Source: Acidobacteriota bacterium | GTDB lineage: Bacteria; Acidobacteriota; Thermoanaerobaculia; Thermoanaerobaculales; Sulfomarinibacteraceae | Length of the DNA stretch: 64,000 nucleotides | Assembly (NCBI GenBank): GCA_022340775.1 | Contig: JAJDNH010000029.1 | Coordinates: 1,653 to 65,652 of the forward strand | Direction of reading: 5' to 3' | Shown here: piece by piece, positions 1 to 64,000 of the stretch | Numbering within the stretch: position 1 is the first letter of the stretch | Layout of the letters: every line of letters begins with the position of its first letter | Program-made: the position numbers and the translations under genes | The notes under the pieces: model-generated | The model's input: only the letters and a program-made list of their open reading frames with translations | What the model was told of the DNA's origin: nothing | Database searches by the model: none

Positions 1-45
1 AAGCAACGTCGATGCGAGAGCCAGAATCAGCGCATGGATCTTCAC
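1..45 (-). CDS. 5' end of a secreted or lipoprotein gene running off the left window edge (partial)
   Basis: The minus strand has AGGAGGAGG at 50-58, then 4 nt, then GTG at 45-43. This reads M-K-I-H-A-L-I-L-A-L-A-S-T-L-L, a signal-peptide-like hydrophobic N-terminus. The frame stays open to position 1. Confidence 0.45.
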   Translation of the reverse strand, partial: MKIHALILALASTLL

Positions 46-96
46 CGTGTCCTCCTCCTATCGATTGCTTGCCGCCCGCCACCACGCCCTCGTTCT

Positions 97-217
97 GGGG
101 GTGGGTGGGGGAACATCTCCCGTTTCCCGTTTCCCGTCTTCCCGGGCAGGCGGGGGTCTCCGTTACTCCATCACTCCGTCACTCCGTCACTCCGTCACCG
201 GGCGGGCGGGTGGGCGG
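97..217. repeat. Composite intergenic repeat, copy A (G-tracts alternating with pyrimidine-rich short tandem repeats)
   Basis: G-tract at 97-111 (GGGGGTGGGTGGGGG). TCCCGTTT-like units at 117-143. G-tract at 144-156. Octamer array at 157-199 with three exact CACTCCGT copies at 172-195. G-tract at 200-217 (GGGCGGGCGGGTGGGCGG). The same module order and orientation recur at 17325-17403. Confidence 0.8.
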
Positions 218-412
218 TTCCTTCTCCACCTTCTCCCAGCACGACCAGCGGCAGTCCCACGGCTCCAGCATCGCGAGCCGGGGGTTGTCACAGTGGATCC
301 CGATCAGCTCGCGCCCCGACGCACCGCGCCTCCACTCGACCAGGAGGTGCGCCGTACGGGCCTCCTCGGGGCAGTAGATATTGAGCGTTTCGGTGACGGT
401 CTCGTCATTCAT
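179..412 (-). CDS. hypothetical small Cys-rich protein (77 aa)
   Basis: ORF MNDETVTETLNIYCPEEARTAHLLVEWRRGASGRELIGIHCDNPRLAMLEPWDCRWSCW... has four Cys and a non-junk composition. I do not recognise a family. The C-terminal tail and stop codon lie inside repeat copy A. Confidence 0.3.
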   Translation of the reverse strand: MNDETVTETLNIYCPEEARTAHLLVEWRRGASGRELIGIHCDNPRLAMLEPWDCRWSCWEKVEKEPPTRPPGDGVTE

Positions 413-574
413 CGCCGTCCTCCCCTGCACTGGTGTTCCTCCTCACGATAGTAGAACCTCACGCCACCGGCAACGCAAGCGCTCGGAATATCCCTCGCCA
501 CACTCGCGCTGCGGTATAACGGTGCGCAGGCCCGAGCCGGCCAGCGGCGCCGGATCCTGCTGGGGGAGGACACC

Positions 575-1630
575 GTGAACAAGACCATGACCACTGCGAG
601 CCTCGTTCTTGCTATGCTCGTCGCCACACTTGGCACCGCCGACGGAGGCACTCCTGCGGAAAAGGGGAAGGCCGTACCGAGCCCGGAGCGCTCGGTCATC
701 GAGCTTCCCGGCGGCGGCGGCAGGATCGGCTTCGACGACGTGGGCTACTCGAAGACGCTGAAGCGAATACTGCTGCCCGGCGGGCGAACCGGCAAGCTCG
801 ACCTCATCGATCCCGCCTCTGGCGCAGTGACTGCCATCACGGGCTTCAGCACCGCTCCGGCCTCCAGCCGCCACGGCGGCGGCATCACGTCGGTGGACCA
901 GGGTGGCGGCTTCCTGTTCGTATCCGACCGCACCGCCCGCACCGTGGACGTCGTCGACGCCGCCACACGGAAGATCGTGACCCACGCCTCCCTGGCCGGC
1001 GGCCCGGACTACGTGCGCTTCGTGGGCCCGACTCGCGAGCTGTGGGTGACCGAGCCGCACGAAGCACGGATCGAGGTCCTCGGCCTGCCGCCCGGAAAGG
1101 CGCCGGTGCCGTTCCACCAGACGTTCATCACGGTCCCCGGAGGACCCGAGTCGCTGGTCGTCGACGCCTCCCGTGGCCTGGCCTACACCAACCTGTGGCG
1201 GAACCAGACGCTGGCCATCGACCTGAAAAAGCAGTCCATCGTTTCTCGCTGGATCAACGGCTGCGCCGCGTCTCGCGGCCTGGCGCTCGATCGCGGCTCC
1301 AACCTGTTGTTCGTGGGTTGTGCCGAGGGCGGCGCTACCGTCCTCGACCTCGCTCACGGCGGCAAGGTCGTCGACACCGCGAAAGCCGGTGAGGGGGTCG
1401 ACATCATCGACTTCTCGCCGGTTCTCCGCCACCTCTACGTTCCCGGCGGACGCAGCGGAACCCTCTCCATCCTCGGGGTTTCCCCCGCCGGCAAGCTGAC
1501 GCTGCTCGGCGAGGTGGCCGCGGCAAAGGGGGTCCACGGCGTTGCCGCCGCCGATGGCAAGGCCTTCGTCCCCGACCCGGAGAACGGCCGCCTCCTGGTC
1601 TTCACCGACCCCTATCCCCGGACACGCTAA
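575..1630 (+). CDS. secreted beta-propeller repeat protein (YncE/YVTN-like)
   Basis: GTG start follows GGAGGA at 565-570. The N-terminal signal peptide is TASLVLAMLVATLGTADG. Repeated strand-rich segments are present (GGPDYVRF, GGPESLVVD, SRGLALD, LYVPGG). Confidence 0.6.
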   Translation: MNKTMTTASLVLAMLVATLGTADGGTPAEKGKAVPSPERSVIELPGGGGRIGFDDVGYSKTLKRILLPGGRTGKLDLIDPASGAVTAITGFSTAPASSRHGGGITSVDQGGGFLFVSDRTARTVDVVDAATRKIVTHASLAGGPDYVRFVGPTRELWVTEPHEARIEVLGLPPGKAPVPFHQTFITVPGGPESLVVDASRGLAYTNLWRNQTLAIDLKKQSIVSRWINGCAASRGLALDRGSNLLFVGCAEGGATVLDLAHGGKVVDTAKAGEGVDIIDFSPVLRHLYVPGGRSGTLSILGVSPAGKLTLLGEVAAAKGVHGVAAADGKAFVPDPENGRLLVFTDPYPRTR

Positions 1631-2988
1631 CTGATCTGGTGGCGCTTCATCTTGCGCCACAGGGTGTTGCGGGAGATCCCGAGGTCCTGTGCCGCACGTG
1701 TGCGGTTGCCGGCGTGACGGTCGAGCGCCTCGCGGATAGCCGCCGCCTCCGCCGCCTCCAGCGGGTTCGCCGTGGCGCCCGGGGGAGGTGGTGAGGCCAG
1801 CGAGCCACCCTGGATGTGGGGGGGCAGGTCGTCGCGGCCGATGATGCTGCCGCCGCACACCACGAAGGCGTGCTCGATGGCGTTCTCGAGCTCGCGCACG
1901 TTGCCCGGAAAGTGGTAGCGCATCAGCACGCCCATGGCTCGCTCCGAGATGCCGCCGATCCGTCTCCCCTGGAGGGCGTTGAAGCGCGAGATGAAGTGCT
2001 CGACGAGGAGTGGGATGTCCTCGGTACGAGAGCGCAGCGGCGGCACCGACAGCCTGACCACGTTGAGCCTGAAGTACAGATCCTGGCGGAAGCGGCCTGC
2101 CATGACCTCCAGTGACAGGTCGCGGTTGGTCGCCGCAACGACCCGGACATCGGCCTTGACCGGGTGCGTGGCGCCGAGAGGGGTGAACTCGCGCTCCTGA
2201 AGCACCCGCAGCAGCTTGACCTGAGCCGCGGGCGAGAGCTCACCGACCTCGTCCAGCAGGAGCGTTCCGCCCGCCGCCACAGCGAACCGCCCCGCCCGGT
2301 CCTGGTACGCGTCGGTGAACGCCCCCCGAACGTGGCCGAACAGCTCCGACTCGACCAGCGTCTCCGGAATCGCCCCGCAGTTGACGGCCACGAACGGCCC
2401 GGCCCGACGCGGCCCGAGGTTGTGGATGGCGCGGGCAATCAGCTCCTTGCCGGTGCCGGGCTCGCCCTCGATCAGGACCGTGCTAACGCTGTTGGCCACC
2501 AACGGTAGCAGCTCGCGCAGGTTCCGCATCCCGGGGCTCTTGGTGATAATGTCCTCGAGCGTGTAAGAGGCCTCCAGGGTGCGCCTGAGCATGGCCAGGT
2601 CGGACAGGTCGCGGAACATCTCCACGCCGCCGACCACCCGCCCCCCCTCGTCACGGAGCGCGGCCGTGCTCACCGCCACCGGCAGCTCCCGCCCGTCGCG
2701 GCGCACGATCCGCACCTCACGGTCGCGGTAGGCGGTGCCGCCTTCGATGCTGTTGAACAGGAAGCACGAGCCCTGGCAGTGGTTGCTGCGCAGGACCTTG
2801 CTGCACAGAAGACCCACCACCTGGTCGCGGCGCCAGCCGGTAATCTCCTCGGCAGCGTGATTGAACGAGGTAATCCGGCCATCCGCGTCGACAGTGAAGA
2901 TGCCGTGCGGCACGTGCTCGAAGATGAGAGCGTTGTAGCGGGGATCGAGGGGCATGTTCATGATATCAATGTGAGGCTTCTGCTCCAA
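1627..2988 (-). CDS. sigma54-dependent transcriptional activator with N-terminal PAS domain
   Basis: PAS segment FTVDADGRITSFNHAAEEITGW. AAA+ Walker A GEPGTGKELIARAIH. The sigma54-contact loop reads GAFTDA. C-terminal Fis-type HTH AAQDLGISRNTLWRKMKRH. Confidence 0.9.
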   Translation of the reverse strand: MEQKPHIDIMNMPLDPRYNALIFEHVPHGIFTVDADGRITSFNHAAEEITGWRRDQVVGLLCSKVLRSNHCQGSCFLFNSIEGGTAYRDREVRIVRRDGRELPVAVSTAALRDEGGRVVGGVEMFRDLSDLAMLRRTLEASYTLEDIITKSPGMRNLRELLPLVANSVSTVLIEGEPGTGKELIARAIHNLGPRRAGPFVAVNCGAIPETLVESELFGHVRGAFTDAYQDRAGRFAVAAGGTLLLDEVGELSPAAQVKLLRVLQEREFTPLGATHPVKADVRVVAATNRDLSLEVMAGRFRQDLYFRLNVVRLSVPPLRSRTEDIPLLVEHFISRFNALQGRRIGGISERAMGVLMRYHFPGNVRELENAIEHAFVVCGGSIIGRDDLPPHIQGGSLASPPPPGATANPLEAAEAAAIREALDRHAGNRTRAAQDLGISRNTLWRKMKRHQIS

Positions 2989-3011
2989 AATTGCAACATG
3001 TCACGGAACAG

Positions 3012-3031
3012 TTGTCACGATCTCGCGACAA
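3012..3031. promoter_or_regulatory. candidate enhancer (UAS) inverted repeat TTGTC-N10-GACAA
   Basis: The sequence TTGTCACGATCTCGCGACAA is centred about 110 bp upstream of the predicted sigma54 transcription start. It lies between the divergent activator gene and the redox operon. Confidence 0.3.
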
Positions 3032-3105
3032 CCGACTCTTGTCCCGCAACAGTCTCTTCCCCCAACTGATTCAGCCACAGTGAGTTCCCGTTTCGGTCCC
3101 GAGGA

Positions 3106-3120
3106 TGGCACACGGTTTGC
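3106..3120 (+). promoter_or_regulatory. sigma54 -24/-12 promoter (TGGCAC-N5-TTGC)
   Basis: TGGCACacggtTTGC has exact GG-N10-GC spacing. A sigma54 activator gene lies immediately divergent. The first operon gene follows, with GGAGG at 3156-3160 and ATG at 3171. Confidence 0.6.
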
Positions 3121-3170
3121 CTTGGACCACGGCGACAGGCATGCGCCCGGCGCACGGAGGAATACACCCA

Positions 3171-4565
3171 ATGGCGATTGAATGCTCGTACTACCTCGAA
3201 CCGGTCGACACTACCGACCTGCCGCGCCGCTTCCTGGAGGCGTTCGCTGCCATTCTCACTCATTCGAACTACGCGATGGCCCTCGACGCCGCGTCTCGCG
3301 TCAGCGCTCGCTGCGGTCGCTGCGCCTCGACCTGCCCCGTGTATCAGGCCAGCAACGACCCGCGCGACATCCCGTGCCTGCGCTCCGAGCTGGTGCTCAA
3401 CGTGTACCGTCGCTACTTCACGCCCGGTGGCGCCCTTTCCACGCGCCTCGGTTCCGGCTTCGAGATCGACGAGGCCTACATCAACACCATGGCCGAGGAG
3501 CTGTACCGCTGCACCGCGTGCCGCCGCTGCAAGCTCGAGTGCCCGATGGGCATCGACCACGGCCTCATCACTCACCTCGGCCGCTGGCTGCTGGCCGAGG
3601 TCGGGATCGTTCCCAAGGCGCTGCGGGTGGCGACCCGTGAGCAGCTGGAGGGCAAGACCAACAACACGTCGGCCATTCCGGCCGCCGCACTCATCGACAC
3701 CTGCGAGTTCCTGGAGGAGGACTGCGTCGACCTCCACGGCTTCAAGATCCACTTCCCCATCGACCAGGAGGACGCCGAGTACATCTTCTTCCCGGCGGTC
3801 AGCGACTACCTGCTCGAGCCCGACACGTTGATGGGCAACGCCGCCGTCATGACCGCCACCAACGCCTCGTGGACGATCGGCACACGCTACTTCGACGGCA
3901 TCAACTACGGTCTCTTCTACTCCGACCGCATGCTCGACCGCATCGTCAACATGGAGGTCGAGGAGCTCAAGCGGCTCAAGGCCCGCACCGTGCTGATCGG
4001 CGAGTGCGGCCACGCGTCGCGCTCCGCCAAGGCGTTCATCCGCACCTTCTGCGGCGGCAACCAGGCGCCCGAGGTGATCAACTGCATGGAGTACGCCCTG
4101 CGCATGGTCAACGAGGGACGGCTGGAGCTGCGCAAGGGCGCCATCGACGCCCGCGTGACCTACCACGACCCCTGCAACATCGCCCGCACGGGGTGGATCA
4201 TCGAGCAGCCGCGCGAGATCCTCCGTCACATTGCGACCGACTTCGTCGACATGACGCCGCACGGCCGCGAGAACTACTGCTGCGGCGGCGGCGGCGGCAC
4301 CGTCTCGATCGACGAGATCCGCTCCTTCCGCACCGGCGTCGGCGGGCGGACCAAGGCCGAGCAGATCCGGAGAACCGGAGCCACGATCCTGGTTTCGCCG
4401 TGCGCGAACTGCAAGAAGCAGCTGCGGGAGGTGTGCGAGGACAACGACCTCGAGCACGTGCAGGTCGTCGGCCTGCACGACCTCATCCTGAAGGCCATCG
4501 TCCCGCCCGCCGAGATGCGGGTCGAGAAGCAACCGGACCCCGAGTCAGAACCGGCCGGCTCATAG
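3171..4565 (+). CDS. HdrD/DsrK/HmcF-like iron-sulfur CCG-domain oxidoreductase subunit (cytoplasmic)
   Basis: Ferredoxin-type motifs CGRCASTCPVY and CTACRRCKLECPMG. Cys-rich CCG-type motifs YHDPCNIAR, NYCCGGGGG and SPCANCKKQ. No signal peptide. I prefer the ATG at 3171 (RBS GGAGG) to the ORF-track ATG at 3105, which overlaps the sigma54 promoter. Confidence 0.8.
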   Translation: MAIECSYYLEPVDTTDLPRRFLEAFAAILTHSNYAMALDAASRVSARCGRCASTCPVYQASNDPRDIPCLRSELVLNVYRRYFTPGGALSTRLGSGFEIDEAYINTMAEELYRCTACRRCKLECPMGIDHGLITHLGRWLLAEVGIVPKALRVATREQLEGKTNNTSAIPAAALIDTCEFLEEDCVDLHGFKIHFPIDQEDAEYIFFPAVSDYLLEPDTLMGNAAVMTATNASWTIGTRYFDGINYGLFYSDRMLDRIVNMEVEELKRLKARTVLIGECGHASRSAKAFIRTFCGGNQAPEVINCMEYALRMVNEGRLELRKGAIDARVTYHDPCNIARTGWIIEQPREILRHIATDFVDMTPHGRENYCCGGGGGTVSIDEIRSFRTGVGGRTKAEQIRRTGATILVSPCANCKKQLREVCEDNDLEHVQVVGLHDLILKAIVPPAEMRVEKQPDPESEPAGS

Positions 4566-4573
4566 GAGGCATC

Positions 4574-5275
4574 GTGGACACCTGGATCGAGCTCGCACGC
4601 GGACCGCTCTTCCGCATCGCCCTGGCCGCCCTGCTCATCGGCCTCGCCTACCGCCTCGGCTCGGCGGCAAGCCAGGTGATCCTGGCCTGGCGCCGTGCAG
4701 GAGACCGCCAGCTCCCCCTGCGCAGCGTGGTGACCGCAACCCTGTCCTGGCTGCTCCCCGTGCGGCTGCTCCGGCAACGGCCGCTGTACGGCATCGCGTC
4801 GCTGCTCTTTCACGTCAGCATCATCGCGTTACCGCTCTTTCTGGCCGGCCACGTGGTCCTGGTTCAGCCGTCGTTGCCGTTTGCATGGCCCCGGCTTCCG
4901 GGCGGCGTCGCCGACACCCTGTCGGTGGTGGCGTTCCTGGCCCTCGGCGCGGTCCTCGTCGGCCGGCTGGCCGTTCGCACCGCGCGCGTCCTGACCCGCT
5001 TTCAGGATGTCGCGGTGCTTGCCCTGCTGCTGTTTCTCGTCGGTTTCGGCTTCCTCGCCGCTCACCCGGCGCTGTCGCCGTTTCCGGCGCGCACCATGCT
5101 CCTGCTCCATATCCTGGCCGGCGATCTGGCCCTGGCCCTCACTCCGGTGACCAAGATCGCCCACTGCATCGTCTACCCGTTCACCCAGCTCATCTTCGAG
5201 CTGGCATGGCACTTCCCCGCCGACAGCGGCCGCCACGTGGTGACCGCCCTGGGTAAGGAGGGTGAGCCCGTATGA
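4574..5275 (+). CDS. NarI/DsrM/HmcE-like integral membrane cytochrome b subunit
   Basis: GTG at 4574 follows AGGAGG at 4564-4569. About five hydrophobic helices carry conserved-looking His residues (FHVSIIALPLFLAGH, LLLHILAGD, KIAHC). It lies in the frame of ORF 3869..5275. Confidence 0.65.
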   Translation: MDTWIELARGPLFRIALAALLIGLAYRLGSAASQVILAWRRAGDRQLPLRSVVTATLSWLLPVRLLRQRPLYGIASLLFHVSIIALPLFLAGHVVLVQPSLPFAWPRLPGGVADTLSVVAFLALGAVLVGRLAVRTARVLTRFQDVAVLALLLFLVGFGFLAAHPALSPFPARTMLLLHILAGDLALALTPVTKIAHCIVYPFTQLIFELAWHFPADSGRHVVTALGKEGEPV

Positions 5276-6060
5276 AGCACTTTGCGATCCTCACCGACGT
5301 CACGCGCTGCATCGGCTGCGAGGCGTGCGTCGAAGCTTGCCAGAAGACCAACGGCACCGGCGACGATGCACCGCATCGATGGCAGCCCGATCCCAACGCC
5401 CTGTCATCGAGCCGCTGGACCACCCTCGCCCACACCCGGGAGGGGCGGTTCGTCCGCGTCCACTGCCGGCACTGCCTCGACCCGTCCTGCGTTGCGGCGT
5501 GTCCGGTCGGCGCCATGCGCCGAACGCCGCAGGGGGCAGTGGTCTACGACCCGGAAATCTGTATGGGGTGCCGCTACTGCATGATCGCCTGCCCGTTCCG
5601 GATGACGCGGTACGAGTGGAGCTCCGCAGTGCCGAAGGTCCGCAAGTGCATCCTCTGCTACCAGAAGGTCATGTCCGGCGAGCTCGAGCAGCCGGCGTGC
5701 ACCGCGGCGTGTCCGACGAAGGCAACCGTGTTCGGCGAGCGCGAGGCGCTGCTGGCCGAGGCACGACGGCGCCTGGCTGCCGAGCCCGAACGCTACATCC
5801 AGCACATTTGGGGTGAGCACGAGGTGGGCGGCACGTCGGTTCTCTACCTGTCCGACGTTCCGCTGGACGAGGCTGGCTGGCCGCGCACCCTCGGCGACCA
5901 CCCTCGCCCCAAGCTGGCCCGCGAGGTGCTCGGCACGGTGCCGTGGACCTTCGCCGGCGTCGCCGTCGCCTGCTATGGCGTCCACTGGACCCTGGACCGC
6001 CGCCGCAAGGTTGCAGCGGCCGAGCACTCCCACGAGGACGAGGATGGAGGCGAACAGTGA
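5272..6060 (+). CDS. 4x[4Fe-4S] ferredoxin-type subunit (HybA/DsrO/HmcB/NrfC-like) with C-terminal TM helix
   Basis: Four Cys clusters: CIGCEACVEAC, CRHCLDPSCVAAC, CMGCRYCMIAC and CILC...CTAAC. C-terminal hydrophobic helix VPWTFAGVAVACYGVHW. ATGA overlap with the upstream gene. No twin-arginine signal is possible because an in-frame TGA sits at 5263. Confidence 0.85.
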   Translation: MKHFAILTDVTRCIGCEACVEACQKTNGTGDDAPHRWQPDPNALSSSRWTTLAHTREGRFVRVHCRHCLDPSCVAACPVGAMRRTPQGAVVYDPEICMGCRYCMIACPFRMTRYEWSSAVPKVRKCILCYQKVMSGELEQPACTAACPTKATVFGEREALLAEARRRLAAEPERYIQHIWGEHEVGGTSVLYLSDVPLDEAGWPRTLGDHPRPKLAREVLGTVPWTFAGVAVACYGVHWTLDRRRKVAAAEHSHEDEDGGEQ

Positions 6061-7997
6061 GCGGCGCGAACAACTCCCGTCTGGTGCTGACCCGCGCCGT
6101 CCTCTGGCTGGTGGTGGGCATCGCCGCCGTGGTGGCCGTGAACCGCTTCGCGCGCGGCCTGGGCGCCACCACCGCCCTCACCGACGCGACGCCGTGGGGC
6201 CTGTGGATCGGCTTTGACGTCCTTGCCGGCGTCGCGCTCGCAGCTGGCGGCTTCGTGATCGCGGCAACCGTCTACATCTTCCACCTCGACCGCTATCACG
6301 CGATCGTACGCCCGGCGGTGCTGACGGCGTTCCTGGGCTACGTCGCGGTCGTGCTCGGGCTGCTGATGGACCTCGGCCGACCGTGGAACATCTGGCGACC
6401 CATGCTCTTCTGGCAGCCTCACTCGCCGCTATTCGAAGTTGCCTGGTGCGTGATGCTCTACCTGACCGTGCTGGCCCTGGAGTTCGCGCCGGTGGTGTTC
6501 GAGGGGCTACGGCTCGAGCGCCCTCTTCGCATCATGCGGCGGCTCACGCTGCTCCTGGTGATCGCCGGCATCGGCCTCTCCACCCTCCATCAGTCCTCCC
6601 TCGGCACCCTGTTCCTGCTCGCCCGCGACCGGCTCCACCCGCTCTGGTATTCGCCGATCCTGCCGCTTCTCTTTCTGGTCTCGGCAGTGGCCCTCGGTCT
6701 GATGATGGTGACCTGTGAGAGCCTGGCCAGCTCCTGGCTGTTCCGGCACCGGCCCGAGTGGCCACTGCTTGGCGGCCTCACGCGGGCAGCGGCCGTCGTC
6801 TCCCTGCTCTACCTCGCCCTCCGCCTCGGCGATCTCGCTTGGCGCCACCAGCTCGTCTACCTGCTCGAGGGCTCGTGGGCGTCGGTGCTGTTCGTCTTCG
6901 AGATCGGCATCAGCGCGGTCGTTCCCGCCCTTCTCTTCCTGCTTCCGTCGACCCGCACGAGCCACGCCGGCGTCGCGACCGGCGCCGTGCTCGGGGTCGG
7001 CGGCTTCGTCCTCTACCGGGCCGACGTCGGCGGAATCGCCCACCTCGCGGTCGGCGGCCACCACTACGTCCCCGCCCTCACCGAGATCGTGGTCAGCGCC
7101 GGCGTGGTGTCGGCGATGGCGTTGGTGTTCCTCTTCCTGGTCGAGCGGTTTCCGGTGTGGGAGGAGCGCCCGCAGGTCCCGGGCCACTTTACGGCGCCGA
7201 TGCGGGATCGCGTGACCGGCACCTTCTTCGGCGGGCCGTGGTTCTCGCGCGCTCACCTGGGGGCGGCCGGGCTCGCGCTGGGCATGGTGCTCGGCGTGGC
7301 GCTGGTTGAGGCCGACGCCCCAACGTCGGCGGCTGCCCGGTTGCGGCCGGTGCCCGCCGCCCGTACGGCGCTGATCCGTGAGGTCAAGCGCAACCCCAGT
7401 CCCGGTCATCGCTTGGAAGTCCTATCACCCGAGCAGGTCACCCAGGACCCGGACGGCATCGAGGCCGCGCTCCTGGTCGGCGGCGGGAGGAACGGGCGCG
7501 TCGTCCTCTTCCCGCACCAGGCCCACCAGCAGCGGCTGGGCGGCCCGGCCTCGTGCGGGAAATGCCACCACCGCAACCTCCGTCACGACCGCGGGACGCC
7601 GTGTACCGCCTGCCATCGCGACATGTATGCCGCCACCGACACCTTCGCCCACCAGCCGCACGTCGAGGGGCTCGGTGGCAACGCTTCCTGCACGAAATGC
7701 CACCAGGCCGGGACAGCACCGGCTCGGGCCTCCGCCCGCGCCTGCGACGCTCCGGCCTGCCACGGTGGTGACGTCAGCACGGCCGCCGTGGCCATCAACC
7801 GCTCCAAGCTGCCGGCGGGGTACGCCCCCGGATACCGCCGCGCCATGCACACGTTGTGCATCGGCTGCCACACCCGTCACGAACAGAAGACCAAGGTCAC
7901 CACGCCCTACCTCAGCCGCTGCACCACCTGCCACCGCGATCGAGCGGTCGAACCCGAGCCGGCCACCGTTGTTGTGGCCCGGCTGGAGGCACCATGA
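6057..7997 (+). CDS. NrfD/HybB/DsrP-like polytopic quinone-interacting membrane subunit fused to a C-terminal hexahaem cytochrome c domain
   Basis: GTGA overlap with the upstream stop. About 10 NrfD-type helices plus an 11th helix (GAAGLALGMVLGVALV). Haem-binding motifs follow: CGKCH, CTACH, CTKCH, CDAPACH (CX4CH), CIGCH and CTTCH. Confidence 0.8.
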   Translation: MSGANNSRLVLTRAVLWLVVGIAAVVAVNRFARGLGATTALTDATPWGLWIGFDVLAGVALAAGGFVIAATVYIFHLDRYHAIVRPAVLTAFLGYVAVVLGLLMDLGRPWNIWRPMLFWQPHSPLFEVAWCVMLYLTVLALEFAPVVFEGLRLERPLRIMRRLTLLLVIAGIGLSTLHQSSLGTLFLLARDRLHPLWYSPILPLLFLVSAVALGLMMVTCESLASSWLFRHRPEWPLLGGLTRAAAVVSLLYLALRLGDLAWRHQLVYLLEGSWASVLFVFEIGISAVVPALLFLLPSTRTSHAGVATGAVLGVGGFVLYRADVGGIAHLAVGGHHYVPALTEIVVSAGVVSAMALVFLFLVERFPVWEERPQVPGHFTAPMRDRVTGTFFGGPWFSRAHLGAAGLALGMVLGVALVEADAPTSAAARLRPVPAARTALIREVKRNPSPGHRLEVLSPEQVTQDPDGIEAALLVGGGRNGRVVLFPHQAHQQRLGGPASCGKCHHRNLRHDRGTPCTACHRDMYAATDTFAHQPHVEGLGGNASCTKCHQAGTAPARASARACDAPACHGGDVSTAAVAINRSKLPAGYAPGYRRAMHTLCIGCHTRHEQKTKVTTPYLSRCTTCHRDRAVEPEPATVVVARLEAP

Positions 7998-8416
7998 GCG
8001 AGCCACAACCCGCGCGTGCCCCGGTGATCGCCATCATCGACGACGAGCAGGACATCATCACCTACCTGCGCGTCGCGCTCGAGGATCACGGCTTCCGTGT
8101 CGTGGCCACGACCGACCCCGCGAGCGCCCCGGCTCTGCTCGAGCAGGCCTGCCCCGATTTGATCTGCCTTGACATCCTGATGCCCGAGCACACCGGCCTC
8201 GCCCTCTACGCCGAGATCATGGGAAGCCCGCGTCTGGCGTCGGTGCCGGTCGTGATCCTGAGCGGCCTCAACGCCAACGACGAGCTCCTCAACCAGGTTT
8301 GGAACACCAACAACCTGCCGGCGCCGGCGAGCTTCATCGAGAAGCCCGTGGACATCGAGCACCTGCTTCGAACCCTCCGCGCCGTGCTGGGTCAGCAGGT
8401 GGGGGTGGCGCCATGA
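7994..8416 (+). CDS. single-domain response regulator (receiver only)
   Basis: Receiver residues IIDDE, LICLDILMP, VVILSG and FIEKP. ATGA overlaps on both sides. Confidence 0.85.
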   Translation: MSEPQPARAPVIAIIDDEQDIITYLRVALEDHGFRVVATTDPASAPALLEQACPDLICLDILMPEHTGLALYAEIMGSPRLASVPVVILSGLNANDELLNQVWNTNNLPAPASFIEKPVDIEHLLRTLRAVLGQQVGVAP

Positions 8417-10218
8417 CCGCCGTCGCGTGGCATCCCGAGTGGCGGGCCGAGCTGGTCGACCAGTTCCTCGCCGGCGTCATGGTCCTCGACCGCAGCCTGG
8501 CCATCGCCGACCATAACCGCGCCTTCACCGAGATGTTCGGTGAGGCGCGCGGGAACAAGTGCTACAAGGTGCTCAAGGGCCGGTCAGAGCCGTGCGGCAT
8601 CTGCGCCGCAATGAGCACCTTCAACGATGGCCGCCGCAGGGTGTTGGAGCAGGTGGGGCAGGACAGGGAGGGGCGCCCCGTCAACTACCTGGTGCAGGTC
8701 GGGCCGCTGCGCGACCCCGCCGGGGACATCGCCTTCACCGCTGTCATCACCACCGACCTCACCGCCACCAAGCGGCTGCAGCGCGAGTACCAGGCTCTGT
8801 TCGAGAAGGTCCCCTGCTACGTCGCGGTGCTCAACCGGGACTTCCGAGTGGTCAAGGCCAACGAGCAGTTTCGGCGCACGTTCGGGGAGCCGACCGGCGA
8901 GCACTGCCACGAGATGTTCAAGAAAAGCCCCGAACGGTGCGCGGGGTGTCTGGTCGAGCAGACGTTCCGCGACGGCGAACCCCATACGGCCCCTCACACG
9001 GGCATCGCCTGTGACGGCGAAACCACCCACTACCTCGCTTTCACCACACCTCTGCTCAACGAGAGCGGCGAGGTGAGGCACGTCATCCACATGTCGCTCG
9101 ACGTCACCGAAGTCAGGGCCCTGGCCGACGAGTTGGGACGCGCCAACGAGATCCGCCGGGCGCTTGTCGAGAGCTCGCTGGACGCCATCGCCGTCACCGA
9201 CGAGCACCGTCGCGTGGTGATGCTCAACCGGGCGGCCGAGCAGCTGTGGGGAGTCTCCCGCGACGATCTCGTGGGCCGGACGGTACCCCGCTGGATGCTG
9301 CCGGCCGAGTTGGCCCCGGTGCTGAAGAACGAGGCCGAGCAGGAGCTGGTCCACGACGCTCGAGTCTCGACCGCCTCCGGCGTCCAGGTCCCGGCGCGGA
9401 TCGGCGCCGTCTCGCTCTCGGTCGAGAACCGCTTCTCGGGCGCCGCGGTGTTCGCGCAGGACCTTCGCGAGCTGAAGAAGCTCGAGCGGGAGAAGCTGGA
9501 GGCGGAGAGGTTGGCTGCGGTGGGTCAGACCGTGGCCGGCCTTGCCCACGGCATCAAGAACATCCTCACCGGGCTCGAGGGCGGCATGTACGTGACCTCG
9601 TCCGGGCTCAAGCGCGGTGACCAGGGACGCATCCGCCAGGGCTGGGAGATGCTCGAACGCAACATGTCACGGGTCTCCGACCTGGCGAAGAACCTGCTCG
9701 CATTCTCGCGTGGGGATCACCCGGAACCCGAGCTGGTGCGGCCGGCCGACATCGTCCACGACGTGGTGACGCTCTTTCGTGACGGCGCAGCCCAGCACGG
9801 GATTGAGCTGGAGGGAGTCGTCGACGACTCCGTCGAGCCGGCCTGGATGGATCCAGAGGCCATCCACAGCTGTCTCGCCAACCTGGTCTCCAACGCCATC
9901 GACGCCTGCCTGGTGAGCCAGGACCCTGGATGCCGGGTCGAGCTCCACCTCCGCGAGGCCGACGCCGCCATCATCTTCGAGGTGGTGGACAGCGGCTGCG
10001 GCATGGACTACGAGGTCAAGCAAAAAGCGTTTACCAGCTTCTTCACCACCAAGGGCAAGGGCGGAACGGGCCTCGGCCTGCTCCTCACCCGTAAGATAGT
10101 CCAGGAGCACGGCGGTTCGATCACCCTGGAAAGCACACCGGGCCAGGGCAGCACCTTCCGCCTGCGCTTCCCGCGGGCGCGGCTGCCGGAGCCACAGGGC
10201 AAGGAGTCGACTTCATGA
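8413..10218 (+). CDS. soluble multi-PAS sensor histidine kinase
   Basis: No TM segment. PAS-like repeats are present and the first two carry C-X10-C-X2-C motifs. H-box LAHGIKN. ATPase boxes NLVSNAIDA, DSGCGM and GGTGLGL. Confidence 0.9.
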   Translation: MTAVAWHPEWRAELVDQFLAGVMVLDRSLAIADHNRAFTEMFGEARGNKCYKVLKGRSEPCGICAAMSTFNDGRRRVLEQVGQDREGRPVNYLVQVGPLRDPAGDIAFTAVITTDLTATKRLQREYQALFEKVPCYVAVLNRDFRVVKANEQFRRTFGEPTGEHCHEMFKKSPERCAGCLVEQTFRDGEPHTAPHTGIACDGETTHYLAFTTPLLNESGEVRHVIHMSLDVTEVRALADELGRANEIRRALVESSLDAIAVTDEHRRVVMLNRAAEQLWGVSRDDLVGRTVPRWMLPAELAPVLKNEAEQELVHDARVSTASGVQVPARIGAVSLSVENRFSGAAVFAQDLRELKKLEREKLEAERLAAVGQTVAGLAHGIKNILTGLEGGMYVTSSGLKRGDQGRIRQGWEMLERNMSRVSDLAKNLLAFSRGDHPEPELVRPADIVHDVVTLFRDGAAQHGIELEGVVDDSVEPAWMDPEAIHSCLANLVSNAIDACLVSQDPGCRVELHLREADAAIIFEVVDSGCGMDYEVKQKAFTSFFTTKGKGGTGLGLLLTRKIVQEHGGSITLESTPGQGSTFRLRFPRARLPEPQGKESTS

Positions 10219-10805
10219 GACCAGACACGGACACTCCGCCTCACCAGACCGCAGAGACCGGTACCGGAGGGCAACGATCCTTGAGCGACCTCTCGATCCT
10301 GGTCGTCGACGACGAGCCGGATGTTGCGGTGTACCTCGCATCAGTGCTCGAGGACGCGGGTTTTGCAGTGCTCACGGCAGGCGACGGCGAAGAAGCGATG
10401 CGGCTGATTCGCAGCCGGCGGCCCGCCTTGATCTCGCTCGACCTGGTGATGCCGGGCAAGTCAGGGATCCGCCTCCTCGCCGAGCTGCGTCGCGACCGGG
10501 AGCTCAGGCGCATTCCGGTGGTGATCGTGTCCGGCCACGCCCACGATGCAGGTGTGCGCCGCGACCTCGACGAGGTGCTGGCTGACAGCTCCATGGTCGG
10601 ACCCTCGCTGTGTCTGGACAAGCCGATTACTCCTGAAAAGTACGTGCGCCACGTATGTGAGCTGCTCGGAGTGGAAGCACCCGACGAAGCTGAGCGGACC
10701 GACCCGACCGATGAGCTGCGCCGCGACGCCGTGGACCTTCTGGGCACTGCCGACCAGGACACCCTGGAGGCCGTGCTCGCGGAGCTGCGAAGGAGGAACC
10801 GATGA
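10215..10805 (+). CDS. single-domain response regulator with N-terminal extension
   Basis: Receiver residues VVDDEPD, LISLDLVMPGKSG, VVIVSG and CLDKP. ATGA overlaps with both neighbours. Confidence 0.85.
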   Translation: MRPDTDTPPHQTAETGTGGQRSLSDLSILVVDDEPDVAVYLASVLEDAGFAVLTAGDGEEAMRLIRSRRPALISLDLVMPGKSGIRLLAELRRDRELRRIPVVIVSGHAHDAGVRRDLDEVLADSSMVGPSLCLDKPITPEKYVRHVCELLGVEAPDEAERTDPTDELRRDAVDLLGTADQDTLEAVLAELRRRNR

Positions 10806-11209
10806 CACGCGAGTCCTCACCCCGCCGCATTCTGATCATCGACGACGACCCCGATGTGGTCACGTACCTGGAAACCGTCTTCCGCGACAACGGGTACGAG
10901 CCCTTGTGCGCGACCGACGGCGATGCCGGCCTCGAGCTGGCACGCGCCCAGCTTCCCGACCTCATCTGCCTGGACATCTCGATGCCGGCCCCGAGCGGCG
11001 TCCGGGTCTACCGCGAGCTCCGCGGAGATCCCAAGCTGTCGGGTATCCCGGTCGTGATGGTCACCGGCGTCCTACGGCAGTTCGAGGAGTTCATCGGCAG
11101 GCGCCGTCAGGTCCCACCCCCGGACGGCTACATCGCCAAGCCGTTCCAGGTCGAGGAGCTGCTGAGCGTCGTGCGCCGCCTCCTCCGGACGCCGGCCGCA
11201 ACAAGCTAG
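10802..11209 (+). CDS. single-domain response regulator
   Basis: Receiver residues IIDDDPD, LICLDISMPAPSG, VVMVTG and YIAKP. ATGA overlap with the upstream gene. Confidence 0.85.
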   Translation: MTRESSPRRILIIDDDPDVVTYLETVFRDNGYEPLCATDGDAGLELARAQLPDLICLDISMPAPSGVRVYRELRGDPKLSGIPVVMVTGVLRQFEEFIGRRRQVPPPDGYIAKPFQVEELLSVVRRLLRTPAATS

Positions 11210-11451
11210 TCATTCGCCGGGAAGGACGACTGTCGCGGTTGGGTCGGACGCTCCCGCGCGGTCGTCGTGTGCTTGGTGTGTACCATTCTGATACGTGTGA
11301 CTCCAGTCACCTGCCCTTCACTTGACCGTGACGCCCCACATCAGCTACATTTGAAGTTGAACCGGCAACTTAGGCTCAACGCTCCGCCTGGACGGCGGGC
11401 ACTGTGTGCGAGGTCGAGAGGTCTCGCAGCCGCACCTTCCTCGGAGGCAGC

Positions 11452-12672
11452 ATGGACGGCCGTGGCCGTGCACCAGAGCGCTTGAACTCGCCGCAACCGC
11501 GGCTGGGCTCGGTCGACGTCATCCCACATCTTTACGACGCCGCAGTCCAGCCGTCCGCCTGGGCCGGGGCGCTCGAGGCTGCTGCCGAGCTCCTTCAGGC
11601 TGCCGCAGTCATCCTCGAGTGCGGCCCACCGTGCGCAGGCCTGATCCACATCATCGCCTCATCGGGGCTCTCTGCAGAGCTCGTCACAGCCTACAACCGG
11701 AACCACATCGGTAATGATGAGCTGCTGCAGGAGGCTCTGGCACGTCCGGCGGGGATGCTGATCTCCAGCCGCCTGGCCCTATCCGATGCGGCCCTCGAAC
11801 GGTCCTCGCTGTTTCGCAACCTGCTGCGGCCGGCTGGTCTTCTGGAGATGGCGGGGACTGCCTTCGTCAAGGAGGCAGACCTGTTTGCGGGCGTGTGGAT
11901 CGCCCGCGGCGCCGGATCCCCGACCTTCTCCGAAACCGAGTATCAGCTCCTGCGCGAGCTCCTCCCGCACATGGAACGCGTCGTCACGGTCCGAAACCGG
12001 GTCGCTCAGGCGGAGCAGATGGCAGAGCTCACGGCCGGCGCCTTCGACCGCGTCGCCATGGGCGTCGTGCTGATGGATGGGCTCGGCCGGCCGCTGCTGA
12101 CCAACCGCGAGGCTCGCAACATCGGCAACGAGGGCGACGGATTCACCATCCTGCCGGATGGGCCGGCCGCCGCCAGGCACGACGACACCAGAATGCTCCG
12201 CGCCGCCATTCGGAAGGCCGGAGGCGCAGACCGCTCGACCTCCGGCCCGGCCGGGAAGGCCCTGCGGCTCGCCAGACCCTCTGGCCGCTCCGAGTACCAG
12301 GTCGTGGTGCTGCCTCTGCCCCAACGATGCCAGCCGGCCGACGCCAGCGGCGTGGTCGCGGTGCTGTTCGTCACCGACCCCGAGAGATCCCACAGCCCGA
12401 TCGACCATCTGGTAGCTGACCTGTTCGGGCTCACCGAGGCCGAGGTTCGCCTCGTCATGCAGCTGCTGGGGGGCAGCACTCTCACCGACGCAGCAGAGAC
12501 CCTCGGGTTGTCACGGAACACGGTTCACTCGCAGCTCGCCAGCGTCTTCCGCAAGACCGGCACCAGCAGGCAGAGCGACCTCGTGAGGGTGGTGCTGCGG
12601 GCACTGGCGCCGGTTCGGGGCCCCGACGACTCCTCGGGGTTCTACATCGTTCCAGACGACGGACGTTGGTGA
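11452..12672 (+). CDS. LuxR-family transcriptional regulator (C-terminal HTH)
   Basis: C-terminal segment LTEAEVRLVMQLLGGSTLTDAAETLGLSRNTVHSQLASVFRKTG. The N-terminal region IPHLYDAAVQPSAWAGAL is typical of orphan LuxR-type regulators. The start is uncertain: ATG at 11452 after GGAGG, or GTG at 11404. Confidence 0.75.
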   Translation: MDGRGRAPERLNSPQPRLGSVDVIPHLYDAAVQPSAWAGALEAAAELLQAAAVILECGPPCAGLIHIIASSGLSAELVTAYNRNHIGNDELLQEALARPAGMLISSRLALSDAALERSSLFRNLLRPAGLLEMAGTAFVKEADLFAGVWIARGAGSPTFSETEYQLLRELLPHMERVVTVRNRVAQAEQMAELTAGAFDRVAMGVVLMDGLGRPLLTNREARNIGNEGDGFTILPDGPAAARHDDTRMLRAAIRKAGGADRSTSGPAGKALRLARPSGRSEYQVVVLPLPQRCQPADASGVVAVLFVTDPERSHSPIDHLVADLFGLTEAEVRLVMQLLGGSTLTDAAETLGLSRNTVHSQLASVFRKTGTSRQSDLVRVVLRALAPVRGPDDSSGFYIVPDDGRW

Positions 12673-12740
12673 GAGCGCGCCCGGCCGGAGACCCACCTTC
12701 CGACCACGAGCCTGGCCCGTGACAGCGCAATGGACGACCC

Positions 12741-13253
12741 TCATTCGCCAACCCGCACCCGCGGGCCCTCGTCCGTGTCTTCGGGATCGTCCTGCTCCCA
12801 GGCGGATCTCCCGGCCACCATGATGTTGCGGATCGTGCCCGCGGGTGAGCGGGCCTTGATCCTCCAGGCCAAACGGTCAGGGAAACGGTCATACGTCAGC
12901 ACCGGCTTGCCGAGGTCCTCGTTGGGCATCGCAAACTCGGCCGCCCGCCGCAGCACCCTGTCCGGATCCAGCCAGTCCGCAGCATCCGGTACACCTTCGA
13001 AGCTGTCCGACCTGCGCCGAAACGAAACCTGGCGAATCAACAGCAGATTACAGTCCAGCTGCAGGTACCCAACCATATGATGCTTGATCGTCACCGGAAC
13101 CAGCCACGAATGAGGACCGCCCCGCGGCTGGCTGACCATCAGGGGCGTGCCCACGACACCCCGCTGGCGCATCAGCTCCTCTCCCAGCTGGCCGGCGGCC
13201 ATCATTCCCCGGACGCGTCGAAGAACGTCCTTGGGCGACCGCTTCTCGGTCAT
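12741..13253 (-). CDS. hypothetical protein
   Basis: A 170-aa ORF starting MTEKRSPKDV with balanced composition and slightly lower local GC. No motif recognised. Confidence 0.35.
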   Translation of the reverse strand: MTEKRSPKDVLRRVRGMMAAGQLGEELMRQRGVVGTPLMVSQPRGGPHSWLVPVTIKHHMVGYLQLDCNLLLIRQVSFRRRSDSFEGVPDAADWLDPDRVLRRAAEFAMPNEDLGKPVLTYDRFPDRLAWRIKARSPAGTIRNIMVAGRSAWEQDDPEDTDEGPRVRVGE

Positions 13254-13520
13254 GACTCGGCCAGGCTCGGATGCATGCGTTCGTCTCCACAGGCCGGCGC
13301 GGTACACGTGGTTGCGGCCGGGGAGTAGCGTCTCTGTACAAGCACCCGGCCCACCGGCTGATACCGGCATTAATGGCGCGGGCGACAGGCGTCGTCATCA
13401 CCCAAATGGGCTAACGAAATGAACAGCTCCCCGAATCGCTTGTATCTACCGGACCGCGACATCCGCGCCGTAGCGAACCGGCGCAGACGCTGCGCGGCCT
13501 GGCCACGAAAGGAGAGCTGA

Positions 13521-14507
13521 ATGCACGCACGCGAACTGGGAAAGGACGGCCTGACCGTGTCCGCGATCGGTCTGGGGTGCATGGGGATGTCCGAGTTCTA
13601 CGGACCGAGCGAGGAGGAGCAGTCCATCGAGGTTCTGCACCACGCCCTGGGCGCCGGCATCAACTTCTGGGACACCGCGGACATGTACGGGCAGGGTAAG
13701 AACGAGCATCTCGTGGGAAGGGCGCTGCGCGGCCACCGGGACGAGGTCGTCCTGGCAACGAAGTTCGGGATCGTGCGGGGCGAGGACGCGAGCTTCCGCG
13801 GAGTGTGCGGCACTCCCGAGTACGTCAAGCAGGCCTGCGACGCCAGCCTGAAGCGCCTCGGCATCGACCACATCGACCTGTACTACCAGCATCGCGTCGA
13901 CCCGCAGGTGCCGATCGAGGACACCGTCGGTACGATGTCCGATCTGGTTGCGGCTGGCAAGGTTCTCCACCTCGGCCTCTCGGAAGCCTCCGCGCCAACC
14001 CTCCGCAGGGCGGCCGCGGTCCATCCGATCACGGCGCTCCAGTCCGAGTACTCGCTATGGAGCCGCGATCCGGAGGACCAGGTACTGCCCGCCTGCCGAG
14101 AGCTCGGCATCAGCCTGGTGGCCTACAGCCCCCTCGGCCGCGGGTTCCTGAGCGGCGCCATCCAGAGCATCGACGATCTGGCCCCGGACGACTACCGCCG
14201 CTTCAGCCCGCGCTTCCAGGGAGAAAACTTCGAGAAGAACCTCGAGCTGGTGAGACGGATCGAGGAGCTTGCCGCCGTCAAGGGCTGCACTCCGGCCCAG
14301 CTGGCGCTCGCGTGGCTGATGGCACAGGGACCGGAGGTGGTGCCGATCCCGGGGACCCGACGCATCGAGCGTCTGGAGGAGAACGCCGCGGCGACCGAGA
14401 TCGAGCTGTCGGCCGAAGAGCTCGCCCGTATCGATGAGGTGGTGCCCCGGGACCTGGTGGTCGGTGCACGCTACCCCGAGGCGGCGATGTCGTTCATCGA
14501 CGGCTAA
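13521..14507 (+). CDS. aldo/keto reductase
   Basis: Family motifs [29 protein letters not shown] and [10 protein letters not shown]. Confidence 0.9.
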
Positions 14508-14875
14508 CTCGCTGTCTGTCGCGACCGACAGCGGTGGCAGCCGCCGCCCCATCCCCCGCGCCCGGCCGGCTCTCCCGTGCCAGTGGAGCAACAACCGAGC
14601 CCGGCCGCGCTATGATCCAATCCAGCACGCGGCGGCCGGTGCGGTGAGGCCCGTCTATGGCTGTAACCGGCAAACCCGGCCTTCGTAAGAAACTGGGGAC
14701 CGAGACGCGCCCGACGCGCCAGCCGGCGGCGGGCCCCCGCCACGGTTCAGCAACCACAAGAACGCGTCAGTCCAGGCGCCTTGCCAGGTGACCGCGCCGA
14801 CCTTTGGCCGGGAGCGTTCCGAAGGCTGCAAAGGCGCCTGCGGCGGATAGCGCACGAGCTGGGAGGATTGGAGTC

Positions 14876-16309
14876 ATGAAGAGCATCGTCTCGTCGTTCA
14901 TTCTCATCGTGGCCGCGGCGGCGGCGCCCGCGCTGGCCCAGTACACTCCCGTCAAAGGCGAGGCGCCCTCGCCACCGGCGGGGTTGAGCTCAACCATGTT
15001 GAACGAGCTGCAGAGCTCGTTCGAGATGACGCCGCAGATGCGGGCCACCCGCAACGCCCTCGCGAACCACAGTATTCACTCTTTGGCTATCGACCAGGAC
15101 GTCGTCAACCGCACCGACAACCTGTTCACGCACGAGATCAAACACCCCGGCTCCATCACCAACCAGGCGTCTTCCGGCCGCTGCTGGCTGTTCGCCGGTC
15201 TGAACATCCTGCGGCCGGTGGTCATGAACAAGTTCAACATGAAAGACTTCACGCTCTCGCAGGCGTACGAGCAGTTCTTCCAGAAGCTGGAGGCCGCCAA
15301 CCGATCCCTGGAGCTGGCCATCACGCTGCGAGACGAGCCCCTGCACAGCCGCCGCATGGACACGCTGCTCAAGCACGTGATCAGCGACGGCGGCAACTGG
15401 AACTACGTTCAGGCGCTGATCGAGAAGTACGGCGCGGTGCCGGAGAGCGTGATGCCGAACGGCTATGCCGCCTCTCACACGCGGGAGATGAACGCACTGA
15501 TGGCCGCGCGCCTGCGCAAGGCCGTCGCCCAGATCCGCAAGCAGGCTGGGGAGGGCGCCGATGTAGCCACCCTGCGGCAGCTCAAGACGGGCGTCCTCAA
15601 GGACGTCTACAAGATCCTCGTCCTCTGCCTCGGCCAGCCCCCCCAGACCTTCACCTGGCGCTACGAGACGAAGGATGACAAGGTCAGCGCCCTCGAGACC
15701 TACACCCCGCTCTCTTTCTACCAGAAGTTCCTGGGCGCCGACCTCAACGACTTCGTGCGCTTCGTCAACTACCCGGGCCAGCCAATGCACGCCAACCTCG
15801 AGTGGGCGTGGGAACGCAACATGGCCGACCGGCCCGACCTCGAAGCGGTCAACGTCACCATGAAGGAGCTCGAGGACATGTCTCTCAAGTCCGTCCTTGC
15901 CGATGAGCCGGTCTGGTTCGGCGCCAACTCCGCCGCCGACGGTGACTACAAGAAGGGACTGTGGATCGACGGCATCGTGGACGCGACCGACGTGTTCGGC
16001 ATCGACTTCTCGATGGACAAGGCCGACGCCCTGGCCTACGACAACGGCACCCCCAACCACGCGATGGTGTTCACCGGGGTGGACGTCCAGGACGGCGCGC
16101 CAGCCAAGTGGAAGGTCGAGAACTCGTGGGGCACCAAAGCTGGAGACAAGGGATGGTTCACGATCGGCGCCCGTTGGTTCGACAGACACGTCTTCGAGGT
16201 CATCATCAACAAGCGGTTCGTGCCGCCCGATCTTCTGAAGCTGACAGACCAGAAGGCCTTGGTGCTGCCGCCCTGGGACCCCTTCAGCGACTGGGCCAGC
16301 GGTCTATAG
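14876..16309 (+). CDS. pepC: C1-family aminopeptidase C / bleomycin-hydrolase-like cysteine peptidase with signal peptide
   Basis: Active-site context QASSGRCWLFAGLN, then HAMVFTGVD and ENSWG. C-terminal PPWDPF tail. N-terminal MKSIVSSFILIVAAAAAPALAQ. ATG at 14876 follows GGAGG. Confidence 0.8.
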   Translation: MKSIVSSFILIVAAAAAPALAQYTPVKGEAPSPPAGLSSTMLNELQSSFEMTPQMRATRNALANHSIHSLAIDQDVVNRTDNLFTHEIKHPGSITNQASSGRCWLFAGLNILRPVVMNKFNMKDFTLSQAYEQFFQKLEAANRSLELAITLRDEPLHSRRMDTLLKHVISDGGNWNYVQALIEKYGAVPESVMPNGYAASHTREMNALMAARLRKAVAQIRKQAGEGADVATLRQLKTGVLKDVYKILVLCLGQPPQTFTWRYETKDDKVSALETYTPLSFYQKFLGADLNDFVRFVNYPGQPMHANLEWAWERNMADRPDLEAVNVTMKELEDMSLKSVLADEPVWFGANSAADGDYKKGLWIDGIVDATDVFGIDFSMDKADALAYDNGTPNHAMVFTGVDVQDGAPAKWKVENSWGTKAGDKGWFTIGARWFDRHVFEVIINKRFVPPDLLKLTDQKALVLPPWDPFSDWASGL

Positions 16310-16442
16310 AGGGTGCTGGCACGCGCCCCAGCTGCTTGAATTGAACAGGGGTCGCCGCGACGGTACCATGGAGAAGACGTCTCGGCTCAAACCAGGTCGG
16401 CGGCGCCCGGCGGGCCGCCAAGCAGCACACGAGGGGTTCCCC

Positions 16443-16820
16443 ATGGAATCGTACGACAAGACCCGTCGCGACCCACGAGCTCCCTTCGAGGGAGACGTCC
16501 GCATCGAGTTTTCCAACCTGTCATCGTTCGTCTCCGAGTGCGTCACCAACATCTCCCTCGGGGGTATGTTCATCAGTACTACCAGGCTAGCGCCACTGGG
16601 AACACGGTTCCGTTTCGAGCTCGCGGTCAGCAGCGGCCTCGACCTGGTGTCCGGCGAAGCCGAGGTGGTTTGGACCCACGAGCAGACGACCTCTCCGCTC
16701 GACCCTGCCGGTATGGGGGTTCGCTTCATCAAGCTGGACGGTGACAGCCGGGAGGTCATCTTCAAGATCGTCGATACCTTCATCCAGGAGACCGGCCGCG
16801 ACCCGTTCTCGCTCGAGTAG
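16443..16820 (+). CDS. PilZ-domain protein (myxobacterial-paralog type)
   Basis: Motifs RRDPRAPFEGDVRIEF, NISLGGMFI and VVWT..GMGVRF. The start at ATG 16443 is chosen for the GAGGGG RBS; alternatives are at 16368 and 16341. Confidence 0.65.
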   Translation: MESYDKTRRDPRAPFEGDVRIEFSNLSSFVSECVTNISLGGMFISTTRLAPLGTRFRFELAVSSGLDLVSGEAEVVWTHEQTTSPLDPAGMGVRFIKLDGDSREVIFKIVDTFIQETGRDPFSLE

Positions 16821-17279
16821 GACCCTGCCGGCATAGGCCTGCGGCTCCGTGTGGGCTGGCGAGGCGGCGACAGGCGCCTATGCCGCCAGGCTCCTCGCTG
16901 AAGCATTTTGTCCGATCGCCAAGGGCCGTGGGAGGCCGGCATTCTCCGTAGATCCGGTGCCCGGACGTCTGCTCTGCAGACGCCCGTCGTCACCTGCCTC
17001 GGAGCGGGCAAGGACCTCCATCAGTTCAGGGCTCTCAAGGCCCGCTCCGGGCAGACAACGAGGCGCCTCCATCGCAGCTGAGGCCACACGGGCAAACGCA
17101 CTTCCCGGAGGTTGCCAAGCTCGAGGTTTCCTGCCACCGCGCCGGCATAGAGAACGCACTCCAGGAAACCTCGAGGCATGGCACGCCCCGCCGAGCGCGC
17201 CATGCTCTGGAGCGCGCTACAGCCGCGTTCTCCGAACGGGTGGGGATTCTGTCTTCTAACCTCTAATCTCTTCCTGTGT

Positions 17280-17403
17280 GGGCGGGGGTCGCCTCACTCC
17301 TTACTCCTCACTCCTCACTCTCTCGGGTGGGCGGGGGAGCGTTTCCCGTATTCCGTTTCCCCGGGTGGGTGGGCGGCTCGGTCACTCCGTCACTCCGTCA
17401 CCC
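17280..17403. repeat. Composite intergenic repeat, copy B
   Basis: G-tract at 17280-17288. TCACTCC heptamer array at 17289-17324. G-tract at 17325-17337. TTTCCCGT-like units at 17338-17362. G-tract at 17363-17376. Two CACTCCGT copies at 17383-17398. It matches copy A at 97-217 in module order. Confidence 0.8.
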
Positions 17404-18595
17404 TATGGACGGTCTCGGGAACCCAGCGTAGGACCACCCAGGCGCCGACAAGGCACATCACGCCGCCGATCATGAACGGCATCTCGAACGAGTGCACCGC
17501 CAGCAAGCCAGCGATCAGCGGGCCGAGGGCGAGGCCGAGCCCGAAGCCCATGGTGACCACGCTCATCTGCCGGCCCTCGCCGCCGCTGGTCGACAGGTCG
17601 GCCGCCACGGCGAAGGCTGGCGCCGCGATGGCCGCGGCCGCCAGCCCCTGAAATAGGCGCAGGCCGGTGAGCTGGAGCGTACTCGACGCGAACCCCAGCA
17701 GCGCGGTGGCCGGCCCCATCAGGAACAGCCCGCTGATGAGAAGCGGCTTGCGACCGACGTGGTCCGACAGCCGTCCCAGGGGAACCTGGAACAGCAGGCG
17801 GCTCACCATCAGCGCGCTGAACGCTACCGAGAAGCCGAACGCCGTCTGATGAAGCCGCTGGTTGAACTCCTGCTCGAGCGTGGTCATCATAGAAAACGAG
17901 CTGGCCATCAGGAAGGTGGCGACGCCCGCGCCGACGATGCCGGCACTCAGCAGCTTCGGGTCGAAGACCCTGAACCGCTCGGCCGGGCTCGGCGATTGAG
18001 CCGCCGGCGGCTCCTTGATCCACACGGCGACGGTGACCAGCCCCAGCAGGACGAAGGCGGCGCCCGCGATGAACGCCGAGGCGAAGCCGGCCTTCACCAC
18101 CAGGAAGCCGCCAATCAGCGGCCCGCCGGCGAACCCCACCATGCGCAGCGTACTGTAGATACCCATCGAGCTGCCACGCGTCTCCCGCCTGGTCACGGCT
18201 GCCATCAGCGCCATCGAGGCAGGAATCGTCAGCGCCACGCCAATACCCTGCAGCATGCGCAGCAGCAGCAGGTCGAGAAAGCGGGTCGCGGCCAGGAACC
18301 CGAGCGTCCCCCCACCCATGACCACGAGCCCGGCCATGATCATCGGCTTGCGGCGGCCCAGGCGGTCGCTCCAGGCGCCTGCCACCGACTGCAGGACGGC
18401 GCTCACCAGGCCGTACAGGGAAAGCAGGAGGCCGACCCGAACCGTCTCCGGAACCCGGAACACGGGCGCCGAGAGCTTGGCCACGTACAGGGGCAGCACG
18501 ATGAACAGGATGCTGTTGCCGATCGCGTCGCCCAGGCGTGCAATCGACAGCGCCATGACCGTGCGGTTGATCCCCCAGCTCTCGGCTCTCCCCAT
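17390..18595 (-). CDS. MFS transporter
   Basis: About 12 hydrophobic helices. MFS motif A is GAWSDRLGRRKP. The stop codon lies in repeat copy B. Confidence 0.85.
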   Translation of the reverse strand: MGRAESWGINRTVMALSIARLGDAIGNSILFIVLPLYVAKLSAPVFRVPETVRVGLLLSLYGLVSAVLQSVAGAWSDRLGRRKPMIMAGLVVMGGGTLGFLAATRFLDLLLLRMLQGIGVALTIPASMALMAAVTRRETRGSSMGIYSTLRMVGFAGGPLIGGFLVVKAGFASAFIAGAAFVLLGLVTVAVWIKEPPAAQSPSPAERFRVFDPKLLSAGIVGAGVATFLMASSFSMMTTLEQEFNQRLHQTAFGFSVAFSALMVSRLLFQVPLGRLSDHVGRKPLLISGLFLMGPATALLGFASSTLQLTGLRLFQGLAAAAIAAPAFAVAADLSTSGGEGRQMSVVTMGFGLGLALGPLIAGLLAVHSFEMPFMIGGVMCLVGAWVVLRWVPETVHRVTE

Positions 18596-18740
18596 CGACG
18601 CCTCGCTTCCTTCCGCACAGACGCCGCGCCGAGCGACGACCCGCGTCGCAGGAGTCTACCTTTTCCTGCTTCGTAGGGGAGAAAGGTGGAGCGCGCCGAG
18701 TTGCGAGGGGACGGCGCCGTTGATCACGGGCCCTGGAGTT

Positions 18741-20342
18741 TCACCCTGCCGCCGCTGACGTCTGCTCGTCGACAACCGGCTCCAACCAGCGCGCTTCTTC
18801 GAACACTCGCGAACGATCGTTTTCGGCTCTGGCTTCGGCCGCCGCCTTGGCAATCCGCGGCAGGACGTGCTCCTCGGTGTAGCGGATCATGTGCTCGCCC
18901 TTGATGGCGCAGGTCACCGCTCGCCGGAACGCCTTTGGGGCCCGCGTCAAGGTATGCCACAGCAGGGCCCAGAAGTGCCTCCGACGGCGCCCGAGAATAC
19001 CAACGTGAAGGACCCCGTTGAAAAACGCCGCCAAGTCCGAGAGCCCACGACCGCGTACCGGTGGAGTCCTGCCGACTCGGCCCAGGAAGGTGGCGCAGCG
19101 TCGGTAGTACTCGCGGGGACAGTAGAGCTCGGCGAGCAGCTCGGCGTACCCTCGGAGCAGCGTCTCTTCGTCCATCACCGGCTCGAAGTTGGGTCGGTCG
19201 AACTGGTCTCCGGAGGGGTTCCCGCGCAGTCTTCCCTCCAGTTCGAGGCGCCGCCAGAGGGCGGTCCCCGGAACCGCGCTGAGGAGGCCGATCATTGCCA
19301 GCGGAATAGGAGCCGAGTAAAGGAGCTCGCGATGGGCGGCGAAGATGTCCGGGCCGTCCGTGTCGAAGCCGACGATGAAGCCACCCATGACCTCGAGGCC
19401 GGCGCCGGTCAGGAGATCCACGGCCTGCGTGGTCTCGACTTTGAGGTTCTGAAGCTTGCCGCACGACCGGAGCGCCTCTTCGGACGGTGTCTCGATGCCG
19501 ACGAAGACCGCGGAGAAGCCGGCCCGAACCATCTCCCGCACCAGACTGGGATCGCGGGCGAGGTCGAGGCTCGCCTCGGTGTAGAGGTCGAACGGATGGC
19601 CACGTGCTTCCTGCCAATGGGCCACGGTCGGCAGCAGCCGGCGGACCTCACGACGGTTGCCGATGAAGTTGTCGTCGACGAAGAACAGCGAGCCCCGCCA
19701 CCCCAGCTCGTACAGGCGATCGAGCTCTGCCAGCACCTGCGGCGGGTGCTTGACCCGCGGCACGCGCCCGAAGAGCTGGACGATATCGCAGAACTCGCAG
19801 TCATAGGGGCAGCCGCGCGAGTACTGCACGCTCATCGACGCGTAGCCGTCCAGGTCGAGCAGGTCGAAGCGCGCCGCCGGCACCCCATTCATCGCCGGAA
19901 AGGTCTTCGCGGGCGGCGTCAGCACGAGCGGACCGTCGCCACCTGCCGAGATGGCCCGCACCAGCTCGCCGACCCTTCCCTCGACCTCGCCGCGGAACAC
20001 CACGTCCGCGCCTTCGAACAGCTCGGGCGACTCGCTGGGAGCGGGGCCGCCGACCACCACGCGTCTCCCACACTCCCGGGCGCGCGCCATCACCTGCCGC
20101 ATCGACCCGAGCTGGAGAAGCATGCCGCCGATCAGCACCGCATCGGCCCAGATCAGGTCGGCGTCTGCCAGCGGGCGCAGGTTGAGGTCGACAAGCCGCA
20201 GCTCCCAGGTCGGAGGCAGGCAGGCCGCCACTGTGATCAGACCGAGGGGAGGGAGCGACGCCTTCTTGCCGATGACTTGCAGGCTGTATTGGTACCCCCA
20301 GTAGGTCGTCGGAAAGCGGGGGTTCACAAGCAGCACCTTCAT
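18741..20342 (-). CDS. B12-binding (class B) radical SAM protein, DUF4070-type C-terminus
   Basis: N-terminus MKVLLVNPRFP...LPPLGLITVAACLP (B12-binding fold). Radical SAM motif CPYDCEFC (CX3CX2C). Confidence 0.85.
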   Translation of the reverse strand: MKVLLVNPRFPTTYWGYQYSLQVIGKKASLPPLGLITVAACLPPTWELRLVDLNLRPLADADLIWADAVLIGGMLLQLGSMRQVMARARECGRRVVVGGPAPSESPELFEGADVVFRGEVEGRVGELVRAISAGGDGPLVLTPPAKTFPAMNGVPAARFDLLDLDGYASMSVQYSRGCPYDCEFCDIVQLFGRVPRVKHPPQVLAELDRLYELGWRGSLFFVDDNFIGNRREVRRLLPTVAHWQEARGHPFDLYTEASLDLARDPSLVREMVRAGFSAVFVGIETPSEEALRSCGKLQNLKVETTQAVDLLTGAGLEVMGGFIVGFDTDGPDIFAAHRELLYSAPIPLAMIGLLSAVPGTALWRRLELEGRLRGNPSGDQFDRPNFEPVMDEETLLRGYAELLAELYCPREYYRRCATFLGRVGRTPPVRGRGLSDLAAFFNGVLHVGILGRRRRHFWALLWHTLTRAPKAFRRAVTCAIKGEHMIRYTEEHVLPRIAKAAAEARAENDRSRVFEEARWLEPVVDEQTSAAAG

Positions 20343-20363
20343 GCCACCGTTATCGGACGGGCC

Positions 20364-20396
20364 TGTCAGCGACGTGTCACGACCGTGTCAGCGTTC
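20364..20396. promoter_or_regulatory. three tandem 11-bp TGTCA(G/C) repeats upstream of the radical SAM gene
   Basis: The units TGTCAGCGACG, TGTCACGACCG and TGTCAGCGTTC start at 20364, 20375 and 20386. This is an exact one-helical-turn periodicity. They lie 22-54 nt upstream of the ATG at 20342 on the minus strand, just downstream of an OmpR-family regulator gene. Confidence 0.3.
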
Positions 20397-20445
20397 GTAG
20401 TCCTGAGCCTCTACGGACAATCTCCTACCCCGCGGTGAAGAGGAA

Positions 20446-20610
20446 AACCACGGATTACACGGATGACGCCGATGAAGAAAACAAGACCGATAGGCCGTTT
20501 GCCGCCTCACGTGAAAACCCCTCCGACATCTCGTCCAGACCTCGCGTGCCCGACAGGAGCTCTGGCTGCCCTTTCCCTGTAGATCAGTGCAATCCGTGAA
20601 ATCCGTGGTT
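20446..20610. repeat. MITE/REP-like element, copy 1 (19-bp terminal inverted repeats built from 9-mer ATCCGTGNA units)
   Basis: The left arm AACCACGGATTACACGGAT (20446-20464) and right arm ATCCGTGAAATCCGTGGTT (20592-20610) are 18/19 complementary. A related pair lies at 49514-49675. Confidence 0.7.
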
Positions 20611-20674
20611 CAGGCCCTCCCCTCCGTGACAAGGACACAGTCGTGTTGGCTCGAAGGAACCGACGGTCTGCGGA

Positions 20675-21361
20675 TCAGCGGACGAGGCGGTAGCCGGCGC
20701 CGCGCACCGTCAGCAGGTGACGAGGGTGCGCGGGGTCGTCCTCGAGCTTGGCACGCAGTTGGACGATGAAGTTGTCGACGCTGCGGACGGTTCCGTGGTG
20801 AATGGGGCCCCACACCGCATCCATGATCTGCTCCCGCGACAGCACGCGTGGGCTGGCGCGCAGCAGCGCCGCGAGCACGTCGAACTCGGTGGGGGTGAGG
20901 GTGATCGGAGAGCCGGCGCGTCGCACCTCCCGGGTGGTGGGGTCGGCCTCGACATCTCCGAAGGACCAGAGGGGCTCACCCGGATGGTTACGCCGCCGCA
21001 GCAGGGCGCGAACTCGAGCCAGTAGCTCGGCGACCGAGAATGGCTTGGTCACGTAGTCGTCGGCGCCGAGGTTGAGGCCCATGATCTTGTCGACCTCCGC
21101 AGACCTCGCGCTGAGCACGAGGACCGGCGTTCGGTCGTGCTCGGCGCGCAGGGTGCACAGGACCTCGTAGCCGTTGCTCTTCGGCAGCATGAGGTCGAGG
21201 ACGATAAGATCCCAATCCTCCTCCCGCGCACGCCGAAGCCCGGCTTCGCCGTCCTCGGCGCCGCCGACGACGCACCCCTCCCGCTCGAGGTTCATCCTCA
21301 GACCGAGGAGGATGGAGGCCTCGTCCTCCACCACCAGAACACGCGGAGCGCCGTCAGTCAC
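20675..21361 (-). CDS. OmpR-family response regulator
   Basis: Receiver residues VVEDE, LIVLDLMLP and LVLSA. Winged-helix C-terminus LLTVRGAGYRLV. GTG at 21361 overlaps the kinase stop by 8 nt. Confidence 0.9.
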   Translation of the reverse strand: MTDGAPRVLVVEDEASILLGLRMNLEREGCVVGGAEDGEAGLRRAREEDWDLIVLDLMLPKSNGYEVLCTLRAEHDRTPVLVLSARSAEVDKIMGLNLGADDYVTKPFSVAELLARVRALLRRRNHPGEPLWSFGDVEADPTTREVRRAGSPITLTPTEFDVLAALLRASPRVLSREQIMDAVWGPIHHGTVRSVDNFIVQLRAKLEDDPAHPRHLLTVRGAGYRLVR

Positions 21362-22343
21362 GGTCTCCCCCCACCATCCGCCCGACCGGAGTCGGGAGCG
21401 GCCGCCGCGTTGGTACCTTCGCCCGCCGCACCACAATGGTGAAGGTGCTGCCCTTGCCGGGCTCGCTCTGGACCTCGACCCGCCCCCCGTGGCCCTTCGC
21501 CACGTGACGCACGATGGCGAGCCCGAGACCCGAGCCCCCGACCTCTCGCGACAACCGGTCGTCGGCGCGGTAGAACTTCTCGAAGATGCGTCGGTGCTCA
21601 CGGCGGGGGATGCCGATCCCGCGGTCTGTGACCGCAAAGCGGACGGCGCTCCCCTTCGTTTCCACACTCAAGAGGATCGGCTCGTCACCGCCGCCGTACT
21701 TGTGGGCGTTGAAGAGGAGGTTCACGAGGGCATCCACGAGCGCGCCTCGGTCAACATCGATCTCTGGAAGCTCCGGATCGAGCTCGACCTGAACCGGCAC
21801 CGCCGCTCCAACTGTGGCGGCACGAAACGCCTGCAGGGCCCCCTCAACGACATCGGTCGGCGGCGTCGGCCGGCACTCGTAGATGCGGCGGCCAGACTCC
21901 ATCTTGCCCCAGTCCAGCAACCGCTCGATCTTCTCGCTGAGGCGGACCGCCTCCCGCTCCAATGTCTCCAGACACAACCTCCGCTCTTCAGCTGCCATGT
22001 CGGAACCGGTGTGCAGCATCTCGGCGAACATCCGGATCGAGGTCAGCGGAGTGCGAAGCTCATGGCTCACTTTCGACACGAAGTCGAGCTGCAGCCTGGA
22101 GACGGCGGCCTCCCGCCGCAGCAGGACCAGCGCCAACACGGTACCCGTGATCAGGCACGCCACCAGCGCGGTCACCAGAATCCCGAACAGGAGGTTGAGA
22201 TGCGCCCGCCAGAACACGAGCATCAGGATGCCGACCGCAAGCAGGGCCGCGGTCGGTAGGATAACCAGCCACACCTGCAGCTCGAAAATCAGGCGGAAGC
22301 CACGGTTGCCGGCAGTGCGGCCAGCAGTATGAGTGTTGTGCAC
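21354..22343 (-). CDS. membrane sensor histidine kinase (short, no periplasmic domain)
   Basis: Two N-terminal TM helices. H-box SHELRTPLTSI. ATPase boxes LLFNAHKY, DRGIGI and GSGLGLA. Confidence 0.9.
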   Translation of the reverse strand: MHNTHTAGRTAGNRGFRLIFELQVWLVILPTAALLAVGILMLVFWRAHLNLLFGILVTALVACLITGTVLALVLLRREAAVSRLQLDFVSKVSHELRTPLTSIRMFAEMLHTGSDMAAEERRLCLETLEREAVRLSEKIERLLDWGKMESGRRIYECRPTPPTDVVEGALQAFRAATVGAAVPVQVELDPELPEIDVDRGALVDALVNLLFNAHKYGGGDEPILLSVETKGSAVRFAVTDRGIGIPRREHRRIFEKFYRADDRLSREVGGSGLGLAIVRHVAKGHGGRVEVQSEPGKGSTFTIVVRRAKVPTRRPLPTPVGRMVGGDRD

Positions 22344-22394
22344 CGTTCTATCGTACCGCGCGGGCGGCCCGCGTGGTGAGGCCGCGCCCGCCGG

Positions 22395-23834
22395 TCAGTG
22401 GTGGCTGTCCGCACCTTCGAGCCGCGTCACGATTTCCAGGTAGCCCTTCTGGGCACGGAGAGTGGCCAGGTCGGCGTCACTCTGCATGTGAGCGAGGTCG
22501 TGGTAGCCGCAGTCCACGGCTCGTCGCAGTGCGGTGATGGCGTCCGCCACCCGACCGGTCCTCGCACGGACGCAGGCCAGGTTGTACCACACGTCGGGAC
22601 GGTTCGGCTTGATACGCGCGGCCACCGTCAGCACCGTGTCTGCATCCCCGTACCGCCCGGCCGCGAAGAAGTCGCGCGTCATGTAGAACGAGGTGCGGGT
22701 GAAGACGGTCTCGAGCAGACGGCGAGCGGCCATCCCTTCCGCCCCGCCCTTCCCGGCTCGCTGCAGCAGCTCATCCAGGCGCAGGTCGGCCTCCAGGCGC
22801 GTCGTCGCCACCACTGCATCCGGCGGCGCGAGCCGCGCCAGCACCTTCCACATCCGCTCGAGGTAGTGCTCTTCGTAGCTCTCCCAGCGCCGCTCGTCCT
22901 TGAGCGCGGCCTTGACCCTGCGGTCACCTTCCAGCCGCCGGGCAGCAGCACGCGGACCGCTGATATCCCGCAGGCCGTCGAAGGTTGCGGCCACCGCGCG
23001 ATAGCGGCGCAAGGCGGCCAACAGCGCCCCACCCTTTGCGAGCTCGTTGGCAGCCGCGAGATCGGCAGCGTACAGCCGCTCGACGAGCGCCGGGTCACGC
23101 GCGCGCAGTCCCTGCTTCATCGCGATCACCTCCATCCACTCAACACCTGCGCGCGCGAGGGACTCGGGCATCCAGTTGTGAGGCCCCGGGAAGAACTCGA
23201 GCCGGTGTGGAAGTCCCTTCTTCTCGAACATGGCGTCGACCCGTCGCATCTCCCAGTAGTTGAAGTCGGCATCGCCGGCGGTGCCGAAGCTGGCGAACGA
23301 CGTCGCGCTCGAGAAGGTCTCCGGCGCCGTTCGCCCACCGCTGGAGATGACGCCGGCCACCTTGCCAGTCTGTGTCGCAGCCACCCAGGCGAGGATCGCC
23401 GTACCGGAAAAGCCCGCCAGGTAGAGTCGCTTGCGGTCCGTAGCGTAGCGGAATGCGGCGTCGGGCAGGAGGGCGTTGATGGCCCGGATGCTCGGGCCCG
23501 TGGGCTCATCGCTGCGGGTGTCATTGGACGAAAGCAGAATCCAACCGTAAGTCTCCGCGGCGTCGCGGAACAGGTTGGCCGCCAGAACCGAGCGGCCCCT
23601 CGGATCCATGACTACGAGCGTCGGCCACATCCGATCCGTGGTGTAGGCGGAGGGCAGGTAGAGGGTGTAGGTCTGAGTCGGATCCTTGCGGCAGGCTACG
23701 CCCTCGACCAGCCTGCCGGTGGGGAACGAGTCGGCCGCCGCTGCCGAGACGGCGAGGGCGATCGCGAGAAGGCCGAGCAGCAGGCAGCACAGGTCTTTGT
23801 GCATCTTGCGCGAAGCAAACCGGTGAAGGACCAT
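22395..23834 (-). CDS. secreted alpha/beta-hydrolase (esterase-like) with C-terminal TPR region
   Basis: Signal peptide LLLGLLAIALAVSAAAA. Nucleophile elbow GFSGTA. TPR-like C-terminus VWYNLACVRARTGRVADAITALRRAV. The start could be the downstream ATG at 23804. Confidence 0.65.
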   Translation of the reverse strand: MVLHRFASRKMHKDLCCLLLGLLAIALAVSAAAADSFPTGRLVEGVACRKDPTQTYTLYLPSAYTTDRMWPTLVVMDPRGRSVLAANLFRDAAETYGWILLSSNDTRSDEPTGPSIRAINALLPDAAFRYATDRKRLYLAGFSGTAILAWVAATQTGKVAGVISSGGRTAPETFSSATSFASFGTAGDADFNYWEMRRVDAMFEKKGLPHRLEFFPGPHNWMPESLARAGVEWMEVIAMKQGLRARDPALVERLYAADLAAANELAKGGALLAALRRYRAVAATFDGLRDISGPRAAARRLEGDRRVKAALKDERRWESYEEHYLERMWKVLARLAPPDAVVATTRLEADLRLDELLQRAGKGGAEGMAARRLLETVFTRTSFYMTRDFFAAGRYGDADTVLTVAARIKPNRPDVWYNLACVRARTGRVADAITALRRAVDCGYHDLAHMQSDADLATLRAQKGYLEIVTRLEGADSHH

Positions 23835-23878
23835 TGCCTGAGGTACGCGGCGCCTGTGGCCGGGTTTCCGGGTGCCCG

Positions 23879-24163
23879 TCAGAGCAGGCGGCGGCCGTCG
23901 ATCGTCAGCTCGTCGACAATCCCGACCACGACCGCCCGCACGGGGCCGTTCGGCTCCTCCAGCACCTGACGAGCGGAGTTGCCCTCGTCGAGCACGAGGA
24001 CCGTCTCTCCGGGCCCGGCGTCCACCACGTCGATGGCGATGACATACCCCCCGGCAGGCTCGCCGGTGGCGGTGAGAAGGTCGACGAGCAGCAGCCGGCG
24101 GCCGTCAAAAACCGGCGAGTTGATGGTGGAGACCACGGTTCCGGCAACTCGGCCGATCTTCAC
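23879..24163 (-). CDS. BMC vertex protein (BMC-P, EutN/CcmL family) 1
   Basis: MKIGRVAGTVVSTINSPVFDGRRLLLVDLL...VLVLDEGNSARQ is the canonical EutN/CcmL pattern. Confidence 0.9.
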   Translation of the reverse strand: MKIGRVAGTVVSTINSPVFDGRRLLLVDLLTATGEPAGGYVIAIDVVDAGPGETVLVLDEGNSARQVLEEPNGPVRAVVVGIVDELTIDGRRLL

Positions 24164-24435
24164 GGTCCGCCTCCGTCGACCGCGTCGACGATACCGACGA
24201 TGGCGTGGTCCACCGGGACGAAGGTCACCGGCAGGGCGAGCGACGCCTCCCGGCTGGCGACGAAGTAGACCAGCTCCCCGGGGCCGGCCATCGCCACTCC
24301 GTCCGCAGCCACCAGCGGTCGGCCACGCGGCGTGAGATCGCGCTCCAGAGGCTGCACGATGAGCAGCGGAACACCCTCGAGACCACGGTACGCGGTCGTC
24401 GCTACGACGGTGCCAACGACGCGCCCCAACTGCAT
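24160..24435 (-). CDS. BMC vertex protein (BMC-P, EutN/CcmL family) 2
   Basis: MQLGRVVGTVVATTAYRGLEGVPLLIVQPL.... It lies in the frame of ORF 24160..24951, starting at ATG 24435. 4-nt overlap with the downstream BMC-P. Confidence 0.85.
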   Translation of the reverse strand: MQLGRVVGTVVATTAYRGLEGVPLLIVQPLERDLTPRGRPLVAADGVAMAGPGELVYFVASREASLALPVTFVPVDHAIVGIVDAVDGGGP

Positions 24436-24436
24436 C

Positions 24437-25033
24437 TCAGCCGCTCCCGCCGCTGATGCGCTGCCTGAACTCCGGCGCCGCCTCCAGGTTGGAGAGCATC
24501 TCCTCGGCAAACTGCGGGATGACGACCTTGGCGACCAGGTTCTCTGGATGCTGGAGGTCCGCCACGGCAAGGTCGACGGCGGCTTCGACATCGGCAACGT
24601 CGCCCGAGAACACGCAGTACGCCTTGCCGCCAAGACGGTCCGCGAGACGGATCTCCAGCAGACCGACGTCGGCACCCTTGACCCCGCGGTCCGCGGCGCC
24701 CACGGTTGCCGCAACCGTGCGCGTCTCAACCACACCCAGAGCTTCGCCAACGACTCGCCCACGCACGCCGCGCAACGTCGATAGGACGTCGGGGTGGACC
24801 CCGGGTAGGAAGACATGATCGACCACCGCCTCGGCTCCGGCCGCCAGGCCTGCGGCGAGCGCTTCCTCGACGCTGGCCACGTCACCGCCGACCAGGACCA
24901 GGTACTTGCCTGGGTGGACGGTACCGGCGTACGCGACCTCGACCGGCGCACGCTTGACCATTGCGTCGCCGGCGCGGACGCCGATCGCGATGGAATCGAG
25001 CTCGACGAGAGCGATGGCCGGGTACATCGTCAC
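24437..25033 (-). CDS. tandem-domain BMC shell protein (BMC-T, PduT-like)
   Basis: Two BMC domains: AIALVELDSIAIGVRAGDAMVKRAPV... and ALGVVETRTVAATVGAADRGVKGADV.... From memory it is colinear with PduT, with TVHPGKY where PduT has TICPGKF. Confidence 0.85.
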   Translation of the reverse strand: MTMYPAIALVELDSIAIGVRAGDAMVKRAPVEVAYAGTVHPGKYLVLVGGDVASVEEALAAGLAAGAEAVVDHVFLPGVHPDVLSTLRGVRGRVVGEALGVVETRTVAATVGAADRGVKGADVGLLEIRLADRLGGKAYCVFSGDVADVEAAVDLAVADLQHPENLVAKVVIPQFAEEMLSNLEAAPEFRQRISGGSG

Positions 25034-26466
25034 ACGATCCGTAGGCCGCCGGCCACAGTCATTCGCCGCACTCGGGAGAAGCTCCGGGGACGGGTGAGGC
25101 CCTCGCCGGTCGGGCTGGCGATCGAGAAGGAGCTGTAGCCCTCGCCGCCGTCGCCGAGCCCGGCGAGGTTGGCGGCGTTGGCGACGAAGATGCTGACGTC
25201 GATCTCGCGCGCCATGCGGGTAATGGCGTTGACGTCACTGGAGTAGATCGAGGCGGTGTGACCACAGCCGCGCTCGGCACGAATCGCGAGCGTGATGGCG
25301 GCGTCGACATCGGGCACCCTTACCACCGGCAGCACCGGCATCATCTGCTCGGTCCACACCAGGCTGTGCTCCACCGGCACGTCGGCCACCGCAAGCCGAA
25401 TGTCGCCGTCCGCGCGGACGCCGATCTCGGCCAGTATTGCACCCGCGTTCTGTCCGATCCAGCGTGGGTCGACATGCCCCGGCCGCTCGCCCTCGCCGAG
25501 GTCGGTGAAGATTGTCCTCTCGAGCCGCTTGAGCTCGTGCTCTGCGAGCACGTAGGCGCCGCTGGCGGCCATCGCCTGCAACAGGCGGTCGGCCACCTTC
25601 GCGACCACGAATACCTCCTTCTCGTCCGTACAGATGAGGTTGTTGTCAAACGACGCGCCGCGCACGATCTCGTGTCCCGCGAGCGCGATGTCGGCGGTCT
25701 CGTCGACGACCACCGGCGGGTTGCCGGGCCCCGCCAGGATCGAGCGCTTAGGGGTCTTGCGCGCCTCTTCGACCACCCCCGGTCCACCGGTGACGAGCAG
25801 CAGGCGCACACGGGGGTGACGCATCAGGCGCTGGGCGCTCTCGATCGTCGGCTCCGGCACCGCGGTGACCAGGTCCGGCGGGCCTCCAGCCTCGACAATC
25901 GCCCGGTTGATCCAACGAATGTTCTGAACCGACACCGCCTTGGCCTTGGGGTGGGCGTTGAACACGACGGCGTTGCCGGCTGACACCGCCGCGATCGTGT
26001 TGTTGATGATGGTTGCCGTCGGGTTGGTGGTGGGGGTGATGGCGCCGATAACGCCGAACGGGGCGTACTCGGTGAGGGTCAACCCCCGGTCTCCGCTCCA
26101 CACCTGGGGCTCGAGGTCTTCCGGACCGGGCGTCTTGGCCGTCACCAGCATGTTCTTGAGCTTCTTGTCCTCGGTTCGGCCGAGCCCGGTTTCCTCATGG
26201 GCCATCTGGGCCAGCGCGCCGGCGCGTTCCCGCATCTCGCAGCGCACCGCGTCGATGATGCGGTGTCGCTGCTTCAGGCCCATCGTGCGGTAGCTGACGA
26301 ACGCAGCCCAGGCAGCCCCAACCGCCCGCTCGATTGTCGGGTAGATCCCGTCTCCCGGCTCAGCGGGGGGAACGGCGGCCGCCATCGGGACGGCGGCAGA
26401 GCCGGAGAGCCTCAGCCGTACTCGCTCGATAATGCCCTGAATCTCCTCCTGCGGTATCGTCAGCAT
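25030..26466 (-). CDS. acylating (CoA-dependent) aldehyde dehydrogenase, PduP/EutE-like, with N-terminal targeting helix
   Basis: Aldehyde dehydrogenase fold with catalytic-Cys context NNLICTDEKE. N-terminus MLTIPQEEIQGIIERVRLRL is followed by an Ala/Pro linker. ATG at 26466 follows GGAGG; the ORF-track start at 26520 is a GTG without an RBS. Confidence 0.85.
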   Translation of the reverse strand: MLTIPQEEIQGIIERVRLRLSGSAAVPMAAAVPPAEPGDGIYPTIERAVGAAWAAFVSYRTMGLKQRHRIIDAVRCEMRERAGALAQMAHEETGLGRTEDKKLKNMLVTAKTPGPEDLEPQVWSGDRGLTLTEYAPFGVIGAITPTTNPTATIINNTIAAVSAGNAVVFNAHPKAKAVSVQNIRWINRAIVEAGGPPDLVTAVPEPTIESAQRLMRHPRVRLLLVTGGPGVVEEARKTPKRSILAGPGNPPVVVDETADIALAGHEIVRGASFDNNLICTDEKEVFVVAKVADRLLQAMAASGAYVLAEHELKRLERTIFTDLGEGERPGHVDPRWIGQNAGAILAEIGVRADGDIRLAVADVPVEHSLVWTEQMMPVLPVVRVPDVDAAITLAIRAERGCGHTASIYSSDVNAITRMAREIDVSIFVANAANLAGLGDGGEGYSSFSIASPTGEGLTRPRSFSRVRRMTVAGGLRIV

Positions 26467-26576
26467 CGGCCTCCGTCCATCCGTGTCACCCTCCGGCCCG
26501 TCAGCCCCGGCCCAGTACACCCATGCTCAGCGACTTTGTCCCGCTAATCGCCCGGCCGGCGCCGTCATTGCCGCGC

Positions 26577-26891
26577 TCAGCTCGCCCACTCTCCGCCAGC
26601 CGGCGTCTTCCTGTACACCTCTTGGCCCCCCAGCTCCCAGCTGTCGACAATGGCCATGATGACCGCATCGCACGGCCGGTCACGGGTCGCCTCGGTCTGG
26701 CGTGCCGACGACCCGGAGGCCCACAACACGACCTCACCGAGGCCCGCTCCCACGGCGTCCACGGCCACGACGTGGCCGCCGGTCTCGGTGCCGTCCACGT
26801 CGAGCTGGCGCACGACCAGGAGCTTTTGGCCGGCCAGGCCCTCGTCCTTGCGGCTGGCAACCAGGGTGCCGGCCACCCGGCCGAGCAGCAT
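26577..26891 (-). CDS. BMC vertex protein (BMC-P, EutN/CcmL family) 3
   Basis: [30 protein letters not shown]...[17 protein letters not shown] 1-nt overlap with the BMC-H gene. Confidence 0.9.
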
Positions 26892-27202
26892 CAGCCCTTG
26901 CCCTTCGTCTCGGCGACGACCTGGTCGGTACGGCCGAGAGGCAGCACCACGTCGATGTTGACGTGCGGCCTCGCGATGACGTGGGTGGAGACGACCTCGC
27001 CAACGGTCTGGGCGCCGCGCACGCCCGCATCCACCGCCGCCTTCACTGCCGCCACGTCGCCACGCACGATCGCCGTGACGTAGCCGCCGCCGGTCTTCTC
27101 GTACGAGACGAGCTCGACCTTGGCCGCTTTGACCATCGCATCGGCCGCCTCGACCATGGCCGCGAACCCGCGGGTCTCGATCATCCCTAACGCCTCAGCC
27201 AT
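26891..27202 (-). CDS. BMC hexamer shell protein (BMC-H, PduA/CcmK-like)
   Basis: [60 protein letters not shown] is the canonical single BMC domain. Confidence 0.95.
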
Positions 27203-27274
27203 TGAGCTCTCCTTTCAGAACCGTCGTTGTCAAGCCCTCGTCCCGCGACGCGGTGTCGAGGGCTGTTGGACTCA

Positions 27275-27916
27275 CTACTGCTCCTCCTGACGCCCCTCGA
27301 CGCTGTCGATCGCGGCCGCGGCCGCCCGCCAGCCGACGTCGATGTCACGCTCCTCACCGCCCAGGTAGACGCGGCCCATGGAGCCGAATGCCCGTACCTC
27401 GAGAATGTTGATCTCGGCTGCCTTCTCGGCCTCGTTGGCGGCCAGAGCTGCGTATGCCGCGGGCTCCACCTCGAGCACGTACAGGGTCTGCCCGGGAATG
27501 ATCATGTGCCCATGGCGCATCCGGTTAATCAGCTGTGCCTGGTGGTCGTCGAGGTGCCGGATCACCTGGCTGGAGAGGACCCGCGGCTTGCGCCGGTCGG
27601 CTTCAGTCAGGCCGAGGTCGGCGAGGATCGCCGCGCCTGCGGCGCGGGTATCGGCCTGCGATTGCGAGTGCACCTCGAGCAACCCGTAGTAGCGCTCGAC
27701 GATCTGCATCCCGGGACGCACGTGGGTCGCCTTCAGAGCCACGTCGGTGAGCCGGTTGATCTCGATGCCGGGCGAGATCTCGACGTACAGCGAGGCGTCG
27801 TTGGCCAGCGGTAGGAAACCCTGCGCGATGGTCCCGAGGAAAGCCGCGTACTGCGGCTGCAGGGAGTCGAGAAACACGTACGAACGAAGATCAATATGAT
27901 TCACCGGAGCCTCCAT
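27275..27916 (-). CDS. tandem-domain BMC shell protein (BMC-T, CcmP/CsoS1D-like double-stacking type)
   Basis: 213 aa. Segments [23 protein letters not shown]...[18 protein letters not shown]...[30 protein letters not shown]...GGEERDI. From memory these closely resemble cyanobacterial CcmP. Confidence 0.8.
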
Positions 27917-28721
27917 CCTCGCCGGTCACGATGCGCACCCCCGCCGACGCTCCGATCCGGGTGGCGCCGGCCGTGATCATCTGGCGCACCTCTTCCGCGG
28001 TGTGGATTCCGCCCGCAGCCTTGACGCCCATCTTCGGGCCTACGGTCTCCCGCATCAGGGCAACGTCGAACACCGTCGCTCCGCCGGGGCCGAACCCGGT
28101 GGAGGTCTTCACGAAGTCGGCGTGGCCCATCTGGGCCAGGCGGCAGGCGACGACCTTCTCCTCGTCGGTCAGATAGGCCGCTTCGATGATCACCTTGTTG
28201 AGCGCACCGACCTCCCGGCAGGCGTCGCTGACACCGGCAACGTCCCGACGCACGAGCTCATGGTCACCGCCTTTGAGGGCGCCGATGTTGATCACCATGT
28301 CGATCTCGCGGGCGCCCTCGCGCAACGCGCGCCGCGCTTCCATCGCCTTGATCTCGGGGGTGTTCGCGCCGAGTGGAAAGCCGACCACCGAGGCCACCGT
28401 GACCCTGCTGCCGCGCAGGCGGCGGGCAGCTCGGGCCACCCACGCCGGGTTGATGCACACGGCGGCGAACCCGTATTGGACGGCCTCGTCGCACAGGCGG
28501 TCGATCTCGGCCGCCGTCGCGTCGGGACGCAGCAGGGTGTGGTCGATAAAGGCCGCCACGCTCGGGGGCACGTCGGCGCCGTTGCCGCAGTAGCCAATGC
28601 GTGCGGCACCGTTGGCGACCGCCTGCTCCGCATGCTCCAGGGGCTGTGCCGGTGCTCGGCCCGCCAGCTCCTCGAGCACCTGACGCGTCACCGCTTCGAT
28701 GAGCTCGTCACGATCGATCAT
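27891..28721 (-). CDS. deoC: deoxyribose-phosphate aldolase (DERA) with about 55-aa N-terminal extension
   Basis: Motifs [37 protein letters not shown] and FVKTSTGF (Schiff-base Lys context). N-terminal amphipathic segment [16 protein letters not shown]. Confidence 0.9.
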
Positions 28722-29272
28722 CAGACGTCCTTCGCTCGCAGATAACGCTGCTCAATATCGCAGATCAGGCCGACCCGCCGCGCGTGGCGGCCCGATCCCC
28801 ACGGTGTGGCCAGCCACTCGTCGACAATCTGCCGGGCCAAGGCCTCACCAACCAGGCCGCCGCCGAGGGTGAGCACGTTGGCATGGTTGTGCTCTCGGCT
28901 GTTGCGAGCCGTTGAAAGGTCGTAGCACAGGGCAGCGCGAACCCCCGGCACCTTGTTGGCCGCCATACAGGAGCCGATCCCGGCACCGTCGACCACGATG
29001 CCCCAACGGCAGGCACCCGCTGCCACCAACCGTGCCACCTCGTGAGCGAAGTCTGGGTAGTCCACCGGACCGGAGCCGCCGCAGCCGCAGTCGCGCACAT
29101 CTCGTCCCTGGCCCTGGAGGTGCTCGATCAGAACCTGCTTGAGCCGGAAGCCGCCGTGGTCGGCACCGATCGCGATCACCTCGGCCGCGTCGCTCGCGTC
29201 GCGTCCCGCTCCTCCTAGAGCCGCGTCCACGGCGCGGGTCACGACGCTGCGGATCTCGTCCTCGGTGGTCAT
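28721..29272 (-). CDS. rpiB: ribose-5-phosphate isomerase B (RpiB/LacAB family) with about 30-aa N-terminal extension
   Basis: Motifs [25 protein letters not shown] and [12 protein letters not shown]-terminal amphipathic segment [16 protein letters not shown]. Confidence 0.9.
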
Positions 29273-29318
29273 CCCTCCACCTCACCACCGGACGCCGGGC
29301 GCCACCGCCCTTGCCGCA

Positions 29319-29993
29319 TCACCACGCCCTCCAGTCGAGCTCCCGTGACCGCTGCCGGGGCGGGCTCGTCACACGCATCGCTGCTGGAGCGGCGGTCGGG
29401 TCATGGCTCGTGAGCAGCCCCAGGTAGGTTTGCAGCTGACTCGTTACTGCATCGAACGGTGCCACGCTGCGGGCCACCCGGGACTGGATCAACGCGCCCT
29501 CGACGGCCGACAGGACCAGTCTCGCCAGCGCCGTCCTGTCCGTGCTAGCCGGGAGCCGCTTGCCGACCCCATCCAACAAACCCTCCATCCTCTGAGCCCA
29601 CGATGCGAACAGTTGCTCGAGCTTCAACCTCACCTGGGAGTGGTCTTCGCCGAGCTCGGCGGCCAGCGTCCCAAGCGGGCTACCGAGGACGAACTCGTTG
29701 TCCTCCAGGTGCCTCCGGTAGAAGCCCACGACCGCGAAGATGCGCTCGATAGGGTCGTCGGTCACGACCTCTGCGGCCCCAAAGACCTCGTCCTCGACTA
29801 CCTCGCCGACGTGATCCAGGACCGCCAGCAGGAGGTCCTCCTTGGTGGGAAAGAAGTGGTAGAAACTGCCGCTGGTCGCTCCCGCCTGCTGCATGATCGC
29901 GTTGACGCCGGTTGCCGCGTAGCCCTGGCGCCAGAACAGCTCCGCCGCGGTCCTCACCAGCCGCTCCCGAGTTGTCGTCCGGCGTCCCGCCAA
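29319..29993 (-). CDS. TetR-family transcriptional regulator (first gene of the BMC gene string)
   Basis: HTH segment RERLVRTAAELFWRQGYAATGVNAIMQQAGATSGSFYHFFPTKEDL. TTG start lies 6 nt after GGAGG. Confidence 0.85.
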   Translation of the reverse strand: MAGRRTTTRERLVRTAAELFWRQGYAATGVNAIMQQAGATSGSFYHFFPTKEDLLLAVLDHVGEVVEDEVFGAAEVVTDDPIERIFAVVGFYRRHLEDNEFVLGSPLGTLAAELGEDHSQVRLKLEQLFASWAQRMEGLLDGVGKRLPASTDRTALARLVLSAVEGALIQSRVARSVAPFDAVTSQLQTYLGLLTSHDPTAAPAAMRVTSPPRQRSRELDWRAW

Positions 29994-30043
29994 GATCGGC
30001 CTCCGCTCTCCGACCGTTCTGAGTGGAACGATCTATACACTTC

Positions 30044-30072
30044 ATGATAGGACCGAAGAACGGGGCTGTCAA
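30044..30072 (-). promoter_or_regulatory. sigma70-type promoter TTGACA-N17-TATCAT reading into the TetR/BMC string
   Basis: The minus strand has TTGACA (30072-30067), a 17-nt spacer and TATCAT (30049-30044). A CGTTC-N6-GAACG inverted repeat at 30015-30030 lies just downstream and is a possible operator. Confidence 0.5.
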
Positions 30073-30288
30073 CAGCGGCCACCGGCCGTTCCTCACCGCC
30101 AGCTACTGCGCCTTCGAGTGGAGCTTTCTCTCTAACTGGTCGAGAGCTGCAGGCACCGACGGGGCCAGCAGCAGCGTATCGCTGAGGGAGCTGCAAACTC
30201 CATCCCTGATCGCCCTGATGCGGCCGCGGCATGCAGCCACGCAGGACAACAGCGCTTGGTCTCACGCAGCTTCTCTCTGGCGTGCATC

Positions 30289-30317
30289 TTGACAGGGAAG
30301 AATTACAATTCTATTTT
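30289..30317 (+). promoter_or_regulatory. sigma70-type promoter TTGACA-N17-TATTTT with an embedded palindrome GAATT-AC-AATTC
   Basis: TTGACA at 30289-30294 and TATTTT at 30312-30317 with a 17-nt spacer. The palindrome at 30300-30311 lies inside the spacer. This is an AT-rich island in GC-rich DNA, upstream of the second TetR/efflux operon. Confidence 0.5.
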
Positions 30318-30445
30318 CAGAACTCTGATTCCGATGCGCATCGCGCAGAGGGATCCGCCGAGTTGCGCGCAGTGACCCAGGCCGCAGAGGGACCACATAG
30401 GCAGGTCTCCGTCCAAACCTGTCGGCGGCCGCAGGAGGTTGTGAA

Positions 30446-31054
30446 GTGAACACGCGCCGAGCCAGGGAGAAGGCACTGCGCCGGGAGCTGGTGCTCCAGG
30501 CCGCCGAGCGTGTGTTCGGACGCCGCCCGTTCCACGAAGCGACCATGCAGATGGTGGCTGCAGAGGCGGACCTGGGGATGCAGAGCCTTTACGAGCAGTT
30601 CCCCTCCAAGCAGGAGCTCTACGAGGCCGTCATCCTCCACCGGGCCCGGACCTTCCAGGCGCGGCTGGAGGAAGCCCTGGAGAACCTGGCCGACCCCCTC
30701 GACCAGCTCACCGCTGTCGCCCGCGTCCGGACGCGGATGTTCACGGAATCGCCAGCCTTCCTGCCAGTGTTCCTGGCCGAGAGGGTGCGCTGCAACTGGG
30801 GGGTCAGGTCGCGCTCGAGCCGGCGCATCGGCGGCATCATGAAGGACGCAAGCCAACGGCTGGAAGGAATCATCGAACGAGGTGTCACGGTCGGCCTTCT
30901 GCGACGCGAGGACCCGGCCTTCCTCGTCCACCTCTTCAACGACACCCTCACGGCGGCGCTCTACGCCCACCAAACCAACCCACAGGAGGAGATCGAGACA
31001 TGCATCCAACGCGCCATCAGGGCCTTCCTCCACGGTACGGCGGCCGAGTCGTGA
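30446..31054 (+). CDS. TetR-family transcriptional regulator
   Basis: GTG start lies 7 nt after AGGAGG. HTH segment LVLQAAERVFGRRPFHEATMQMVAAEADLGMQSLYEQFPSKQEL. Confidence 0.85.
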   Translation: MNTRRAREKALRRELVLQAAERVFGRRPFHEATMQMVAAEADLGMQSLYEQFPSKQELYEAVILHRARTFQARLEEALENLADPLDQLTAVARVRTRMFTESPAFLPVFLAERVRCNWGVRSRSSRRIGGIMKDASQRLEGIIERGVTVGLLRREDPAFLVHLFNDTLTAALYAHQTNPQEEIETCIQRAIRAFLHGTAAES

Positions 31055-32403
31055 AAGCCTCACGCCTGCTCGCTGCATGTGCGCTCGCGGCCGTCCCACT
31101 GACGACCGCCGCCGGCGGCGCCGACACCCCTGCGGCGCTCACCCTGTCACAGGCGTTGCAACGGGTCGCCAAGAGCTCGCAGGCCTCGGCCGATCGCGAC
31201 CTTGACGTTGCGGCGTCCCGCCAGCTGACCCGTCAGACCCGCGCCTCCCTCTACCCCACGCTCGACATCTCTGGGGGTTTCACGGATCGGGACAGCCCCG
31301 CGATCGCCGTGTTCGGCGACTTCGAGGCACCTCTGAATGACAACACGTACCTGCAGTACCAGGTCTCGGCCCGGTATCTGTTGTGGGACGGTGGTTTGCG
31401 GAGGTCGTCGATCGCGGCGGCGCAAGCTCTGGAGGACGTCGCCGGTGACGCCGGCGATGTCCGTATCGTCGGCGCGCAGCTCGAGGGCATGGGGGCCTAC
31501 CTGCAGGCGATGATGGCTAAGGCCCGGCAGGCGGCGGTGGCGAAGCGGATCGACGCGGTCCAGGGCCACCTGAAGGTCGTGCAAGACATGTTCGGGCAGG
31601 GGATGGTGGCGCGCAACGACCTCTTGGAGACCGAGGTGAGGCTGCGCACCGTCAAGGACCGGGCGCTCGAGCTGACCGACCAGGAAGACGCGGCGGTGCG
31701 GGAGCTCGAGCGGCTCATGGGGGAGGCACCGGGCGGCACCATGTCACTGCCAGACCGCCTGCCGCCGCCGCCGCCCCTCGGCGGATCGCGCGACGAGCTG
31801 GTCAAGGACGCGCTCGACAGCAACCCGCTGATCCGGGCTGCGCAGGCCAAAGTCACGGCCGCCGCCAAGCAGGCGGCGCTGCAGCAGCTCACGGGCCGCC
31901 CCAAGGTGTTTGCGGAGGCGGCACATACCTACGAGCAAAACCCGTACATGCTGTACCCCAACGCGAACTACATCTTCCTCGGCTTCTCCTGGAACTTGTT
32001 CGACGGCGGCACTCGAACCACCCAGCGAGAGCGGGCGTCGCTCGAGGTCGCCAAGGCACAGCGGGCGCTCGAGGAGGCGCGTCGCCAGGCCTCCAACGGC
32101 GTCGACAAAGCGTATCGGGAGTACCGCCAGGCGCTGCGAGAGGCGAAGACCGCCCGGGCCAACGTGGCCGCGGCCGAGGAGAACCTGCGCATCGAGGAGG
32201 ACCAGTACCGCGCCGGCCTCGCCAAGACCACCGACGTTCTCGACGCGGAGGCGCTCTTGGCCGAGAGCCGCTTCACCTTGATCGCCCAGCACTACAACGC
32301 CTACCTCAAGCAAGGCCGCTTGCTCGCGTTCTCGGGCAAGAACCTGGTCGAGTTCTACAGCAGCCTGGCGCCGAGCACCGAAGCCAAAGGAGCAAGCTCA
32401 TGA
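31051..32403 (+). CDS. TolC-family outer membrane efflux protein
   Basis: GTGA overlap with the TetR stop. Signal peptide LLAACALAAVPLTTAAG. Two coiled repeat halves are typical of the OEP family. Confidence 0.85.
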   Translation: MKASRLLAACALAAVPLTTAAGGADTPAALTLSQALQRVAKSSQASADRDLDVAASRQLTRQTRASLYPTLDISGGFTDRDSPAIAVFGDFEAPLNDNTYLQYQVSARYLLWDGGLRRSSIAAAQALEDVAGDAGDVRIVGAQLEGMGAYLQAMMAKARQAAVAKRIDAVQGHLKVVQDMFGQGMVARNDLLETEVRLRTVKDRALELTDQEDAAVRELERLMGEAPGGTMSLPDRLPPPPPLGGSRDELVKDALDSNPLIRAAQAKVTAAAKQAALQQLTGRPKVFAEAAHTYEQNPYMLYPNANYIFLGFSWNLFDGGTRTTQRERASLEVAKAQRALEEARRQASNGVDKAYREYRQALREAKTARANVAAAEENLRIEEDQYRAGLAKTTDVLDAEALLAESRFTLIAQHYNAYLKQGRLLAFSGKNLVEFYSSLAPSTEAKGASS

Positions 32404-33458
32404 AGAAGTGGATCGGCCTGGCGGTGATCCTGCTGTTCATCGGCGGCGGGGTCGTGACGTGGTTCTTCTACTGGAAGAACGCCCGCCTGTACCCGAGTAC
32501 CGAGGATGCATACGTGGCCGGCGACGTCTACCAGATCTCGTCAAGGATCCCGGGCACGGTTCTGACCCTCGACGTCGACGACAACCAGCCGGTGGCGGAG
32601 GGTCAGGTGGTGGCGACGATCGATCCCGAGCCGTACGACAGCGAGGTCGACCAGGCAAGGGCGGCGCTGGCACAGGCCCGCACGGTTCCGGCAACCAACC
32701 GGGCGAAGATCGCTCAGGCCAAGGCCGACGTCGAAGCGGCGGCCAGCGACCTCGAGCTGGCACGGGCCGACCTCGCCCGCTTCACGGAGCTCGTGCAGCG
32801 GAACTCGATCCCGAAGCGGGCTTACGATCAGGCGGTCGCTGCCGAGCAGGTGGCCGCCGCCCGGCTCGCGGCCAAGCAGAAGGCGCAGGCCGCGGCCGAG
32901 GCGAGTCTCGACGTGAGCGAGAAGGACGTGAAGCGGGCCGAGACCGCCCTGGCGGCGGCGCAGCTCCGGCGCTCCTACTGCACGATTCGCGTCCCGGTAG
33001 CCGGCATCGTCAGCGAGAGCACTGCGCATGAGGGACAGGTGGTGGCTCCGGGCCAGCCGCTGTTCGCGGTCGTCCCGCTGCACGGGGATCACCTCTGGAT
33101 CGAGGCCAACTTCAAGGAGACACAGCTGGCCAGGATCCGACCGGGCCAGCCGGTCAGTTTCTACACCGACGTCAACCCGGACCAGAAGTACCACGGCACC
33201 GTCGAGAGCCTCAGCGCGGGTACCGGGGCCGCCTTCTCTCTGCTGCCGCCGGAGAACGCGACCGGCAACTGGGTCAAGGTCGTGCAACGACTGCCGGTCC
33301 GTATCGCCGTGGACCCGGCCTCGGCCGCCGGTCAGACCCTCCGCCTCGGGCTTTCCGTTCACGTGACCGTTGACACGGCGGCCGGCGACCGGTCAGGCCC
33401 GGAACAGAGCCCGGAGAGGACGGAGAAGGCGGGGGATGGCGGAAGCAGCTCCCAGTAA
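32400..33458 (+). CDS. HlyD/EmrA-family membrane fusion protein
   Basis: N-terminal TM helix. Lipoyl-like segments GQVVATIDPEPY and VPVAGIVSE flank a long coiled coil. Confidence 0.9.
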   Translation: MKKWIGLAVILLFIGGGVVTWFFYWKNARLYPSTEDAYVAGDVYQISSRIPGTVLTLDVDDNQPVAEGQVVATIDPEPYDSEVDQARAALAQARTVPATNRAKIAQAKADVEAAASDLELARADLARFTELVQRNSIPKRAYDQAVAAEQVAAARLAAKQKAQAAAEASLDVSEKDVKRAETALAAAQLRRSYCTIRVPVAGIVSESTAHEGQVVAPGQPLFAVVPLHGDHLWIEANFKETQLARIRPGQPVSFYTDVNPDQKYHGTVESLSAGTGAAFSLLPPENATGNWVKVVQRLPVRIAVDPASAAGQTLRLGLSVHVTVDTAAGDRSGPEQSPERTEKAGDGGSSSQ

Positions 33459-34995
33459 GTACCTGATCGCCGTCACGGCGATGATCGGCACCCTGATGGA
33501 GGTCATCGACACCTCGGTGGCCAACGTGTCGCTGCCCCACATGCAGGGCACGTTCTCGGCCGGCGTCGACGAGGTGACCTGGGTCATCACGTCGTACCTG
33601 GTGGCCAACGCGATCATCCTCCCGATCACCGGTTGGCTGGGCAACTACTTTGGGCGCAAGCGCTTCTACATCACCTGCCTGGCCGTGTTCACGCTCGCAT
33701 CGCTGGGCTCGGGATCAGCGCCGACCCTGCCCTTTTTGATCATCATGCGCGTGCTGCAGGGGTTCGCAGGCGGTGCCATGGTGCCCATGTCGCAGGCCAT
33801 CCTGCTGGAGTCGTTCCCGAAGGAGGAGCACGGCAAGGCGATGGCGATGTTCGGCGTCGGGGTGGTGTTCGGCCCGATCATTGGGCCGACTCTCGGCGGC
33901 TACATCACCGATACCATGACCTGGCGCTGGGTCTTCTACATCAACCTCCCGGCCGGCGTCCTCGGGATTCTGCTGGCCCTCCTGATCATCAAGGACCCGC
34001 CGTACCTGCAGCGGCCCAAGGGACGCGTGGACTACTGGAGCTTCGCTTTCATCGCCCTCGGGCTCGGCTCGCTCGAAGTGATGCTCAACCGCGGCCAGCG
34101 CTACGACTGGTTCCACAGCAACTTTGTCACCTTCTTTGCGTTGTGCGCGGTGCTGGGCCTGGCGCTGTTCGTTTGGCGTTCCTTGACAGCCGCCAACCCG
34201 CTGGTGGACCTGAGGCTATTCGGGAACCGCGAGTTCGCGAGCGGCACCTTCTTGATGTTCTTGCTCGGCTTCGGCCTTTATGGCTCGTTCACGATGTTGC
34301 CGTTGTTCGCACAGAAGCTGATGGGCTACACCGCGACCTGGGCCGGGCTCGTGCTGTCGCCGGGCGGCATCGCGTCGCTCGTTGCGATGGTCTTTGTCGG
34401 CAACCTGGTGGGCAAGGTCGACACGCGCCTGCTGGTGCTGGTCGGCGCGCTGTTCAACATCGCCTCACTGTGGCTTCTCCACGACCTCAACCTGCAGGTG
34501 GACTTCTTCTTCCTGATGATGTCGCGGCTGCTGCAAGGGTTCGGCCTCGGCTTCCTCTTCGTCCCGATCACCGCCGCCGCCTTCGTACGGCTGTCGCGAC
34601 AGCAGACCGGCCAGGGAACCGGCCTCTTCAACCTGTTCCGCAACGAGGGCGGTTCGGTCGGCATTGCGATGGCCGCGACCGTGCTGGCGCGGCGAGCCCA
34701 GCACCATCAGACGCACCTCGTGGAGCACCTGACACCGTACTCACAGGTCTTCCAGCACCGGATGGCCGATGCCACCCAGGCCCTCCTCGCCACCTCCGGC
34801 CGCGACCCGGTCACCAGCCACAACCTCGCCGAGGGCATCATGTACGGAATCGTGCGGCAGCAGGCGGGCGCCATGGCCTATGTCGACGTCTTCTTCATGC
34901 TCACGATCGCGTTCGTGGCCTTTCTGCCGTTCATCCTCCTGCTGGCGGGCAGAAACGGCCGCTCCACGCCCGAGGAGCTGCGGGAGGAGGCGTAA
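33436..34995 (+). CDS. DHA2-family MFS efflux permease (EmrB/QacA-like, 14 TM)
   Basis: Segment SVANVSLPHMQGTFSAGVDEVTWVITSYLVANAIILPITGWLGNYFGRKRFY. 14 hydrophobic segments. Confidence 0.9.
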   Translation: MAEAAPSKYLIAVTAMIGTLMEVIDTSVANVSLPHMQGTFSAGVDEVTWVITSYLVANAIILPITGWLGNYFGRKRFYITCLAVFTLASLGSGSAPTLPFLIIMRVLQGFAGGAMVPMSQAILLESFPKEEHGKAMAMFGVGVVFGPIIGPTLGGYITDTMTWRWVFYINLPAGVLGILLALLIIKDPPYLQRPKGRVDYWSFAFIALGLGSLEVMLNRGQRYDWFHSNFVTFFALCAVLGLALFVWRSLTAANPLVDLRLFGNREFASGTFLMFLLGFGLYGSFTMLPLFAQKLMGYTATWAGLVLSPGGIASLVAMVFVGNLVGKVDTRLLVLVGALFNIASLWLLHDLNLQVDFFFLMMSRLLQGFGLGFLFVPITAAAFVRLSRQQTGQGTGLFNLFRNEGGSVGIAMAATVLARRAQHHQTHLVEHLTPYSQVFQHRMADATQALLATSGRDPVTSHNLAEGIMYGIVRQQAGAMAYVDVFFMLTIAFVAFLPFILLLAGRNGRSTPEELREEA

Positions 34996-35003
34996 CCGGC
35001 TGT

Positions 35004-35021
35004 CGCCCATGGGAATGGGCG
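35004..35021 (+). terminator. stem-loop after the efflux operon (CGCCCAT-GGGA-ATGGGCG)
   Basis: A 7-bp perfect stem with a 4-nt loop lies 9 nt after the stop codon. There is no U-tract, so the terminator role is uncertain. Confidence 0.25.
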
Positions 35022-35107
35022 ATGGCTATCGAACGGTTGTCACGGCTAGGACGACCGGTCATCAGGGAGTATAGTCTCTGCTGGATGGCGGTGCACGGGT
35101 TCGCTGT

Positions 35108-38100
35108 GTGCTGTTTGGGAAATCGTCGGGATGTCGGGGGTGCCGGAAAGGCAGAGTGCAGTTGCTTGGTCCGCTGCAAGTGCTGATCCTCGCGGCACGG
35201 CCCGAGGATGCCGAGCTGATGCTGGCAGAGCTTCGCCGCCAGGGGGTCGCGGTCGAAGCGGTCGTGGCTGACAACGAGGACCGCCTTCGCGCCGCGCTCG
35301 ACCGGCGCCTCGACGTCATCCTCGCCAACTCCGCCCTGCCCTCGTTCAACGCGCTGAAGGCACTGGAAGTGATCGCCGCCACCGGTCTCGAGATACCGCT
35401 GATCGTCGTCTCCGGCGGAATCGACGAGCAGAACGCCGTCGAATGCATCAAGCGCGGCGCGGTCGACTACCTCCTCAAGGACGACCTGGGACGGCTCGGC
35501 GCGGCTGTACGCCAGGCCGTCGCACGACAGCGCCGCCGTGAGCGGACGAGGCGAACCGACAACGCGCTGCGGGACAGCCAGGCTGAGCTCAACGCGGTGT
35601 TCGAAAGCGCGCCGGTCGCAATCTTCCTTGTGGATGCCGAGAGGCGGATCGTGAAGGCCAACCGCGCCGCCGGGGAGCTCACCGGTCATCAGCTCCATGA
35701 CTTGGTGGGACGCCTCACCGGCAACGCCCTAGGTTGTCTCCACTCCCTCGACGATCCGCGCGGCTGTGGCTTCGGTCCCGACTGCCCCCGATGCGTGGTG
35801 CGCTGGGCCGTGCTCGACACCATCGAAACCGGCACGTCGCACTCCGGAGTGGAGTGGGTGGCGCCGGTCCAGCGCGGAGATGCCGTGGAGCCCCGCAGCC
35901 TGCTGATCTCCTCGGCGCCGGTCGAGACGTCACGGGGACGGCTGGTGATCGTGTCGGCAGCTGACATCACCGAGCGCCAGGCCGCCGAGGAGCGCCTGCA
36001 CTTCCTGAACCGCGTCCTGCGCACGATCCGCAGGGTCAACCACCTGATCGTCCACGAGCACGACCGCGAACGCCTGCTCGCCGAGACCTGCCGCATTGCG
36101 GTCGAGGAGGGCGGGTTCCGGATGGCCTGGATCGGCCGCGTAGACCGAGCCACCGAGACCGTTGAGCCGGTCGCGTCCGCCGGCTACGAGGCCGGGTACA
36201 CGGAGCTCGTCGGCATCCGCCTCGACGACTCGGCACACGGCCACGGCCCGTGCGGCACGGCGGTGCGGGAGGGCCGAGCGGCGGTCGTCGACGACACGGC
36301 GACTAACGAGTCGTTCGCGCCCTGGAGGAAGGCCGCCCAGCAGCGAGGTTACCGCTCGGTCGGCTCGTTTCCAATCCTGGTCGGGGGGCACACCTGGGGA
36401 GCCATGAACGTCTACGCCGATCGGCCGTCGACCTTCGGAGACCAGGTCGTGGCGATGTTCGAGGAACTGAGCGGCGATCTTGGCTTCGCGTTGCTTTCTC
36501 TCGAGACCGAACAGCGACGGGTACGCGCGGAGGAAGCCCTCGCCGCCTCCGAGGAGAGGTACCGCGAGCTGACCGACTTCCTCCCGCAGCCAATCTTCGA
36601 AACGGATTCGAAAGGCAGGGTACTGTTCGCCAACGAGACTGCGTTTCGGATGTTCGGGTTTTCGAGGGAGGAAGCCAGGAAAGGCCTATCGCTCTCGGAT
36701 GTACTGCTGCCGGAGGACCGCGACGACGCACGCCGGCGGATGGCACGGCTGGCCGCGGGTGAAAGAGTGGGTATCCGTGAGTACTCGGTCGTTCGCAAAG
36801 ACGGCACCACGTTTCCGGCCCTGATCTACAACTCTCCTATCGTTCGCGACCGGCAGGTGGTCGGCTTCCGGGGTCTCATTGTCGACATCACGGATCGCAA
36901 GCAGGCCGAGGAAGAGCTGGCCGCCTCGGAGCACCAGTACCGGGTGCTGTTCGAGGGCGCTAACGACGCCATCATCATCTTCGAGCCAGACACCGAGGTC
37001 ATTCTCGAGGCCAACCCCCGCGCCTGCGAGCTGTACGGCCTCCCGCACGAGGAGCTCGTCGGGATGAGCTTGAAGACGCTCAGCGAGAACGTCGCCCGGG
37101 GCGAGGCGCAGATCCGAGAGCTGTTGCGCGAGGGCGGACTGCGGAACTTCGAGACTGTCCAGCTTGGCAGTGATGGATCGCCGATCCACCTCCTGGTCAA
37201 CTCCTCGGTCATCGACTACGGCGGACGCCCAGCAATCCTCAGCATCAACCGCGATGTCACCGATCTCCACCGGCTCGAGGAGCAGCTGCGTCAGTCGCAG
37301 AAGATGGAGGCCGTGGGACGTCTCGCCGGCGGCGTCGCCCACGACTTCAACAACCTGCTCCAGGCAATGCTGCTGCAGGCGCAGGTGCTGAGCATCGCGC
37401 CCGGAGACCAGCGTTCGGTCGCTTCCACGGCGGAGGAGCTCGAGGAGCAGATCCAACGGGGCGCCTCCCTCACGCGGCAGCTGCTGCTGTTCTCGCGCCG
37501 CGAGGCGAGCCGGACCGAGACGCTTGACCTCAACGAGGTGGTCGACGACGGCGTCAAGCTTCTTCGCCGCCTGCTGCGAGAGAACATCCGCCTCACGCTC
37601 GAGACGGCGGAGGGCCAGCTCCCCGTCAAGGCCGACCGTGGCCAGCTCGGGCAGGTCCTGATGAACCTGACGATCAACGCCGGCGACGCGATACCCGACC
37701 GCGGCGTGGTCACGATACGGTCCGGCTCGGCCGACGGCGAGATGGTCTGGCTGGAGGTCAGCGACACCGGCGAGGGCATCCCGGAGGAGGCCCGCGACAA
37801 GCTGTTCGAGCCGTTCTTCACCACCAAGGAGGCCGGCAAGGGCACCGGTCTCGGGCTGTCGGTCGTGCACGGGATCGTCACTCGCCACGGCGGCCGCATC
37901 GAGGTCGAGAGCGCTCCCGGCAAGGGCAGTACGTTCCGTGTGCTGCTGCCCCGAGCGGTCTCGACACCGACTAGGCTTGACAGCAACCGGGAACAACAAC
38001 TGCCGCGAGGCAGCGGAGAGCGAGTCCTGCTTGTGGAGGACGAGGATCTGGCCCGCGAGACGTTCGAGAAGATGCTCACCGAGCTCGGCTACGAGGTCAT

Positions 38101-38377
38101 GGCCGCGGCCAGCGCAGAGGCGGTGGATGACCTCGCTCCCAACGGACCGTTTGACTTGCTCCTCACAGACCTCGTGCTGCCAACGATCTCGGGCGCCCAG
38201 CTGGCGAAGAAGCTCGCAGCCCGCTGGCCGGCGATGAAGGTCATCCTCATGTCCGGCTACACGGAGGACCAGGAGGTCCGAGAGGCGATCGCAAGCGGGA
38301 CGATGCGCTTCCTTCAAAAACCCTACGGGCTCGCCACCCTTGCATGCGAGGTTCACGAGGCTCTCGCCGAGCCGTAG
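35108..38377 (+). CDS. hybrid sensor histidine kinase (pseudo-receiver, PAS, GAF, PAS, PAS, HisKA, HATPase, receiver)
   Basis: H-box VAHDFNNLL. ATPase boxes NLTINAGDA, DTGEGI and GTGLGLS. The C-terminal receiver is canonical (VEDED, LLLTDLVLP, LMSGY, LQKP). The N-terminal receiver-like domain has Asn at the phospho-acceptor site. The start is uncertain (GTG at 35108, TTG at 35162 or GTG at 35180). Confidence 0.9.
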   Translation: MLFGKSSGCRGCRKGRVQLLGPLQVLILAARPEDAELMLAELRRQGVAVEAVVADNEDRLRAALDRRLDVILANSALPSFNALKALEVIAATGLEIPLIVVSGGIDEQNAVECIKRGAVDYLLKDDLGRLGAAVRQAVARQRRRERTRRTDNALRDSQAELNAVFESAPVAIFLVDAERRIVKANRAAGELTGHQLHDLVGRLTGNALGCLHSLDDPRGCGFGPDCPRCVVRWAVLDTIETGTSHSGVEWVAPVQRGDAVEPRSLLISSAPVETSRGRLVIVSAADITERQAAEERLHFLNRVLRTIRRVNHLIVHEHDRERLLAETCRIAVEEGGFRMAWIGRVDRATETVEPVASAGYEAGYTELVGIRLDDSAHGHGPCGTAVREGRAAVVDDTATNESFAPWRKAAQQRGYRSVGSFPILVGGHTWGAMNVYADRPSTFGDQVVAMFEELSGDLGFALLSLETEQRRVRAEEALAASEERYRELTDFLPQPIFETDSKGRVLFANETAFRMFGFSREEARKGLSLSDVLLPEDRDDARRRMARLAAGERVGIREYSVVRKDGTTFPALIYNSPIVRDRQVVGFRGLIVDITDRKQAEEELAASEHQYRVLFEGANDAIIIFEPDTEVILEANPRACELYGLPHEELVGMSLKTLSENVARGEAQIRELLREGGLRNFETVQLGSDGSPIHLLVNSSVIDYGGRPAILSINRDVTDLHRLEEQLRQSQKMEAVGRLAGGVAHDFNNLLQAMLLQAQVLSIAPGDQRSVASTAEELEEQIQRGASLTRQLLLFSRREASRTETLDLNEVVDDGVKLLRRLLRENIRLTLETAEGQLPVKADRGQLGQVLMNLTINAGDAIPDRGVVTIRSGSADGEMVWLEVSDTGEGIPEEARDKLFEPFFTTKEAGKGTGLGLSVVHGIVTRHGGRIEVESAPGKGSTFRVLLPRAVSTPTRLDSNREQQLPRGSGERVLLVEDEDLARETFEKMLTELGYEVMAAASAEAVDDLAPNGPFDLLLTDLVLPTISGAQLAKKLAARWPAMKVILMSGYTEDQEVREAIASGTMRFLQKPYGLATLACEVHEALAEP

Positions 38378-38402
38378 GCCGCCCCTCGCGATCTGAATCG
38401 GT

Positions 38403-38786
38403 TCAGCGTCCGGTCTTTGCCATCATCGCCGCCAGGAAGCGCCTCTTGTTCTCGAGGATCTCTTCCTTGAGCGCCGCCACCTCGCCGCTCTGCAGTCTGG
38501 CCACCGGCCGGCCCCCGGTAAAGTGCTCGCGGACGATCTCGGCCACGTCCTCGACCTGGACCCGGGAGTACCACACGCCCTCGGGGTAGACGACCATGTT
38601 GGGGCCGCGCTCGCACAGCCCGAGGGAGCCGCAAGTCGTGATCTGGACATCGTCGTGCAGTCCGGCCTCGTGGACTTCCGAGCGCAGCGCCTCGAGCACT
38701 CGCTGGCCTCCCCTGGCCGCGCAGCACGGCATCTCGTCCGGCTTCTCCTGGGTGCACACATAAACGTGATACCTGAACGGCTCCAT
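38403..38786 (-). CDS. thioredoxin-like [2Fe-2S] ferredoxin
   Basis: Segments YHVYVCTQEKP...CCAARGG and TTCGSLGLCERGPNMVVYPEGVWY. Confidence 0.8.
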   Translation of the reverse strand: MEPFRYHVYVCTQEKPDEMPCCAARGGQRVLEALRSEVHEAGLHDDVQITTCGSLGLCERGPNMVVYPEGVWYSRVQVEDVAEIVREHFTGGRPVARLQSGEVAALKEEILENKRRFLAAMMAKTGR

Positions 38787-38849
38787 GACATCCCTCCCGC
38801 AAGGGGGCCGCGGTCCGGCTCGTGCTACCGCTCCCCCGCCGAATCTACT

Positions 38850-39665
38850 CTACTCCTTCTCGGCAGCCCACCGGCTCCGGGCCCGCACCACCTCCTGGCG
38901 GTCGGAGGTGCGGACCAGACTGTGCACGTAGCGACCGTCGGTGTCCCCTGAGCGGGCGACTCGGGCCTCGATGATGTCCCCAAGAGAGACCTCGGCCCGG
39001 AACTCGACCTCCAACTCGGCCGGCACACAGGAGGTCAAAGTCGAGGCCGGGACGGCGTCCAGCACCATGCGCACAAGGGCTACGTTGTTGACGTGATGGT
39101 TGACGTCCAGATCCGAGTGGCGGGCGGTAAAAACGGCGACCGGTTCGCCAGACTCGGCCGTGGGCAGCCTGGAGAAGTCATCCACCAGGGCCCTCCCCGG
39201 CGCGGCCTGTGCCAACGTCTCGATCTCCGCCGGAGGCCGGATCGGCCGGCGGGATGCCAGCTTCACGAGCAGCCATCCGGAGGTTGCGAGGACAACCTCT
39301 CCGCCGCTCTCATCAAGGGCCCGGAAATCGCGCACCGCGTACAGCCGATGGGCGCCCACCGGCCAGGTCAGGAGTCGGACCACCGAGCCCCACATCGGCC
39401 ACGCCTGGAGGCGCAGGTGAAGCCGTGAAAGCACCCACGTCAGCCCGCTCTCCTCCAACTCCTCGATCGCCCAGCCGAGGGCCCGCGCGTGCTGCCCTGC
39501 AGCCTCCTGCAGCCAGTCGCACAGGGTCGGAGTGGCGAGATGCCCCCGCGGGTCGACTTCGTACGCCCGGACCTCGAACCGCTGCTCCCATACCGCAGGT
39601 GGCTCCATGTCGCCCTCCCGCAGCGGATGGTACCGCACGACCGCCCTCGCAGGGGGCCTTGACAT
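38850..39665 (-). CDS. acyl-ACP thioesterase family protein
   Basis: Segments FEVRAYEVDPRGH, LTWVLSRLHLRL, LLTWP and RHSDLDVNHHVNNVALV. The ATG at 39608 (RBS GGGAGGG) is a likely alternative start. Confidence 0.75.
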   Translation of the reverse strand: MSRPPARAVVRYHPLREGDMEPPAVWEQRFEVRAYEVDPRGHLATPTLCDWLQEAAGQHARALGWAIEELEESGLTWVLSRLHLRLQAWPMWGSVVRLLTWPVGAHRLYAVRDFRALDESGGEVVLATSGWLLVKLASRRPIRPPAEIETLAQAAPGRALVDDFSRLPTAESGEPVAVFTARHSDLDVNHHVNNVALVRMVLDAVPASTLTSCVPAELEVEFRAEVSLGDIIEARVARSGDTDGRYVHSLVRTSDRQEVVRARSRWAAEKE

Positions 39666-39689
39666 TCGTGCCGACCCGACTTATAACAT

Positions 39690-39705
39690 GACCGACTGGT
39701 CGGTC
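39690..39705. promoter_or_regulatory. perfect palindrome GACCGAC-TG-GTCGGTC in a divergent intergenic region (candidate TetR operator)
   Basis: 7-bp arms lie 30 nt upstream of the TetR gene at 39735. An AT-rich TTATAACAT lies adjacent. Confidence 0.35.
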
Positions 39706-39734
39706 GGATTATTGAGCCAGCCGAAAGAGGAGCC

Positions 39735-40388
39735 ATGACGCCACGACCACCAAGGCCGGATCTGAGGGATCAGAAGATGCGCGCCATCATCGAGGCGGCC
39801 GCCACCGTGTTCGCCGAGCACGGCTTCCGCGCCGCCCGCGTGGCCGACATCGCCGTCCGCGCCGGCATTGGCAAGGGCACCGTGTACGAGTACTTCCGCA
39901 GCAAGGAGGAGCTTTTCCTGGCCGTCTTCGACAGCTTCGCCGTAGGCACCCTCGAGGAAACCCTGGCACGACTGGAGCCGCGCCCTGCTTCCTCGATCGC
40001 GGTTCTCGAGAGGTTCGCTGACGCAACCCTCGGCGCCTGCCAGAAGGTCCTCTACCTCTACCCGCTGACGATGGAGTTCTGGTCAGCGGCAGCAACGCCC
40101 GAGTTCAAGGACAGCCTGATGGGAGAGTTCCGGAAGCTGTATGCGGGCTACCGGGAGGTTCTGGCAGGTGTCATCCGGGACGGCATGGCGGCGGGCGAGA
40201 TCAGGCCCGACGTCGACGCCCACCACGTGGCGGCAGCGCTGGTCGGCACCATCGATGCTCTCTTCCTGCAGGCGTGGTTCGACCCCGGCTTCGATGCAGA
40301 AGCGGCAGGACGGCACTTCGTTGCCGTGGTCCTGCGCGGGATAGCCGCGACTGACGCATCGGATCCCGCAAGCACGACGGAAAGGTAG
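39735..40388 (+). CDS. TetR-family transcriptional regulator
   Basis: HTH segment IIEAAATVFAEHGFRAARVADIAVRAGIGKGTVYEYFRSKEELF. Confidence 0.9.
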   Translation: MTPRPPRPDLRDQKMRAIIEAAATVFAEHGFRAARVADIAVRAGIGKGTVYEYFRSKEELFLAVFDSFAVGTLEETLARLEPRPASSIAVLERFADATLGACQKVLYLYPLTMEFWSAAATPEFKDSLMGEFRKLYAGYREVLAGVIRDGMAAGEIRPDVDAHHVAAALVGTIDALFLQAWFDPGFDAEAAGRHFVAVVLRGIAATDASDPASTTER

Positions 40389-40398
40389 GTAACGTACC

Positions 40399-41184
40399 GT
40401 GACTCGCAGCCTCCGATCGGGCCTCGTGGCCCTTGCTTTGATCCTGGCGGCCTTCGGCGCTCTGAAAGCCACGGCCGCTGCGGACGACCCCGCGACAATT
40501 GTCAAGGGAGCCATCGACTACTGGCGGGACGTCACCTCGTACACGGTGGTCGAGATGACCGTGCACCGCCCCGACTGGGAGCGTGCCTCCCTGATGCGGG
40601 CTTGGACGCGGGGTGAGAAGGACTCATTGGTCCGGTTCGTCAAGCCCGCCCGCGACGCGGGCAGCGCGACTCTCAAGGTCGGTGACGACATGTGGATCTT
40701 CTCGCCCAAGCTCAACCGCGTGATCAAGCTGCCGTTCAGCATGATGGCGCAGAGTTGGATGGGCTCGGACTTCTCCTACAACGACCTGGCTAAGTCGGAC
40801 CAGATCATCCACAACTTCACCCACCGCCTGGTCAAGACCGACAAGCAGGATGGCCACGCCGTGTATGTCATCGAGTCGACGCCGCTGCCGAACGCCCCGG
40901 TCATCTGGGGCAAGGAGAGGCTTCGCATCCGCGACGACCACCTGCTCTTGGAAGAGACATTCTTCGACCAGGACGGGAAGCCGGTCAAGCGGTTGAGCGC
41001 GGTCAAGATCGGCAGGCTCGGCGGCAAGGTGTACGTTACCTCCATGCGCATGGAGAAGTTGGACGAGGCCGACCACTGGACCGAGATCACATACCGCAAG
41101 GCTTCGTTCGGGCTGTCGCTGCCCGACGCGGTGTTCACCCTGTCGAACCTGCGCAACCCACGCCCCGGCTGGGAGCGGCCGTGA
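40399..41184 (+). CDS. periplasmic LolA-like outer-membrane lipoprotein-sorting family protein
   Basis: Signal peptide LVALALILAAFGALKATA. Segments MWIFSPKLNRVIKLP..SWMGSDFSYNDL are typical of the LolA-like family found with FtsX-type ABC systems. Confidence 0.7.
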   Translation: MTRSLRSGLVALALILAAFGALKATAAADDPATIVKGAIDYWRDVTSYTVVEMTVHRPDWERASLMRAWTRGEKDSLVRFVKPARDAGSATLKVGDDMWIFSPKLNRVIKLPFSMMAQSWMGSDFSYNDLAKSDQIIHNFTHRLVKTDKQDGHAVYVIESTPLPNAPVIWGKERLRIRDDHLLLEETFFDQDGKPVKRLSAVKIGRLGGKVYVTSMRMEKLDEADHWTEITYRKASFGLSLPDAVFTLSNLRNPRPGWERP

Positions 41185-42458
41185 GCGCCGGCACCGTGAT
41201 CCGGTCCACCTCACCGCAGCGGCCCGGGCTCCGCCTCTACCTGCGGCTGGCCTGGCGCAACGTGTGGCGTAACCCACGGCGCACGCTGCTGACCCTCTCG
41301 GCGGTGGCGTTCGCCGCCGTCATCCTCGTGTTCATGGTGTCGATGCAGCTCGGCGGCTACGGCGCCATGATCCGCGGCGCCACCGGGGTGTTCACCGGCG
41401 ATCTGCAGGTCCAGGCCGAGGGCTACCACGCCAAGCAGCGCCTCCGCACCGCTATCGCCGACGCCTCCTCGGTCGAGGCGCGGGTGGCGGCGGTGCCCGG
41501 GGTGACGGCGGTCTCCAGCCGCGCCCAGGCGTTCGCCCTGGTCTCCTCGGCCACCCGCACCTACGGCGGGATGATCGTCGGCGTCGACCCGGCGAAGGAG
41601 CCTTCTGTGTCGACGATCCCGCGCACGATACGGAAGGGACGCTACCTGTCCGGGGCCACCTCCGACGAGGCGGTTGTCGGCCAAGCCCTGGCCTCCAACC
41701 TCTCGCTCACGGTTGGCGACGAGATCACGGTCCTCGGCCAGGGACTGGACGGCTCGTTGGCGGTCGCCGTCCTGAAAGTGGTCGGGATCTTCTCGAGCGG
41801 AGTTCCCGAGCTCGACCGTCAGACCGTCGAGATGCCGCTCGCGTCGTTCCAGTCCGCCTTCTTGCTCGGCGACCGGGTTCACGCGATCGTGGTCCGCACC
41901 GGCGGCCTCGAAGCCGTTCCCCACGTGGCTGGCCTGATCCGCGCAGCCATCGCGAACCGCCCCGGCCTCACGGTGCTTCGCTGGGACCAGCTGCTCGAGG
42001 GCCTGAAGCAGGGGATCGCGATGGACGCCGCAGTCGGGTGGTTCCTGTACACGGCCCTCGTCCTGGTGGTCACCTTCAGCATTCTGAACACCTTCCTGAT
42101 GTCGGTCCTCGAGCGCACGCGAGAGTTCGGCGTCTTCCTCGCTCTCGGCACCCGGCCGAGAATCCTGGGCCGAGTCGTCATCCTCGAGTCGGTCATCCTG
42201 CTGCTGCTCGGCCTTGCCATTGGAACCCTCGCCGGCGCCGGCATCACCGCATACGCGGGCGTCCACGGCATCGCGTTCTCCTCGAGCGAGGAGCTGCTCG
42301 CTCAGTGGAGCCTGCCCGCCCGTATCTACCCGAGGCTCGATCTCCTCTCCGTGACCCTCGGACCGGCGGCGATTCTGCTCGCGACGCTGGTCGCGGCACT
42401 GTTCCCGGCTCGCAGGATTCGCCGGCTGCGCCCGGTCGACGCGATGAAGGCGGTGTGA
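41181..42458 (+). CDS. ABC transporter permease (FtsX/MacB/LolCE type)
   Basis: Architecture is TM1, a large periplasmic domain, then three C-terminal TM helices. GTGA overlap with the upstream gene. Confidence 0.85.
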   Translation: MSAGTVIRSTSPQRPGLRLYLRLAWRNVWRNPRRTLLTLSAVAFAAVILVFMVSMQLGGYGAMIRGATGVFTGDLQVQAEGYHAKQRLRTAIADASSVEARVAAVPGVTAVSSRAQAFALVSSATRTYGGMIVGVDPAKEPSVSTIPRTIRKGRYLSGATSDEAVVGQALASNLSLTVGDEITVLGQGLDGSLAVAVLKVVGIFSSGVPELDRQTVEMPLASFQSAFLLGDRVHAIVVRTGGLEAVPHVAGLIRAAIANRPGLTVLRWDQLLEGLKQGIAMDAAVGWFLYTALVLVVTFSILNTFLMSVLERTREFGVFLALGTRPRILGRVVILESVILLLLGLAIGTLAGAGITAYAGVHGIAFSSSEELLAQWSLPARIYPRLDLLSVTLGPAAILLATLVAALFPARRIRRLRPVDAMKAV

Positions 42459-42460
42459 GA

Positions 42461-43687
42461 ATGGCAAGGCTTGCCCTCCTGCTCCGCCTCGCGCGCCGCA
42501 GCGTGCTCCGCAACCGGCGCCGGACCCTGATCATCCTGGTCGCCATCAGCGTCGCCCTGTGGGCCATGATCTTCTTCGCCGCTCTCACCCGGGGATGGGA
42601 AAACGACGTTGTTCACAACGCCATCTTCACCCTCACCGGGCACCTGCAGGTGCACGCCCCCGGCTACCGCGACGACCCCTCGGTCGACCACTCCATGAAG
42701 CCCCCCAACGCAACCGTCGCGCAGCTTCTGGCCGGCACTGAGGTCGCAGCCTGGGGCACCCGCGTACGGGTGCCGGCCGTGGTCATGAGCGAGCACGACA
42801 CCGCCGGCGTAACTCTGGTCGGCATCGACCCCGCGGCCGAACGCGGTCTGTCGTTCATCGCGGATGCGGTGCACACGGGGAGGTACCTCGACTCACCGGA
42901 TGACCGCGGTATCCTGATCGGCCGCGCTCTGGCTGACCGGCTCGGTACCGGCGTCGGCAAGCGCGTGGTGGTGATGAGCCAGGCCGCCGATCACTCCGTG
43001 GCCGACCGCGGTTTCCGCGTCGTCGGCCTCTTCGAGGGCGACCGGGAGGCTACCGAAATGGCGTACGTCTTCGTCGGCCGGAGGACCGCCATGACCATGC
43101 TCAAGCTCGGCAGCCGGGTGTCGGAGCTTGCCGTCATGCTGCGCGACCGGCGCCAGCTTCCCGCCTTCCTGGCTCGACTCCGCACCGCAGCTTCCGGCCT
43201 GGACGTCCAGCCGTGGACGACCCTCGAGCCCATGGCACAGGCGATGGTCGCCCTCGGCCAGGCTTGGATCTGGATGTTCTTCGTCGTCATGTATGTGGCG
43301 ATGGCGTTCGGCCTCGTCAACACCATGCTGATGGCGGTCATGGAGCGGACCCGAGAGTTCGGCATGCTGCAAGCGCTCGGCATGCGGCCGCGGCTGATTC
43401 TGATCCAGGTGGTGTTCGAGTCCTGCTTCCTGCTCGCCGCAGGAGCCGCGGCTGGCATCGGCCTCGCCGCAGGCACCCTCTCGCTGCTGCACGGCGGCAT
43501 CAACCTATCGATCCTCGCCCAGGGCGCCGAGATGTGGGGCATGGGCAAGGTCATCTACCCCGCCGCCGCAGTCGTCGACGTGATCGGCGCCACCGCCCTG
43601 GTCGTCGTACTCGGGGTGTTTTCCAGCCTCTACCCGGCCTGGCGCGCTGCCCGCCGGGTACCGATCGAAGCCATCACCAGGAACTAG
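42461..43687 (+). CDS. ABC transporter permease (FtsX/MacB/LolCE type), second copy
   Basis: Same architecture. Starts MARLALLLRLARRSVLRNRRRT. C-terminal YPAWRAARRVPIEAI. Confidence 0.85.
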   Translation: MARLALLLRLARRSVLRNRRRTLIILVAISVALWAMIFFAALTRGWENDVVHNAIFTLTGHLQVHAPGYRDDPSVDHSMKPPNATVAQLLAGTEVAAWGTRVRVPAVVMSEHDTAGVTLVGIDPAAERGLSFIADAVHTGRYLDSPDDRGILIGRALADRLGTGVGKRVVVMSQAADHSVADRGFRVVGLFEGDREATEMAYVFVGRRTAMTMLKLGSRVSELAVMLRDRRQLPAFLARLRTAASGLDVQPWTTLEPMAQAMVALGQAWIWMFFVVMYVAMAFGLVNTMLMAVMERTREFGMLQALGMRPRLILIQVVFESCFLLAAGAAAGIGLAAGTLSLLHGGINLSILAQGAEMWGMGKVIYPAAAVVDVIGATALVVVLGVFSSLYPAWRAARRVPIEAITRN

Positions 43688-43697
43688 GAGCTCGACC

Positions 43698-44387
43698 ATG
43701 ACCGACATCGTTGCCTGCCACGACCTGTCCAAGACCTACCGCCCGGACCATCTCGCGGTCGATGCGCTGACCGACATCGAGCTGACCATCGCCGAGGGCG
43801 AGTTCGCCAGCCTGGTCGGTCCCTCGGGATCGGGTAAGACCACCCTGCTCAACCTCATCGGCGGGCTCGACACGCCGACCGCCGGTGAGGTCTACCTGCG
43901 GGGGCAGCGCGTCGACACCCTGGCCCCCGGGGAGCTGGCTGACCTGCGCCTCAATCACGTCGGCTTCGTGTTCCAGGCCTACAACCTGATCCCGGTGCTG
44001 ACCGCACGAGAGAACGTCGAGCTGGTGATGGAGCTGCAGGGCCTCGGTACCGCCGACCGCGCGCGGCTGTCGCGCGACATCCTGCACGAGGTCGGTCTCG
44101 AGGGCCTCGGCGATCGGCGGCCAGCGGAGCTGTCCGGAGGCCAGCAGCAGAGGGTGGCGGTGGCCAGGGCGATCGTGTCCCACCCGGCGGTCGTGCTCGC
44201 CGACGAGCCCACCGCCAACCTCGACTCGCAGACCGCCTCGAGCCTGCTCGAGCTGATGCGGGAGCTGAACCAGCGGCACGGGATCACCTTCATCATCTCT
44301 ACGCACGATCCGATGGTGATGGAGTTCGCCAGGCGGCGTGTGATGCTGCGAGATGGTCGCATCGTCGACGACACGGTGGCAGCTTGA
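43698..44387 (+). CDS. ABC transporter ATP-binding protein (LolD/MacB-type)
   Basis: Walker A GPSGSGKTT, signature [14 protein letters not shown], Walker B VVLADEPT. Confidence 0.95.
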   Translation: MTDIVACHDLSKTYRPDHLAVDALTDIELTIAEGEFASLVGPSGSGKTTLLNLIGGLDTPTAGEVYLRGQRVDTLAPGELADLRLNHVGFVFQAYNLIPVLTARENVELVMELQGLGTADRARLSRDILHEVGLEGLGDRRPAELSGGQQQRVAVARAIVSHPAVVLADEPTANLDSQTASSLLELMRELNQRHGITFIISTHDPMVMEFARRRVMLRDGRIVDDTVAA

Positions 44388-45649
44388 GGAAAGCAGCGTT
44401 CGCCCTCCTGGTCGCTGTGAGCACGGCCGCACCCGCCGGTGCCGGCGACGTGCCGGAGCTGCATGGGCACGTCAAGCTCCAGTCCTCCTTGCAGCTGTTT
44501 CGTCACGACGACCTGGGTGCGCTGCTCGCCGGCTCCCACCCCGACGACTCGACCCTCGACCTGCGTCTCGACACCGTGTGGAGGCGCTCCCGTTGGGACC
44601 TGGCAGTGGACGCCCAGCTGCTGGCTATCGGCGGGGACGGCGTCAACGCGCGCTCCAACCCACTGGCCGGCGATCTTGCCGGCTTCCTACTCGGCGTTCC
44701 CACGCCGTCGGACCAGCTCCAATGGCTCGACCTCAGTCACACCTTCTCGAGCGGCGGCTCGCGGCTTGTGTTCGGAAGGCTGGACCGCTTGTCCGTCGGC
44801 TACACCGGCGACCGCCTCGTGATGCGTCTCGGGCGGCAGGCGCTGAGCTGGGGCGGAGGCCTCGTGTTCCAAGTTCTCGACCTCTTCAACCCCTTCCCGC
44901 CGACCGTCATCGACACCGACTACAAGCCCGGCACCGACATGCTGACCGCGCAGTGGCTGCTGGCCGGCGGCGACGACTTGCAGGCGGTCGTGGTCCCGCG
45001 CCGCCCGGGCCCGGGACGCCGGGTCTCCGCCGATGCCAGCTCGCTCGCGGTCAAGTGGCACCACTTCGCGGGCAGCACCGAGGTCGAGCTCATGGGGGCC
45101 AGGCACTACGCCGACACGGTGGCCGGCATCGGTGCCAGCGGCAACCTCGGCGGCGGCGTGTGGCGGGTCAACGCAACCTATACCGCTCTCGCTCACGGGG
45201 GCCGCGTTACCTCTCTCCTCGCCAACCTGGACCGTTCGTGGGTGTGGGGAGGACGCAACGCCTACGGGTTCGTCGAGTACTTCCGCAACGGCTTTGGAAC
45301 TCCCTCTCTCGACCGCGGCGCCGCCGCGCTTCCTGAGTCGCTTCTCGTTCGCCTCGCGCGAGGCGAGCTGTTCAACCTCGGCCGCAACGAGCTCGCCGGC
45401 GGCCTTCGCTTCGAGTGGACGCCTCGATTGGCCCTCGAGCCAACCGTGATCGTGAACCTCGACGACCTCAGCTCGATGCTCCTGTTCAGAGTGACCTTCG
45501 ACTGGCTCGAGAACCTCCAGCTCGACGCCGGCCTTCAGACGGGCGCCGGACCCCGCGGGACCGAGTACGGCGGCGTACCGGTCGGCTTTCCGAGCCCCTA
45601 CGCCGCCCCCGGCCGCCGCATCTGGCTCCGGCTCAGTCGATACTTCTAG
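44384..45649 (+). CDS. putative outer-membrane beta-barrel protein
   Basis: TTGA overlap with the ATPase stop. Signal peptide AAFALLVAVSTAAPAGA. Alternating amphipathic strands and a C-terminal ...LRLSRYF aromatic terminus. Confidence 0.55.
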   Translation: MRKAAFALLVAVSTAAPAGAGDVPELHGHVKLQSSLQLFRHDDLGALLAGSHPDDSTLDLRLDTVWRRSRWDLAVDAQLLAIGGDGVNARSNPLAGDLAGFLLGVPTPSDQLQWLDLSHTFSSGGSRLVFGRLDRLSVGYTGDRLVMRLGRQALSWGGGLVFQVLDLFNPFPPTVIDTDYKPGTDMLTAQWLLAGGDDLQAVVVPRRPGPGRRVSADASSLAVKWHHFAGSTEVELMGARHYADTVAGIGASGNLGGGVWRVNATYTALAHGGRVTSLLANLDRSWVWGGRNAYGFVEYFRNGFGTPSLDRGAAALPESLLVRLARGELFNLGRNELAGGLRFEWTPRLALEPTVIVNLDDLSSMLLFRVTFDWLENLQLDAGLQTGAGPRGTEYGGVPVGFPSPYAAPGRRIWLRLSRYF

Positions 45650-45653
45650 AGCC

Positions 45654-45671
45654 TTAACATCAAGTTCACAT
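45654..45671 (+). promoter_or_regulatory. Pho-box-like direct repeat TTAACAT-N4-TTCACAT upstream of pstS
   Basis: Two 7-mers at 11-bp spacing sit in an AT-rich patch about 80 nt upstream of pstS. Confidence 0.3.
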
Positions 45672-45752
45672 TGTCGCCTTACAAGGGTCTGGCCGGACGG
45701 GTCGGAGTCGCCGGCCCGAGGACCGGAAGAACAACCCAGACAAGGAGAAGTG

Positions 45753-46802
45753 ATGATGGCACGGAAGTTTGGCTGGCTGACGATAGTCGCCCTCATGGCG
45801 CTCGCCCTGACGGCCGGGATGGCCGCGGCACAGACGACCCTGAACGGAGCCGGTGCGACGTTCCCGTACCCCGTGTACGCCCAGTGGGCGGCCGCGTATG
45901 CCAAGCAGACCGGCGTCAAGCTCAACTACCAGGCGATCGGGTCCGGCGGGGGAATCGCCCAGATCAAGGCCAAGACGGTCGACTTCGGCGCCTCCGACGC
46001 GCCCCTGACCAAGAAAGAGCTCGACGAGATCGGCCTCATCCAGTGGCCGATGATCATGGGCGGCGTGGTCCCGGTGCTGAACGTTCCCGGGATGGCGCCG
46101 GGACAGATCAAGCTCACACCGTCGCTGCTCGCCGACATGTTCCTCGGCAAGGTCACGAAGTGGAACGATCCGCAGGTGGCCAAGGCCAACCCCGGCGTGA
46201 GGTTGCCGAACCTCGCCATCACGATTGTCCACCGTTCCGACGGCTCCGGCACCACCTGGATCTTCACCAACTACCTCGACAAGGTGTCCCCCGCATGGCA
46301 CGCCAAGGTCGGTACCGACAAGGCCGTGGCGTGGCCGGCCGGAGTGGGCGGCAAGGGCAACCAGGGTGTGGCAGCCTACGTGCAGCGCATCAAGGGCTCT
46401 CTCGGCTACGTCGAGTACGCCTACTGCCTGCAGAACAAGATGACCTTTGCCAAGCTGCAGAACAGCGCCGGCAACTTCGTCGATCCCACGAGCGAGACCT
46501 TCCAGGCCGCTGCAGCCAACGCCGACTGGAAGAACGCGCCGGGCTTCTACCTGGTGCTCACCGACCAGCCCGGCGCCAAGAGCTGGCCGATCACTGGCGC
46601 CTCCTTTATCCTCTTCTACAAGGACCAGGCGAACATGGCGAAGGCCAAGGCTGTGCTGAGCTTCTGGGCGTGGTGCTACGCTCACGGTCAGAAGATGGCC
46701 GAGGACCTCGACTACGTGCCGATGCCGCAGGCCGTCGTTGACTTGGTCGAGGCCAGCTGGAGCAGCCAACTCCACGCCGGCGGCCAGGCCGTGTGGAAGT
46801 AA
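45753..46802 (+). CDS. pstS: phosphate ABC transporter substrate-binding protein
   Basis: Segments GAGATFPYPVYAQWA, SGGGIAQI, FGASDAPL and RSDGSGTT. Signal peptide present. ATG follows AAGGAG. Confidence 0.95.
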   Translation: MMARKFGWLTIVALMALALTAGMAAAQTTLNGAGATFPYPVYAQWAAAYAKQTGVKLNYQAIGSGGGIAQIKAKTVDFGASDAPLTKKELDEIGLIQWPMIMGGVVPVLNVPGMAPGQIKLTPSLLADMFLGKVTKWNDPQVAKANPGVRLPNLAITIVHRSDGSGTTWIFTNYLDKVSPAWHAKVGTDKAVAWPAGVGGKGNQGVAAYVQRIKGSLGYVEYAYCLQNKMTFAKLQNSAGNFVDPTSETFQAAAANADWKNAPGFYLVLTDQPGAKSWPITGASFILFYKDQANMAKAKAVLSFWAWCYAHGQKMAEDLDYVPMPQAVVDLVEASWSSQLHAGGQAVWK

Positions 46803-46861
46803 CGACCGCTGGTCGGAGCAGGGGGGCAGCCATCGCCGAGGTGGTCGCTTTCCCGGGCAGG

Positions 46862-47806
46862 ATGATGCGGAGAAGGTCTCACACCAGGGCGCAAGCCCTC
46901 GCCGAAACCACGTTCCACGGGACCGCGCTGACCTGCGCGGTCCTCGTGTTGGTCTCCATGACGGCGATCTTCGTCGAGCTGGTCAGGAACTCGCGCCTGT
47001 CCCTAGCCAAGTTCGGCTGGGGGTTCCTGACGTCGGCCGCGTGGAACCCGGTGACCAGTGACTTCGGCGCCGCAAGCAGCATCTTCGGCACCCTAGTCTC
47101 GACCGCGATCGCACTCCTCATCGCGGTCCCCTTGAGCCTCGCCATCGCCCTCTTCCTGGTCGAGATGGCGCACCCGAGGATCGCCCGTCCCGTCGGCTCG
47201 GCGATCGAGCTGCTGGCCGCCATCCCCAGCATCATCTACGGCATGTGGGGCCTGTTCGTACTCGCCCCGTACATGGCCGACCACGTGCAGCCCCTGCTGC
47301 AGAAGTTCTTCGGCAAACTGCCTCTGTTCGCCGGTCCGCCGATGGGCATCGGCATGCTCAGCGCTGGGCTGGTCCTGGCGCTGATGGTGCTTCCCTTCAT
47401 CACCGCCGTCGTGCGCGACATCTTCGCCCTCGTGCCCTCGGTGATGAAAGAGGCCGGCTACGGCATGGGAGCCACGACCTGGGAAGTGACCCGCAAGGTG
47501 ACGCTGCGCCACGGCATGCGCGGCGTGCTCGGCGGCGTCTTCCTGGGGCTCGGGAGGGCGATCGGCGAGACCATGGCGGTGACCTTCGTGATCGGCAACG
47601 ACCACCGCATCGCAGCTTCGCTGTTCGCCTCCGGAAACACCATCTCGTCGACGCTCGCCAACGAGTTCACCGAGGCCTCGCAGCCGCTCTACCTGTCGGC
47701 GCTGGTCGAGCTCGGCCTGATCCTGTTCGTCATCACCTTCCTGATCCAGATCGCGGCCCAACTGTGGCTGAAGCACATCTCCCACCGCCTCGGAACGGAC
47801 AAATGA
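46862..47806 (+). CDS. pstC: phosphate ABC transporter permease PstC
   Basis: Six TM helices. Motif EAGYGMGATTWEV (EAA loop). The start could alternatively be the GTG at 46793. Confidence 0.9.
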   Translation: MMRRRSHTRAQALAETTFHGTALTCAVLVLVSMTAIFVELVRNSRLSLAKFGWGFLTSAAWNPVTSDFGAASSIFGTLVSTAIALLIAVPLSLAIALFLVEMAHPRIARPVGSAIELLAAIPSIIYGMWGLFVLAPYMADHVQPLLQKFFGKLPLFAGPPMGIGMLSAGLVLALMVLPFITAVVRDIFALVPSVMKEAGYGMGATTWEVTRKVTLRHGMRGVLGGVFLGLGRAIGETMAVTFVIGNDHRIAASLFASGNTISSTLANEFTEASQPLYLSALVELGLILFVITFLIQIAAQLWLKHISHRLGTDK

Positions 47807-48645
47807 GACGCCGTCCCTCCTGGCCCCGCAAGCTCAGCGACGTCATCGTCAAGGTGCTCGCCGCGCTGTCGGCGCTGTTCGGCCTCGTCTTCCTGGCGTG
47901 GATCCTCTACGTCGTCCTACGGCACGGCGCCAGCGCGCTCAGCTGGAAGTTCCTGACCACGCTCCCATCGCCGCCGGGCGTTGGGGGAGGCGGGCTCGCG
48001 AATGCCATCATCGGCACCGCTGCGATGACGCTGCTGGCTTGCGTCATGGGCGTGCCGGTTGGCCTCATGGCCGGGGTCTACCTGGCCGAGTTCGGACGCG
48101 GTAACCGGTTCGCCACCCTGGTCCGTTTCCTGGTCAACGTCATGATGGGCATCCCGTCGATCATCGTCGGCCTGTTCGTCTACACGATCATGGTCCGTCC
48201 GGTCGGCCACTTCTCGGGCTGGGCAGGAGCGGTGTCGCTGGCGCTTCTGATCATGCCGGTGGTCGCGCGCACGACCGAGGACATGCTCACACTGGTCCCC
48301 AACTCCCTCCGGGAGTCCGCACTCGCACTCGGGGTGCCGCACTGGCGCAGCACGGTCCAGATCATGTTCCGGGCCGCCAAGGCCGGCCTTCTGACCGGCG
48401 TGCTGCTGGCCGTTGCCCGGGTCAGCGGCGAGACCGCACCTCTGCTGTTCACGGCCCTCGACAGCCCCTACTGGCCGCACTCCCTCAACGGCCCCACCGG
48501 CAACCTCACCGTCACCATCTTCAACTACGCGATGTCCCCGTACCCCAACTGGCAGCAGGCCGCGTGGGGTGCATCGTTCCTCATCACCGCGGGCGTGCTG
48601 GCGCTGACCATTGTGTCGCGCGCCCTGGCTCGGGAGAAGAAGTGA
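47803..48645 (+). CDS. pstA: phosphate ABC transporter permease PstA
   Basis: ATGA overlap with pstC. Motif [14 protein letters not shown] (EAA loop). Confidence 0.9.
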
Positions 48646-49487
48646 TGAACAGTTCCTCTGCACCCCAATCGCCGCCTGCCGGCCAGCTCCTGGTGAAGAC
48701 GTCCGTGGCGCCCCACGCCGCGCCGGCGCCAAGCAAGACCAAGATCTCGGTTCGGGGGCTGGACTTCTTCTATGGGGACCACCAGGCGCTGTACGACAAC
48801 AACCTCGAGATCCCGGCCGGAACCGTGACCGCGATCATCGGCCCGTCCGGGTGCGGCAAGTCCACCCACATCCGGGTCTTCAACCGCATCTACCAGCTCT
48901 ACCGCGACCAACGGGCGAGCGGCGAGGTGCGGCTCGACGGCCAGAACATCCTCGCACCGGGTGTCGATCTGATCGAGCTGCGGCGCCGAGTCGGGATGAT
49001 CTTCCAGAAACCGACGCCCTTCCCCTTGAGCGTCTACGAGAACCTCGCCTATGGCATTCGCCTCCACTACAAGGTCAACCGGTCGGAGCTCGACGGCAGG
49101 GTCGAGCAGGCGCTGCGCGCCGCCGCCCTGTGGGATGAGGTCAAGGACAAGCTGCACCGCTCGGGAACGGCCCTGTCGGGGGGTCAGCAGCAGCGGCTGT
49201 GCATCGCACGTGCGATCGCCGTCGAGCCCGAGGTGCTGCTGATGGACGAGCCCACCTCCGCGATCGACCCGGTCGCCACCGCCCGCATCGAGGAGCTGGT
49301 CAACGAGCTCAAGCAGCAGTACACGATCGTCATCGTGACCCACAACATGCAGCAGGCGACCCGCATCTCGGAGTTCACCGCGTTCTTCTTCGAGGGCCGC
49401 ATCATCGAGTTCGGGCCGACCATCCAGCTGTTCACCAACCCGAAGGAGCGCAAGACCGAGGAGTACATCACCGGCCGCTTCGGCTAA
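48645..49487 (+). CDS. pstB: phosphate ABC transporter ATP-binding protein PstB
   Basis: Walker [10 protein letters not shown], then [14 protein letters not shown] and [17 protein letters not shown] overlap with pstA. Confidence 0.95.
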
Positions 49488-49513
49488 TCCCCAACCCGGC
49501 GTGGGACGAACCT

Positions 49514-49675
49514 AACCACGGATTTCACAGATTTCACGGATCCTAGAAGAACGCGGTGTGGGCTCTTGTCGGGCTCGGGGGACCCAGGGTCGATGGCGGA
49601 TGGTTGGTCGCGAAGGCAGCGAACAGCCCATCAGGCTTCCTCTTTTGGTCGCTGTAATCCGTGTAATCCGTGGTT
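49514..49675. repeat. MITE/REP-like element, copy 2
   Basis: The left arm is AACCACGGATTTCACAGATTTCACGGAT (49514-49541). The right arm is ATCCGTGTAATCCGTGGTT (49657-49675). The terminal motif matches 20446-20610. It lies in the convergent pstB/HIT intergenic region. Confidence 0.7.
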
Positions 49676-49719
49676 TTCTTCCTCATCACGGGGCTGGAGC
49701 CAGCCGTGGCTGATCCTGC

Positions 49720-50178
49720 TCAGTCGTCGGCCTCGCGGATCTTCCGGGCTGTCTCCCCGAGGCGGCTTTGCTGTCTGATCACGGCCAGGCCGGGAGGCGA
49801 CTCTTGGAACTTCTCGAGCGCGTTGAATGAGGCGTCGAGGACGTCACCCTTGACCGTTGGCACCAGAAACAGGTGGGTATGGGGGATCCGTCGGCCGCGC
49901 GCGTAGAGGCACACGAAGTCCGGCGAGTACGACCTGTGCAGCCGTCGCGCCACCCGCCTCGCCATTGTGAACAGGCTCACCGTCTCCTCCTTGGTGAGGT
50001 CGTGCCACCACGGCACGTGCCGCTTCGAGATCACCAGGCAGTGACCCTCGGCAAGCGGGTTGATGTCGAGCAGGCACAGCGACAGCTCGTCCTCGTCGAC
50101 AATGTGGGCCGGCGCCCGCCCCGCAACGATCTCGCAGAACACACACGCCGTATCTTCTCCGGACATCGCCCCCCCCAA
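49720..50178 (-). CDS. HIT-family (histidine triad) protein
   Basis: Segments CVFCEIVAGRAPAHIV, INPLAEGHCLVISKRHV and IPHTHLFLVP. Confidence 0.75.
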   Translation of the reverse strand: MGGAMSGEDTACVFCEIVAGRAPAHIVDEDELSLCLLDINPLAEGHCLVISKRHVPWWHDLTKEETVSLFTMARRVARRLHRSYSPDFVCLYARGRRIPHTHLFLVPTVKGDVLDASFNALEKFQESPPGLAVIRQQSRLGETARKIREADD

Positions 50179-50235
50179 TCGGAACCGCTGGCGCCAGTCT
50201 CCCGCGCTCCCCCGGGCTGGGTCAAGAGCAACGTG

Positions 50236-50682
50236 CTATCTGAACCGCTCCAGAGCCTCCCTGAGGTGTGGCGGGATCTCGATGGGCTGGCCGGTCGCGT
50301 AGTCGAACGCGACCTGGACCGTCCGCGCTGCGGCCAACAGCCGGCCCGACCTCTGCTCGGTGACCAGGTACTCGAAGTCGAAGCTCTTGGAACCGGTGCG
50401 GGCGACCCGGATGTAGACGTTCAGAGTCTCGGCGACCGCCGCGGGCGACAGGTACCGGCAGGTTGCCTCGGCGAGGATGAACGGGAACTGCTGCTCCGGC
50501 GACGGGCCGTGGAGGTCGGTGGGCGCGAGCTCCTTGAACAGCGCGACACGAGCCTCCTCCAGGTAGGTCAGGTACACCGCGTTGTTGACGTGGCCCATGG
50601 CGTCAACGTCACGGAACCTGACCACGACCTCGGTGTGCAGAGGGAAGCTCTCGGGCGACGGAACGGGGCGCGAGGGCGACAT
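50236..50682 (-). CDS. 4HBT/YbgC-like acyl-CoA thioesterase
   Basis: Hotdog-fold motif VRFRDVDAMGHVNNAVYLTYLEEAR. It is the 148-aa C-terminal part of ORF 50236..51237. Confidence 0.8.
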   Translation of the reverse strand: MSPSRPVPSPESFPLHTEVVVRFRDVDAMGHVNNAVYLTYLEEARVALFKELAPTDLHGPSPEQQFPFILAEATCRYLSPAAVAETLNVYIRVARTGSKSFDFEYLVTEQRSGRLLAAARTVQVAFDYATGQPIEIPPHLREALERFR

Positions 50683-50823
50683 CCCGAGTATTTTGCGCGG
50701 CAGGGGAAGGCGGGTCAACCGCAACGCCTCCCTAATCATTGCCAGCCGGACCAACCACCCGGCCGGGCGGGGCTCGCCGCTGGCATGCACCCGGGGTGTG
50801 ATGTACCCTCGTGCGGTGGCGCA

Positions 50824-52341
50824 ATGAGGGAATCGAGCCGCGACACGCCGCAGTACGAGATGGGAAAGGCCGAGACCGAAAGGCTCCGCCGGGTGGAGAC
50901 GACGTTTCTCGCGCGGCCCAGGGTCAGCATCCGCCTTCGCATCGTGGCGGGCTTCCTGCTCTGCTTCTTCCTGCTCGCGGTCACCGGCCTGATCAACCTC
51001 GTCATCCTGTTCCAGGCAAGAAGCAAGCTTCATTTCCTGGACGTCAGTCAGACCCTGTCCCTGGAAATCCAGCGTGCCTCTCATACCGCCAGACTCGACT
51101 TTCCGGATGCAAAGAACCTGGCGACGGCGGCTGCCAGTGCCAAGGACGCTTTTGACCTGTTCATGAAGGAGGGGGCCCAGATCATGGGCGCCACCGGCGA
51201 GAAGAACCTCGCCCTCCTCAACTACCAGATGGGGCACTACGTGCAGCTGCTCGACGACGGCCTGGCCCTCGCTAAGACGGGACCGGCGACCGAGAGCCAG
51301 AGAAAGGCTCTGCAGGAGCAGATCGACGCCTCCGCATCCGGCCTGCTCAACCTTCTGCGGACGATGAAGGCACGCGAGGCGGCGGCGGCCGACCGCGTCC
51401 TCAGCCTCTCCCAGAAGCTCCCGTTCGTGTTCTCGGCGCTGATGCTGGTCATCATCTTCTGGATCACCAGCCTCCTGGCCGGCACCATCACCGACTCGCT
51501 GAAGCGTCTGGAAGAGTCCACGCGCCGGATCGCCGCCGGTGACTTCTCACTCATGAACCCCAAGCGGCGCTACCACGACGAGTTCTCCGACCTGTCGGTC
51601 GCCGTCAACCGCATGCTGTCGGAGCTGCGCGCCCGTGAGGCTCAGGTCGTCAAGGCGGACCGGCTCGCCAGCGTTGGCCTCGTGACCTCGGGATTCGCGC
51701 AGCAGTTCAGCACGACTCTCGACGCCATCACGAGCCACGTCGACTCCTTTCTGGATCAGTGTCCGGAGGCAAAGGCGTGCGAGGAATGCGGGCTGCTGCA
51801 GGCCCTGTCAGCCGAGACGGACCGCGGCAAGGAGGCCGTTGCGACGCTCCTCGAGTTCACGCTCGACCACGACTTCGTGCTCTCCGAGGTGAGCCTGCAC
51901 GAGGTTGTGGAGTCGGCGCGGCACCTGCTTCAGGACCAGATGGACGAGGCCCACGTCTCGTTCTCCAACGGTATCCCGCCGGACATGCCCCGCATTCGAG
52001 GGGCCGCGAACCAGCTCCGCCATGTCTTCGTGAACCTCTTCCACAACGCGATCCAGGCGATGCCGCATGGAGGCGACCTGTCGGTGAGGGCCGCCCTACT
52101 GGAGGGCCAACGGGCCAGCGTCACCGTCTCCGACACCGGCACCGGGATACCACCAGAGGACCTCGCTCACCTCTTCGACCCCTCCTTCACGACCAAGGAC
52201 ACCGAAGGCGGAACCGGCCTGGGGCTCTCGATCAGCTACGGTCTGATCAAGAGGCACGGAGGCGAGATTCGAGCCGAGAGCCTGCTCGGCAGTGGAACCA
52301 CCATCTCTCTCACGCTCCCCCTGGCGACGAACGACAAGTAG
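50824..52341 (+). CDS. membrane HAMP-containing histidine-kinase-like protein with degenerate H-box
   Basis: Two TM helices flank a helical sensor. HAMP segment DSLKRLEESTRRIAAGDF. The dimerisation-helix region reads LASVGLVTSGFAQQFSTTL (Gln where the His is expected). The ATPase boxes are intact: NLFHNAIQAM, DTGTGI and GGTGLGLS. Confidence 0.8.
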   Translation: MRESSRDTPQYEMGKAETERLRRVETTFLARPRVSIRLRIVAGFLLCFFLLAVTGLINLVILFQARSKLHFLDVSQTLSLEIQRASHTARLDFPDAKNLATAAASAKDAFDLFMKEGAQIMGATGEKNLALLNYQMGHYVQLLDDGLALAKTGPATESQRKALQEQIDASASGLLNLLRTMKAREAAAADRVLSLSQKLPFVFSALMLVIIFWITSLLAGTITDSLKRLEESTRRIAAGDFSLMNPKRRYHDEFSDLSVAVNRMLSELRAREAQVVKADRLASVGLVTSGFAQQFSTTLDAITSHVDSFLDQCPEAKACEECGLLQALSAETDRGKEAVATLLEFTLDHDFVLSEVSLHEVVESARHLLQDQMDEAHVSFSNGIPPDMPRIRGAANQLRHVFVNLFHNAIQAMPHGGDLSVRAALLEGQRASVTVSDTGTGIPPEDLAHLFDPSFTTKDTEGGTGLGLSISYGLIKRHGGEIRAESLLGSGTTISLTLPLATNDK

Positions 52342-52343
52342 GC

Positions 52344-53159
52344 TCACACGTTTTTTGGTCTGTTCCGCTTCCTTGCAGAATGGATCGCGCCCAGATTCCC
52401 CAGGAAATCGAATACCAGGCACATGAGCAAGCCCACGACAGCCGCCAGCCCAACGGCACCCAGACCGTAGAGAACGCCGTGTGAGCGGGCCAGGTTGCTC
52501 ACGAAAGCCTCGATCCCCACCTCGTGAACCTCGATCGACAGGGATCGGGTGCCGACCACCCGGCGGCCGCGGATCGCGAACGCCTCGATGGTGTAGCGCC
52601 CGGAGGCGACGCGGCACGGCCAGAAGAAGTTGGTGCTGTAACGACCCTCGCGGCAGGTGACGCCGCCCTCACGGAACGAGAACAGGCCACCTGCCTTGCG
52701 GGCTGCGATGAGCTCGTCAAGGTGGAGTTCGGCCTCGGTTCCCCCCTCGGCCGTCAGCGATGCACGCAGGCCCCGCAGCCCGAGCCGGTAGCGCAGCTGC
52801 TCCTGGCTGGAGAGGATCTCGTCGAGCGGGTCACTGGTGCTGATCTTGTACATCCGCGGTACGTTGCCGAAGCGGACCCGACCGACGGACATCCAGAACG
52901 GGCCGACCTTGCCCATTCGAGAGAACGTGACCTCCCTGTCCGGGGAGGTGAGCTTGACCGCCACCGCGCACCCGGGCTCGACCCTGCCCCACACCCCGAC
53001 CCGCTTCCCCGCGTAGCACGACGTCACACGGATGTTGTGGTCGGACACCTCAAGAGATCGCAGCGGGTTCACCTGCTGTGCCGAGGGCTCGGCGCCGGCT
53101 GCGAACACACCGTGGCAGAAGCTGAGCACCAACACGGCCGCCAGCCGCCCGGCCTTCAT
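52344..53159 (-). CDS. TIGR02186-like membrane-anchored protein
   Basis: Signal peptide, then a beta-rich domain, then a C-terminal TM helix (GLGAVGLAAVVGLLMCLVF). 4-nt overlap with the upstream TauE/SafE gene. Only the last 271 codons of the 642-aa ORF are used. Confidence 0.55.
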   Translation of the reverse strand: MKAGRLAAVLVLSFCHGVFAAGAEPSAQQVNPLRSLEVSDHNIRVTSCYAGKRVGVWGRVEPGCAVAVKLTSPDREVTFSRMGKVGPFWMSVGRVRFGNVPRMYKISTSDPLDEILSSQEQLRYRLGLRGLRASLTAEGGTEAELHLDELIAARKAGGLFSFREGGVTCREGRYSTNFFWPCRVASGRYTIEAFAIRGRRVVGTRSLSIEVHEVGIEAFVSNLARSHGVLYGLGAVGLAAVVGLLMCLVFDFLGNLGAIHSARKRNRPKNV

Positions 53160-54064
53160 CTCCTGCCTACCAACTCCTGGAGAAGGAACGCAGGCGCTGC
53201 CAGCAGGCCGTTCAGCATCTTGACCGACATCGCGAGGACCAACAGCGAGAAGACCACCTTGAGCTGGTCGGCCCTGAGCTTCTGTGCGGCGCGGGCTCCC
53301 AGCTGTGCGCCGAGCGTCGACCCGATAAGCAGGATCGCCGCCAGCACGACGTCCACCGTGTGGTTCATGGCCGCCTGCATGAGCGTCACCGAGCTCGAGG
53401 TGAACAGCATTTGGAACAAGCTGGTCCCGACTACCACTTGCATCGGCATGTCCAGCAGGTAGGTCATGGCCGGGATCAGGACGAAACCTCCTCCGACCCC
53501 CATGATGGCCGCCAGCACGCCCACGAAAGCCCCGAGTAGGAACGGCGCCAGGGCCGAGGTCTGGACGCCCGCGGCCTTGAACCGCATCTGCAGCGGCAGC
53601 CTCTGCAGCAGCCGCACCACGCGCGATGGCTCGCCGCTCGCCGGCTCGCCCCGTACCTGACTGGTGATTCCCTCGATGAACACCATCACGCCAATCACTG
53701 CCATCAGGACCACGTAGCAGGACACGATTACGAGATCGAGGTTGCCGACCGCCCGCAGGAGCTTGACGATCCAGGTTCCCAGCGCGCCTCCGGAGACGCC
53801 ACCGACGAGCATCAGCAGGCCGATGCCGATGTCGACGTTGCCCACCCTGAGGTGGGCGATCGCGCCCGATACGCTGGCTCCGGCGATGGCGTTGATCCCG
53901 GAGGCCGTGGCAACCGCCGGGTTGACGCCCATCATGATGAGGATTGGGGTCAACAGGAAGCCGCCGGATCCGAGCAGACCCTGAACGAAGCCGACACCGA
54001 TCCCGGCACAGGCCACCCACAGGATGTTGATGTCCATCGCAGCGACTGGGAGGTAGATGTTCAT
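53156..54064 (-). CDS. TauE/SafE (TSUP) family anion exporter/permease
   Basis: About eight TM helices with an internally duplicated GxGGG pattern (LLGSGGFLLTPIL and IMGVGGGFVLIPAM). The start is chosen at MNIYLPVAAM. Confidence 0.8.
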   Translation of the reverse strand: MNIYLPVAAMDINILWVACAGIGVGFVQGLLGSGGFLLTPILIMMGVNPAVATASGINAIAGASVSGAIAHLRVGNVDIGIGLLMLVGGVSGGALGTWIVKLLRAVGNLDLVIVSCYVVLMAVIGVMVFIEGITSQVRGEPASGEPSRVVRLLQRLPLQMRFKAAGVQTSALAPFLLGAFVGVLAAIMGVGGGFVLIPAMTYLLDMPMQVVVGTSLFQMLFTSSSVTLMQAAMNHTVDVVLAAILLIGSTLGAQLGARAAQKLRADQLKVVFSLLVLAMSVKMLNGLLAAPAFLLQELVGRR

Positions 54065-54391
54065 CAGCTCCAGGTTCCTCGTCGTGTCGCCGCGCGGCTG
54101 CGGTGCCGCTCGGAACCGACGTTCGAGACCGGCGCCAGCCCCCCCAGCCTGGCTCAACCGGGCTCCCGGCACGGGCCGGGTATTGCCGGATCCAGTGTCC
54201 CTCCGCGCCATGTGCTCGGTCAAGGGCAGCGAGCCCCAGTAACCCGGGCTTGAAGATATTTCTTCTCCTCACTTCCCTGTGTCCGTGCTCCTTCGTGTTC
54301 TTGGTGTCGTGATCGTCTCCTCTCCGTCGGCCTCGCTACCGGCGCTCATGAAGAACCCGGGCTACACTGCGCGGGTGCACGGGAGGGAGCA

Positions 54392-55843
54392 ATGGCGAAA
54401 ACGTACGACCTCGTCATCCTGGGCTGCGGGCCGGCCGGCGAGCGGGCGGCGATCCTCGCCGCCAAAGCCGGCCGCCGGGTGGCGGTGGTGGAGCGCGCCA
54501 ACGTGGTCGGCGGCACGCGGATCAACTGGGGGACGATCCCCAGCAAGACGCTGCGCGAGAGCGCCCTCTTCGTGTGGGCCCATACCCACCACCAGCTGGA
54601 GGGAATCCGTACCGAGATTGCCGAAGAGATCACGGTCTCGGGCTTCATGTACCGCGAGCACATGGTGGTCCAACGCGAGCTCGAGCTCATCAACCGGACG
54701 CTCGGGCGCTACAGCGTCGAGGTCTTCCGCGGCCACGGCCGCTTCCTCGACCCGCACCAGGTGGCGGTGGTGGACGAGGACGGTGTCAAGTTGCACGAGC
54801 TCGCGGGGGACGTCTTCGTCATCGCGACCGGCACCTCGCCCAACCACCCCGACGACGTCACCTTTGAGGGTACGGTCGTGTTCGACAGCGATACGATCCT
54901 CAAGCTGCCGCGTATTCCCCGCACCATGATCGTCCTCGGCGCCGGTGTGATCGGGGTGGAGTACGCCTCGATCTTCGCCGCCCTCGGCGTTGACGTGACC
55001 CTTGTCGACACCCGTGACGAGCTGCTGCCGTACCTCGACCGCGAGATCGCCCGGCGACTGGAGCAGGAGCTCGGCCGCCTCGGCATCACCATTCGCCACG
55101 GCGAGCGCTACCAGCGGATTGCAAGGGTGGAGGGGGGGCCGCCTCGCGTTCGCTGCGAGACCACCGGGGGCGACGTGCTGGAGGCGGACGTCCTGCTGTA
55201 CTCGGTCGGCCGCGACGGCAACACCGCCGGCATCGGCCTCGAAGCGGTCGGGATCGAACCGACGGCGCGCGGCCTGATCGAGGTTAACGAGGCCTACCAG
55301 ACCGTGCAGCCGCACATCTACGCCGCCGGCGATGTGATCGGCTACCCGGCCCTGGCCAGCACCTCGATGGAGCAGGGGCGGCAGGTCGTGCGCCACGCGT
55401 TCGGCATCCCCGGCCCGCTCGGCCGTGAGGGAACGCTTCCGTTCGCCATCTACGCCATCCCCGAGGTCGGCACCATCGGTGCCACCGAGGAGGACCTGAG
55501 GCGGACGGACAGCGAGTACGTGGTCGGCCGCGGCCTTTACCGGCTCAACCCACGCGGCCAGATCATGGGCGACACCGGCGGTATGCTGAAGCTGCTGTTC
55601 GACCTGGACGGCCTGCGCCTGCTCGGCGCCCACATCATCGGCTCCCAGGCCAGCGAGCTGGTACACATCGGCCAGGCCTTCCTGCGCGCCGACGCCACCG
55701 CCTTCGACATCGCCGAGGCGCTCTACAACTACCCGACCCTGGCCGACCTCTACCGGCACGCGGCGCTCGAGGCCCTGCGCGAGAAGATGCAACGCCGCCC
55801 CGGGTGGCAGCCGTGGACGACGCCCCGTTCCGGGCAGGCGTGA
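54392..55843 (+). CDS. sthA: soluble pyridine nucleotide transhydrogenase-like flavoprotein (SthA-type)
   Basis: FAD motif DLVILGCGPAGERAA. GGTRINWGTIPSKTL lacks the CxxxxC redox disulfide of lipoamide dehydrogenases, as in SthA. NAD motif IVLGAGVIGVEYA. Confidence 0.75.
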   Translation: MAKTYDLVILGCGPAGERAAILAAKAGRRVAVVERANVVGGTRINWGTIPSKTLRESALFVWAHTHHQLEGIRTEIAEEITVSGFMYREHMVVQRELELINRTLGRYSVEVFRGHGRFLDPHQVAVVDEDGVKLHELAGDVFVIATGTSPNHPDDVTFEGTVVFDSDTILKLPRIPRTMIVLGAGVIGVEYASIFAALGVDVTLVDTRDELLPYLDREIARRLEQELGRLGITIRHGERYQRIARVEGGPPRVRCETTGGDVLEADVLLYSVGRDGNTAGIGLEAVGIEPTARGLIEVNEAYQTVQPHIYAAGDVIGYPALASTSMEQGRQVVRHAFGIPGPLGREGTLPFAIYAIPEVGTIGATEEDLRRTDSEYVVGRGLYRLNPRGQIMGDTGGMLKLLFDLDGLRLLGAHIIGSQASELVHIGQAFLRADATAFDIAEALYNYPTLADLYRHAALEALREKMQRRPGWQPWTTPRSGQA

Positions 55844-55863
55844 GGACTTACCCCGTCAGCGCC

Positions 55864-58080
55864 TCACAGGTGCTGCTGCCAGTACTCCAGCATCCGCTTG
55901 TACAGGTCGATGCGGGCCGCACGGTCGCCGATAATGTGTTTGCGCATTGGGTACACCATGACGTCAAACGGCTTGCCGGCCTCGAGCAGCCTATCGACGA
56001 AGTTCCACGTGTTCTGCGGGTGCACGTTGTCGTCGTGCGTGCCGAGGACGAGCATGATCCGGCCATGCAGGTCCTTGGCATAGCGCAGCAGTGAAGTGTG
56101 CTCGTACCCCTCCGGGTTGTCGGCCGGGGTCTTCATGAAGGTCTCGGCGAACTTGGTGTCGTAGAAGTGCCAGTCGGTCACCGGGGCGATGGCAATGCCG
56201 GCCTTGAACTCCTTCGAGCGGGTCATGAGGAGCACGGTCGAGGTGCCGCCACCGCTCCAGCCCCAAACCCCGACGCGGGTGCCGTCGACCCAGGGGTGCG
56301 ACTTGAGCCAGCGCACGCCGGCCACCATGTCGCCGAGCTCGACGTCGCTCCACACCTTGCCGAGGACGGTGTCTTCGTCTGTCTTGCTGGCGCCGGTGGC
56401 GCTGCGCGGGTCGACGTTCATGACCACGTAGCCACGGTCGGCGAGGATCTGGTCGAACTTGGCGTTGAGGGCGAACGAGTAGTCGAACGAGTCCTTCACC
56501 ACCGGCGCCGCCGGCCCGCCGTAGATGTAGACGATCGCCGGGTACTTCTTCGCCGGGTCGAACCCCCTCGGCTTGATCAGGCGCACCTGCAGCGGATGGC
56601 CGTCGGGCGCCGGCACCGTCACCAGCTGTGGGCACTGCCAGTCGAACGTCTCGAGCAGCCCGGGGAGGGAGCTCGCAAGTACCCGCTCGCGGCCCCCGGC
56701 GGTGTCATGGACGACCAGTGAGGGCGGCGTGCAGTGCGCGGAGCGCACCTCCGACCAGTAGCGGCGGTCGGGGCTGAACGACGCCCAGTGGACGCCGGCC
56801 TCACTGGTCAGCCGTTCGAGCCCGGTCCCGTCGAGCCGCACCCGGTACAGCTGGCGCTCGACCGGGGAGTCCTTCATGGCGATGAAGTAGACGAAGCCGC
56901 CACGCCAGTCGACGAACGTCGCGTCGAGGGCCTCGGCGTAAAACGAGGCAGGCCCGCGCACCGACCAGTCGCCCGCCGTCAGCTTCCTGATCAGGGTGCC
57001 GTCCGACCGGTACAGGTAGAGGTGGGTGTAGCCGTCCCGCTGCGAAGACCAGACGAACTGCGAGCCGTCGGGAGCGAACTGCAGCTCCTGCTGGTCCACC
57101 CATGCCCGGTCCGGGTCGGACAGGATGCGGGTCGGGGTCCCGCCTGCACGCTCGACGAGGTAGAGGTCGAGACGGGTCTGAGCACGGTTGGTGACCTGCA
57201 CTGCGAGCCGGCGTCCGTCCGGCAGCCAGCGCACCCCCAGTATGTACTCGTACGGCATCCGCTCCTTGGGCACGAACACCGTCGTCCCGCTCGCGAGATC
57301 GGCGACGCCGAGGGTCACGATCGGGTTCGCGCCGCCGGCCTTGGGGTACCGCTGTCGCAGCACCCGCGGCACCGCGGGTGTGATGTCGGGGAACACGACC
57401 TCGCTGACCGGCGCCTCGTCGCTGCGGAGGAAGGCGATGGCTGTCGAGTCCGGCGACCACCAGTAACCGGCGGCGTCGTGATCGAAGATCTCCTCCCAGT
57501 AGACCCACGACAGGGCGCCGTTGAGGACCGTGGCGGAGCCGTCCCGGGTCAGCCTCGTCTCTGCCCCGGTCGCGATATCGGCGACGTAGAGGTCATGGTT
57601 GCGCACGAACGCCGCACGGCGCCCGTCGGGTGACAGGCGGGCGGCGCTCTCTGCCTCCGGAGTGTGCGTCAGACGACGGAAGCTGGAAGAGGCGAGGTCC
57701 AGCACGAACAGGTCGCCGCCGAAGGTGTAGAGGGCGCGGCGACCCGCCCCGTCGAAGCTCTCCGGCCACGGGAGCGCCTTGGGCGTGTCCGCTTCGCCCA
57801 GCTGCGCCTTCAGGCTCGCCAGTGCGGCGGCCGCATCGACCGCGGGGCGGCGCTCGCCGGTGGACGGTGTGTAGCGCTCGATGGTGCGTTCGGTTTCGGG
57901 CTTGCCGTGATCGAGCAGGAGCAGGTCATCGCCCGCGGTCCACGCGATCTCCGGCATTCTGGTCGCGTTCACGCCCTGCTCGCTGTACACCCACTCGACC
58001 GACATCCGCTGGTGCTCCTGGCACAGTCCCGGGACCGCTGCCAGCAGCAGGATGGCGGCAAGCGCTCGTATGGTCTTCAT
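55864..58080 (-). CDS. S9-family dipeptidyl peptidase IV-like serine peptidase
   Basis: Signal peptide. DPP-IV-type propeller N-terminal region. Nucleophile elbow GVWGWSGGG. C-terminal segment LVLGTHDDNVH. Confidence 0.85.
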   Translation of the reverse strand: MKTIRALAAILLLAAVPGLCQEHQRMSVEWVYSEQGVNATRMPEIAWTAGDDLLLLDHGKPETERTIERYTPSTGERRPAVDAAAALASLKAQLGEADTPKALPWPESFDGAGRRALYTFGGDLFVLDLASSSFRRLTHTPEAESAARLSPDGRRAAFVRNHDLYVADIATGAETRLTRDGSATVLNGALSWVYWEEIFDHDAAGYWWSPDSTAIAFLRSDEAPVSEVVFPDITPAVPRVLRQRYPKAGGANPIVTLGVADLASGTTVFVPKERMPYEYILGVRWLPDGRRLAVQVTNRAQTRLDLYLVERAGGTPTRILSDPDRAWVDQQELQFAPDGSQFVWSSQRDGYTHLYLYRSDGTLIRKLTAGDWSVRGPASFYAEALDATFVDWRGGFVYFIAMKDSPVERQLYRVRLDGTGLERLTSEAGVHWASFSPDRRYWSEVRSAHCTPPSLVVHDTAGGRERVLASSLPGLLETFDWQCPQLVTVPAPDGHPLQVRLIKPRGFDPAKKYPAIVYIYGGPAAPVVKDSFDYSFALNAKFDQILADRGYVVMNVDPRSATGASKTDEDTVLGKVWSDVELGDMVAGVRWLKSHPWVDGTRVGVWGWSGGGTSTVLLMTRSKEFKAGIAIAPVTDWHFYDTKFAETFMKTPADNPEGYEHTSLLRYAKDLHGRIMLVLGTHDDNVHPQNTWNFVDRLLEAGKPFDVMVYPMRKHIIGDRAARIDLYKRMLEYWQQHL

Positions 58081-58220
58081 CGCGTGCTCCCCCTTCTCGT
58101 GCCAACATTCGCGGTCCGCGGCGCGCGTGTCAAGGCGCTCCCGGCCTCGGCATACAGCCTTCCAGGCTCGAGAAATAGCGCTGCCAACGCGTCCGTTGTC
58201 CAGACGGAGGCAGTGTCACG

Positions 58221-59093
58221 ATGATCAAGACCAGAGACCGGGTCATCCTGATCACCGGTGCCACGGACGGTCTCGGGAGGCGGGTCGCGCAGGACTTGGC
58301 TGGATCGGGAGCAACAGTTCTTCTCCACGGGCGAACCCCGGCGAAGGGAGCGGCCGCCGTTCGTGAGATCCGGGCCGCGACCCGCAACCAACAGCTCGCG
58401 TACTACAACGCCGACCTGTCATCGCTCGACGCGGTCCGACGTCTGGCCGAGGAGATCCTGGCCCATCAAGATCGCCTCGACGTGCTCATCAACAACGCCG
58501 GCATCGGGGTGGGGTCGCGCCGCGACGGACGCGAGCTGAGTAGGGACGGCTTCGAGCTGCGTTTCGCCGTCAACTACCTGGCGCCGTTCCTGCTGACACA
58601 CCGTTTGCTGCCGCTGTTGCAGCGGTCGGCTCCGGCACGCATCGTCAACGTCTCCTCGATCGGGCAGCAGCCGATCGACTTCGACAACGTCATGCTCGCG
58701 AGCTCGTATGAGGGCCTGCGGGCGTACCGCCAGAGCAAGCTCGCGCAGGTCATGTTCACGTTCGACCTCGCCGACCGCCTGGAGGGCACGGGCATCACCG
58801 TCAACTGCCTCCATCCTGCGACCCTGATGAGCACCAAGATGGTGCTCGACACCGACTACTTCGGGGGTGCCATGACGACGGTGGAGCAGGGCGCCGGCGC
58901 GGTAGAGTATCTCGCCACGTCGCCGCAATTGGCCGGCGTCAGCGGCGAGTACTTCGACGGACGGCGCCAGGCACGCGCCAACCGCCAGGCGTACGACCGG
59001 GAGGCCCGGCAGCGCCTCTGGACGTTGACCGAGCAGCTGGTCGGGATCGACGGAGCGCAGGCCTCAGAAGCCTCCGCCGGGCCCAACGTGTGA
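58221..59093 (+). CDS. short-chain dehydrogenase/reductase (SDR)
   Basis: Motifs TGATDGLGR, NNAG and YRQSK. Confidence 0.9.
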   Translation: MIKTRDRVILITGATDGLGRRVAQDLAGSGATVLLHGRTPAKGAAAVREIRAATRNQQLAYYNADLSSLDAVRRLAEEILAHQDRLDVLINNAGIGVGSRRDGRELSRDGFELRFAVNYLAPFLLTHRLLPLLQRSAPARIVNVSSIGQQPIDFDNVMLASSYEGLRAYRQSKLAQVMFTFDLADRLEGTGITVNCLHPATLMSTKMVLDTDYFGGAMTTVEQGAGAVEYLATSPQLAGVSGEYFDGRRQARANRQAYDREARQRLWTLTEQLVGIDGAQASEASAGPNV

Positions 59094-59104
59094 GAGACTG
59101 AATC

Positions 59105-59311
59105 GTGCCCTCCATGGGAACGCTCATCGTCGGCCTCGCCGCCGGGATCATCGGCATGGCGTACTTCGTCTACGGCAAGCGCGCGCAGCGTCTGATCTTC
59201 GTGTTCGCCGGCATCGCCCTATGCGTGTACCCGTACCTGGTCAGCGGCGTGGGCTGGGACCTTCTCGTCGGCTCGCTGCTGGCGGCCGCCCCGTTCGTGA
59301 TCCGGGACTGA
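59105..59311 (+). CDS. small conserved membrane protein (2 TM)
   Basis: GTLIVGLAAGIIGMAYFVYGKRAQRLIFVFAGIALCVYPYLVSG resembles a widespread small membrane protein family. The start is GTG 59105 or ATG 59114. Confidence 0.55.
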   Translation: MPSMGTLIVGLAAGIIGMAYFVYGKRAQRLIFVFAGIALCVYPYLVSGVGWDLLVGSLLAAAPFVIRD

Positions 59312-59355
59312 TCGCTGCGAGCAACTCGGCCGACCGCTAGACGCAATGGAGCCTG

Positions 59356-60057
59356 CTATTCCGGAAGGCTGCGGAGCTCGAAGTCGTCGAACACGACCCG
59401 CGACGGCTTCTTCTCGGAGGTGGAGAAGAGGCCGAGACCGGTGCCGTTGATGTCGACGTCGTCTACCTGCTTGAACCGCTCCCCGTTCACGTAGAGGGTT
59501 GCGGTCTTGCCCTGCAGCACGACGCGCAGCCGGTTGGCCTCACCGCCGGTGCGGACGGCGGCGAACGACTCCCGCTCCGGCCGGTGGGTCAGTCCGTATC
59601 CCTCGTACCTCGCCACACCGAGAAACGCCTGGCCGTCGCCGGTGATACCGGCCTGGACGAACCCGTCATTGCCGTACCGCAGCACGAGGCCGAAGCGAAT
59701 CCCCGGGTCGCCGGCGGTCTGGCGGGCCGTGACCGAAACGTCACCGGAGCGAACCTCACGCCCCTCGAGCATGCCGCGGGTGATCAGGTTGGTATCGGAG
59801 TTGACGATCTCGTAGGCGCCGTCGGCGTAATCCGAGCGGTAGCTGTCGTCGCGCTCGCGCTCCCAGCCGCTGGTCGGATCCGAGAAGTCGTCCTTGACCA
59901 GGACCCGGCCGCCGTCACCCGTTGGCGAGGAGGCGGCCTCCGTGCGGCTTCCCGCCGCCCCCTCCGGCGCGCTCGGTGCGGCCTTGCCGCCGCAGCCCCA
60001 GGAAAGGGCGACACTGGCCGCCGCAACCAACAACACGCTCACCGGGCTCCGGCTCAT
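59356..60057 (-). CDS. lipoprotein with LamG/DUF1080-like beta-sandwich domain
   Basis: Lipobox LSWGCGG. C-terminal ...VVFDDFELRSL is typical of DUF1080-type domains. Confidence 0.55.
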   Translation of the reverse strand: MSRSPVSVLLVAAASVALSWGCGGKAAPSAPEGAAGSRTEAASSPTGDGGRVLVKDDFSDPTSGWERERDDSYRSDYADGAYEIVNSDTNLITRGMLEGREVRSGDVSVTARQTAGDPGIRFGLVLRYGNDGFVQAGITGDGQAFLGVARYEGYGLTHRPERESFAAVRTGGEANRLRVVLQGKTATLYVNGERFKQVDDVDINGTGLGLFSTSEKKPSRVVFDDFELRSLPE

Positions 60058-60247
60058 GGATCCTCCTCTTTGGTTGTGCAACAGCGCTGAGCGAAGGCCT
60101 CGAGGGGCCGCACGGTGCTCATCGAGAACGCATCGATCTCTGGCCTTCAAAACAGCTGTGTTGGTGGGGATGATTCCGCCGGGGAGACAGGCTCCGGCTC
60201 ATCGGCACCTCGATGGACCGGTGCTCCCGCTGGCACGGGGCGAGTCG

Positions 60248-61144
60248 CTAGCCTGGACTGCTATGCCAGGGCGTGAAAGTCACGGTGAGCTCATACAAGA
60301 CCTCGACCGGATGACCGTTCAGGGTAGCCGGCTTGAACCGCCAGTCCTTGAGTCCATCAAGCGCGAGGTAGACAACCGGCACGTATGGGCTCCATTGGAC
60401 GACAGTAGGGTGTTTGGGCTTCCCCTCCCGGTTGATCGTCAACATCACCACGACCATGCCCTCGGCCTTGGTCCTGAAGACAGCCTCCGGGTAGCGCAGC
60501 TGCCGCCTCGAGATGACCGCGGGCGCCGTTATCAGGCCGTGCCGAGTCGGCCCACCCTCGTGAAACACATGCTCTGAATGCGCCGGCCGCAGGTCATCCG
60601 GGTACAGAACGACCGCGCCCTCGTCGTCGTCGACCAGCACCGGCTGCGTGTCCTCTTCCGTCGTTCCTTCGCCACGCACTGCCCGGCGCAGGCGCCTGCC
60701 GAGGGTTCCGTAACGGAGCAGTTGGTCCGCGGCGTGATCCCAGAAGTCGCTCGCCATGCACGCGTACCACTCGGCGTCGCGCACATGACCGAGCCCGGCC
60801 AGGGCAACGGCGCGCTCCAACACTGCCGCACCGATGACCTCTCTGCCCCCCGTCATCACCTGGCCCGAGATCCGCTTCAGCAGCTTCTCTGCACGGTGGT
60901 TGGCGTGCTTCCAATCCCTGGCCACAAGAAGCTTGTCGATCTCACGCACCTCCTTGTTCCAGGCCACCAGGTACCGGCTCCTGCCCACGGTCCCCTCGGT
61001 CCCCGCGCGACCGCCGGTTGCGGCTAGGCAGAGCACTGCGGCGATGAGGCAGACCACCGGGACCAGCCGACGCCTTCCACCGCCCAAGACCGAATCGCTG
61101 CGAGTGCGGCGTGTCCCCATGCGTGAGCTTCCTACGTCGTTCAT
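60248..61144 (-). CDS. TonB C-terminal-domain protein (membrane-anchored), paralog 1
   Basis: N-terminal TM helix VPVVCLIAAVLCLAA. C-terminal segment RYPEAVFRTKAEGMVVVMLTINREGKP...FKPATLNGHPV. ATGA overlap with the upstream paralog. Confidence 0.65.
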   Translation of the reverse strand: MNDVGSSRMGTRRTRSDSVLGGGRRRLVPVVCLIAAVLCLAATGGRAGTEGTVGRSRYLVAWNKEVREIDKLLVARDWKHANHRAEKLLKRISGQVMTGGREVIGAAVLERAVALAGLGHVRDAEWYACMASDFWDHAADQLLRYGTLGRRLRRAVRGEGTTEEDTQPVLVDDDEGAVVLYPDDLRPAHSEHVFHEGGPTRHGLITAPAVISRRQLRYPEAVFRTKAEGMVVVMLTINREGKPKHPTVVQWSPYVPVVYLALDGLKDWRFKPATLNGHPVEVLYELTVTFTPWHSSPG

Positions 61145-61929
61145 GGCTTCCTGAACCTAAGGCTGACAGTGTGGAACGAGGGTACCGGCCAGTCCTGCCT
61201 GGTGCCCGGCTGAAAGTGAGTCTCTCGTAGGGTGTCTAGCGCTCCAACCAGCAGAGCTGTCGCACGAGTTGATGTGGTCCCATCGACGATCTGGGGAAGG
61301 TGGGCGTTGCCCGCCCGGTCGATGACCACTTCGAGCCCGATCGTGCCCTCGAGCCGCGCCACGCGGGCAGCACGCGGGTACCTGAGGCGGATGGGTGCGG
61401 CCGCGTGAGGAGGCAAAACCCCCTCCTGCGTGGGATCCAGCTCCCGCGCCTCCTCGGACAACCGTGCCTCCTTGCCCATCAGGCTGGCCAGGTGCTTTCC
61501 GGTGTGGCCGAAGCTGTCTAAGGCCTCTGTGACCCCTGGCCAGAACAGCCTCGCAGTCTCGATCACCCACAGCGCGGAACGCTCATCGTGGACCTCTAGA
61601 GAGGCGAGGGCGGAAGCACGGAGGGCACGCGCCAGCAACTTCCGGTGTCCGGTCGCGATGTGCTCCTCCATAGCAGAGAGCAGACCGTCCGCACGAGACC
61701 TGAACTCATTGTCCAACTTGCCGTTTCGCGCGAACTCCTCCAGAGTGTCGAGCTCCTTCTGCCACCCGGCAACCATCTTCTGAGCGACGACCTTCGGGTC
61801 GGGCCGCTTGGTGGGCGCTTGAGCTGTCTCGTCCTGCGCCGCGGTGGACCCTACACCAAGGAGTAACAGAAGCCCAACGGTCAGGACGGCCCCGAGGCGC
61901 CGTTGGGCACGACGACGGTGTCGGGTCAC
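61141..61929 (-). CDS. TonB C-terminal-domain protein (membrane-anchored), paralog 2
   Basis: TM helix LGAVLTVGLLLLLGV. C-terminal segment RYPRAARVARLEGTIGLEVVIDRAGN...FQPGTRQDWPV. The GTG start at 61929 is chosen to avoid overlapping the S15 peptidase gene, and is uncertain. Confidence 0.55.
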   Translation of the reverse strand: MTRHRRRAQRRLGAVLTVGLLLLLGVGSTAAQDETAQAPTKRPDPKVVAQKMVAGWQKELDTLEEFARNGKLDNEFRSRADGLLSAMEEHIATGHRKLLARALRASALASLEVHDERSALWVIETARLFWPGVTEALDSFGHTGKHLASLMGKEARLSEEARELDPTQEGVLPPHAAAPIRLRYPRAARVARLEGTIGLEVVIDRAGNAHLPQIVDGTTSTRATALLVGALDTLRETHFQPGTRQDWPVPSFHTVSLRFRKP

Positions 61930-62083
61930 AGCCGCTGAGTGTGCCAGAGCCCCCGGCTCCGAGGACGGCCTGCCCTCTACGCGACCGGCTGTACTTGCTT
62001 CCTCACAGCACTCGCAGACGATGTGGCAGGTGTCCTGTGGTTGCACCACCCAAGAATACCAAAGCGATTCGCGAAACGAATCG

Positions 62084-64000
62084 CTAGGGGAGCTGGATGA
62101 AGCTGCAGTGGGCCGGCGTGTGGAAGATCCGCTGCACCGCCTTGCGGTAGTCGCCCGGCTTGGCCCAGAAGATGTTGGGGACGAAGGTCTGCGGGTTGCG
62201 GTCATACAGCGGGAACCAGCTCGACTGCACCTGCACCATGATGCGGTGGCCGGGCAGGAAGACGTGGTTCGCGGCGGGCAGGGCGAACCGGTAGAGGAGC
62301 GGCTTGCCGGGAGCGATGGGCTCCGGTGTCTCCAGGCTCTCGCGGTAGCGGCCGCGGAAGATGTCGGCCGAGACCATGAGCTGGTAGCCCCCCATCTCGG
62401 GCTGGGCGGCGACCTCGTCCGGGTAGACGTCGATGAGCTTCACGACCCAGTCGGAATCGGTGCCGCTGGTGGAGGCGGTGATGTTGGCGACCGGCCTGCC
62501 GCTGATCCTGACCGGTTTCGTCAGGACATCGGAGACGTAGCTGAGCACGTCGGGCCGGCCCGAGGCCGCACGCTGGTCGTCGACCAGCCATCGCACCCAC
62601 GCCGCGCCTCCCGCGTAGCCGATGGTCGGAACCGGGCGGCCGTGATAGGGCACCGGTTTGGCGGGGTCGGACACGTACTCGTCGAACCGAGCGTCCCCCT
62701 CCTGCGGCGGTGCGAAGGCCAGGCGCTGGCCGGCGTCGAGGTACAGGCGGGACCGGCCGTTCGCAGCACCTGCGGGGTGGGGCGGGGGCCACGCCTGGAG
62801 GCGCCGCCAGGTGTTGGTGCCGGTCTCGTACGCAGTGACCGGCGCCACGTCGGCCTTCGGCGCCCCCTCCTTGAGGTAGAAGTTGAGGAACGGTAGCAGG
62901 ATGTCACGGCGGAAGGTCAGCGCGGTGTCGCTGCCGAACCTGATCGCGCCGAGGGAGCTGCCGTTGTGGATCTGCTGGCCGTGGCACCAGGGTCCCATGA
63001 CCAGGAACACCGTGTCATTACCGGTGTCCTTCGGCTCGATCGCCCGGTAGGCCGCGAGCGCGCCGTAGATGTCCTCCTGGTCCCACAGGCCGTGGACCAG
63101 CATCACCGGCACCGTCAAGGGCTCTCGAGCCAGCACCCGGTCCATCGCCTGGTCGCGCCAGAAGGCGTCGTAGCTCGGGTGTGCGAGGATCTTCTCCCAG
63201 AAGCCGAGCCGCTCCATGCCGTGCCGCTTCCCCAGCTCGCCCGCCGAACCCGCCTGCATGAACATGTCGTAGTCGTCGAAGTGGCCGCTCCACCACTTGA
63301 CGTCCGTGTCGCGGGTGGCCTCCTGCTGGTAGATGTAGGGCATGTTCTGCTGGCGGAACGCACCGTAGTGAAACCAGTCGTCTCCCATCCAACCGTCGAC
63401 CATGGGGTTCATCGGCACCGCCACCCTGAGCGCCGGGTGCGGGTTCACCAGCGCGGTCAGCGCCAGGTAGCCGTCGTACGAGATACCGATGATGCCGACC
63501 CTGCCGTTGCTCTCCGGCACGTTCTTGACCAGCCAGTCGATGGTATCCCAGGTGTCGGTTGCATTGTCCACGGGAGTCGGGTTCTGCGGCCCCCGCATCG
63601 GCCGGTTCATGACGTAGTCGCCCTCGGAGCCGTACTTGCCGCGCACGTCCTGGACAACACGAATGTAGCCCCCTTCGATGATGACGTCGGTGGGGTTGTC
63701 ATACCCCTGGAGGGCCGGGGCGAGGTGAGAGCTGTCGGCGTGTGTTGTGAGGCGGGTCGCGCCGTACGGTGTGCGGGTCAGCAGGATCGGCGCGTCCTTC
63801 GCGCCCCGCGGCACGAGGATGACCGTGTGCAGCTTGACCCCGTCCCGCATCGGGATCATGACCTCGCGGCGGGTGTAGTCGAAGGAGCTCGTCACCGCCT
63901 CGAACGTCGCCGGGATCTCGCTCGGGAGGTCGGCATAGGTCGCGGGACGCGGTGTCGGTGTTTGCGCCGCAGCCGGCCACGCGATGGCGAGCGTCAGCGC
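62084..64000 (-). CDS. CocE/NonD-family (S15, X-Pro dipeptidyl-peptidase-like) hydrolase, 5' end beyond the window
   Basis: Segments MIPMRDGVKLHTVILVP and the nucleophile context IGISYDGY. The frame stays open upstream of the ORF-track GTG (63895) to position 64000. That stretch reads ...LTLAIAWPAAAQTPTP, the end of a signal peptide. Confidence 0.85.
   Translation of the reverse strand, partial: ALTLAIAWPAAAQTPTPRPATYADLPSEIPATFEAVTSSFDYTRREVMIPMRDGVKLHTVILVPRGAKDAPILLTRTPYGATRLTTHADSSHLAPALQGYDNPTDVIIEGGYIRVVQDVRGKYGSEGDYVMNRPMRGPQNPTPVDNATDTWDTIDWLVKNVPESNGRVGIIGISYDGYLALTALVNPHPALRVAVPMNPMVDGWMGDDWFHYGAFRQQNMPYIYQQEATRDTDVKWWSGHFDDYDMFMQAGSAGELGKRHGMERLGFWEKILAHPSYDAFWRDQAMDRVLAREPLTVPVMLVHGLWDQEDIYGALAAYRAIEPKDTGNDTVFLVMGPWCHGQQIHNGSSLGAIRFGSDTALTFRRDILLPFLNFYLKEGAPKADVAPVTAYETGTNTWRRLQAWPPPHPAGAANGRSRLYLDAGQRLAFAPPQEGDARFDEYVSDPAKPVPYHGRPVPTIGYAGGAAWVRWLVDDQRAASGRPDVLSYVSDVLTKPVRISGRPVANITASTSGTDSDWVVKLIDVYPDEVAAQPEMGGYQLMVSADIFRGRYRESLETPEPIAPGKPLLYRFALPAANHVFLPGHRIMVQVQSSWFPLYDRNPQTFVPNIFWAKPGDYRKAVQRIFHTPAHCSFIQLP

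Follow-up and report, generated by a model that had tools for sequence, protein, structure and literature searches.

Four consecutive genes on the plus strand of the 64 kb stretch of acidobacterial DNA analysed here (the window; GC content 67%) encode the redox proteins F, E, B and C::cyt, and their Pfam and NCBIfam matches agree with the domains assigned in a preceding sequence-only reading. These genes are the first half of an operon of eight translationally coupled genes (3171 to 11209), the second half of which encodes three response regulators, with a PAS histidine kinase between the first and the second of them (Table 1). The sequence-only reading had described a four-gene unit; this holds for the redox genes, but the complete unit is a nine-gene block composed of an activator gene and the eight-gene operon. 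Likewise, the proposed end at position 7997 is correct for the redox genes, but ATGA and GTGA start-stop overlaps carry the operon past this point. The start of the first gene, placed at 3105, had to be corrected to 3171, the first 66 bases being a non-coding sigma-54 promoter region. Coding support is provided by GC3 values of 0.87 to 0.92 across the genes, and F and C::cyt are 100% identical to proteins of 464 aa and 646 aa annotated by NCBI in an Acidobacteria MAG. In the second half of the operon, the gene for RR1 is conserved in relatives, no membrane-spanning segment was noted in the histidine kinase, and no intrinsic terminator was found in the 195-nt gap after RR3.

Table 1. Features of the redox gene cluster and its regulatory genes (positions in the window).
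Feature	Position	Strand	Remarks
Divergent sigma-54 enhancer-binding activator	1627..2988	-	PAS, AAA+ sigma-54 interaction domain, Fis-type HTH
Conserved upstream region with near-palindrome TTGTCACGATCTCGCGACAA (3012-3031)	2985..3035	.	aligns with relatives
Sigma-54 -24/-12 promoter TGGCAC-N5-TTGC, TGGCACACGGTTTGC	3106..3120	+	zero-mismatch match
F: cytoplasmic DsrK/HmcF/TmcB-like iron-sulfur protein	3171..4565	+	GGAGG ribosome-binding site 5' of the gene
E: HmcE/TmcC-like NarI-type membrane protein	4574..5275	+	GTG start, GGAGG ribosome-binding site
B: HmcB/HybA-like ferredoxin, four [4Fe-4S] clusters, C-terminal membrane helix	5272..6060	+	family matches
C::cyt: HmcC/HybB-type NrfD protein, ten helices, 11th helix, linker, hexahaem c domain	6057..7997	+	GTG start
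C::cyt, 11th helix	~7248-7304	+	
C::cyt, hexahaem c domain	~7500-7997	+	haem motifs from 7554 to 7934
RR1: single-domain response regulator	7994..8416	+	start overlaps C::cyt stop (ATGA)
PAS-PAS histidine kinase	8413..10218	+	Pfam PAS_4, HATPase_c; start overlaps preceding stop
RR2: response regulator receiver with C-terminal extension	10215..10805	+	
RR3: single-domain response regulator, final operon gene	10802..11209	+	

The promoter element TGGCACACGGTTTGC, which is overlapped by the ATG at 3105, is the sole zero-mismatch match to the sigma-54 -24/-12 consensus in the window, and its TGG..AC and TGC blocks are invariant and occupy the same position in six relatives. Similar sites were detected 5' of the operon in 18 of 47 loci, compared with approximately 1% of random 360-nt control segments. 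The divergently transcribed activator shows Pfam matches to Sigma54_activat (2.3e-66), PAS and HTH_8, and many related loci have a homologue of it beside the cluster. The near-palindrome TTGTCACGATCTCGCGACAA is a putative binding site of this activator. Expression would start from the sigma-54 promoter under control of the PAS-domain activator; the operon itself also encodes a PAS kinase and three receiver proteins.

All cofactor ligands of the four redox proteins are conserved across homologues. F contains two 4Fe-4S motifs and one CCG domain (C335, C370, C371, C411 and C414, plus C279), and its cysteine residues including the CCG set are conserved in 53 homologues. A homologue is labelled “[DsrC]-trisulfide reductase subunit K” in a JGI record. 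An AlphaFold2 model of F (pLDDT 74.8) has EtfD, LutA and HdrB as best PDB matches, with EtfD on top. The CCG proteins EtfD, LutA and GlpC perform no thiol/disulfide chemistry, and this, taken together with the modelled similarity to EtfD, would count against a DsrC-type chemistry of F. In E, five helices were counted by eye, and the four histidines expected for a dihaem b (H82, H95, H181 and H199) are 100% conserved in 55 sequences.

All 16 cysteines of the ferredoxin B are conserved in 69 sequences. Its C-terminal helix is followed by a basic RRR(M)K motif, from which a periplasmic, tail-anchored protein is predicted. However, alignments and upstream stop codons revealed no signal peptide or Tat signal on B in any locus: the alignments begin at position 37 of the HmcB profile and at residue 38 of HybA, and stop codons are found just 5' of the start in many loci. 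This lack of a Tat signal had been missed in the sequence-only reading. The N-terminus aligns like those of the hitchhiker-type subunits FdnH, DmsB, QrcC and ArrB, and no export partner is visible. With neither a Tat signal nor a visible partner, the periplasmic location of B is uncertain, and so is the canonical electron path that depends on it.

C::cyt matches Pfam NrfD (1.5e-18) and, in its C-terminal part, Cytochrom_CIII and c7; its public name at NCBI is “Ni/Fe-hydrogenase cytochrome b subunit”. The protein is 33% identical to E. coli HybB, for which residues of the quinone site and the proton channel have been named (PMC8076601). These residues are matched by family-invariant residues in C::cyt (D58, R89, Y99, D109, S129, E133, E148, E155, H184, S186/187 and H200), with the exception of H193, which is conserved in at least 90% of the sequences. 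Judged from the Pfam match, these residues, the helix count and the best PDB matches of its model (ActC/ActF of alternative complex III), C belongs to the ten-helix HybB/HmcC/QrcD class of the NrfD/PsrC superfamily, which is defined by two four-helix bundles with flanking helices A and B as well as by conserved residues of the quinone site and the cytoplasmic-side channel. As the model contains 11 helices, the cytochrome would be placed outside of the membrane. The family-specific cytochrome domain, which is modelled with low confidence (pLDDT <50), carries six haem motifs and six invariant candidates for distal histidines.

In scoring with NCBIfam profiles, no subunit reached the equivalog cut-off for Hmc, Dsr, Tmc, Qrc or Hyb. 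The best matches of F were DsrK (279 bits; cut-off 400), HmcF (197; 750) and TmcB (184; 735), while E matched TmcC (108; 240; 4.5e-31) and HmcE (100; 275; 1.5e-28). B scored 227 bits with HmcB (cut-off 420), 204 with HybA (263) and 103 with DsrO (200), and C::cyt 304 bits with HmcC (550), 288 with HybB (450) and 40 with DsrP (350). The HmcA score was 33 bits (cut-off 400), and neither DsrM (cut-off 300) nor DsrJ (100) was matched. In one related locus (L053), a complete DsrMKJOP is located directly 5' of the cluster with all five subunits above these cut-offs (DsrK 731, DsrO 281, DsrP 441, DsrM 500 and DsrJ 145 bits). Because all subunits of the cluster remain below the cut-offs and a true DsrMKJOP lies directly upstream of it in this relative, the cluster is, as judged by curated sequence profiles, a distinct paralogous family which is neither Hmc nor DsrMKJOP.

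A neighbourhood survey revealed that 53 loci share the order F-E-B-C::cyt and that they represent more than 10 phyla, including Acidobacteriota, Gemmatimonadota, Ignavibacteria and Planctomycetota. Together with the family matches, the survey bears out the subunit composition and the order K-M-O-P::cytochrome given in the sequence-only reading. In close relatives, the same block is found in unrelated flanks without a catalytic gene, which makes a catalytic subunit just outside the window unlikely, and the cluster changes its genomic surroundings together with its regulators as one unit. As had been stated, no terminal enzyme gene is present in the window: searches by tblastn with Dsr proteins and Pfam scans of about 55 ORFs detected no dsr, apr, hydrogenase or molybdoenzyme genes in the 64 kb. 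The description of the cluster as an orphan is valid locally, but it does not apply to the family, since dsr genes embed or adjoin the cluster within 10 kb in 16 of the 53 loci. These 16 loci are spread widely across the tree, with the sister lineage of the window among them; the adjoining genes are dsrAB, dsrC, dsrL, dsrN and dsrMK. Separate DsrMK were found in L002, L034, L040, L047, L049, L051, L057 and L065. Neither the window nor its nearest Thermoanaerobaculia relatives (L001 and L084-L086) have dsr genes near the cluster, and thus DsrC may not be the substrate there. Partial versions also occur, namely loci with B and C only (L067-L080) and one locus (L009) in which a homologous hexahaem cytochrome stands alone beside F and E, which ties the cytochrome to the E-F arm.

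No paper describing the F-E-B-C::cyt cluster was found in the literature, and the cluster is a previously undescribed compact relative of the Hmc, Dsr and Tmc electron-transfer complexes of sulfate reducers. HmcABCDEF of Desulfovibrio vulgaris has an equal set of modules, namely a periplasmic multihaem cytochrome c, a tail-anchored four-cluster ferredoxin, a ten-helix NrfD protein, a NarI-type cytochrome b and a CCG protein, and Hmc models give the top score, alone or jointly, for B, C and E. The NarI-type dihaem b and the cytoplasmic CCG iron-sulfur subunit are shared (best matches TmcC/HmcE and DsrK/HmcF). The hmc operon likewise bears regulator genes, rrf1 and rrf2 (PMC10924467), whereas sigma-54/PAS control distinguishes the cluster. 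Further differences concern the gene order (A-B-C-D-E-F versus F-E-B-C), the cytochrome, which is a separate periplasmic 16-haem protein in HmcA but a six-haem domain fused to the C-terminus of NrfD in the cluster, the ferredoxin, which has its own Tat signal only in Hmc, and the hosts, which are Desulfovibrionaceae in contrast to Acidobacteriota, Gemmatimonadota, Ignavibacteria, Planctomycetota and others. The small hydrophobic HmcD is missing, and there is no room for a similar ORF because the cluster genes abut or overlap.

DsrMKJOP shows the same five-module make-up with K-M and O-P-J as two arms, and F is closest to DsrK by score. However, the two systems stand side by side in L053 as paralogues and not orthologues, E is not DsrM-like and C not DsrP-like by score, and the trihaem DsrJ contrasts with a hexahaem domain of apparent bis-His ligation. 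In TmcABCD, TmcB and TmcC are the counterparts of F and E, and the L009 variant has a Tmc-like layout; the version in the window adds the ferredoxin and NrfD arm, lacks a TmcD-like ORF and has six haems instead of the tetrahaem TmcA. QrcABCD, HybAB of Hyd-2 and alternative complex III have in common an NrfD protein of the ten-helix class, a four-cluster ferredoxin and a membrane-attached multihaem cytochrome c. The cluster differs from them by an additional arm of cytochrome b and CCG protein reaching the cytoplasm; it also lacks a molybdopterin-like subunit of the QrcB or ActB1 type and the hydrogenase of Hyd-2. Mycobacterial EtfD, too, has a NarI-like cytochrome b and a CCG iron-sulfur domain in the cytoplasm, but as a single fused polypeptide which passes electrons from ETF to menaquinone and has no periplasmic arm.

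The sequence-only reading had pointed to the joining of NarI-type and NrfD-type membrane modules with a cytoplasmic CCG protein, and the domains, the invariant ligands and the HybB residues corroborate this. We consider the cluster to be probably an Hmc-type transmembrane electron-transfer system in a compact, hitherto undescribed form, which most likely connects haems in the periplasm with the menaquinone pool and with a CCG site in the cytoplasm, the latter probably engaged in DsrC-type chemistry. Its physical assembly, electron path, partner or substrate and direction are inferred. In the periplasm, the hexahaem domain, tethered via the extra helix to the HybB/HmcC-type NrfD subunit, would exchange electrons with B, which in turn would serve the quinone site of NrfD. 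The residues attributed in HybB to the quinone site and the cytoplasmic-side proton channel are retained in this subunit, and a common electrogenic mechanism has been argued for QrcD, HybB and HmcC (Duarte et al. 2018, PMC6303296). E would take electrons across the membrane to the DsrK-like F, in which the CCG cluster site is intact and probably forms the catalytic end on the cytoplasmic side. The Qrc/HybAB-like arm and the DsrMK/Tmc-like arm would constitute the two arms of a menaquinone redox loop, with the cytochrome positioned to serve both. Where dsr genes are present, the likeliest cytoplasmic substrate would be a DsrC-type trisulfide or disulfide.

The most serious alternative, which we nevertheless regard as rather improbable, is that two separate enzymes are co-transcribed and communicate via the quinone pool only, with B and C::cyt forming a cytochrome c:menaquinone oxidoreductase like Qrc, Nhc or HybAB, and E and F a menaquinol:acceptor oxidoreductase like DsrMK, HdrDE or EtfD. 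Stand-alone relatives of each half exist in the loci with B and C only and in L009, and EtfD and Qrc demonstrate that a module of cytochrome b and CCG domain and an NrfD module, respectively, can be self-sufficient. Two enzymes are disfavoured by the 53 loci in which the four genes strictly keep their order and have start and stop codons that overlap, and by the behaviour of the cytochrome, which goes with F and E where B and C are absent but is fused to C where they are present. Furthermore, Hmc, to which the cluster is most closely related, is considered a single complex (PMC10924467).

It is unlikely that the cluster is the membrane module of a Tat-exported periplasmic hydrogenase or molybdoenzyme encoded elsewhere, on which B hitchhikes. 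Such an enzyme would reconcile the missing Tat signal with the periplasmic domain predicted from the basic tail of B and is in line with its hitchhiker-like N-terminus and with the NCBI label of C::cyt; indeed, hitchhiking on an Fe-Fe hydrogenase has been proposed for a signal-less tail-anchored ferredoxin and a HybB-like protein (PMC10924467). However, the block relocates as a unit with its own regulators and, with the cytochrome, already has a redox partner in the periplasm. The window is devoid of hydrogenase and molybdopterin genes, and none emerged when conserved neighbours of the related loci were clustered or from those few loci with annotated flanks; the window and these flanks also lack the hydrogenase subunit genes that would accompany a Hyd-2 membrane module. 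Far less credible still is a divergent DsrMKJOP in which DsrJ is replaced by a larger cytochrome fused to DsrP. The one-to-one match of the modules K, M, O, P and J, the DsrK model as best score of F, the JGI label and the adjacent dsr genes in 16 loci are consistent with it, but it is contradicted by the complete DsrMKJOP in L053, by separate DsrMK in several other loci and by the scores, all of which are below the Dsr cut-offs, with no DsrM match for E and 40 bits for DsrP versus 304 bits for HmcC in the case of C.

For the Hmc-type system, a wider role is conceivable but doubtful: it may be a distinct, phylum-spanning, self-regulated respiratory module with both arms of a menaquinone redox loop and a main route from periplasmic or extracellular electron carriers to DsrC turnover in the recently recognised dsr-bearing lineages of Acidobacteriota, Gemmatimonadota, Ignavibacteria/Kryptoniota and Zixibacteria, with B being exported without its own Tat signal or an adjacent carrier. 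If so, the module would be a functional partner of, or an alternative to, DsrJOP where only DsrMK is present.

The family illustrates that the Hmc, Tmc, Qrc and Dsr complexes are assemblies of exchangeable modules, the cytochrome being either fused to NrfD or standing alone beside the E-F pair. The signal-less, apparently periplasmic ferredoxin B poses a clear question of Tat export, and metabolic reconstruction based on metagenomes would be led astray by the names now given in public annotations, “(Fe-S)-binding protein” and “Ni/Fe-hydrogenase cytochrome b subunit”. In many non-classical dsr-bearing lineages, several of which have only DsrMK, the electron route to DsrC and the mode of energy conservation are unsettled. 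The four-gene complex recurs beside dsrAB, dsrC, dsrL and dsrMK in several phyla and therefore offers a concrete candidate, amenable to testing, for the membrane link that is missing.

The four-gene cluster that the sequence-only reading had placed at 3105-7997 is real, with the modules assigned to it, and the interpretation given there holds. Family matches were obtained for all four products, F (a DsrK/HmcF-like CCG iron-sulfur protein), E (an HmcE/TmcC-like NarI-type dihaem-b membrane protein), B (an HmcB/HybA-like four-cluster ferredoxin) and C::cyt (an HmcC/HybB-like NrfD protein fused to a hexahaem c domain), and their ligands are conserved. Gene calls were chosen by third-position GC, which is 0.87-0.92 in these genes at a GC content of 67% for the window. 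F and C::cyt match, at 100% identity, NCBI proteins from an Acidobacteria MAG that are annotated as '(Fe-S)-binding protein' (464 aa) and 'Ni/Fe-hydrogenase cytochrome b subunit' (646 aa), respectively. With NCBIfam models, F scored 279 bits for DsrK, 197 for HmcF and 184 for TmcB; E scored 108 for TmcC and 100 for HmcE, with no match to DsrM; B scored 227 for HmcB, 204 for HybA and 103 for DsrO; and C::cyt scored 304 for HmcC, 288 for HybB, 110 for QrcD and 40 for DsrP. None of the four reached a curated equivalog cut-off.

Coordinates of the genes of the cluster, other genes of the window and examples from related loci
Feature	Coordinates	Strand	Remarks
Sigma-54 activator (PAS/AAA+/HTH)	1627-2988		divergently transcribed
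F	3171-4565		two 4Fe-4S motifs, one CCG domain
E	4574-5275		four His
B	5272-6060		16 conserved Cys, C-terminal membrane helix
C::cyt	6057-7997		NrfD part, then 11th helix, linker, c3/c7-like domain
B12-binding radical SAM protein with DUF4070	18741-20342	-
Tandem BMC-domain shell protein	24437-25033	-	microcompartment locus
Aldehyde dehydrogenase	25030-26520	-	microcompartment locus
EutN/CcmL vertex protein	26577-26891	-	microcompartment locus
BMC-H protein	26891-27202	-	microcompartment locus
DeoC/LacD aldolase	27891-28721	-	microcompartment locus
RpiB	28721-29272	-	microcompartment locus
Hybrid PAS/GAF histidine kinase	35108-38377	+	1089 aa, two receiver-domain matches
TauE/SafE sulfite-exporter family membrane protein	53156-54223	-	adjoins divergent oxidoreductase gene
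Pyridine nucleotide-disulfide oxidoreductase	54392-55843	+	divergent from TauE/SafE gene
Nitro_FeMo-Co protein, L005	6528-7037
Nitro_FeMo-Co protein, L030	3471-4556
Nitro_FeMo-Co protein, L034	6596-6961
Nitro_FeMo-Co protein, L085	18920-19297

The His residues of E are 100% conserved in 55 homologues, and a reading of hydrophobic segments and charged loops suggests a five-helix protein in N-out/C-in orientation with the conserved His on helices 2 and 5, as in NarI. The conserved Cys of B are enough for four clusters. The c3/c7-like domain of C::cyt carries six conserved haem motifs, of which one reads CX4CH in the window; six further His in it are invariant. Counterparts of the quinone-site and cytoplasmic-side proton-path residues of E. 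coli HybB are invariant in the C::cyt family, except for H193 (at least 90% of sequences). The AlphaFold2 model of C::cyt has 11 helices and, since the haem domain is necessarily outside, the N-terminus is cytoplasmic, as is canonical for ten-helix NrfD proteins (PMC8076601); the best structural matches of this model are ACIII ActC/ActF. For the F model (pLDDT 74.8) they are mycobacterial EtfD, LutA and HdrB, which confirms a CCG fold and is a reminder that CCG proteins are not all disulfide-acting. A second cluster in a Thermodesulfobacteriota MAG (L009, 12608-18700, minus strand) comprises a sigma-54 activator, homologues of F and E and, as a protein of its own, a signal-anchored hexahaem cytochrome (197 aa) homologous to the fused domain; ferredoxin and NrfD genes are both absent from it. 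This Tmc-like layout ties the hexahaem cytochrome to the E-F arm.

The export of B is puzzling. No signal peptide was found on B in any of about 70 loci, in many of which stop codons closely precede the start codon. Alignment of B to HybA, HmcB, DsrO, NrfC and TtrB begins only past their Tat-signal regions, and that to the hitchhiker-type proteins FdnH, DmsB, QrcC and ArrB at their very start. A conserved RRR(M)K comes after the membrane helix, and Lys/Arg residues average 4.4 behind the helix versus 1.75 ahead of it; from these basic residues the iron-sulfur domain is predicted to be periplasmic. As a precedent, a protein of this kind has been proposed to be exported by hitchhiking on an Fe-Fe hydrogenase encoded next to it (PMC10924467); no conserved carrier gene for B was found in the cluster loci. 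Near the N-terminus of F lies a strongly conserved motif with a twin arginine, DRPRRFLEAFAAILKHSNY (residues 16-35, window 3216-3275). It was considered as a Tat signal carrying B and rejected: the stretch that would serve as h-region is short (about nine residues) and includes Glu, the AlphaFold2 model confidently shows this segment as a helix integral to the fold (pLDDT 86-88), and the relatives of F are cytoplasmic.

Gene F had been reported to start at 3105, where the ATG overlaps TGGCACACGGTTTGC (3106-3120), the sole perfect sigma-54 -24/-12 match within the window. The gene itself stands, and its start is placed at the ATG at 3171, which is preceded by a GGAGG ribosome-binding site and agrees with the length of the NCBI protein. 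The sigma-54 element aligns in six relatives, as does a conserved palindromic region upstream. Beyond C::cyt follow genes for the response regulator RR1, the PAS histidine kinase HK and the response regulators RR2 and RR3. ATGA or GTGA overlaps occur at the junctions E/B, B/C, C/RR1, RR1/HK, HK/RR2 and RR2/RR3, and a short gap lies ahead of the E start at F/E. A purine-rich ribosome-binding site (GGAGG or GGAG) is found just upstream at six of the seven junctions, RR1/HK having a G-rich stretch only. Thus, the four redox genes open an operon of eight genes (3171-11209), whose second half encodes the PAS kinase and three receiver proteins; the divergent activator accompanies it. This nine-gene block recurs in Thermoanaerobaculia relatives with unrelated flanks. 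No intrinsic terminator was found downstream of the last operon gene, and about 0.8 kb of sequence beyond the upstream end of the window held no informative genes.

Elsewhere, the window harbors a bacterial microcompartment locus (23879-29272, minus strand), which resembles the sugar-aldolase type of Planctomycetes and Verrucomicrobia. The TauE/SafE and disulfide oxidoreductase pair (53156-55843) contains the only sulfur-related genes seen in the window. No link to the cluster was evident for the radical SAM protein or the hybrid kinase.

At least 120 full-length homologues of C::cyt were found (identity 53-86%), and a scan of species-level genomes gave at least 596 confirmed relatives. Among the best 80 loci of these, all from MAGs, 53 have the order F-E-B-C::cyt with all five parts. 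Their hosts include Acidobacteriota, Gemmatimonadota, Planctomycetota, Zixibacteria, Myxococcales and Thermodesulfobacteriota, as well as Ignavibacteria/Kapabacteria/Kryptoniota/Bacteroidota and MAGs labelled Hyphomicrobiales. With the hexahaem domain alone as query, no more than 310 of 1.84 billion cluster representatives were retrieved, nearly always with the domain at the protein C-terminus; it is thus specific to the F-E-B-C::cyt family. In about 18 loci a small protein with a Nitro_FeMo-Co domain (NifX/MrpORP C-terminal-like) is encoded between activator and F, or close by on the opposite strand; the window lacks it. A separate family, in the loci L067-L080, consists of just a ferredoxin that lacks a signal and a HybB-like NrfD protein that is not fused; ahead of these lie one or two gene copies for an unannotated protein of about 240 aa, and behind them the genes for a histidine kinase (in one example bearing CxxCH) and a sigma-54 activator.

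In agreement with the sequence-only reading, no dsr, hydrogenase or molybdoenzyme gene was found in the window. In relatives, dsr genes lie within the fetched flanks of 16 of the 53 loci, and of 11 of the 32 with 5 kb or more of flank on each side. In L015, downstream of the cluster are genes for a YeiH-like protein, DsrA (604 bits, cut-off 393), DsrB (522 bits, cut-off 341), DsrL-like and DsrN-like proteins and DsrC, and in L053 a complete DsrMKJOP, every subunit above cut-off, lies directly upstream. In L081, whose regulator suite is exactly that of the window, the block has a DsrM-like/DsrK-like pair on one side and, on the other, two NIR_SIR-domain genes arranged like dsrAB. The F protein of L081 occurs in 88 assembly blocks. 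Two toxin-antitoxin pairs (VapB/PIN and ParE/PhdYeFM, 6579-8019) separate the DsrM/DsrK-like pair of L081 from the activator of its cluster, which suggests that this junction is a plastic region. The dsr-linked loci are scattered over the neighbour-joining tree of the C protein, in which the next relative of the window after L001 is the dsr-linked L002. In relatives, the small ORFs downstream of dsrB gave no Pfam match to DsrD. DsrL is reported from a number of the host phyla of the cluster, among them Acidobacteria, Gemmatimonadetes, Planctomycetes, Ignavibacteria and Zixibacteria (PMC7596348).

Full-text searches found no description of the cluster, nor is it mentioned in papers on sulfate reducers of the Acidobacteria and the Ignavibacteria group, on Dsr synteny or on DsrL. 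Its function, its partner and the direction of electron transfer are inferred. Within the Hmc/Tmc/Dsr group of CCG-linked membrane complexes, the cluster stands as a distinct and widespread variant that has apparently not been described so far; it is under its own sigma-54/PAS regulation, and its association with dissimilatory sulfite reductase genes is recurrent, not obligatory.

Follow-up and report, generated by a model that had tools for sequence, protein, structure and literature searches.

What is a two-component signalling set doing inside the operon of a membrane electron-transfer complex? The question is raised by an acidobacterial locus, analysed here within a 64-kb window (the whole stretch of DNA under study), in which eight consecutive genes on the + strand (3171-11209) follow the order K-M-O-Pc-R1-HK-R2-R3: four subunits of a complex related to Tmc, Hmc and DsrMKJOP, then a kinase and its three receivers. 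Anaerobic energy metabolism based on sulfur depends centrally on Tmc, Hmc and DsrMKJOP; to our knowledge, their cellular regulation is essentially unknown, and the function of TmcB/HmcF is likewise open. Tmc and Hmc clusters with adjacent kinases and regulators have already been described in Desulfovibrio and Desulfococcus (PMC5109826); the present locus holds a K-M-O-P::hexahaem variant accompanied by a signalling cassette. The acidobacterial dsr literature simply lists "dsrMKJOP" and mentions neither the kinase nor the fusion of an NrfD-like protein to a cytochrome.

Operon Organization and Transcriptional Control

An ORF check of the window re-found the eight reading frames, their order and all seven junctions exactly where an earlier note, made from the DNA letters, had placed them. 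Six junctions are 4-nt start/stop overlaps (ATGA at 5272, 7994, 8413, 10215 and 10802; GTGA at 6057), and the seventh, between K and M, is an 8-nt gap (4566-4573) containing part of a GGAGG ribosome-binding site. By a rough count, the rest of the window holds about one further 4-nt overlap among some 40 crude ORF calls, so the run of six is not genome background. The first gene does not open at 3105/3106, as had been proposed, since that position is the promoter itself; its most likely start is ATG 3171, with GGAGG 9 nt upstream and a product of 464 aa, compared with 464-468 aa in homologues.

The promoter element, TGGCAC-N5-TTGC, is exact and precedes ATG 3171 by 51 nt. When six related intergenic regions were aligned, it lined up with the element of five related loci, with invariant TGG..A.....TGC columns; a sigma54 match of at least 8/10 stands ahead of K in 14 of 53 loci, the background being 6%. 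The sigma54 promoter named in the earlier note is a perfect -24/-12 element and is kept in relatives. As far as sequence can tell, the operon has the makings of sigma54 dependence, with a -24 GG and a -12 GC at the proper distance and a divergently encoded Sigma54_activat protein.

The gene for this putative activator adjoins the sigma54 element. Its ORF opens at TTG 2988, and ATG 2961 is the likely start because homologues align from residue 9-10. The activator PAS domain carries a C-x8-C-x3-C motif (GLLCSKVLRSNHCQGSC), each Cys of which reaches 90% conservation or more among 32 homologues. A simple path from kinase to activator through a receiver domain of the latter was considered and dropped: neither the window protein nor five longer relatives have such a domain, and the extra N-terminal ~150 aa of those five gave no Pfam match. 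The candidate activator site consists of an inverted repeat, GTTGTCACGA/TCGCGACAAC (3011-3032), flanked by the direct repeats TGTCACGGAACAGT (2999-3012) and TGTCCCGCAACAGT (3040-3053); its TGTCACGGAACAGTTGTCAC block is kept in two related loci, L004 and L001.

The earlier note had asked whether internal promoters separate the redox and signalling halves. None appeared in a simple scan: no sigma70-like promoter splits the operon, and the sole promoter-like site lies at 11322-11351, beyond the last receiver gene. Nor was a convincing terminator found within the operon, the one weak + strand match (5012-5030, inside M) occurring at the frequency of the shuffled background. Given the conserved perfect -24/-12 box, the divergent enhancer-binding protein and the lack of a splitting promoter or terminator in the scans, and in keeping with the six 4-nt overlaps, the simplest reading is that one transcription unit, driven by sigma54, would cover 3171-11209. 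The window gave no matches in Rfam and tRNA scans. The genes flanking the module are unrelated between the window and three related loci (L001-L003), which marks the module itself as the conserved unit.

Table 1. Features of the locus, with positions in the 64-kb window
Feature	Position	Strand	Basis
Sigma54 enhancer-binding protein (PAS, AAA+, HTH_8)	1627-2961	-	Pfam Sigma54_activat 2.3e-66, PAS, HTH_8
Candidate upstream activator site	2999-3053		Repeat search; ~55-105 bp upstream of -24 box; putative function
Sigma54 -24/-12 promoter TGGCACacggtTTGC	3106-3120	+	Sole exact match in the window
K, DsrK/TmcB/HmcF (HdrD-like) cytoplasmic iron-sulfur protein	3171-4565	+	Pfam CCG 3.7e-14, Fer4_8
M, TmcC/HmcE/DsrM (NarI-like) membrane anchor	4574-5275	+	NCBIfam TmcC 108 bits (cut-off 240), HmcE 100
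O, HmcB/HybA/DsrO-like ferredoxin	5272-6060	+	Pfam Fer4_11 3e-20; NCBIfam HmcB 227 bits (cut-off 420)
Pc, NrfD/HmcC/HybB-like protein fused to hexahaem cytochrome c	6057-7997	+	Pfam NrfD 1.5e-18, Cytochrom_CIII 2.5e-10
R1, stand-alone receiver, 140 aa	7994-8416	+	Pfam Response_reg 5.6e-17; DVU0259 family 77 bits (cut-off 160)
HK, soluble histidine kinase	8413-10218	+	Pfam PAS_4 (three), HisKA, HATPase_c 9.7e-26
R2, receiver with C-terminal extension	10215-10805	+	Pfam Response_reg 3.1e-19, profile positions 1-89 only
R3, stand-alone receiver, 135 aa	10802-11209	+	Pfam Response_reg 4.8e-19; DVU0259 family 100 bits (cut-off 160)

The Electron-Transfer Complex

K combines two [4Fe-4S] motifs with one CCG domain, has no transmembrane segment in the scan, and keeps its cysteines across 66 homologues (C48/51/55, C114/117/120/124, C279, C335, C370/371 and C411/414). 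M has at least five transmembrane segments in the same kind of scan and, for two b haems, four histidines (H80, H93, H179 and H197), each with 90% conservation or more among 77 homologues. In O, 16 conserved Cys provide for four [4Fe-4S] clusters, and residues 219-237 form a transmembrane anchor at the C-terminus. In Pc, NrfD-like residues 1 to ~375 are followed by one more transmembrane segment and a periplasmic hexahaem c domain with five CxxCH motifs and one CxxxxCH; all six motifs, and another six His, are unchanged across 15 sequences. The predicted cofactor wire is complete, running from the hexahaem c domain through the four [4Fe-4S] clusters of O and the two b haems of M to K, where it passes two [4Fe-4S] clusters and ends on the cytoplasmic side at a catalytic site of CCG type.

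The HmcB match of O begins at profile position 37, and across some 70 loci O shows no signal peptide or N-terminal extension, which leaves the topology of the complex's periplasmic half unexplained. The N-terminal "PRRFLEAF" of K was considered as a Tat signal on which O might hitch-hike and was rejected: it does not fit RRxFLK, it lacks a hydrophobic core, and in this region K is homologous to the cytoplasmic TmcB.

Every NCBIfam score of the four subunits falls under its cut-off, and by sequence K-M-O-Pc is therefore a distinct relative of Hmc, Tmc and DsrMKJOP. Against TmcABCD, K reaches 184 bits of the 735 set for TmcB and M 108 of the 240 set for TmcC, with neither TmcD nor a separate cytochrome present; against HmcABCDEF, the scores are 227/420 (HmcB), 304/550 (HmcC, the NCBIfam match of Pc), 100/275 (HmcE) and 197/750 (HmcF). 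The label DsrMKJOP was also set aside for this cluster (DsrK 279/400, DsrO 103/200, DsrP 40/350, no DsrJ and no dsr gene in the window). Sequence searches against solved structures yielded for K a single match, to an unrelated 1042-aa reductase, and for Pc only a weak match to a high-molecular-weight cytochrome c.

Kinase, Receivers and the Triple-Cysteine PAS Domain

HK is the soluble PAS kinase that had been proposed, with three PAS domains, HisKA and HATPase and no predicted transmembrane segment. Two of its PAS domains bear cysteine sets (Cys-PAS 1 with C50, C61 and C64; Cys-PAS 2 with C135, C165, C176 and C179) and precede an ordinary third PAS, the DHp domain, whose phospho-accepting H379 in AHGIKN is invariant, and the ATPase domain; the closest NCBIfam family is AtoS (228 bits).

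The earlier note called the receivers output-less. Its account of the phospho-acceptor residues holds, as the DD pair, phospho-accepting D, S/T and K are present in all three, and so does its account of an insertion ahead of the KP motif and behind the S/T-G strand, which is conserved within each receiver family. R2, carrying a conserved helical C-terminal extension of ~45 aa that contains no His, is not bare. R2 and R3 are core members of the cassette, with the consensus HArD...tmsGPg.YLEKPV in the alpha4-beta5 insertion of R2 (68 homologues) and vppP.gyf.KP in R3 (71 homologues); R1, with a conserved sGl...p.P..fieKP, is an optional member found only in some loci. The best NCBIfam match of each is the DVU0259 family (NF045717), whose cut-off of 160 bits none reaches (R2 scores 78), and receivers of Tmc-linked and DsrMK-linked loci match the same family at 72-114 bits. 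DVU0259 itself adjoins the tmc operon; a literature search on DVU0258/0259/0260 gave nothing useful. The conserved His and ATPase of HK and the acidic pocket, S/T and K of the receivers are those expected of a two-component system. The term "phosphorelay" does not fit, as Pfam found no Hpt domain in the eight operon proteins; the genes encode a branched two-component set of one kinase and three receivers.

The kinase of the cassette always has a PAS domain with the invariant cysteine triad. Across 40 kinases, 65 PAS copies show C-x10-C-x2-C without exception, and it is present in 146 of the best 150 representatives (of ~1,000 clusters); among the longer members of this Cys-PAS family, 47 of the 66 scanned are kinases. 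An AF2 model of PAS 2 gave a confident PAS fold (pLDDT 91.6), with the three invariant cysteines (four in PAS 2) on the helical stretch that connects beta2 to beta3. The triads of both kinase and activator map to the position at which PAS domains hold a cofactor. Compared with the PDB by Foldseek, the PAS 2 model has LOV, NifL and DosP as neighbours at no more than 21% identity, and these do not indicate which cofactor is held; as modelled, the domain has the canonical form of a PAS that holds a cofactor, and LOV and NifL are its closest matches. A search of solved structures with the Cys-PAS profile gave generic PAS matches only, and neither comparison brought up a solved relative.

Conservation Across Relatives

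A scan anchored on Pc found the kinase after Pc in 32 of 50 related loci, at least two receivers accompanying it in 30 of these 32. The other 18 loci (36%) lack the kinase and also any receiver, except L029, which has a divergent kinase. Kinase and receivers therefore behave as an all-or-none cassette behind Pc, in at least nine phyla. The synteny check suggested by the earlier note comes out in its favour, with redox and signalling halves together in 32 of the 50 informative loci and in many phyla. In L001, L003, L004 and L164, too, Pc overlaps the receiver or kinase gene that follows it by 4 nt.

When the scan was anchored on the kinase, a DsrK/TmcB-type gene lay within 10 kb of the kinase relative in 14 of 15 well-flanked loci, the partner genes scoring 638-746 bits as TmcB or 301-324 bits as DsrK-like; the chance rate of a CCG gene near a random kinase is an estimate. 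The cassette occurs with three complex architectures, bona fide Tmc clusters among them: in L138 it stands behind a TmcD-C-B plus HmcA/B/C-like cluster (TmcD 546, TmcC 314 and TmcB 746 bits), and in L105 it flanks TmcBC. The fusion of a redox complex with signalling genes, which the earlier note had held to be rare, is the norm in this family and extends to TmcBCD plus Hmc-like clusters.

Activator and cassette tend to co-occur or to be jointly missing, and in several loci the activator gene lies directly 3' of the kinase. About half of the related complexes have no activator nearby; with the cassette missing from 36% of complexes as well, this regulation is dispensable. In several loci (L002, L018, L029, L041, L051, L060, L099 and L164/165), dsrAB-D-L-N-C follows directly downstream of the module. 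The association with dsrAB belongs to these relatives only, as the window itself holds no dsr genes.

Proposed Working and Alternative Explanations

At a probability of roughly 0.55, we read the locus as a self-contained, sigma54-controlled module that joins a complex of the Tmc/Hmc/DsrMKJOP kind to that family's own signalling cassette. Through the complex, electrons would pass between the periplasmic cytochrome/quinone pool and a substrate in the cytoplasm, either a thiol/disulfide or a sulfur carrier, which may be DsrC-like where dsrAB is adjacent. The Cys-PAS of the activator would sense a cytoplasmic redox or sulfur signal and turn the operon on, and the co-translated kinase would perceive the same kind of signal through its own Cys-PAS, which may hold a metal, an Fe-S centre or a redox-active thiol set, and would phosphorylate R1-R3. 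The receivers, having no DNA-binding output, would act by protein contact through their alpha4-beta5 faces and the R2 tail, with the complex (K) or the activator as the most plausible target, adding fast post-translational tuning to transcriptional control.

The same coupling could mean that the complex is the sensor itself, delivering electrons from the periplasm or quinone through the CCG site of K to the Cys triad of the kinase PAS, or to a cluster held there, as input to a branched two-component system. The almost obligate linkage of the kinase to DsrK/TmcB-type genes (14/15 loci), which holds even where the locus has just an M-K pair or a single K-like gene, is what this would predict, as are the translational coupling of Pc, R1 and HK, here and likewise in the four related loci with overlapping junctions, and the three or four invariant Cys in each sensor PAS; the HdrD/DsrK CCG family performs thiol/disulfide chemistry. 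However, a complex that is without the kinase in 18 of 50 cases is not merely a sensor. Its full respiratory-type cofactor set and its place inside dsr clusters in several lineages favour a metabolic role, and the activator, with its similar Cys-PAS, need not touch the complex. We hold this explanation to be unlikely.

It also seems improbable that the cassette works as a split NtrC, with stand-alone receivers acting in trans on a receiver-less sigma54 activator to autoregulate their own operon, an ordinary co-localisation of regulator and target. By its core, the kinase belongs to the NtrB/AtoS/ZraS type, which usually partners sigma54 activators; neither here nor in relatives does the activator have a receiver; and its joint occurrence with the cassette, like its position 3' of the kinase in several loci, would fit. 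Yet we can cite no known stand-alone receiver that controls an enhancer-binding protein in trans, three distinct conserved receiver types exceed the needs of autoregulation, and the activator already has a sensor PAS of its own. Less probable still is that the signalling genes serve an unrelated process (motility, biofilm formation or stress response) and are merely carried in the operon. The receivers have no recognisable output and their sequences name no target, but the cassette has kept with DsrK/TmcB-type genes over at least nine phyla, three architectures and changing flanks, and chance hitch-hiking would not persist in this way.

There is a more daring reading, which we put forward as a long shot: the Cys-PAS kinase and the activator's sister PAS may be dedicated readers of DsrK/TmcB/HmcF CCG chemistry, with the complex as a transmembrane redox antenna. 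The CCG subunit would itself redox-switch the Cys or Fe-S centre of the kinase, or the two would share a substrate, a sulfur carrier or thiol that the kinase senses, and three specialised receivers would feed back on both complex and promoter. If true, this would amount to a previously unrecognised signalling pathway common to sulfate reducers and many uncultured phyla.

Significance

A kinase/receiver/activator cassette with a triple-Cys PAS has stayed with CCG-protein complexes across phyla and architectures, and this persistent linkage opens the question of their regulation to direct tests that need no more than a soluble kinase domain and a handful of small proteins. A widespread K-M-O-P::hexahaem form of the complex is also defined by this locus. 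In several lineages, acidobacterial and other, it occupies the place beside dsrAB where dsrMKJOP is expected, which bears on how sulfur metabolism is inferred from metagenomes.

Comparison with Known Systems

The nearest counterparts are Tmc and Hmc of D. vulgaris Hildenborough and Desulfococcus multivorans (PMC5109826), with which the present operon shares the modules TmcB/HmcF (cytoplasmic, with CCG), TmcC/HmcE (b-haem anchor), HmcB (periplasmic ferredoxin), HmcC (NrfD-like) and a multihaem cytochrome c, as well as kinase and receiver genes alongside. It differs from them in its K-M-O-P gene order, in lacking TmcD and HmcD, and in its cytochrome, which is built into the NrfD-like protein as a domain with 6 haems instead of being a separate 4- or 16-haem protein. 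HmcABCDEF, whose modules are otherwise equal, has the 16-haem HmcA and HmcD where the present operon has six haem sites and no HmcD. Moreover, O has no signal peptide; the host is acidobacterial, the family is spread over many phyla of non-sulfate reducers, and sigma54 control would run through a PAS activator. DsrMKJOP has counterparts of M, K, O and P, and DsrK is the best family match of K, but the trihaem DsrJ has no equivalent here and the NrfD part is far nearer to HmcC/HybB than to DsrP.

Among regulatory arrangements, the hmc operon of D. vulgaris, with rrf1 (a response regulator) and rrf2 downstream, likewise is a redox-complex operon ending in regulatory genes that include a receiver. 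It has one receiver and an Rrf2 repressor and no kinase, and neither Cys-PAS nor sigma54 control has been described for it. In ArcB and PrrB/RegB, including the cbb3 oxidase-PrrBA pathway, redox-active cysteines or the electron flow of a respiratory complex govern kinase activity, the same kind of logic as that of a complex serving as sensor; unlike HK, these kinases are membrane-bound, are not known to be encoded within the operon of the complex they monitor and show no evident homology to HK in the sensor domain. NreB is a PAS kinase whose PAS holds an Fe-S cluster through three cysteines, and in B. licheniformis it is a sulfide sensor with a link to sulfur metabolism (PMC13478379). Beyond the PAS fold, no sequence relationship between NreB and HK was detectable, and NreB was absent among the top structural matches. 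Both are soluble, and both have three conserved cysteines in the helical, cofactor-holding part of the PAS and no conserved fourth protein ligand. They differ in cysteine spacing, which is reversed: C-x2-C-x11-C in NreB and C-x10-C-x2-C in HK.

Operon layout and probable sigma54 control

The eight genes described in the earlier note encode a CCG protein (K), a di-haem b anchor (M), a four-cluster ferredoxin (O), an NrfD-like subunit fused to a hexahaem cytochrome c (Pc), and a cassette comprising a soluble PAS histidine kinase (HK) and the stand-alone receivers R1, R2 and R3. Their order and all seven junctions were confirmed, with ATGA overlaps at 5272, 7994, 8413, 10215 and 10802, a GTGA overlap at 6057, and an 8-nt gap at 4566-4573. 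The note's range opens at 3106, but the first gene starts further in. The ORF containing K opens at 3105 and harbors the sigma54 box; because of this box, a GGAGG site 9 nt upstream of ATG 3171, and a 464-aa product matching the length of its homologues, K most likely begins at 3171, with 3106 belonging to the promoter.

Features of the operon and its surroundings (window coordinates)
Feature	Position	Strand	Remarks
Sigma54 activator	1627-2961	-	PAS-AAA+-HTH, without receiver domain; divergent to K
Inverted repeat with flanking direct repeats	2999-3053		~55-105 bp 5' of the -24 box; kept in closest relatives
Sigma54 -24/-12 box TGGCACacggtTTGC	3106-3120	+	perfect; sole exact match in 64 kb
K	3171-4565	+	
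M	4574-5275	+	
Terminator-like match	5012-5030	+	only one on the + strand inside the operon
O	5272-6060	+	
Pc	6057-7997	+	
R1	7994-8416	+	
HK	8413-10218	+	
R2	10215-10805	+	
R3	10802-11209	+	
Sigma70-like promoter match	11322-11351		sole match in 1500-13000; just past R3, 5' of LuxR-like gene
LuxR-like gene	11404-12672		422 aa

A single operon is the most economical reading of the overlaps, the sigma54 box, and a simple scan that found no sigma70-like promoter within the eight-gene run. Terminator-like matches inside it are few, at a frequency no higher than in shuffled sequence. The operon's neighbors are unrelated (aldo-keto reductase, C1 peptidase, MFS transporter, radical-SAM protein), and the LuxR-like product shows a weak C-terminal LuxR/GerE-type helix-turn-helix after an N-terminal part with no recognized domain. 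The window has a GC content of ~68%, and the closest related genome locus, from an uncultured Thermoanaerobaculia MAG, shares 86-94% protein identity.

Among related loci, a sigma54 box precedes K in 14 of 53, against a 6% background. In five DsrMK-linked loci (L133, L143, L154, L157 and L158), activator ORFs 3' of the kinase encode 577-605 aa, with what looks like an N-terminal extension of ~140-175 aa relative to the window's activator; Pfam gives no match to this part at E < 1e-6, and it could be an undescribed domain or an over-extended start.

A variant electron-transfer complex

All four structural proteins resemble subunits of the transmembrane electron-transfer complexes of sulfate reducers (Tmc, Hmc and DsrMKJOP), with NCBIfam scores under the curated equivalog cut-offs throughout: K is of the DsrK/TmcB/HmcF type (DsrK 279 bits, HmcF 197, TmcB 184), M is TmcC-like (108 bits) and HmcE-like (100 bits), O is HmcB/HybA-like (227 bits), and Pc residues 1-375 are HmcC/HybB-like (304 bits), followed by a C-terminal domain of cytochrome c3-type fold. 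Alignments of 15-96 homologues revealed conserved cofactor ligands in each: two ferredoxin motifs and the CCG cysteines in K, four His for two b haems in M, sixteen Cys for four clusters in O, and five CxxCH, one CxxxxCH and six distal His in Pc. By hydropathy, Pc has ~11 helices, with the cytochrome domain C-terminal to the last; O has one C-terminal anchor, and K and HK have none. Given these identities and ligands, the structural half is built of the same modules as Hmc and DsrMKJOP. Its predicted architecture nonetheless sets it apart as a distinct variant, since here the gene order is K-M-O-P and the NrfD-like subunit carries the hexahaem domain as a fusion. Such fusion proteins are widespread, with thousands of protein-database matches and at least 597 loci in species-representative genomes, the best 80 of which are all from MAGs.

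Across ~70 loci (L001-L083), O begins directly with its first cluster motif (M-x1-4-AILTDVTKCIGC), leaving no space for a Tat or Sec signal; it retains the C-terminal transmembrane anchor, followed by RRRK, like the exported, tail-anchored HybA. In the Tmc-type locus L138, by contrast, the HmcB-like protein possesses the N-terminal region that O lacks. In locus L156, a K-like gene of the DsrK/TmcB family (7165-8304, minus strand) carries an in-frame TGA at the position of the conserved Cys279 of the window's K (GEC-GHA in the window, WPE*GHA in L156). This codon may specify selenocysteine, which would mark the Cys279-equivalent residue as redox-active.

The complex is also linked to dsr genes of sulfur metabolism in other genomes. 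At L002, L018, L029, L041, L051, L060, L099 and L164/165, dsrA-dsrB-dsrD-(dsrL)-(dsrN)-(dsrC) lie immediately 3' of K-M-O-Pc (L002 15349-21606; L164/L165 13338-21058, L165 being on a 6.35-Mb contig). These clusters belong to several phyla, with the cassette present or absent. In such lineages K-M-O-Pc occupies the place of dsrMKJOP, and it may be what metagenome studies call 'DsrMKJOP' in these genomes. The window itself contains no dsr genes within its 64 kb. At L002, a dsrMK-like pair also lies just 5' of K-M-O-Pc, together with a receiver and a kinase that belong to it.

Conservation of the signaling cassette

Synteny of redox and signaling genes extends to many groups. A Pc-anchored scan gave 83 loci, 50 of them informative (M, O, a complete Pc and no less than 3 kb of downstream sequence), and a kinase relative lies directly 3' of Pc in 32 of these 50. 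Each of the 32 includes one or more receivers, and 30 include two or more; the 18 kinase-less loci also lack receivers, with the exception of L029, which has a more divergent kinase. Cassettes occur in Acidobacteriota (several classes), Planctomycetota, Gemmatimonadota, Ignavibacteria and Melioribacteraceae, Zixibacteria, Bacteroidota, Thermodesulfobacteriota, Myxococcota and Pseudomonadota, and the redox/signaling boundary is again a 4-nt overlap in L001, L003, L004 and L164. Flanking genes differ at every examined locus, a pattern that fits a module moving as one piece.

Toxin-antitoxin pairs (MazE/PIN, VapB/PIN, ParE/Phd) were seen a few kb from the module at L003 (16015-16658) and L164 (1209-2649). 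One metagenome contig, L086 (15187-21432), bears two clusters: K-M-O-Pc with a full cassette and, ~3 kb downstream, M-K-(gap)-O-P followed by an R2-like receiver, the latter being Tmc/Hmc-like in its gene order.

Viewed from the kinase, 80 metagenome loci were obtained, 15 with at least 6 kb on either side. K-M-O-Pc is directly upstream in eight of these 15, and a K-like gene lies within 10 kb in 14. Partners of other types are of two kinds: genuine Tmc clusters (TmcB at 638-742 bits in L105, L098, L103 and L122) and DsrMK-like pairs or lone DsrK-like genes (301-324 bits). In L138, TmcD, TmcC and TmcB score above cut-offs and are followed by HmcA-, HmcB- and HmcC-like genes and then receiver-kinase-receiver-receiver. 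Because a K-like, TmcB or DsrK-like gene recurs in these loci, the CCG protein is the kinase's most persistent partner.

Sensor domains and receivers

All kinases of these contexts contain a PAS_4 domain in which a C-x10-C-x2-C triad is invariant (consensus G..CyevyK.r...C..C.a..tF.DG), in proteins with three PAS domains (~600 aa) as in those with two (~490 aa) or one (~370 aa). Long kinases have two Cys-PAS domains, the second (PAS 2) with a fourth invariant Cys in a VPC motif. An exhaustive search with PAS 2 returned ~1,000 clusters at E <= 1e-10; the exact triad is present in 146 of the top 150, and 47 of 66 longer family members scanned are histidine kinases. AF2 modeled PAS 2 with confidence as a PAS fold (pLDDT 91.6); LOV, NifL and DosP are its closest solved neighbors, and the triad's first Cys aligns with the LOV flavin-adduct position; a search of solved structures found none with this triad. 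A triad of different spacing, C-x8-C-x3-C as opposed to the kinase's C-x10-C-x2-C, occurs in the PAS domain of the activator (residues ~55-75) and is conserved at 90% or more among 32 homologues.

In Bacillus licheniformis NreB, three PAS Cys (C-x2-C-x11-C) bind a sulfide-sensing [2Fe-2S] cluster (PMC13478379), which makes it a published analogue. The spacing differs here, and no homology to NreB was seen beyond the PAS fold; we therefore only infer a cofactor or redox role for the Cys-PAS domains.

R1, R2 and R3 all retain the phospho-acceptor residues. The stretch that separates the S/T-G strand from KP is conserved within each receiver type and peculiar to it, and R2 adds a conserved helical C-terminal tail. 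The top NCBIfam match of all three is the DVU0259 family, under cut-off, as it is for receivers of the Tmc-linked and DsrMK-linked loci. 'Phosphorelay' is a loose label for the set, because Pfam detected no Hpt domain in the window's eight operon proteins.

Interpretation and comparison with known systems

We favor, at a probability of roughly 55%, a Tmc/Hmc/Dsr-type electron-transfer complex under sigma54 control, accompanied by the dedicated signaling cassette of its family. In this view, a cytoplasmic redox or sulfur signal would be sensed by activator and kinase alike, each by way of a Cys-PAS domain, and the receivers would act through protein contact. The complex itself could instead be the kinase's input, in keeping with the recurrent CCG partner; we regard this as unlikely.

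Action of the receivers in trans on the activator is about as unlikely; it would fit with the receiver-less activator of the window and with the finding of an activator close by in 24 of 43 loci, mostly together with the cassette. That the signaling genes are unrelated hitch-hikers is very improbable, given that kinase and receivers recur beside Pc in so many groups. The preferred reading remains that of a sigma54-controlled complex with its own cassette.

The earlier note's view that such redox/signaling fusion is rare does not hold for this protein family, as the general phenomenon is already known, though unexplained: Tmc/Hmc clusters with neighboring kinase and regulator genes have been described in Desulfovibrio and Desulfococcus (PMC5109826). 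In D. vulgaris, the last genes of the hmc operon are rrf1 and rrf2. What appears new relative to these systems is the K-M-O-P::hexahaem variant, its spread far outside sulfate reducers, the all-or-none cassette, the near-obligate linkage of kinase and CCG protein in three architectures, and the triple-Cys PAS domains in both kinase and activator.

Follow-up and report, generated by a model that had tools for sequence, protein, structure and literature searches.

NrfD-type subunits anchor many anaerobic respiratory enzymes. The NrfD subunits described so far contain no cofactor, and the cytochrome associated with them is a separate protein (PMC8076601, PMC6303296, PMC10861901); an initial annotation of the locus reported here had made the same point for HmcA, DsrJ, QrcA, and ActA, in agreement with these studies. 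In alternative complex III (ACIII) and Qrc, a 10-helix NrfD protein carries an Fe-S subunit with a penta- or hexahaem cytochrome next to it (PMC6303296, PMC8076601). Each of these cytochromes, ActA and QrcA, is an independent polypeptide with an anchor of its own, and the two complexes contain a molybdopterin-like subunit and lack a cytochrome b or CCG module. DsrMKJOP is built from two modules, one comprising a cytochrome b and a CCG protein and the other a periplasmic cytochrome c, an Fe-S protein, and a 10-helix NrfD protein (PMC10861901). DsrJ is itself membrane-anchored (PMC10861901) and in this respect resembles the tethered cytochrome of the present locus, but it is a separate trihaem protein; moreover, the similarity of our protein to DsrP is weak (40 bits) and no dsr genes lie nearby.

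HmcABCDEF of Desulfovibrio vulgaris contains the same types of module as the locus described here (HmcC, HmcB, HmcE, an HmcF-like protein, and a multihaem cytochrome of the c3 family), and both operons come with regulator genes. The cytochrome of Hmc (HmcA) is separate and carries 16 haems, whereas the one described here carries six and is fused to the C-terminus of NrfD through an extra helix. The gene order is A-B-C-D-E-F in Hmc and F-E-B-C::cytochrome here, the Fe-S subunit lacks an N-terminal extension of about 36 residues that is present in HmcB, and the hosts are Acidobacteriota and other phyla rather than Desulfovibrio. We found no match to HmcD and no small ORF between the module genes, and the fusion protein scores 32.6 bits against the HmcA cut-off of 400. 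The locus also resembles E. coli HybB and HybA: the ten helices of HybB and its residues R89, Y99, E148, and H184 are kept, and HybA likewise ends in a C-terminal helix followed by RR..K. However, HybB ends about 17 residues past helix 10 without a haem domain, and HybA has a Tat signal.

A membrane quinone module and a periplasmic multihaem cytochrome c are joined in one polypeptide in Geobacter fusions of the CbcL type, and the protein described here follows the same design principle. CbcL differs in its membrane part, which is a dihaem b-type cytochrome (HydC/FdnI type) instead of a cofactor-less NrfD protein, in its nine haems, and in its operon context. The literature searched contains no description of an NrfD-cytochrome fusion, and the 2021 family review as well as the Qrc, Dsr, and Tat papers mention none. 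Only the architecture, its distribution, and a missing export signal are new in the present locus; its parts and likely logic are known.

Architecture of the fusion protein

Throughout, the window denotes the whole 64-kb stretch of DNA that was analysed. Positions 6057–7997 of its forward strand form a single ORF of 646 amino acids. The GTG start codon at 6057, which lies 8 nt 3' of GGAGG, overlaps the upstream stop codon (GTGA), and the stop codon occupies 7995–7997. The gene encodes the following regions.

6057..7148 (+), residues 1–364: NrfD/HybB/HmcC-type module, predicted to interact with quinone, 10 helices
7149..7247 (+), residues 365–397: loop after helix 10, predicted to be cytoplasmic, with conserved FPVWEE...PWF
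7248..7331 (+), residues 398–425: eleventh transmembrane helix, putative topology adaptor
7332..7514 (+), residues 426–486: linker, predicted to be periplasmic, with a small beta-rich segment
7515..7934 (+), residues 487–626: hexahaem class III (c3/c7-like) cytochrome c domain

A Kyte-Doolittle scan and an AlphaFold2 model place the ten NrfD-type helices at residues 7–33, 49–74, 78–105, 124–150, 154–188, 202–228, 235–262, 274–295, 303–325, and 341–364. The eleventh helix, which contains GAAGLALGMVLGVALVEA, spans residues 398–425 with pLDDT values above 90. The ORF list, hydropathy, and the model thus agree with the initial annotation, which had described a 646-amino acid product with ten helices, an eleventh, and six haem motifs. 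Its list of these motifs was matched exactly in a sequence scan: five are of the CXXCH type (CGKCH at residue 500, CTACH at 516, CTKCH at 545, CIGCH at 601, and CTTCH at 622) and one is CX4CH (CDAPACH at 563).

Pfam recognizes NrfD (PF03916) at residues 43–320, with 67.9 bits against a cut-off of 25.8. Among NCBIfam profiles, the membrane part matches HmcC (2e-90) and HybB (1e-85), but the scores of 303.8 and 288.5 fall below the respective equivalog cut-offs of 550 (NF045714) and 450 (NF008133), so the protein is a relative and not an equivalog. Identity to E. coli HybB is 33% over residues 19–367. In a Foldseek search with the AlphaFold2 model, ActC or ActF chains take the first six places (probability 1.0), and the predicted fold corresponds to the two four-helix bundles of the NrfD/PsrC type seen in solved PsrC, ActC, and ActF. 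ActC provides the closest solved structures (6btm_C, 6f0k_C, and 8k9e_C; probability 1.0; TM-score of about 0.6–0.67 normalised to the target). R85, Y95, E142, and H178, which align with HybB R89, Y99, E148, and H184, are invariant in 59 sequences. In the NrfD-family review, these HybB residues are tied to proton transfer by mutagenesis in E. coli (PMC8076601), and their replacement is reported to have lowered H2 oxidation (Lubek 2019, via PMC8076601). Also invariant are D54, D105, and E127, the counterparts of quinone-site/proton-path residues in HybB (positions from PMC8076601). On sequence grounds, residues 1–364 are of the HybB/HmcC type and are predicted to form a cofactor-less quinone module of ten helices.

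Six haem motifs in one domain far exceed what chance would produce. When 59 homologues (52–86% identity) are aligned, 18 of the 18 haem-motif residues are invariant, and the further invariant histidines number exactly six (H487, H490, H505, H532, H535, and H598), which is enough for a predicted ligation of six bis-His haems. Pfam matches the domain to Cytochrom_CIII (PF02085; residues 482–563; 41 bits against a cut-off of 22.9; 2.5e-10) and also to Cytochrome_C7, and there are weak matches to the HmcA structures 1h29, 1gws, and 2e84. AlphaFold2 models the domain with moderate confidence (pLDDT of about 50–80). The preceding linker contains strands at residues 436–444, 451–455, 468–475, and 482–485 (pLDDT of about 70–83) and ends in VVLFPHQAH, a c7/c3-type start; its residues P431, R436, L473, and G480 are nearly invariant among the 59 homologues. 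The sequence features of the domain are those of class III (c3/c7) cytochromes, and haem attachment is predicted. A phmmer search with the hexahaem domain returned 224 cluster representatives at E<=1e-10, nearly all of which have six motifs.

A related operon, found at locus L082, encodes the same hexahaem domain without NrfD or HmcB and adjoins a [NiFe] hydrogenase. This adjacency may be a hint to the electron donor.

Membrane topology

In NrfD-like subunits the C-terminus lies on the N-side, and 10-helix forms such as HybB are known (2021 NrfD-family review, PMC8076601). Consistent with this arrangement, the loops on the side of the N-terminus of the fusion proteins contain more lysine and arginine than those on the opposite side (12.8 versus 6.4 among 59 homologues), and the positive-inside count favors an N-in orientation in 58 of the 59. 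The loop richest in these residues is that formed by residues 365–397 (mean of 3.85), in which W368 and W395 are invariant. Together, the known location of the C-terminus and the positive-inside count suggest that helix 10 ends in the cytoplasm, in which case helix 11 would be needed to export the cytochrome. Before residue 365, the protein follows the pattern of the HybB/HmcC/QrcD clade, which is ten helices with both ends on the N-side; the eleventh helix is an addition.

Helix 11 is modelled with a pLDDT of 91–93. Its best 19-residue hydropathy ranges from 1.34 to 2.39 (median 2.06) across all 59 homologues, in which G409 is also invariant. Lysines and arginines just past the helix exceed those ahead of it (4.1 versus 1.5 among the 59 homologues), which is atypical for an N-in signal anchor. 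The proposal in the initial annotation that helix 11 moves the C-terminus to the periplasmic side nevertheless draws support from helix parity, the lysine and arginine counts, and the family review (PMC8076601); helix parity and the positive-inside count in 58 of 59 homologues predict that the cytochrome domain lies outside the cytoplasm.

Conservation of the fusion

An identical protein sequence from an Acidobacteria MAG is deposited at NCBI. Clusters that cover 96–100% of its length and carry both Pfam domains number at least 120, and in about 60 species-representative genomes the fusion is one uninterrupted ORF with six haem motifs, encoded together with its three partners in an unchanged gene order. 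The host genomes belong to more than eight phyla, with many uncultured ones among them, including Acidobacteriota, Gemmatimonadota, Planctomycetota, Ignavibacteria, and Zixibacteria. All hexahaem fusions group into a single clade when a neighbour-joining tree is rooted on E. coli HybB.

Given that the window comes from a metagenome-assembled genome and that a few relatives look split (L059 and L063), the fusion might be spurious, the product of a frameshift, of a missing stop codon, or of a chimeric assembly that brought together two separate genes for NrfD and cytochrome. The split relatives, however, are contig ends or come from assemblies with frameshifts in several genes, in which the HmcF and HmcE genes are broken as well. 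The same single ORF recurs in the roughly 60 independent assemblies and in the at least 120 clusters, which stem from different projects. Within the gene itself, GC3 is 0.85–0.91 in the same frame in all four segments, the fusion frame is the only one free of stop codons across 7150–7500, and the connecting region carries the invariant W368, W395, and G409. Conservation in effect already refutes an artefact, which we regard as extremely improbable, and the comparison of sequences indicates that the fusion of NrfD and hexahaem genes is genuine, conserved, and selected. The suggestion that the fusion is functional and no sequencing artefact thus stands: the junction, where a frameshift had been feared, is continuous, and orthologues keep the two parts together.

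Gene neighbourhood and regulation

A conserved module of four genes, flanked by regulator genes, ends with the fusion gene.

1627..2988 (-): divergent PAS-domain sigma-54-dependent transcriptional activator (Pfam PAS, Sigma54_activat 2.3e-66, AAA_lid_14, HTH_8)
3106..3120 (+): sigma-54 promoter-like site TGGCACACGGTTTGC, -24/-12 consensus
3171..4565 (+): DsrK/HmcF/TmcB-like cytoplasmic Fe-S protein, 464 aa from ATG 3171
4574..5275 (+): HmcE/TmcC-like membrane cytochrome b, NarI type (NCBIfam TmcC 4.4e-31, HmcE 1.4e-28)
5272..6060 (+): HmcB/HybA-like 4x[4Fe-4S] protein with a C-terminal membrane helix (NCBIfam; 16 cluster cysteines)
7994..8416 (+): single-domain response regulator, start overlapping the fusion stop (Pfam Response_reg 5.6e-17)

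The order CCG protein, cytochrome b, Fe-S protein, and fusion is kept in about 50 loci with homologues of HmcF, HmcE, and HmcB, each of which scores below its equivalog cut-off. Since all module subunits fall below the NCBIfam equivalog cut-offs, their functions are transferred from distant relatives. The first protein matches DsrK (7e-83), HmcF (7e-58), and TmcB (5e-54), all below the cut-offs, and in Pfam CCG (52.9 bits) and Fer4_8. GECGH at residue 277 and a single CCG at residue 370 are the motifs described for proteins of the DsrK/HmcF/TmcB type, which have one CCG and T/GECGH (PMC10861901). Its ATG at 3171 is preceded 8 nt 5' by GGAGGA; an alternative ATG at 3105 falls inside the promoter, and alignments with homologues begin at residues 15–29 of the longer ORF. 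The HmcE/TmcC-like product is hydrophobic, with histidines at positions 81, 94, 165, 180, and 198 of the translated stretch, and the stop codon of its gene overlaps the start of the next (ATGA).

The TGGCACACGGTTTGC site lies between the activator gene and the first module gene, and nowhere else in the 64 kb does TGGCAC-N5-TTGC occur as a perfect match. Exact matches also lie upstream of the HmcF-like gene in loci L001, L015, and L028, and a homologue of the PAS activator is found near the module in many related loci. Many loci, such as L001, L004, L007, L008, L020, L022, L025, and L027, have a homologue of the response regulator within about 100 nt 3' of the fusion gene, and a histidine kinase and two more response regulators are encoded downstream in the window. 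Expression of the module is probably sigma-54 dependent and controlled by the adjacent PAS activator and two-component genes.

An iron-sulfur subunit without an export signal

The Fe-S subunit matches HmcB (3e-67) and HybA (3e-60) in NCBIfam from profile positions 37–39 onward, and its alignment with E. coli HybA (33% identity) begins at HybA residue 38. The C-terminal helix, followed by RRxK, is conserved. The subunit therefore has the C-terminal helix of the Tat-dependent, tail-anchored HybA/HmcB type but not the signal peptide. No Tat or Sec signal was found on this subunit anywhere in the family, and the conserved module contains no signal-bearing partner for it. Its periplasmic site, which a path from haem through Fe-S clusters to quinone would need, consequently lacks an explanation. 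These observations, like operon membership and wide distribution, go beyond the content of the initial annotation. A sister clade joins a signal-less Fe-S protein and NrfD with GcvH-like and receiver-domain proteins.

It is possible, though doubtful, that loss of all recognisable export signals from a HybA/HmcB-like 4x[4Fe-4S] subunit is the defining trait of the whole family, in its fused and unfused forms, and that the fused complex is an unrecognised, widespread redox machine and not just a compact Hmc. If the subunit were periplasmic, it would have to arrive by a route that is new for cofactor-loaded Fe-S proteins, or by hitchhiking on another, unknown enzyme, which would then be the real catalytic head of the complex; were the subunit cytoplasmic, the geometry of the NrfCD module would be one never seen before. 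Were this proposal true, the complex would serve respiration or redox signalling in Acidobacteriota, Gemmatimonadota, Ignavibacteria, and Planctomycetota.

Discussion

We favor a model, to which we assign a probability of roughly three in four, in which the fusion protein is the membrane and cytochrome subunit of a four-subunit transmembrane redox complex resembling Hmc and DsrMKJOP. Helix 11 would serve as an internal signal anchor, so that the apocytochrome comes to lie in the periplasm, where haem is attached, and the tethered hexahaem domain would replace a separate HmcA or DsrJ. This domain may exchange electrons with periplasmic carriers, and the electrons would reach the menaquinone site in the NrfD module by way of the Fe-S subunit, with protons taken from or released to the cytoplasm. 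Such proton exchange with the cytoplasm has been demonstrated for QrcD, whose electrogenic loop has been proposed to extend to HybB and HmcC (PMC6303296). As a pair, the cytochrome b and the CCG protein could link a thiol/disulfide or trisulfide substrate in the cytoplasm to the quinone pool; the chemistry of DsrMK/HmcF/TmcB and the GECGH motif have been described (PMC10861901). In this model, the substrate on the cytoplasmic side and the direction in which electrons flow are both inferred. Genes for dsrAB, dsrC, hydrogenase, and formate dehydrogenase are absent from the 64-kb window.

The database name of the protein, Ni/Fe-hydrogenase cytochrome b subunit, would make it the membrane subunit of a periplasmic [NiFe] hydrogenase 2 with an added cytochrome. 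The 33% identities to HybB and, for the neighbouring gene, to HybA point this way, as do the NCBIfam HybB match of 1e-85 and the hydrogenase genes that adjoin the hexahaem operon of L082. However, the HybB score lies below its cut-off (288 versus 450), the window contains no small or large subunit genes, and none occurs within about 8 kb of the hexahaem fusion in any of 60-odd loci; near loci L001–L080 the only hydrogenase match lies about 6.6 kb from a three-haem relative (L068). The conserved partners are instead HmcF-like and HmcE-like proteins, and the term "cytochrome b subunit" is in any event wrong, since not even HybB has a haem. We therefore consider a hydrogenase role very unlikely, and the absence of hydrogenase and dsr genes nearby makes the name misleading. 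A variant of DsrMKJOP (K-M-O-P::J) that serves dissimilatory sulfite or sulfur metabolism via DsrC also appears improbable to us. In its favor, DsrK is the best NCBIfam match of the CCG subunit (7e-83), GECGH is present, the composition of the module parallels M, K, J, O, and P (PMC10861901), and some Acidobacteriota reportedly carry dsr genes (10.1101/2020.10.01.322446). Yet the NrfD part is far closer to HmcC and HybB (304 and 288 bits) than to DsrP (40 bits), and the Fe-S subunit is far closer to HmcB and HybA than to DsrO; at 40.3 bits for DsrP (cut-off 350) and 102.8 for DsrO (cut-off 200), neither is a Dsr equivalog. DsrJ is a trihaem protein with His/Met and His/Cys ligation (PMC10861901), whereas the domain described here has six haems and six invariant histidines. 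No dsrAB or dsrC occurs in the window, and none of the 30 window proteins scanned is a dsr product. The complex is also found in Gemmatimonadota, Planctomycetota, and Ignavibacteria, which are not generally known for Dsr metabolism.

It is less easy to dismiss, if still rather unlikely, that the complex works mainly outward as a quinol:cytochrome c oxidoreductase that supplies periplasmic or extracellular acceptors, a role also proposed for Geobacter CbcL and ImcH, or that it is a redox sensor for the adjacent two-component genes. Modules of NrfCD with a multihaem cytochrome have been proposed as quinol:acceptor reductases in metal reducers (PMC3534657; PMC9386147; PMC7327174). Also in favor are the tight linkage of regulators, which include the response regulator that overlaps the fusion stop codon, the sigma-54 activator, the histidine kinase, and two more response regulators, and the receiver-domain and GcvH-like partners of the signal-less Fe-S and NrfD proteins in the sister clade. 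On the opposing side, the HybB/HmcC/QrcD clade is linked to quinone reduction (PMC6303296), the ever-present HmcE/HmcF pair points to a cytoplasmic thiol/disulfide end, and the hmc operon of D. vulgaris carries the regulators rrf1 and rrf2 without being a sensor (PMC10924467). As the direction of flow cannot be read from sequence, outward transfer is a variant of the four-subunit Hmc/DsrMKJOP-like model and not a true alternative to it.

The conserved covalent link between NrfD and the cytochrome fixes their stoichiometry at 1:1 and sets the position of the cytochrome relative to helix 10 and the Fe-S subunit. The four-subunit module could also be a simpler system for probing the role of the enigmatic DsrJOP/HmcABC half of such complexes. 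Under the four-subunit model, an Hmc/Dsr-like transmembrane conduit that has been mislabelled as a hydrogenase subunit would be present beyond the classical sulfate reducers, in phyla abundant in soils and sediments.

Results

A single reading frame joins an NrfD module, an eleventh helix and a hexahaem cytochrome c

The fusion gene (6057–7997, plus strand) forms one open reading frame (ORF), 646 codons long and closed by a stop. Its GTG start codon overlaps the stop codon of the upstream gene (GTGA), and GGAGG lies 8 nt upstream. Hydropathy scanning and an AlphaFold2 model, for which 59 homologues were used (mean pLDDT 75.9, pTM 0.71), agree on ten helices within residues 7–364 and on an eleventh, helix 11, at residues 398–425, which is modeled with pLDDT above 90. 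These features match the initial annotation, as do the five CXXCH motifs and one CX4CH motif (CDAPACH) of the C-terminal part, all of which were found as listed.

Haem-binding motifs of the fusion protein (position in the protein)
500, CGKCH
516, CTACH
545, CTKCH
563, CDAPACH
601, CIGCH
622, CTTCH

Pfam places NrfD at residues 43–320 and Cytochrom_CIII/C7 at 482–569. The best NCBIfam matches to residues 16–373 are HmcC (2e-90) and HybB (1e-85), and residues 528–630 match HmcA weakly. The cytochrome domain opens in the manner of c7/c3 cytochromes (VVLFPHQAH...CGKCHH) and matches structures of HmcA weakly.

The fusion is conserved across phyla

An identical protein in NCBI derives from an Acidobacteria MAG, and at least 120 protein clusters with 53–86% identity cover 96–100% of the fusion and contain both domains. 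A scan of loci with one genome per species revealed about 60 in which the NrfD and cytochrome parts lie within one unbroken ORF with six haem motifs (seven in one locus). Going by record titles, the carriers belong to Thermoanaerobaculia, Terriglobia, Vicinamibacterales, Gemmatimonadota, Planctomycetota, Ignavibacteria/Kapabacteria/Melioribacteraceae, Zixibacteria, Kryptonia, Hyphomicrobiales, Myxococcales, Thermodesulfobacteriota and Fibrobacteria. Apparent splits were confined to contig ends or to assemblies in which several operon genes are frameshifted. In an alignment of 59 sequences, all 18 Cys and His residues of the six haem motifs are invariant, as are the linker residues W368, W395 and G409. 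Exactly six additional His residues (H487, H490, H505, H532, H535 and H598) are also invariant, which is the number required for six bis-His haems. In all four segments (NrfD part, helix 11, linker and cytochrome) GC3 ranges from 0.85 to 0.91 in the same frame, and the frame of the fusion is the sole open frame between window positions 7150 and 7500. Conservation and codon statistics thus reject an artefact, and the fusion is real, in line with the initial annotation, to which it looked functional rather than artefactual.

Helix 11 and the location of the cytochrome domain

Members of the NrfD family have their C-terminus on the membrane's N-side, and HybB, DsrP, QrcD and NhcC contain ten helices (PMC8076601). 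Loops on the N-terminal side of the 59 homologues contain a mean of 12.8 Lys and Arg residues vs 6.4 on the other side, a bias in which 58 of the 59 agree. Helix 10 is therefore predicted to end on the cytoplasmic side, and bringing a c-type cytochrome to the place of haem attachment would take one further, odd-numbered helix. Helix 11 is hydrophobic in every one of the 59 homologues (median hydropathy 2.06). We infer that the cytochrome domain lies on the haem-attachment side from the parity of the helices, the bias in charge and the way in which cytochrome c matures; the earlier proposal that helix 11 moves the C-terminus to the periplasm agrees with parity, the Lys and Arg bias and the family topology. 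One blemish is that the residues directly after helix 11 are more basic than those before it. The idea that helix 11 represents a fused HmcD is unsupported, since NCBIfam gives no HmcD match.

Operon and predicted promoter

Four genes are translationally coupled, and the fusion gene comes last. These four, in unchanged order, go with the fusion in essentially all loci of sufficient length.

Genes of the operon (window coordinates)
3171–4565, DsrK/HmcF/TmcB-like protein with one CCG motif and a GECGH motif
4574–5275, HmcE/TmcC-like cytochrome b (NCBIfam TmcC 4.4e-31, HmcE 1.4e-28)
5272–6060, HmcB/HybA-like Fe-S protein with 16 cluster Cys residues and a C-terminal helix
6057–7997, plus strand, fusion of NrfD module and hexahaem cytochrome

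The GECGH motif has been described for the DsrK/HmcF/TmcB group (PMC10861901). The only perfect match to the sigma-54 -24/-12 consensus in the 64-kb window, TGGCACACGGTTTGC at 3106–3120, is located between the operon and a divergent gene for a PAS/sigma-54 activator (1627–2988, minus strand). Because this site overlaps ATG 3105, the start of the longest DsrK/HmcF-like ORF, the gene most likely starts at ATG 3171, which has GGAGGA 8 nt upstream. With a strict pattern, exact matches were found upstream in 3 of 49 related loci (L001, L015 and L028). The predicted sigma-54 promoter is therefore solid for the window and for the relative closest to it, but not for the family as a whole.

A dense regulatory block (7994–12672) lies downstream of the operon.

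Genes of the regulatory block (window coordinates)
7994–8416, receiver-only response regulator that overlaps the stop codon of the fusion
8299–10218, ORF for a multi-PAS histidine kinase
10215–10805 and 10802–11209, two further receiver proteins
11404–12672, 422-aa ORF whose C-terminus appears LuxR-like by eye

None of thirty other window proteins scanned is encoded by a dsr, hydrogenase or formate dehydrogenase gene. The sole sulfur- or thiol-related genes noticed elsewhere in the window encode a TauE/SafE-type sulfite exporter family protein (53156–54223, minus strand) and an adjoining pyridine nucleotide-disulfide oxidoreductase (54392–55843).

Relatives of the fusion

In a neighbour-joining tree of NrfD parts, which is rooted on E. 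coli HybB and is only indicative since it carries no support values, all the hexahaem fusions form one clade, which matches the occurrence of HmcF and HmcE. Its sister clade comprises unfused 390-aa proteins and shorter three-haem c7 fusions, is devoid of HmcF and HmcE, and is associated with GcvH-like and regulator genes. The three-haem fusions (523–547 aa; loci L067, L068:8004–9578, L073 and L079) follow an HmcB-like gene that is again signal-less. Upstream of pairs of signal-less Fe-S protein and NrfD in the sister group, L068 (6029–7222) and L069 (5426–6097 and 6161–6868) encode proteins that contain a glycine-cleavage H-protein (lipoyl carrier-like) domain; one is fused to a response-regulator receiver, and histidine kinases of hybrid or HAMP type adjoin these genes, as do sigma-54 activators. 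This neighbourhood suggests a link to redox or thiol signalling.

A phmmer search, run exhaustively with the last 251 residues of the fusion, returned 310 cluster representatives, 224 of them at E ≤ 1e-10 and nearly all with six motifs; a word-indexed search with the same residues gave only 4 matches, with Ala-rich words filling the candidate list. NrfD sequence lies upstream of the hexahaem domain in 62 of 148 representatives examined, a fraction that does not measure the share of stand-alone helix-plus-hexahaem proteins, as the library is rich in fragments and lacks genomic context. Some of the remaining representatives have a different, five-helix N-terminus; the others are too fragmentary for classification.

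Comparison with known complexes and proposed electron path

The NrfD part and E. coli HybB share 33% identity; among solved structures, those closest to it in fold are the ActC chains of alternative complex III. HybB residues R89, Y99, E148 and H184, whose replacement lowered H2 oxidation and which were assigned to a proton path (PMC8076601), correspond to invariant R85, Y95, E142 and H178 in the fusion. QrcD takes up protons from the cytoplasm while menaquinone is reduced at the periplasmic side, and the same has been argued for the neighbouring HybB and HmcC clades (PMC6303296). In composition, the predicted complex thus parallels HmcABCDEF and DsrMKJOP: one side has an Fe-S protein and a ten-helix NrfD protein together with a periplasmic cytochrome c, and the other has a cytochrome b with a CCG protein. 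However, all of its subunits score below equivalog cut-offs; its cytochrome has six haems, whereas HmcA has 16 and DsrJ three (with His/Cys ligation); and compared with Hmc it lacks HmcD and has a different gene order. The complex probably works like one of the Hmc type, yet is neither Hmc nor Dsr.

The data establish the domain identities and the conservation of cofactor ligands, proton-path residues and operon. In the mechanism we propose, helix 11 would export the apocytochrome, and the tethered hexahaem domain would exchange electrons with periplasmic partners. From this domain, electrons may travel via the Fe-S subunit and its four clusters to the menaquinone site, and the cytochrome b/CCG pair may couple the quinone pool to a disulfide or trisulfide in the cytoplasm.

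In L082 (2845–8055), a related operon, HmcF-like and HmcE-like genes precede a fusion that joins the same hexahaem domain to another multi-helix membrane segment. This fusion, of the P0122 type, is frameshifted in the L082 contig, and genes for the small and large subunits of a [NiFe] hydrogenase lie directly 3' of it. This neighbourhood hints that the hexahaem domain may play a c3-like role as hydrogenase acceptor. No hydrogenase was found closer than about 8 kb to the NrfD-hexahaem fusions themselves; the sole match, in L068, lies beside a three-haem relative.

An Fe-S subunit without a signal peptide

The Fe-S subunit (5272–6060) begins with MxxAILTDxTKCIGC family-wide. E. coli HybA aligns to it from HybA residue 38, and the HmcB, HybA, DsrO, NrfC and TtrB profiles from position 37–42; an N-terminal signal peptide is absent throughout the family (the window and homologues in L001–L080). 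Despite the absent signal, the family retains a C-terminal membrane helix of HybA type with RRxK after it. A missed N-terminal extension is impossible in the window, since no start codon lies between the preceding stop and the one that opens the ORF, and in most loci the gene directly adjoins its HmcE-like neighbour. A signal-less, tail-anchored ferredoxin has been explained by hitchhiking on an adjacent [FeFe] hydrogenase with a Tat signal (PMC10924467); the conserved module encodes no such Tat-signal partner.

A Tat signal hidden at the N-terminus of the HmcF-like protein, where a twin-arginine-like motif (RPRRFLEAFAAILKHSNY) occurs, could, if true, explain co-export of the Fe-S subunit. This reading failed comparison with homologues: the RR pair becomes QK, RK, DR, SR, SK, GR or GQ, and the next helix is too conserved and too polar for the h-region of a signal. 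The motif [DN]RP[RQK][RK]FLEAFAAILKHSNY (window 3171–3300) is highly conserved in all homologues and precedes the first Fe-S cluster motif. It is probably a structural helix, possibly membrane-associating, that mimics a twin-arginine motif. The signal-less Fe-S subunit is the main weakness of the proposed electron path and its most interesting loose end.

A broadly distributed covalent architecture

Databases name the fusion "Ni/Fe-hydrogenase cytochrome b subunit" or "HybB-like." The full-text literature searched and the relevant reviews, a coverage that excludes most subscription journals, contained no description of a fusion between NrfD and cytochrome c. We rate the parts and logic of the fusion as known, its covalent architecture as apparently new, and its distribution as broad and unappreciated.
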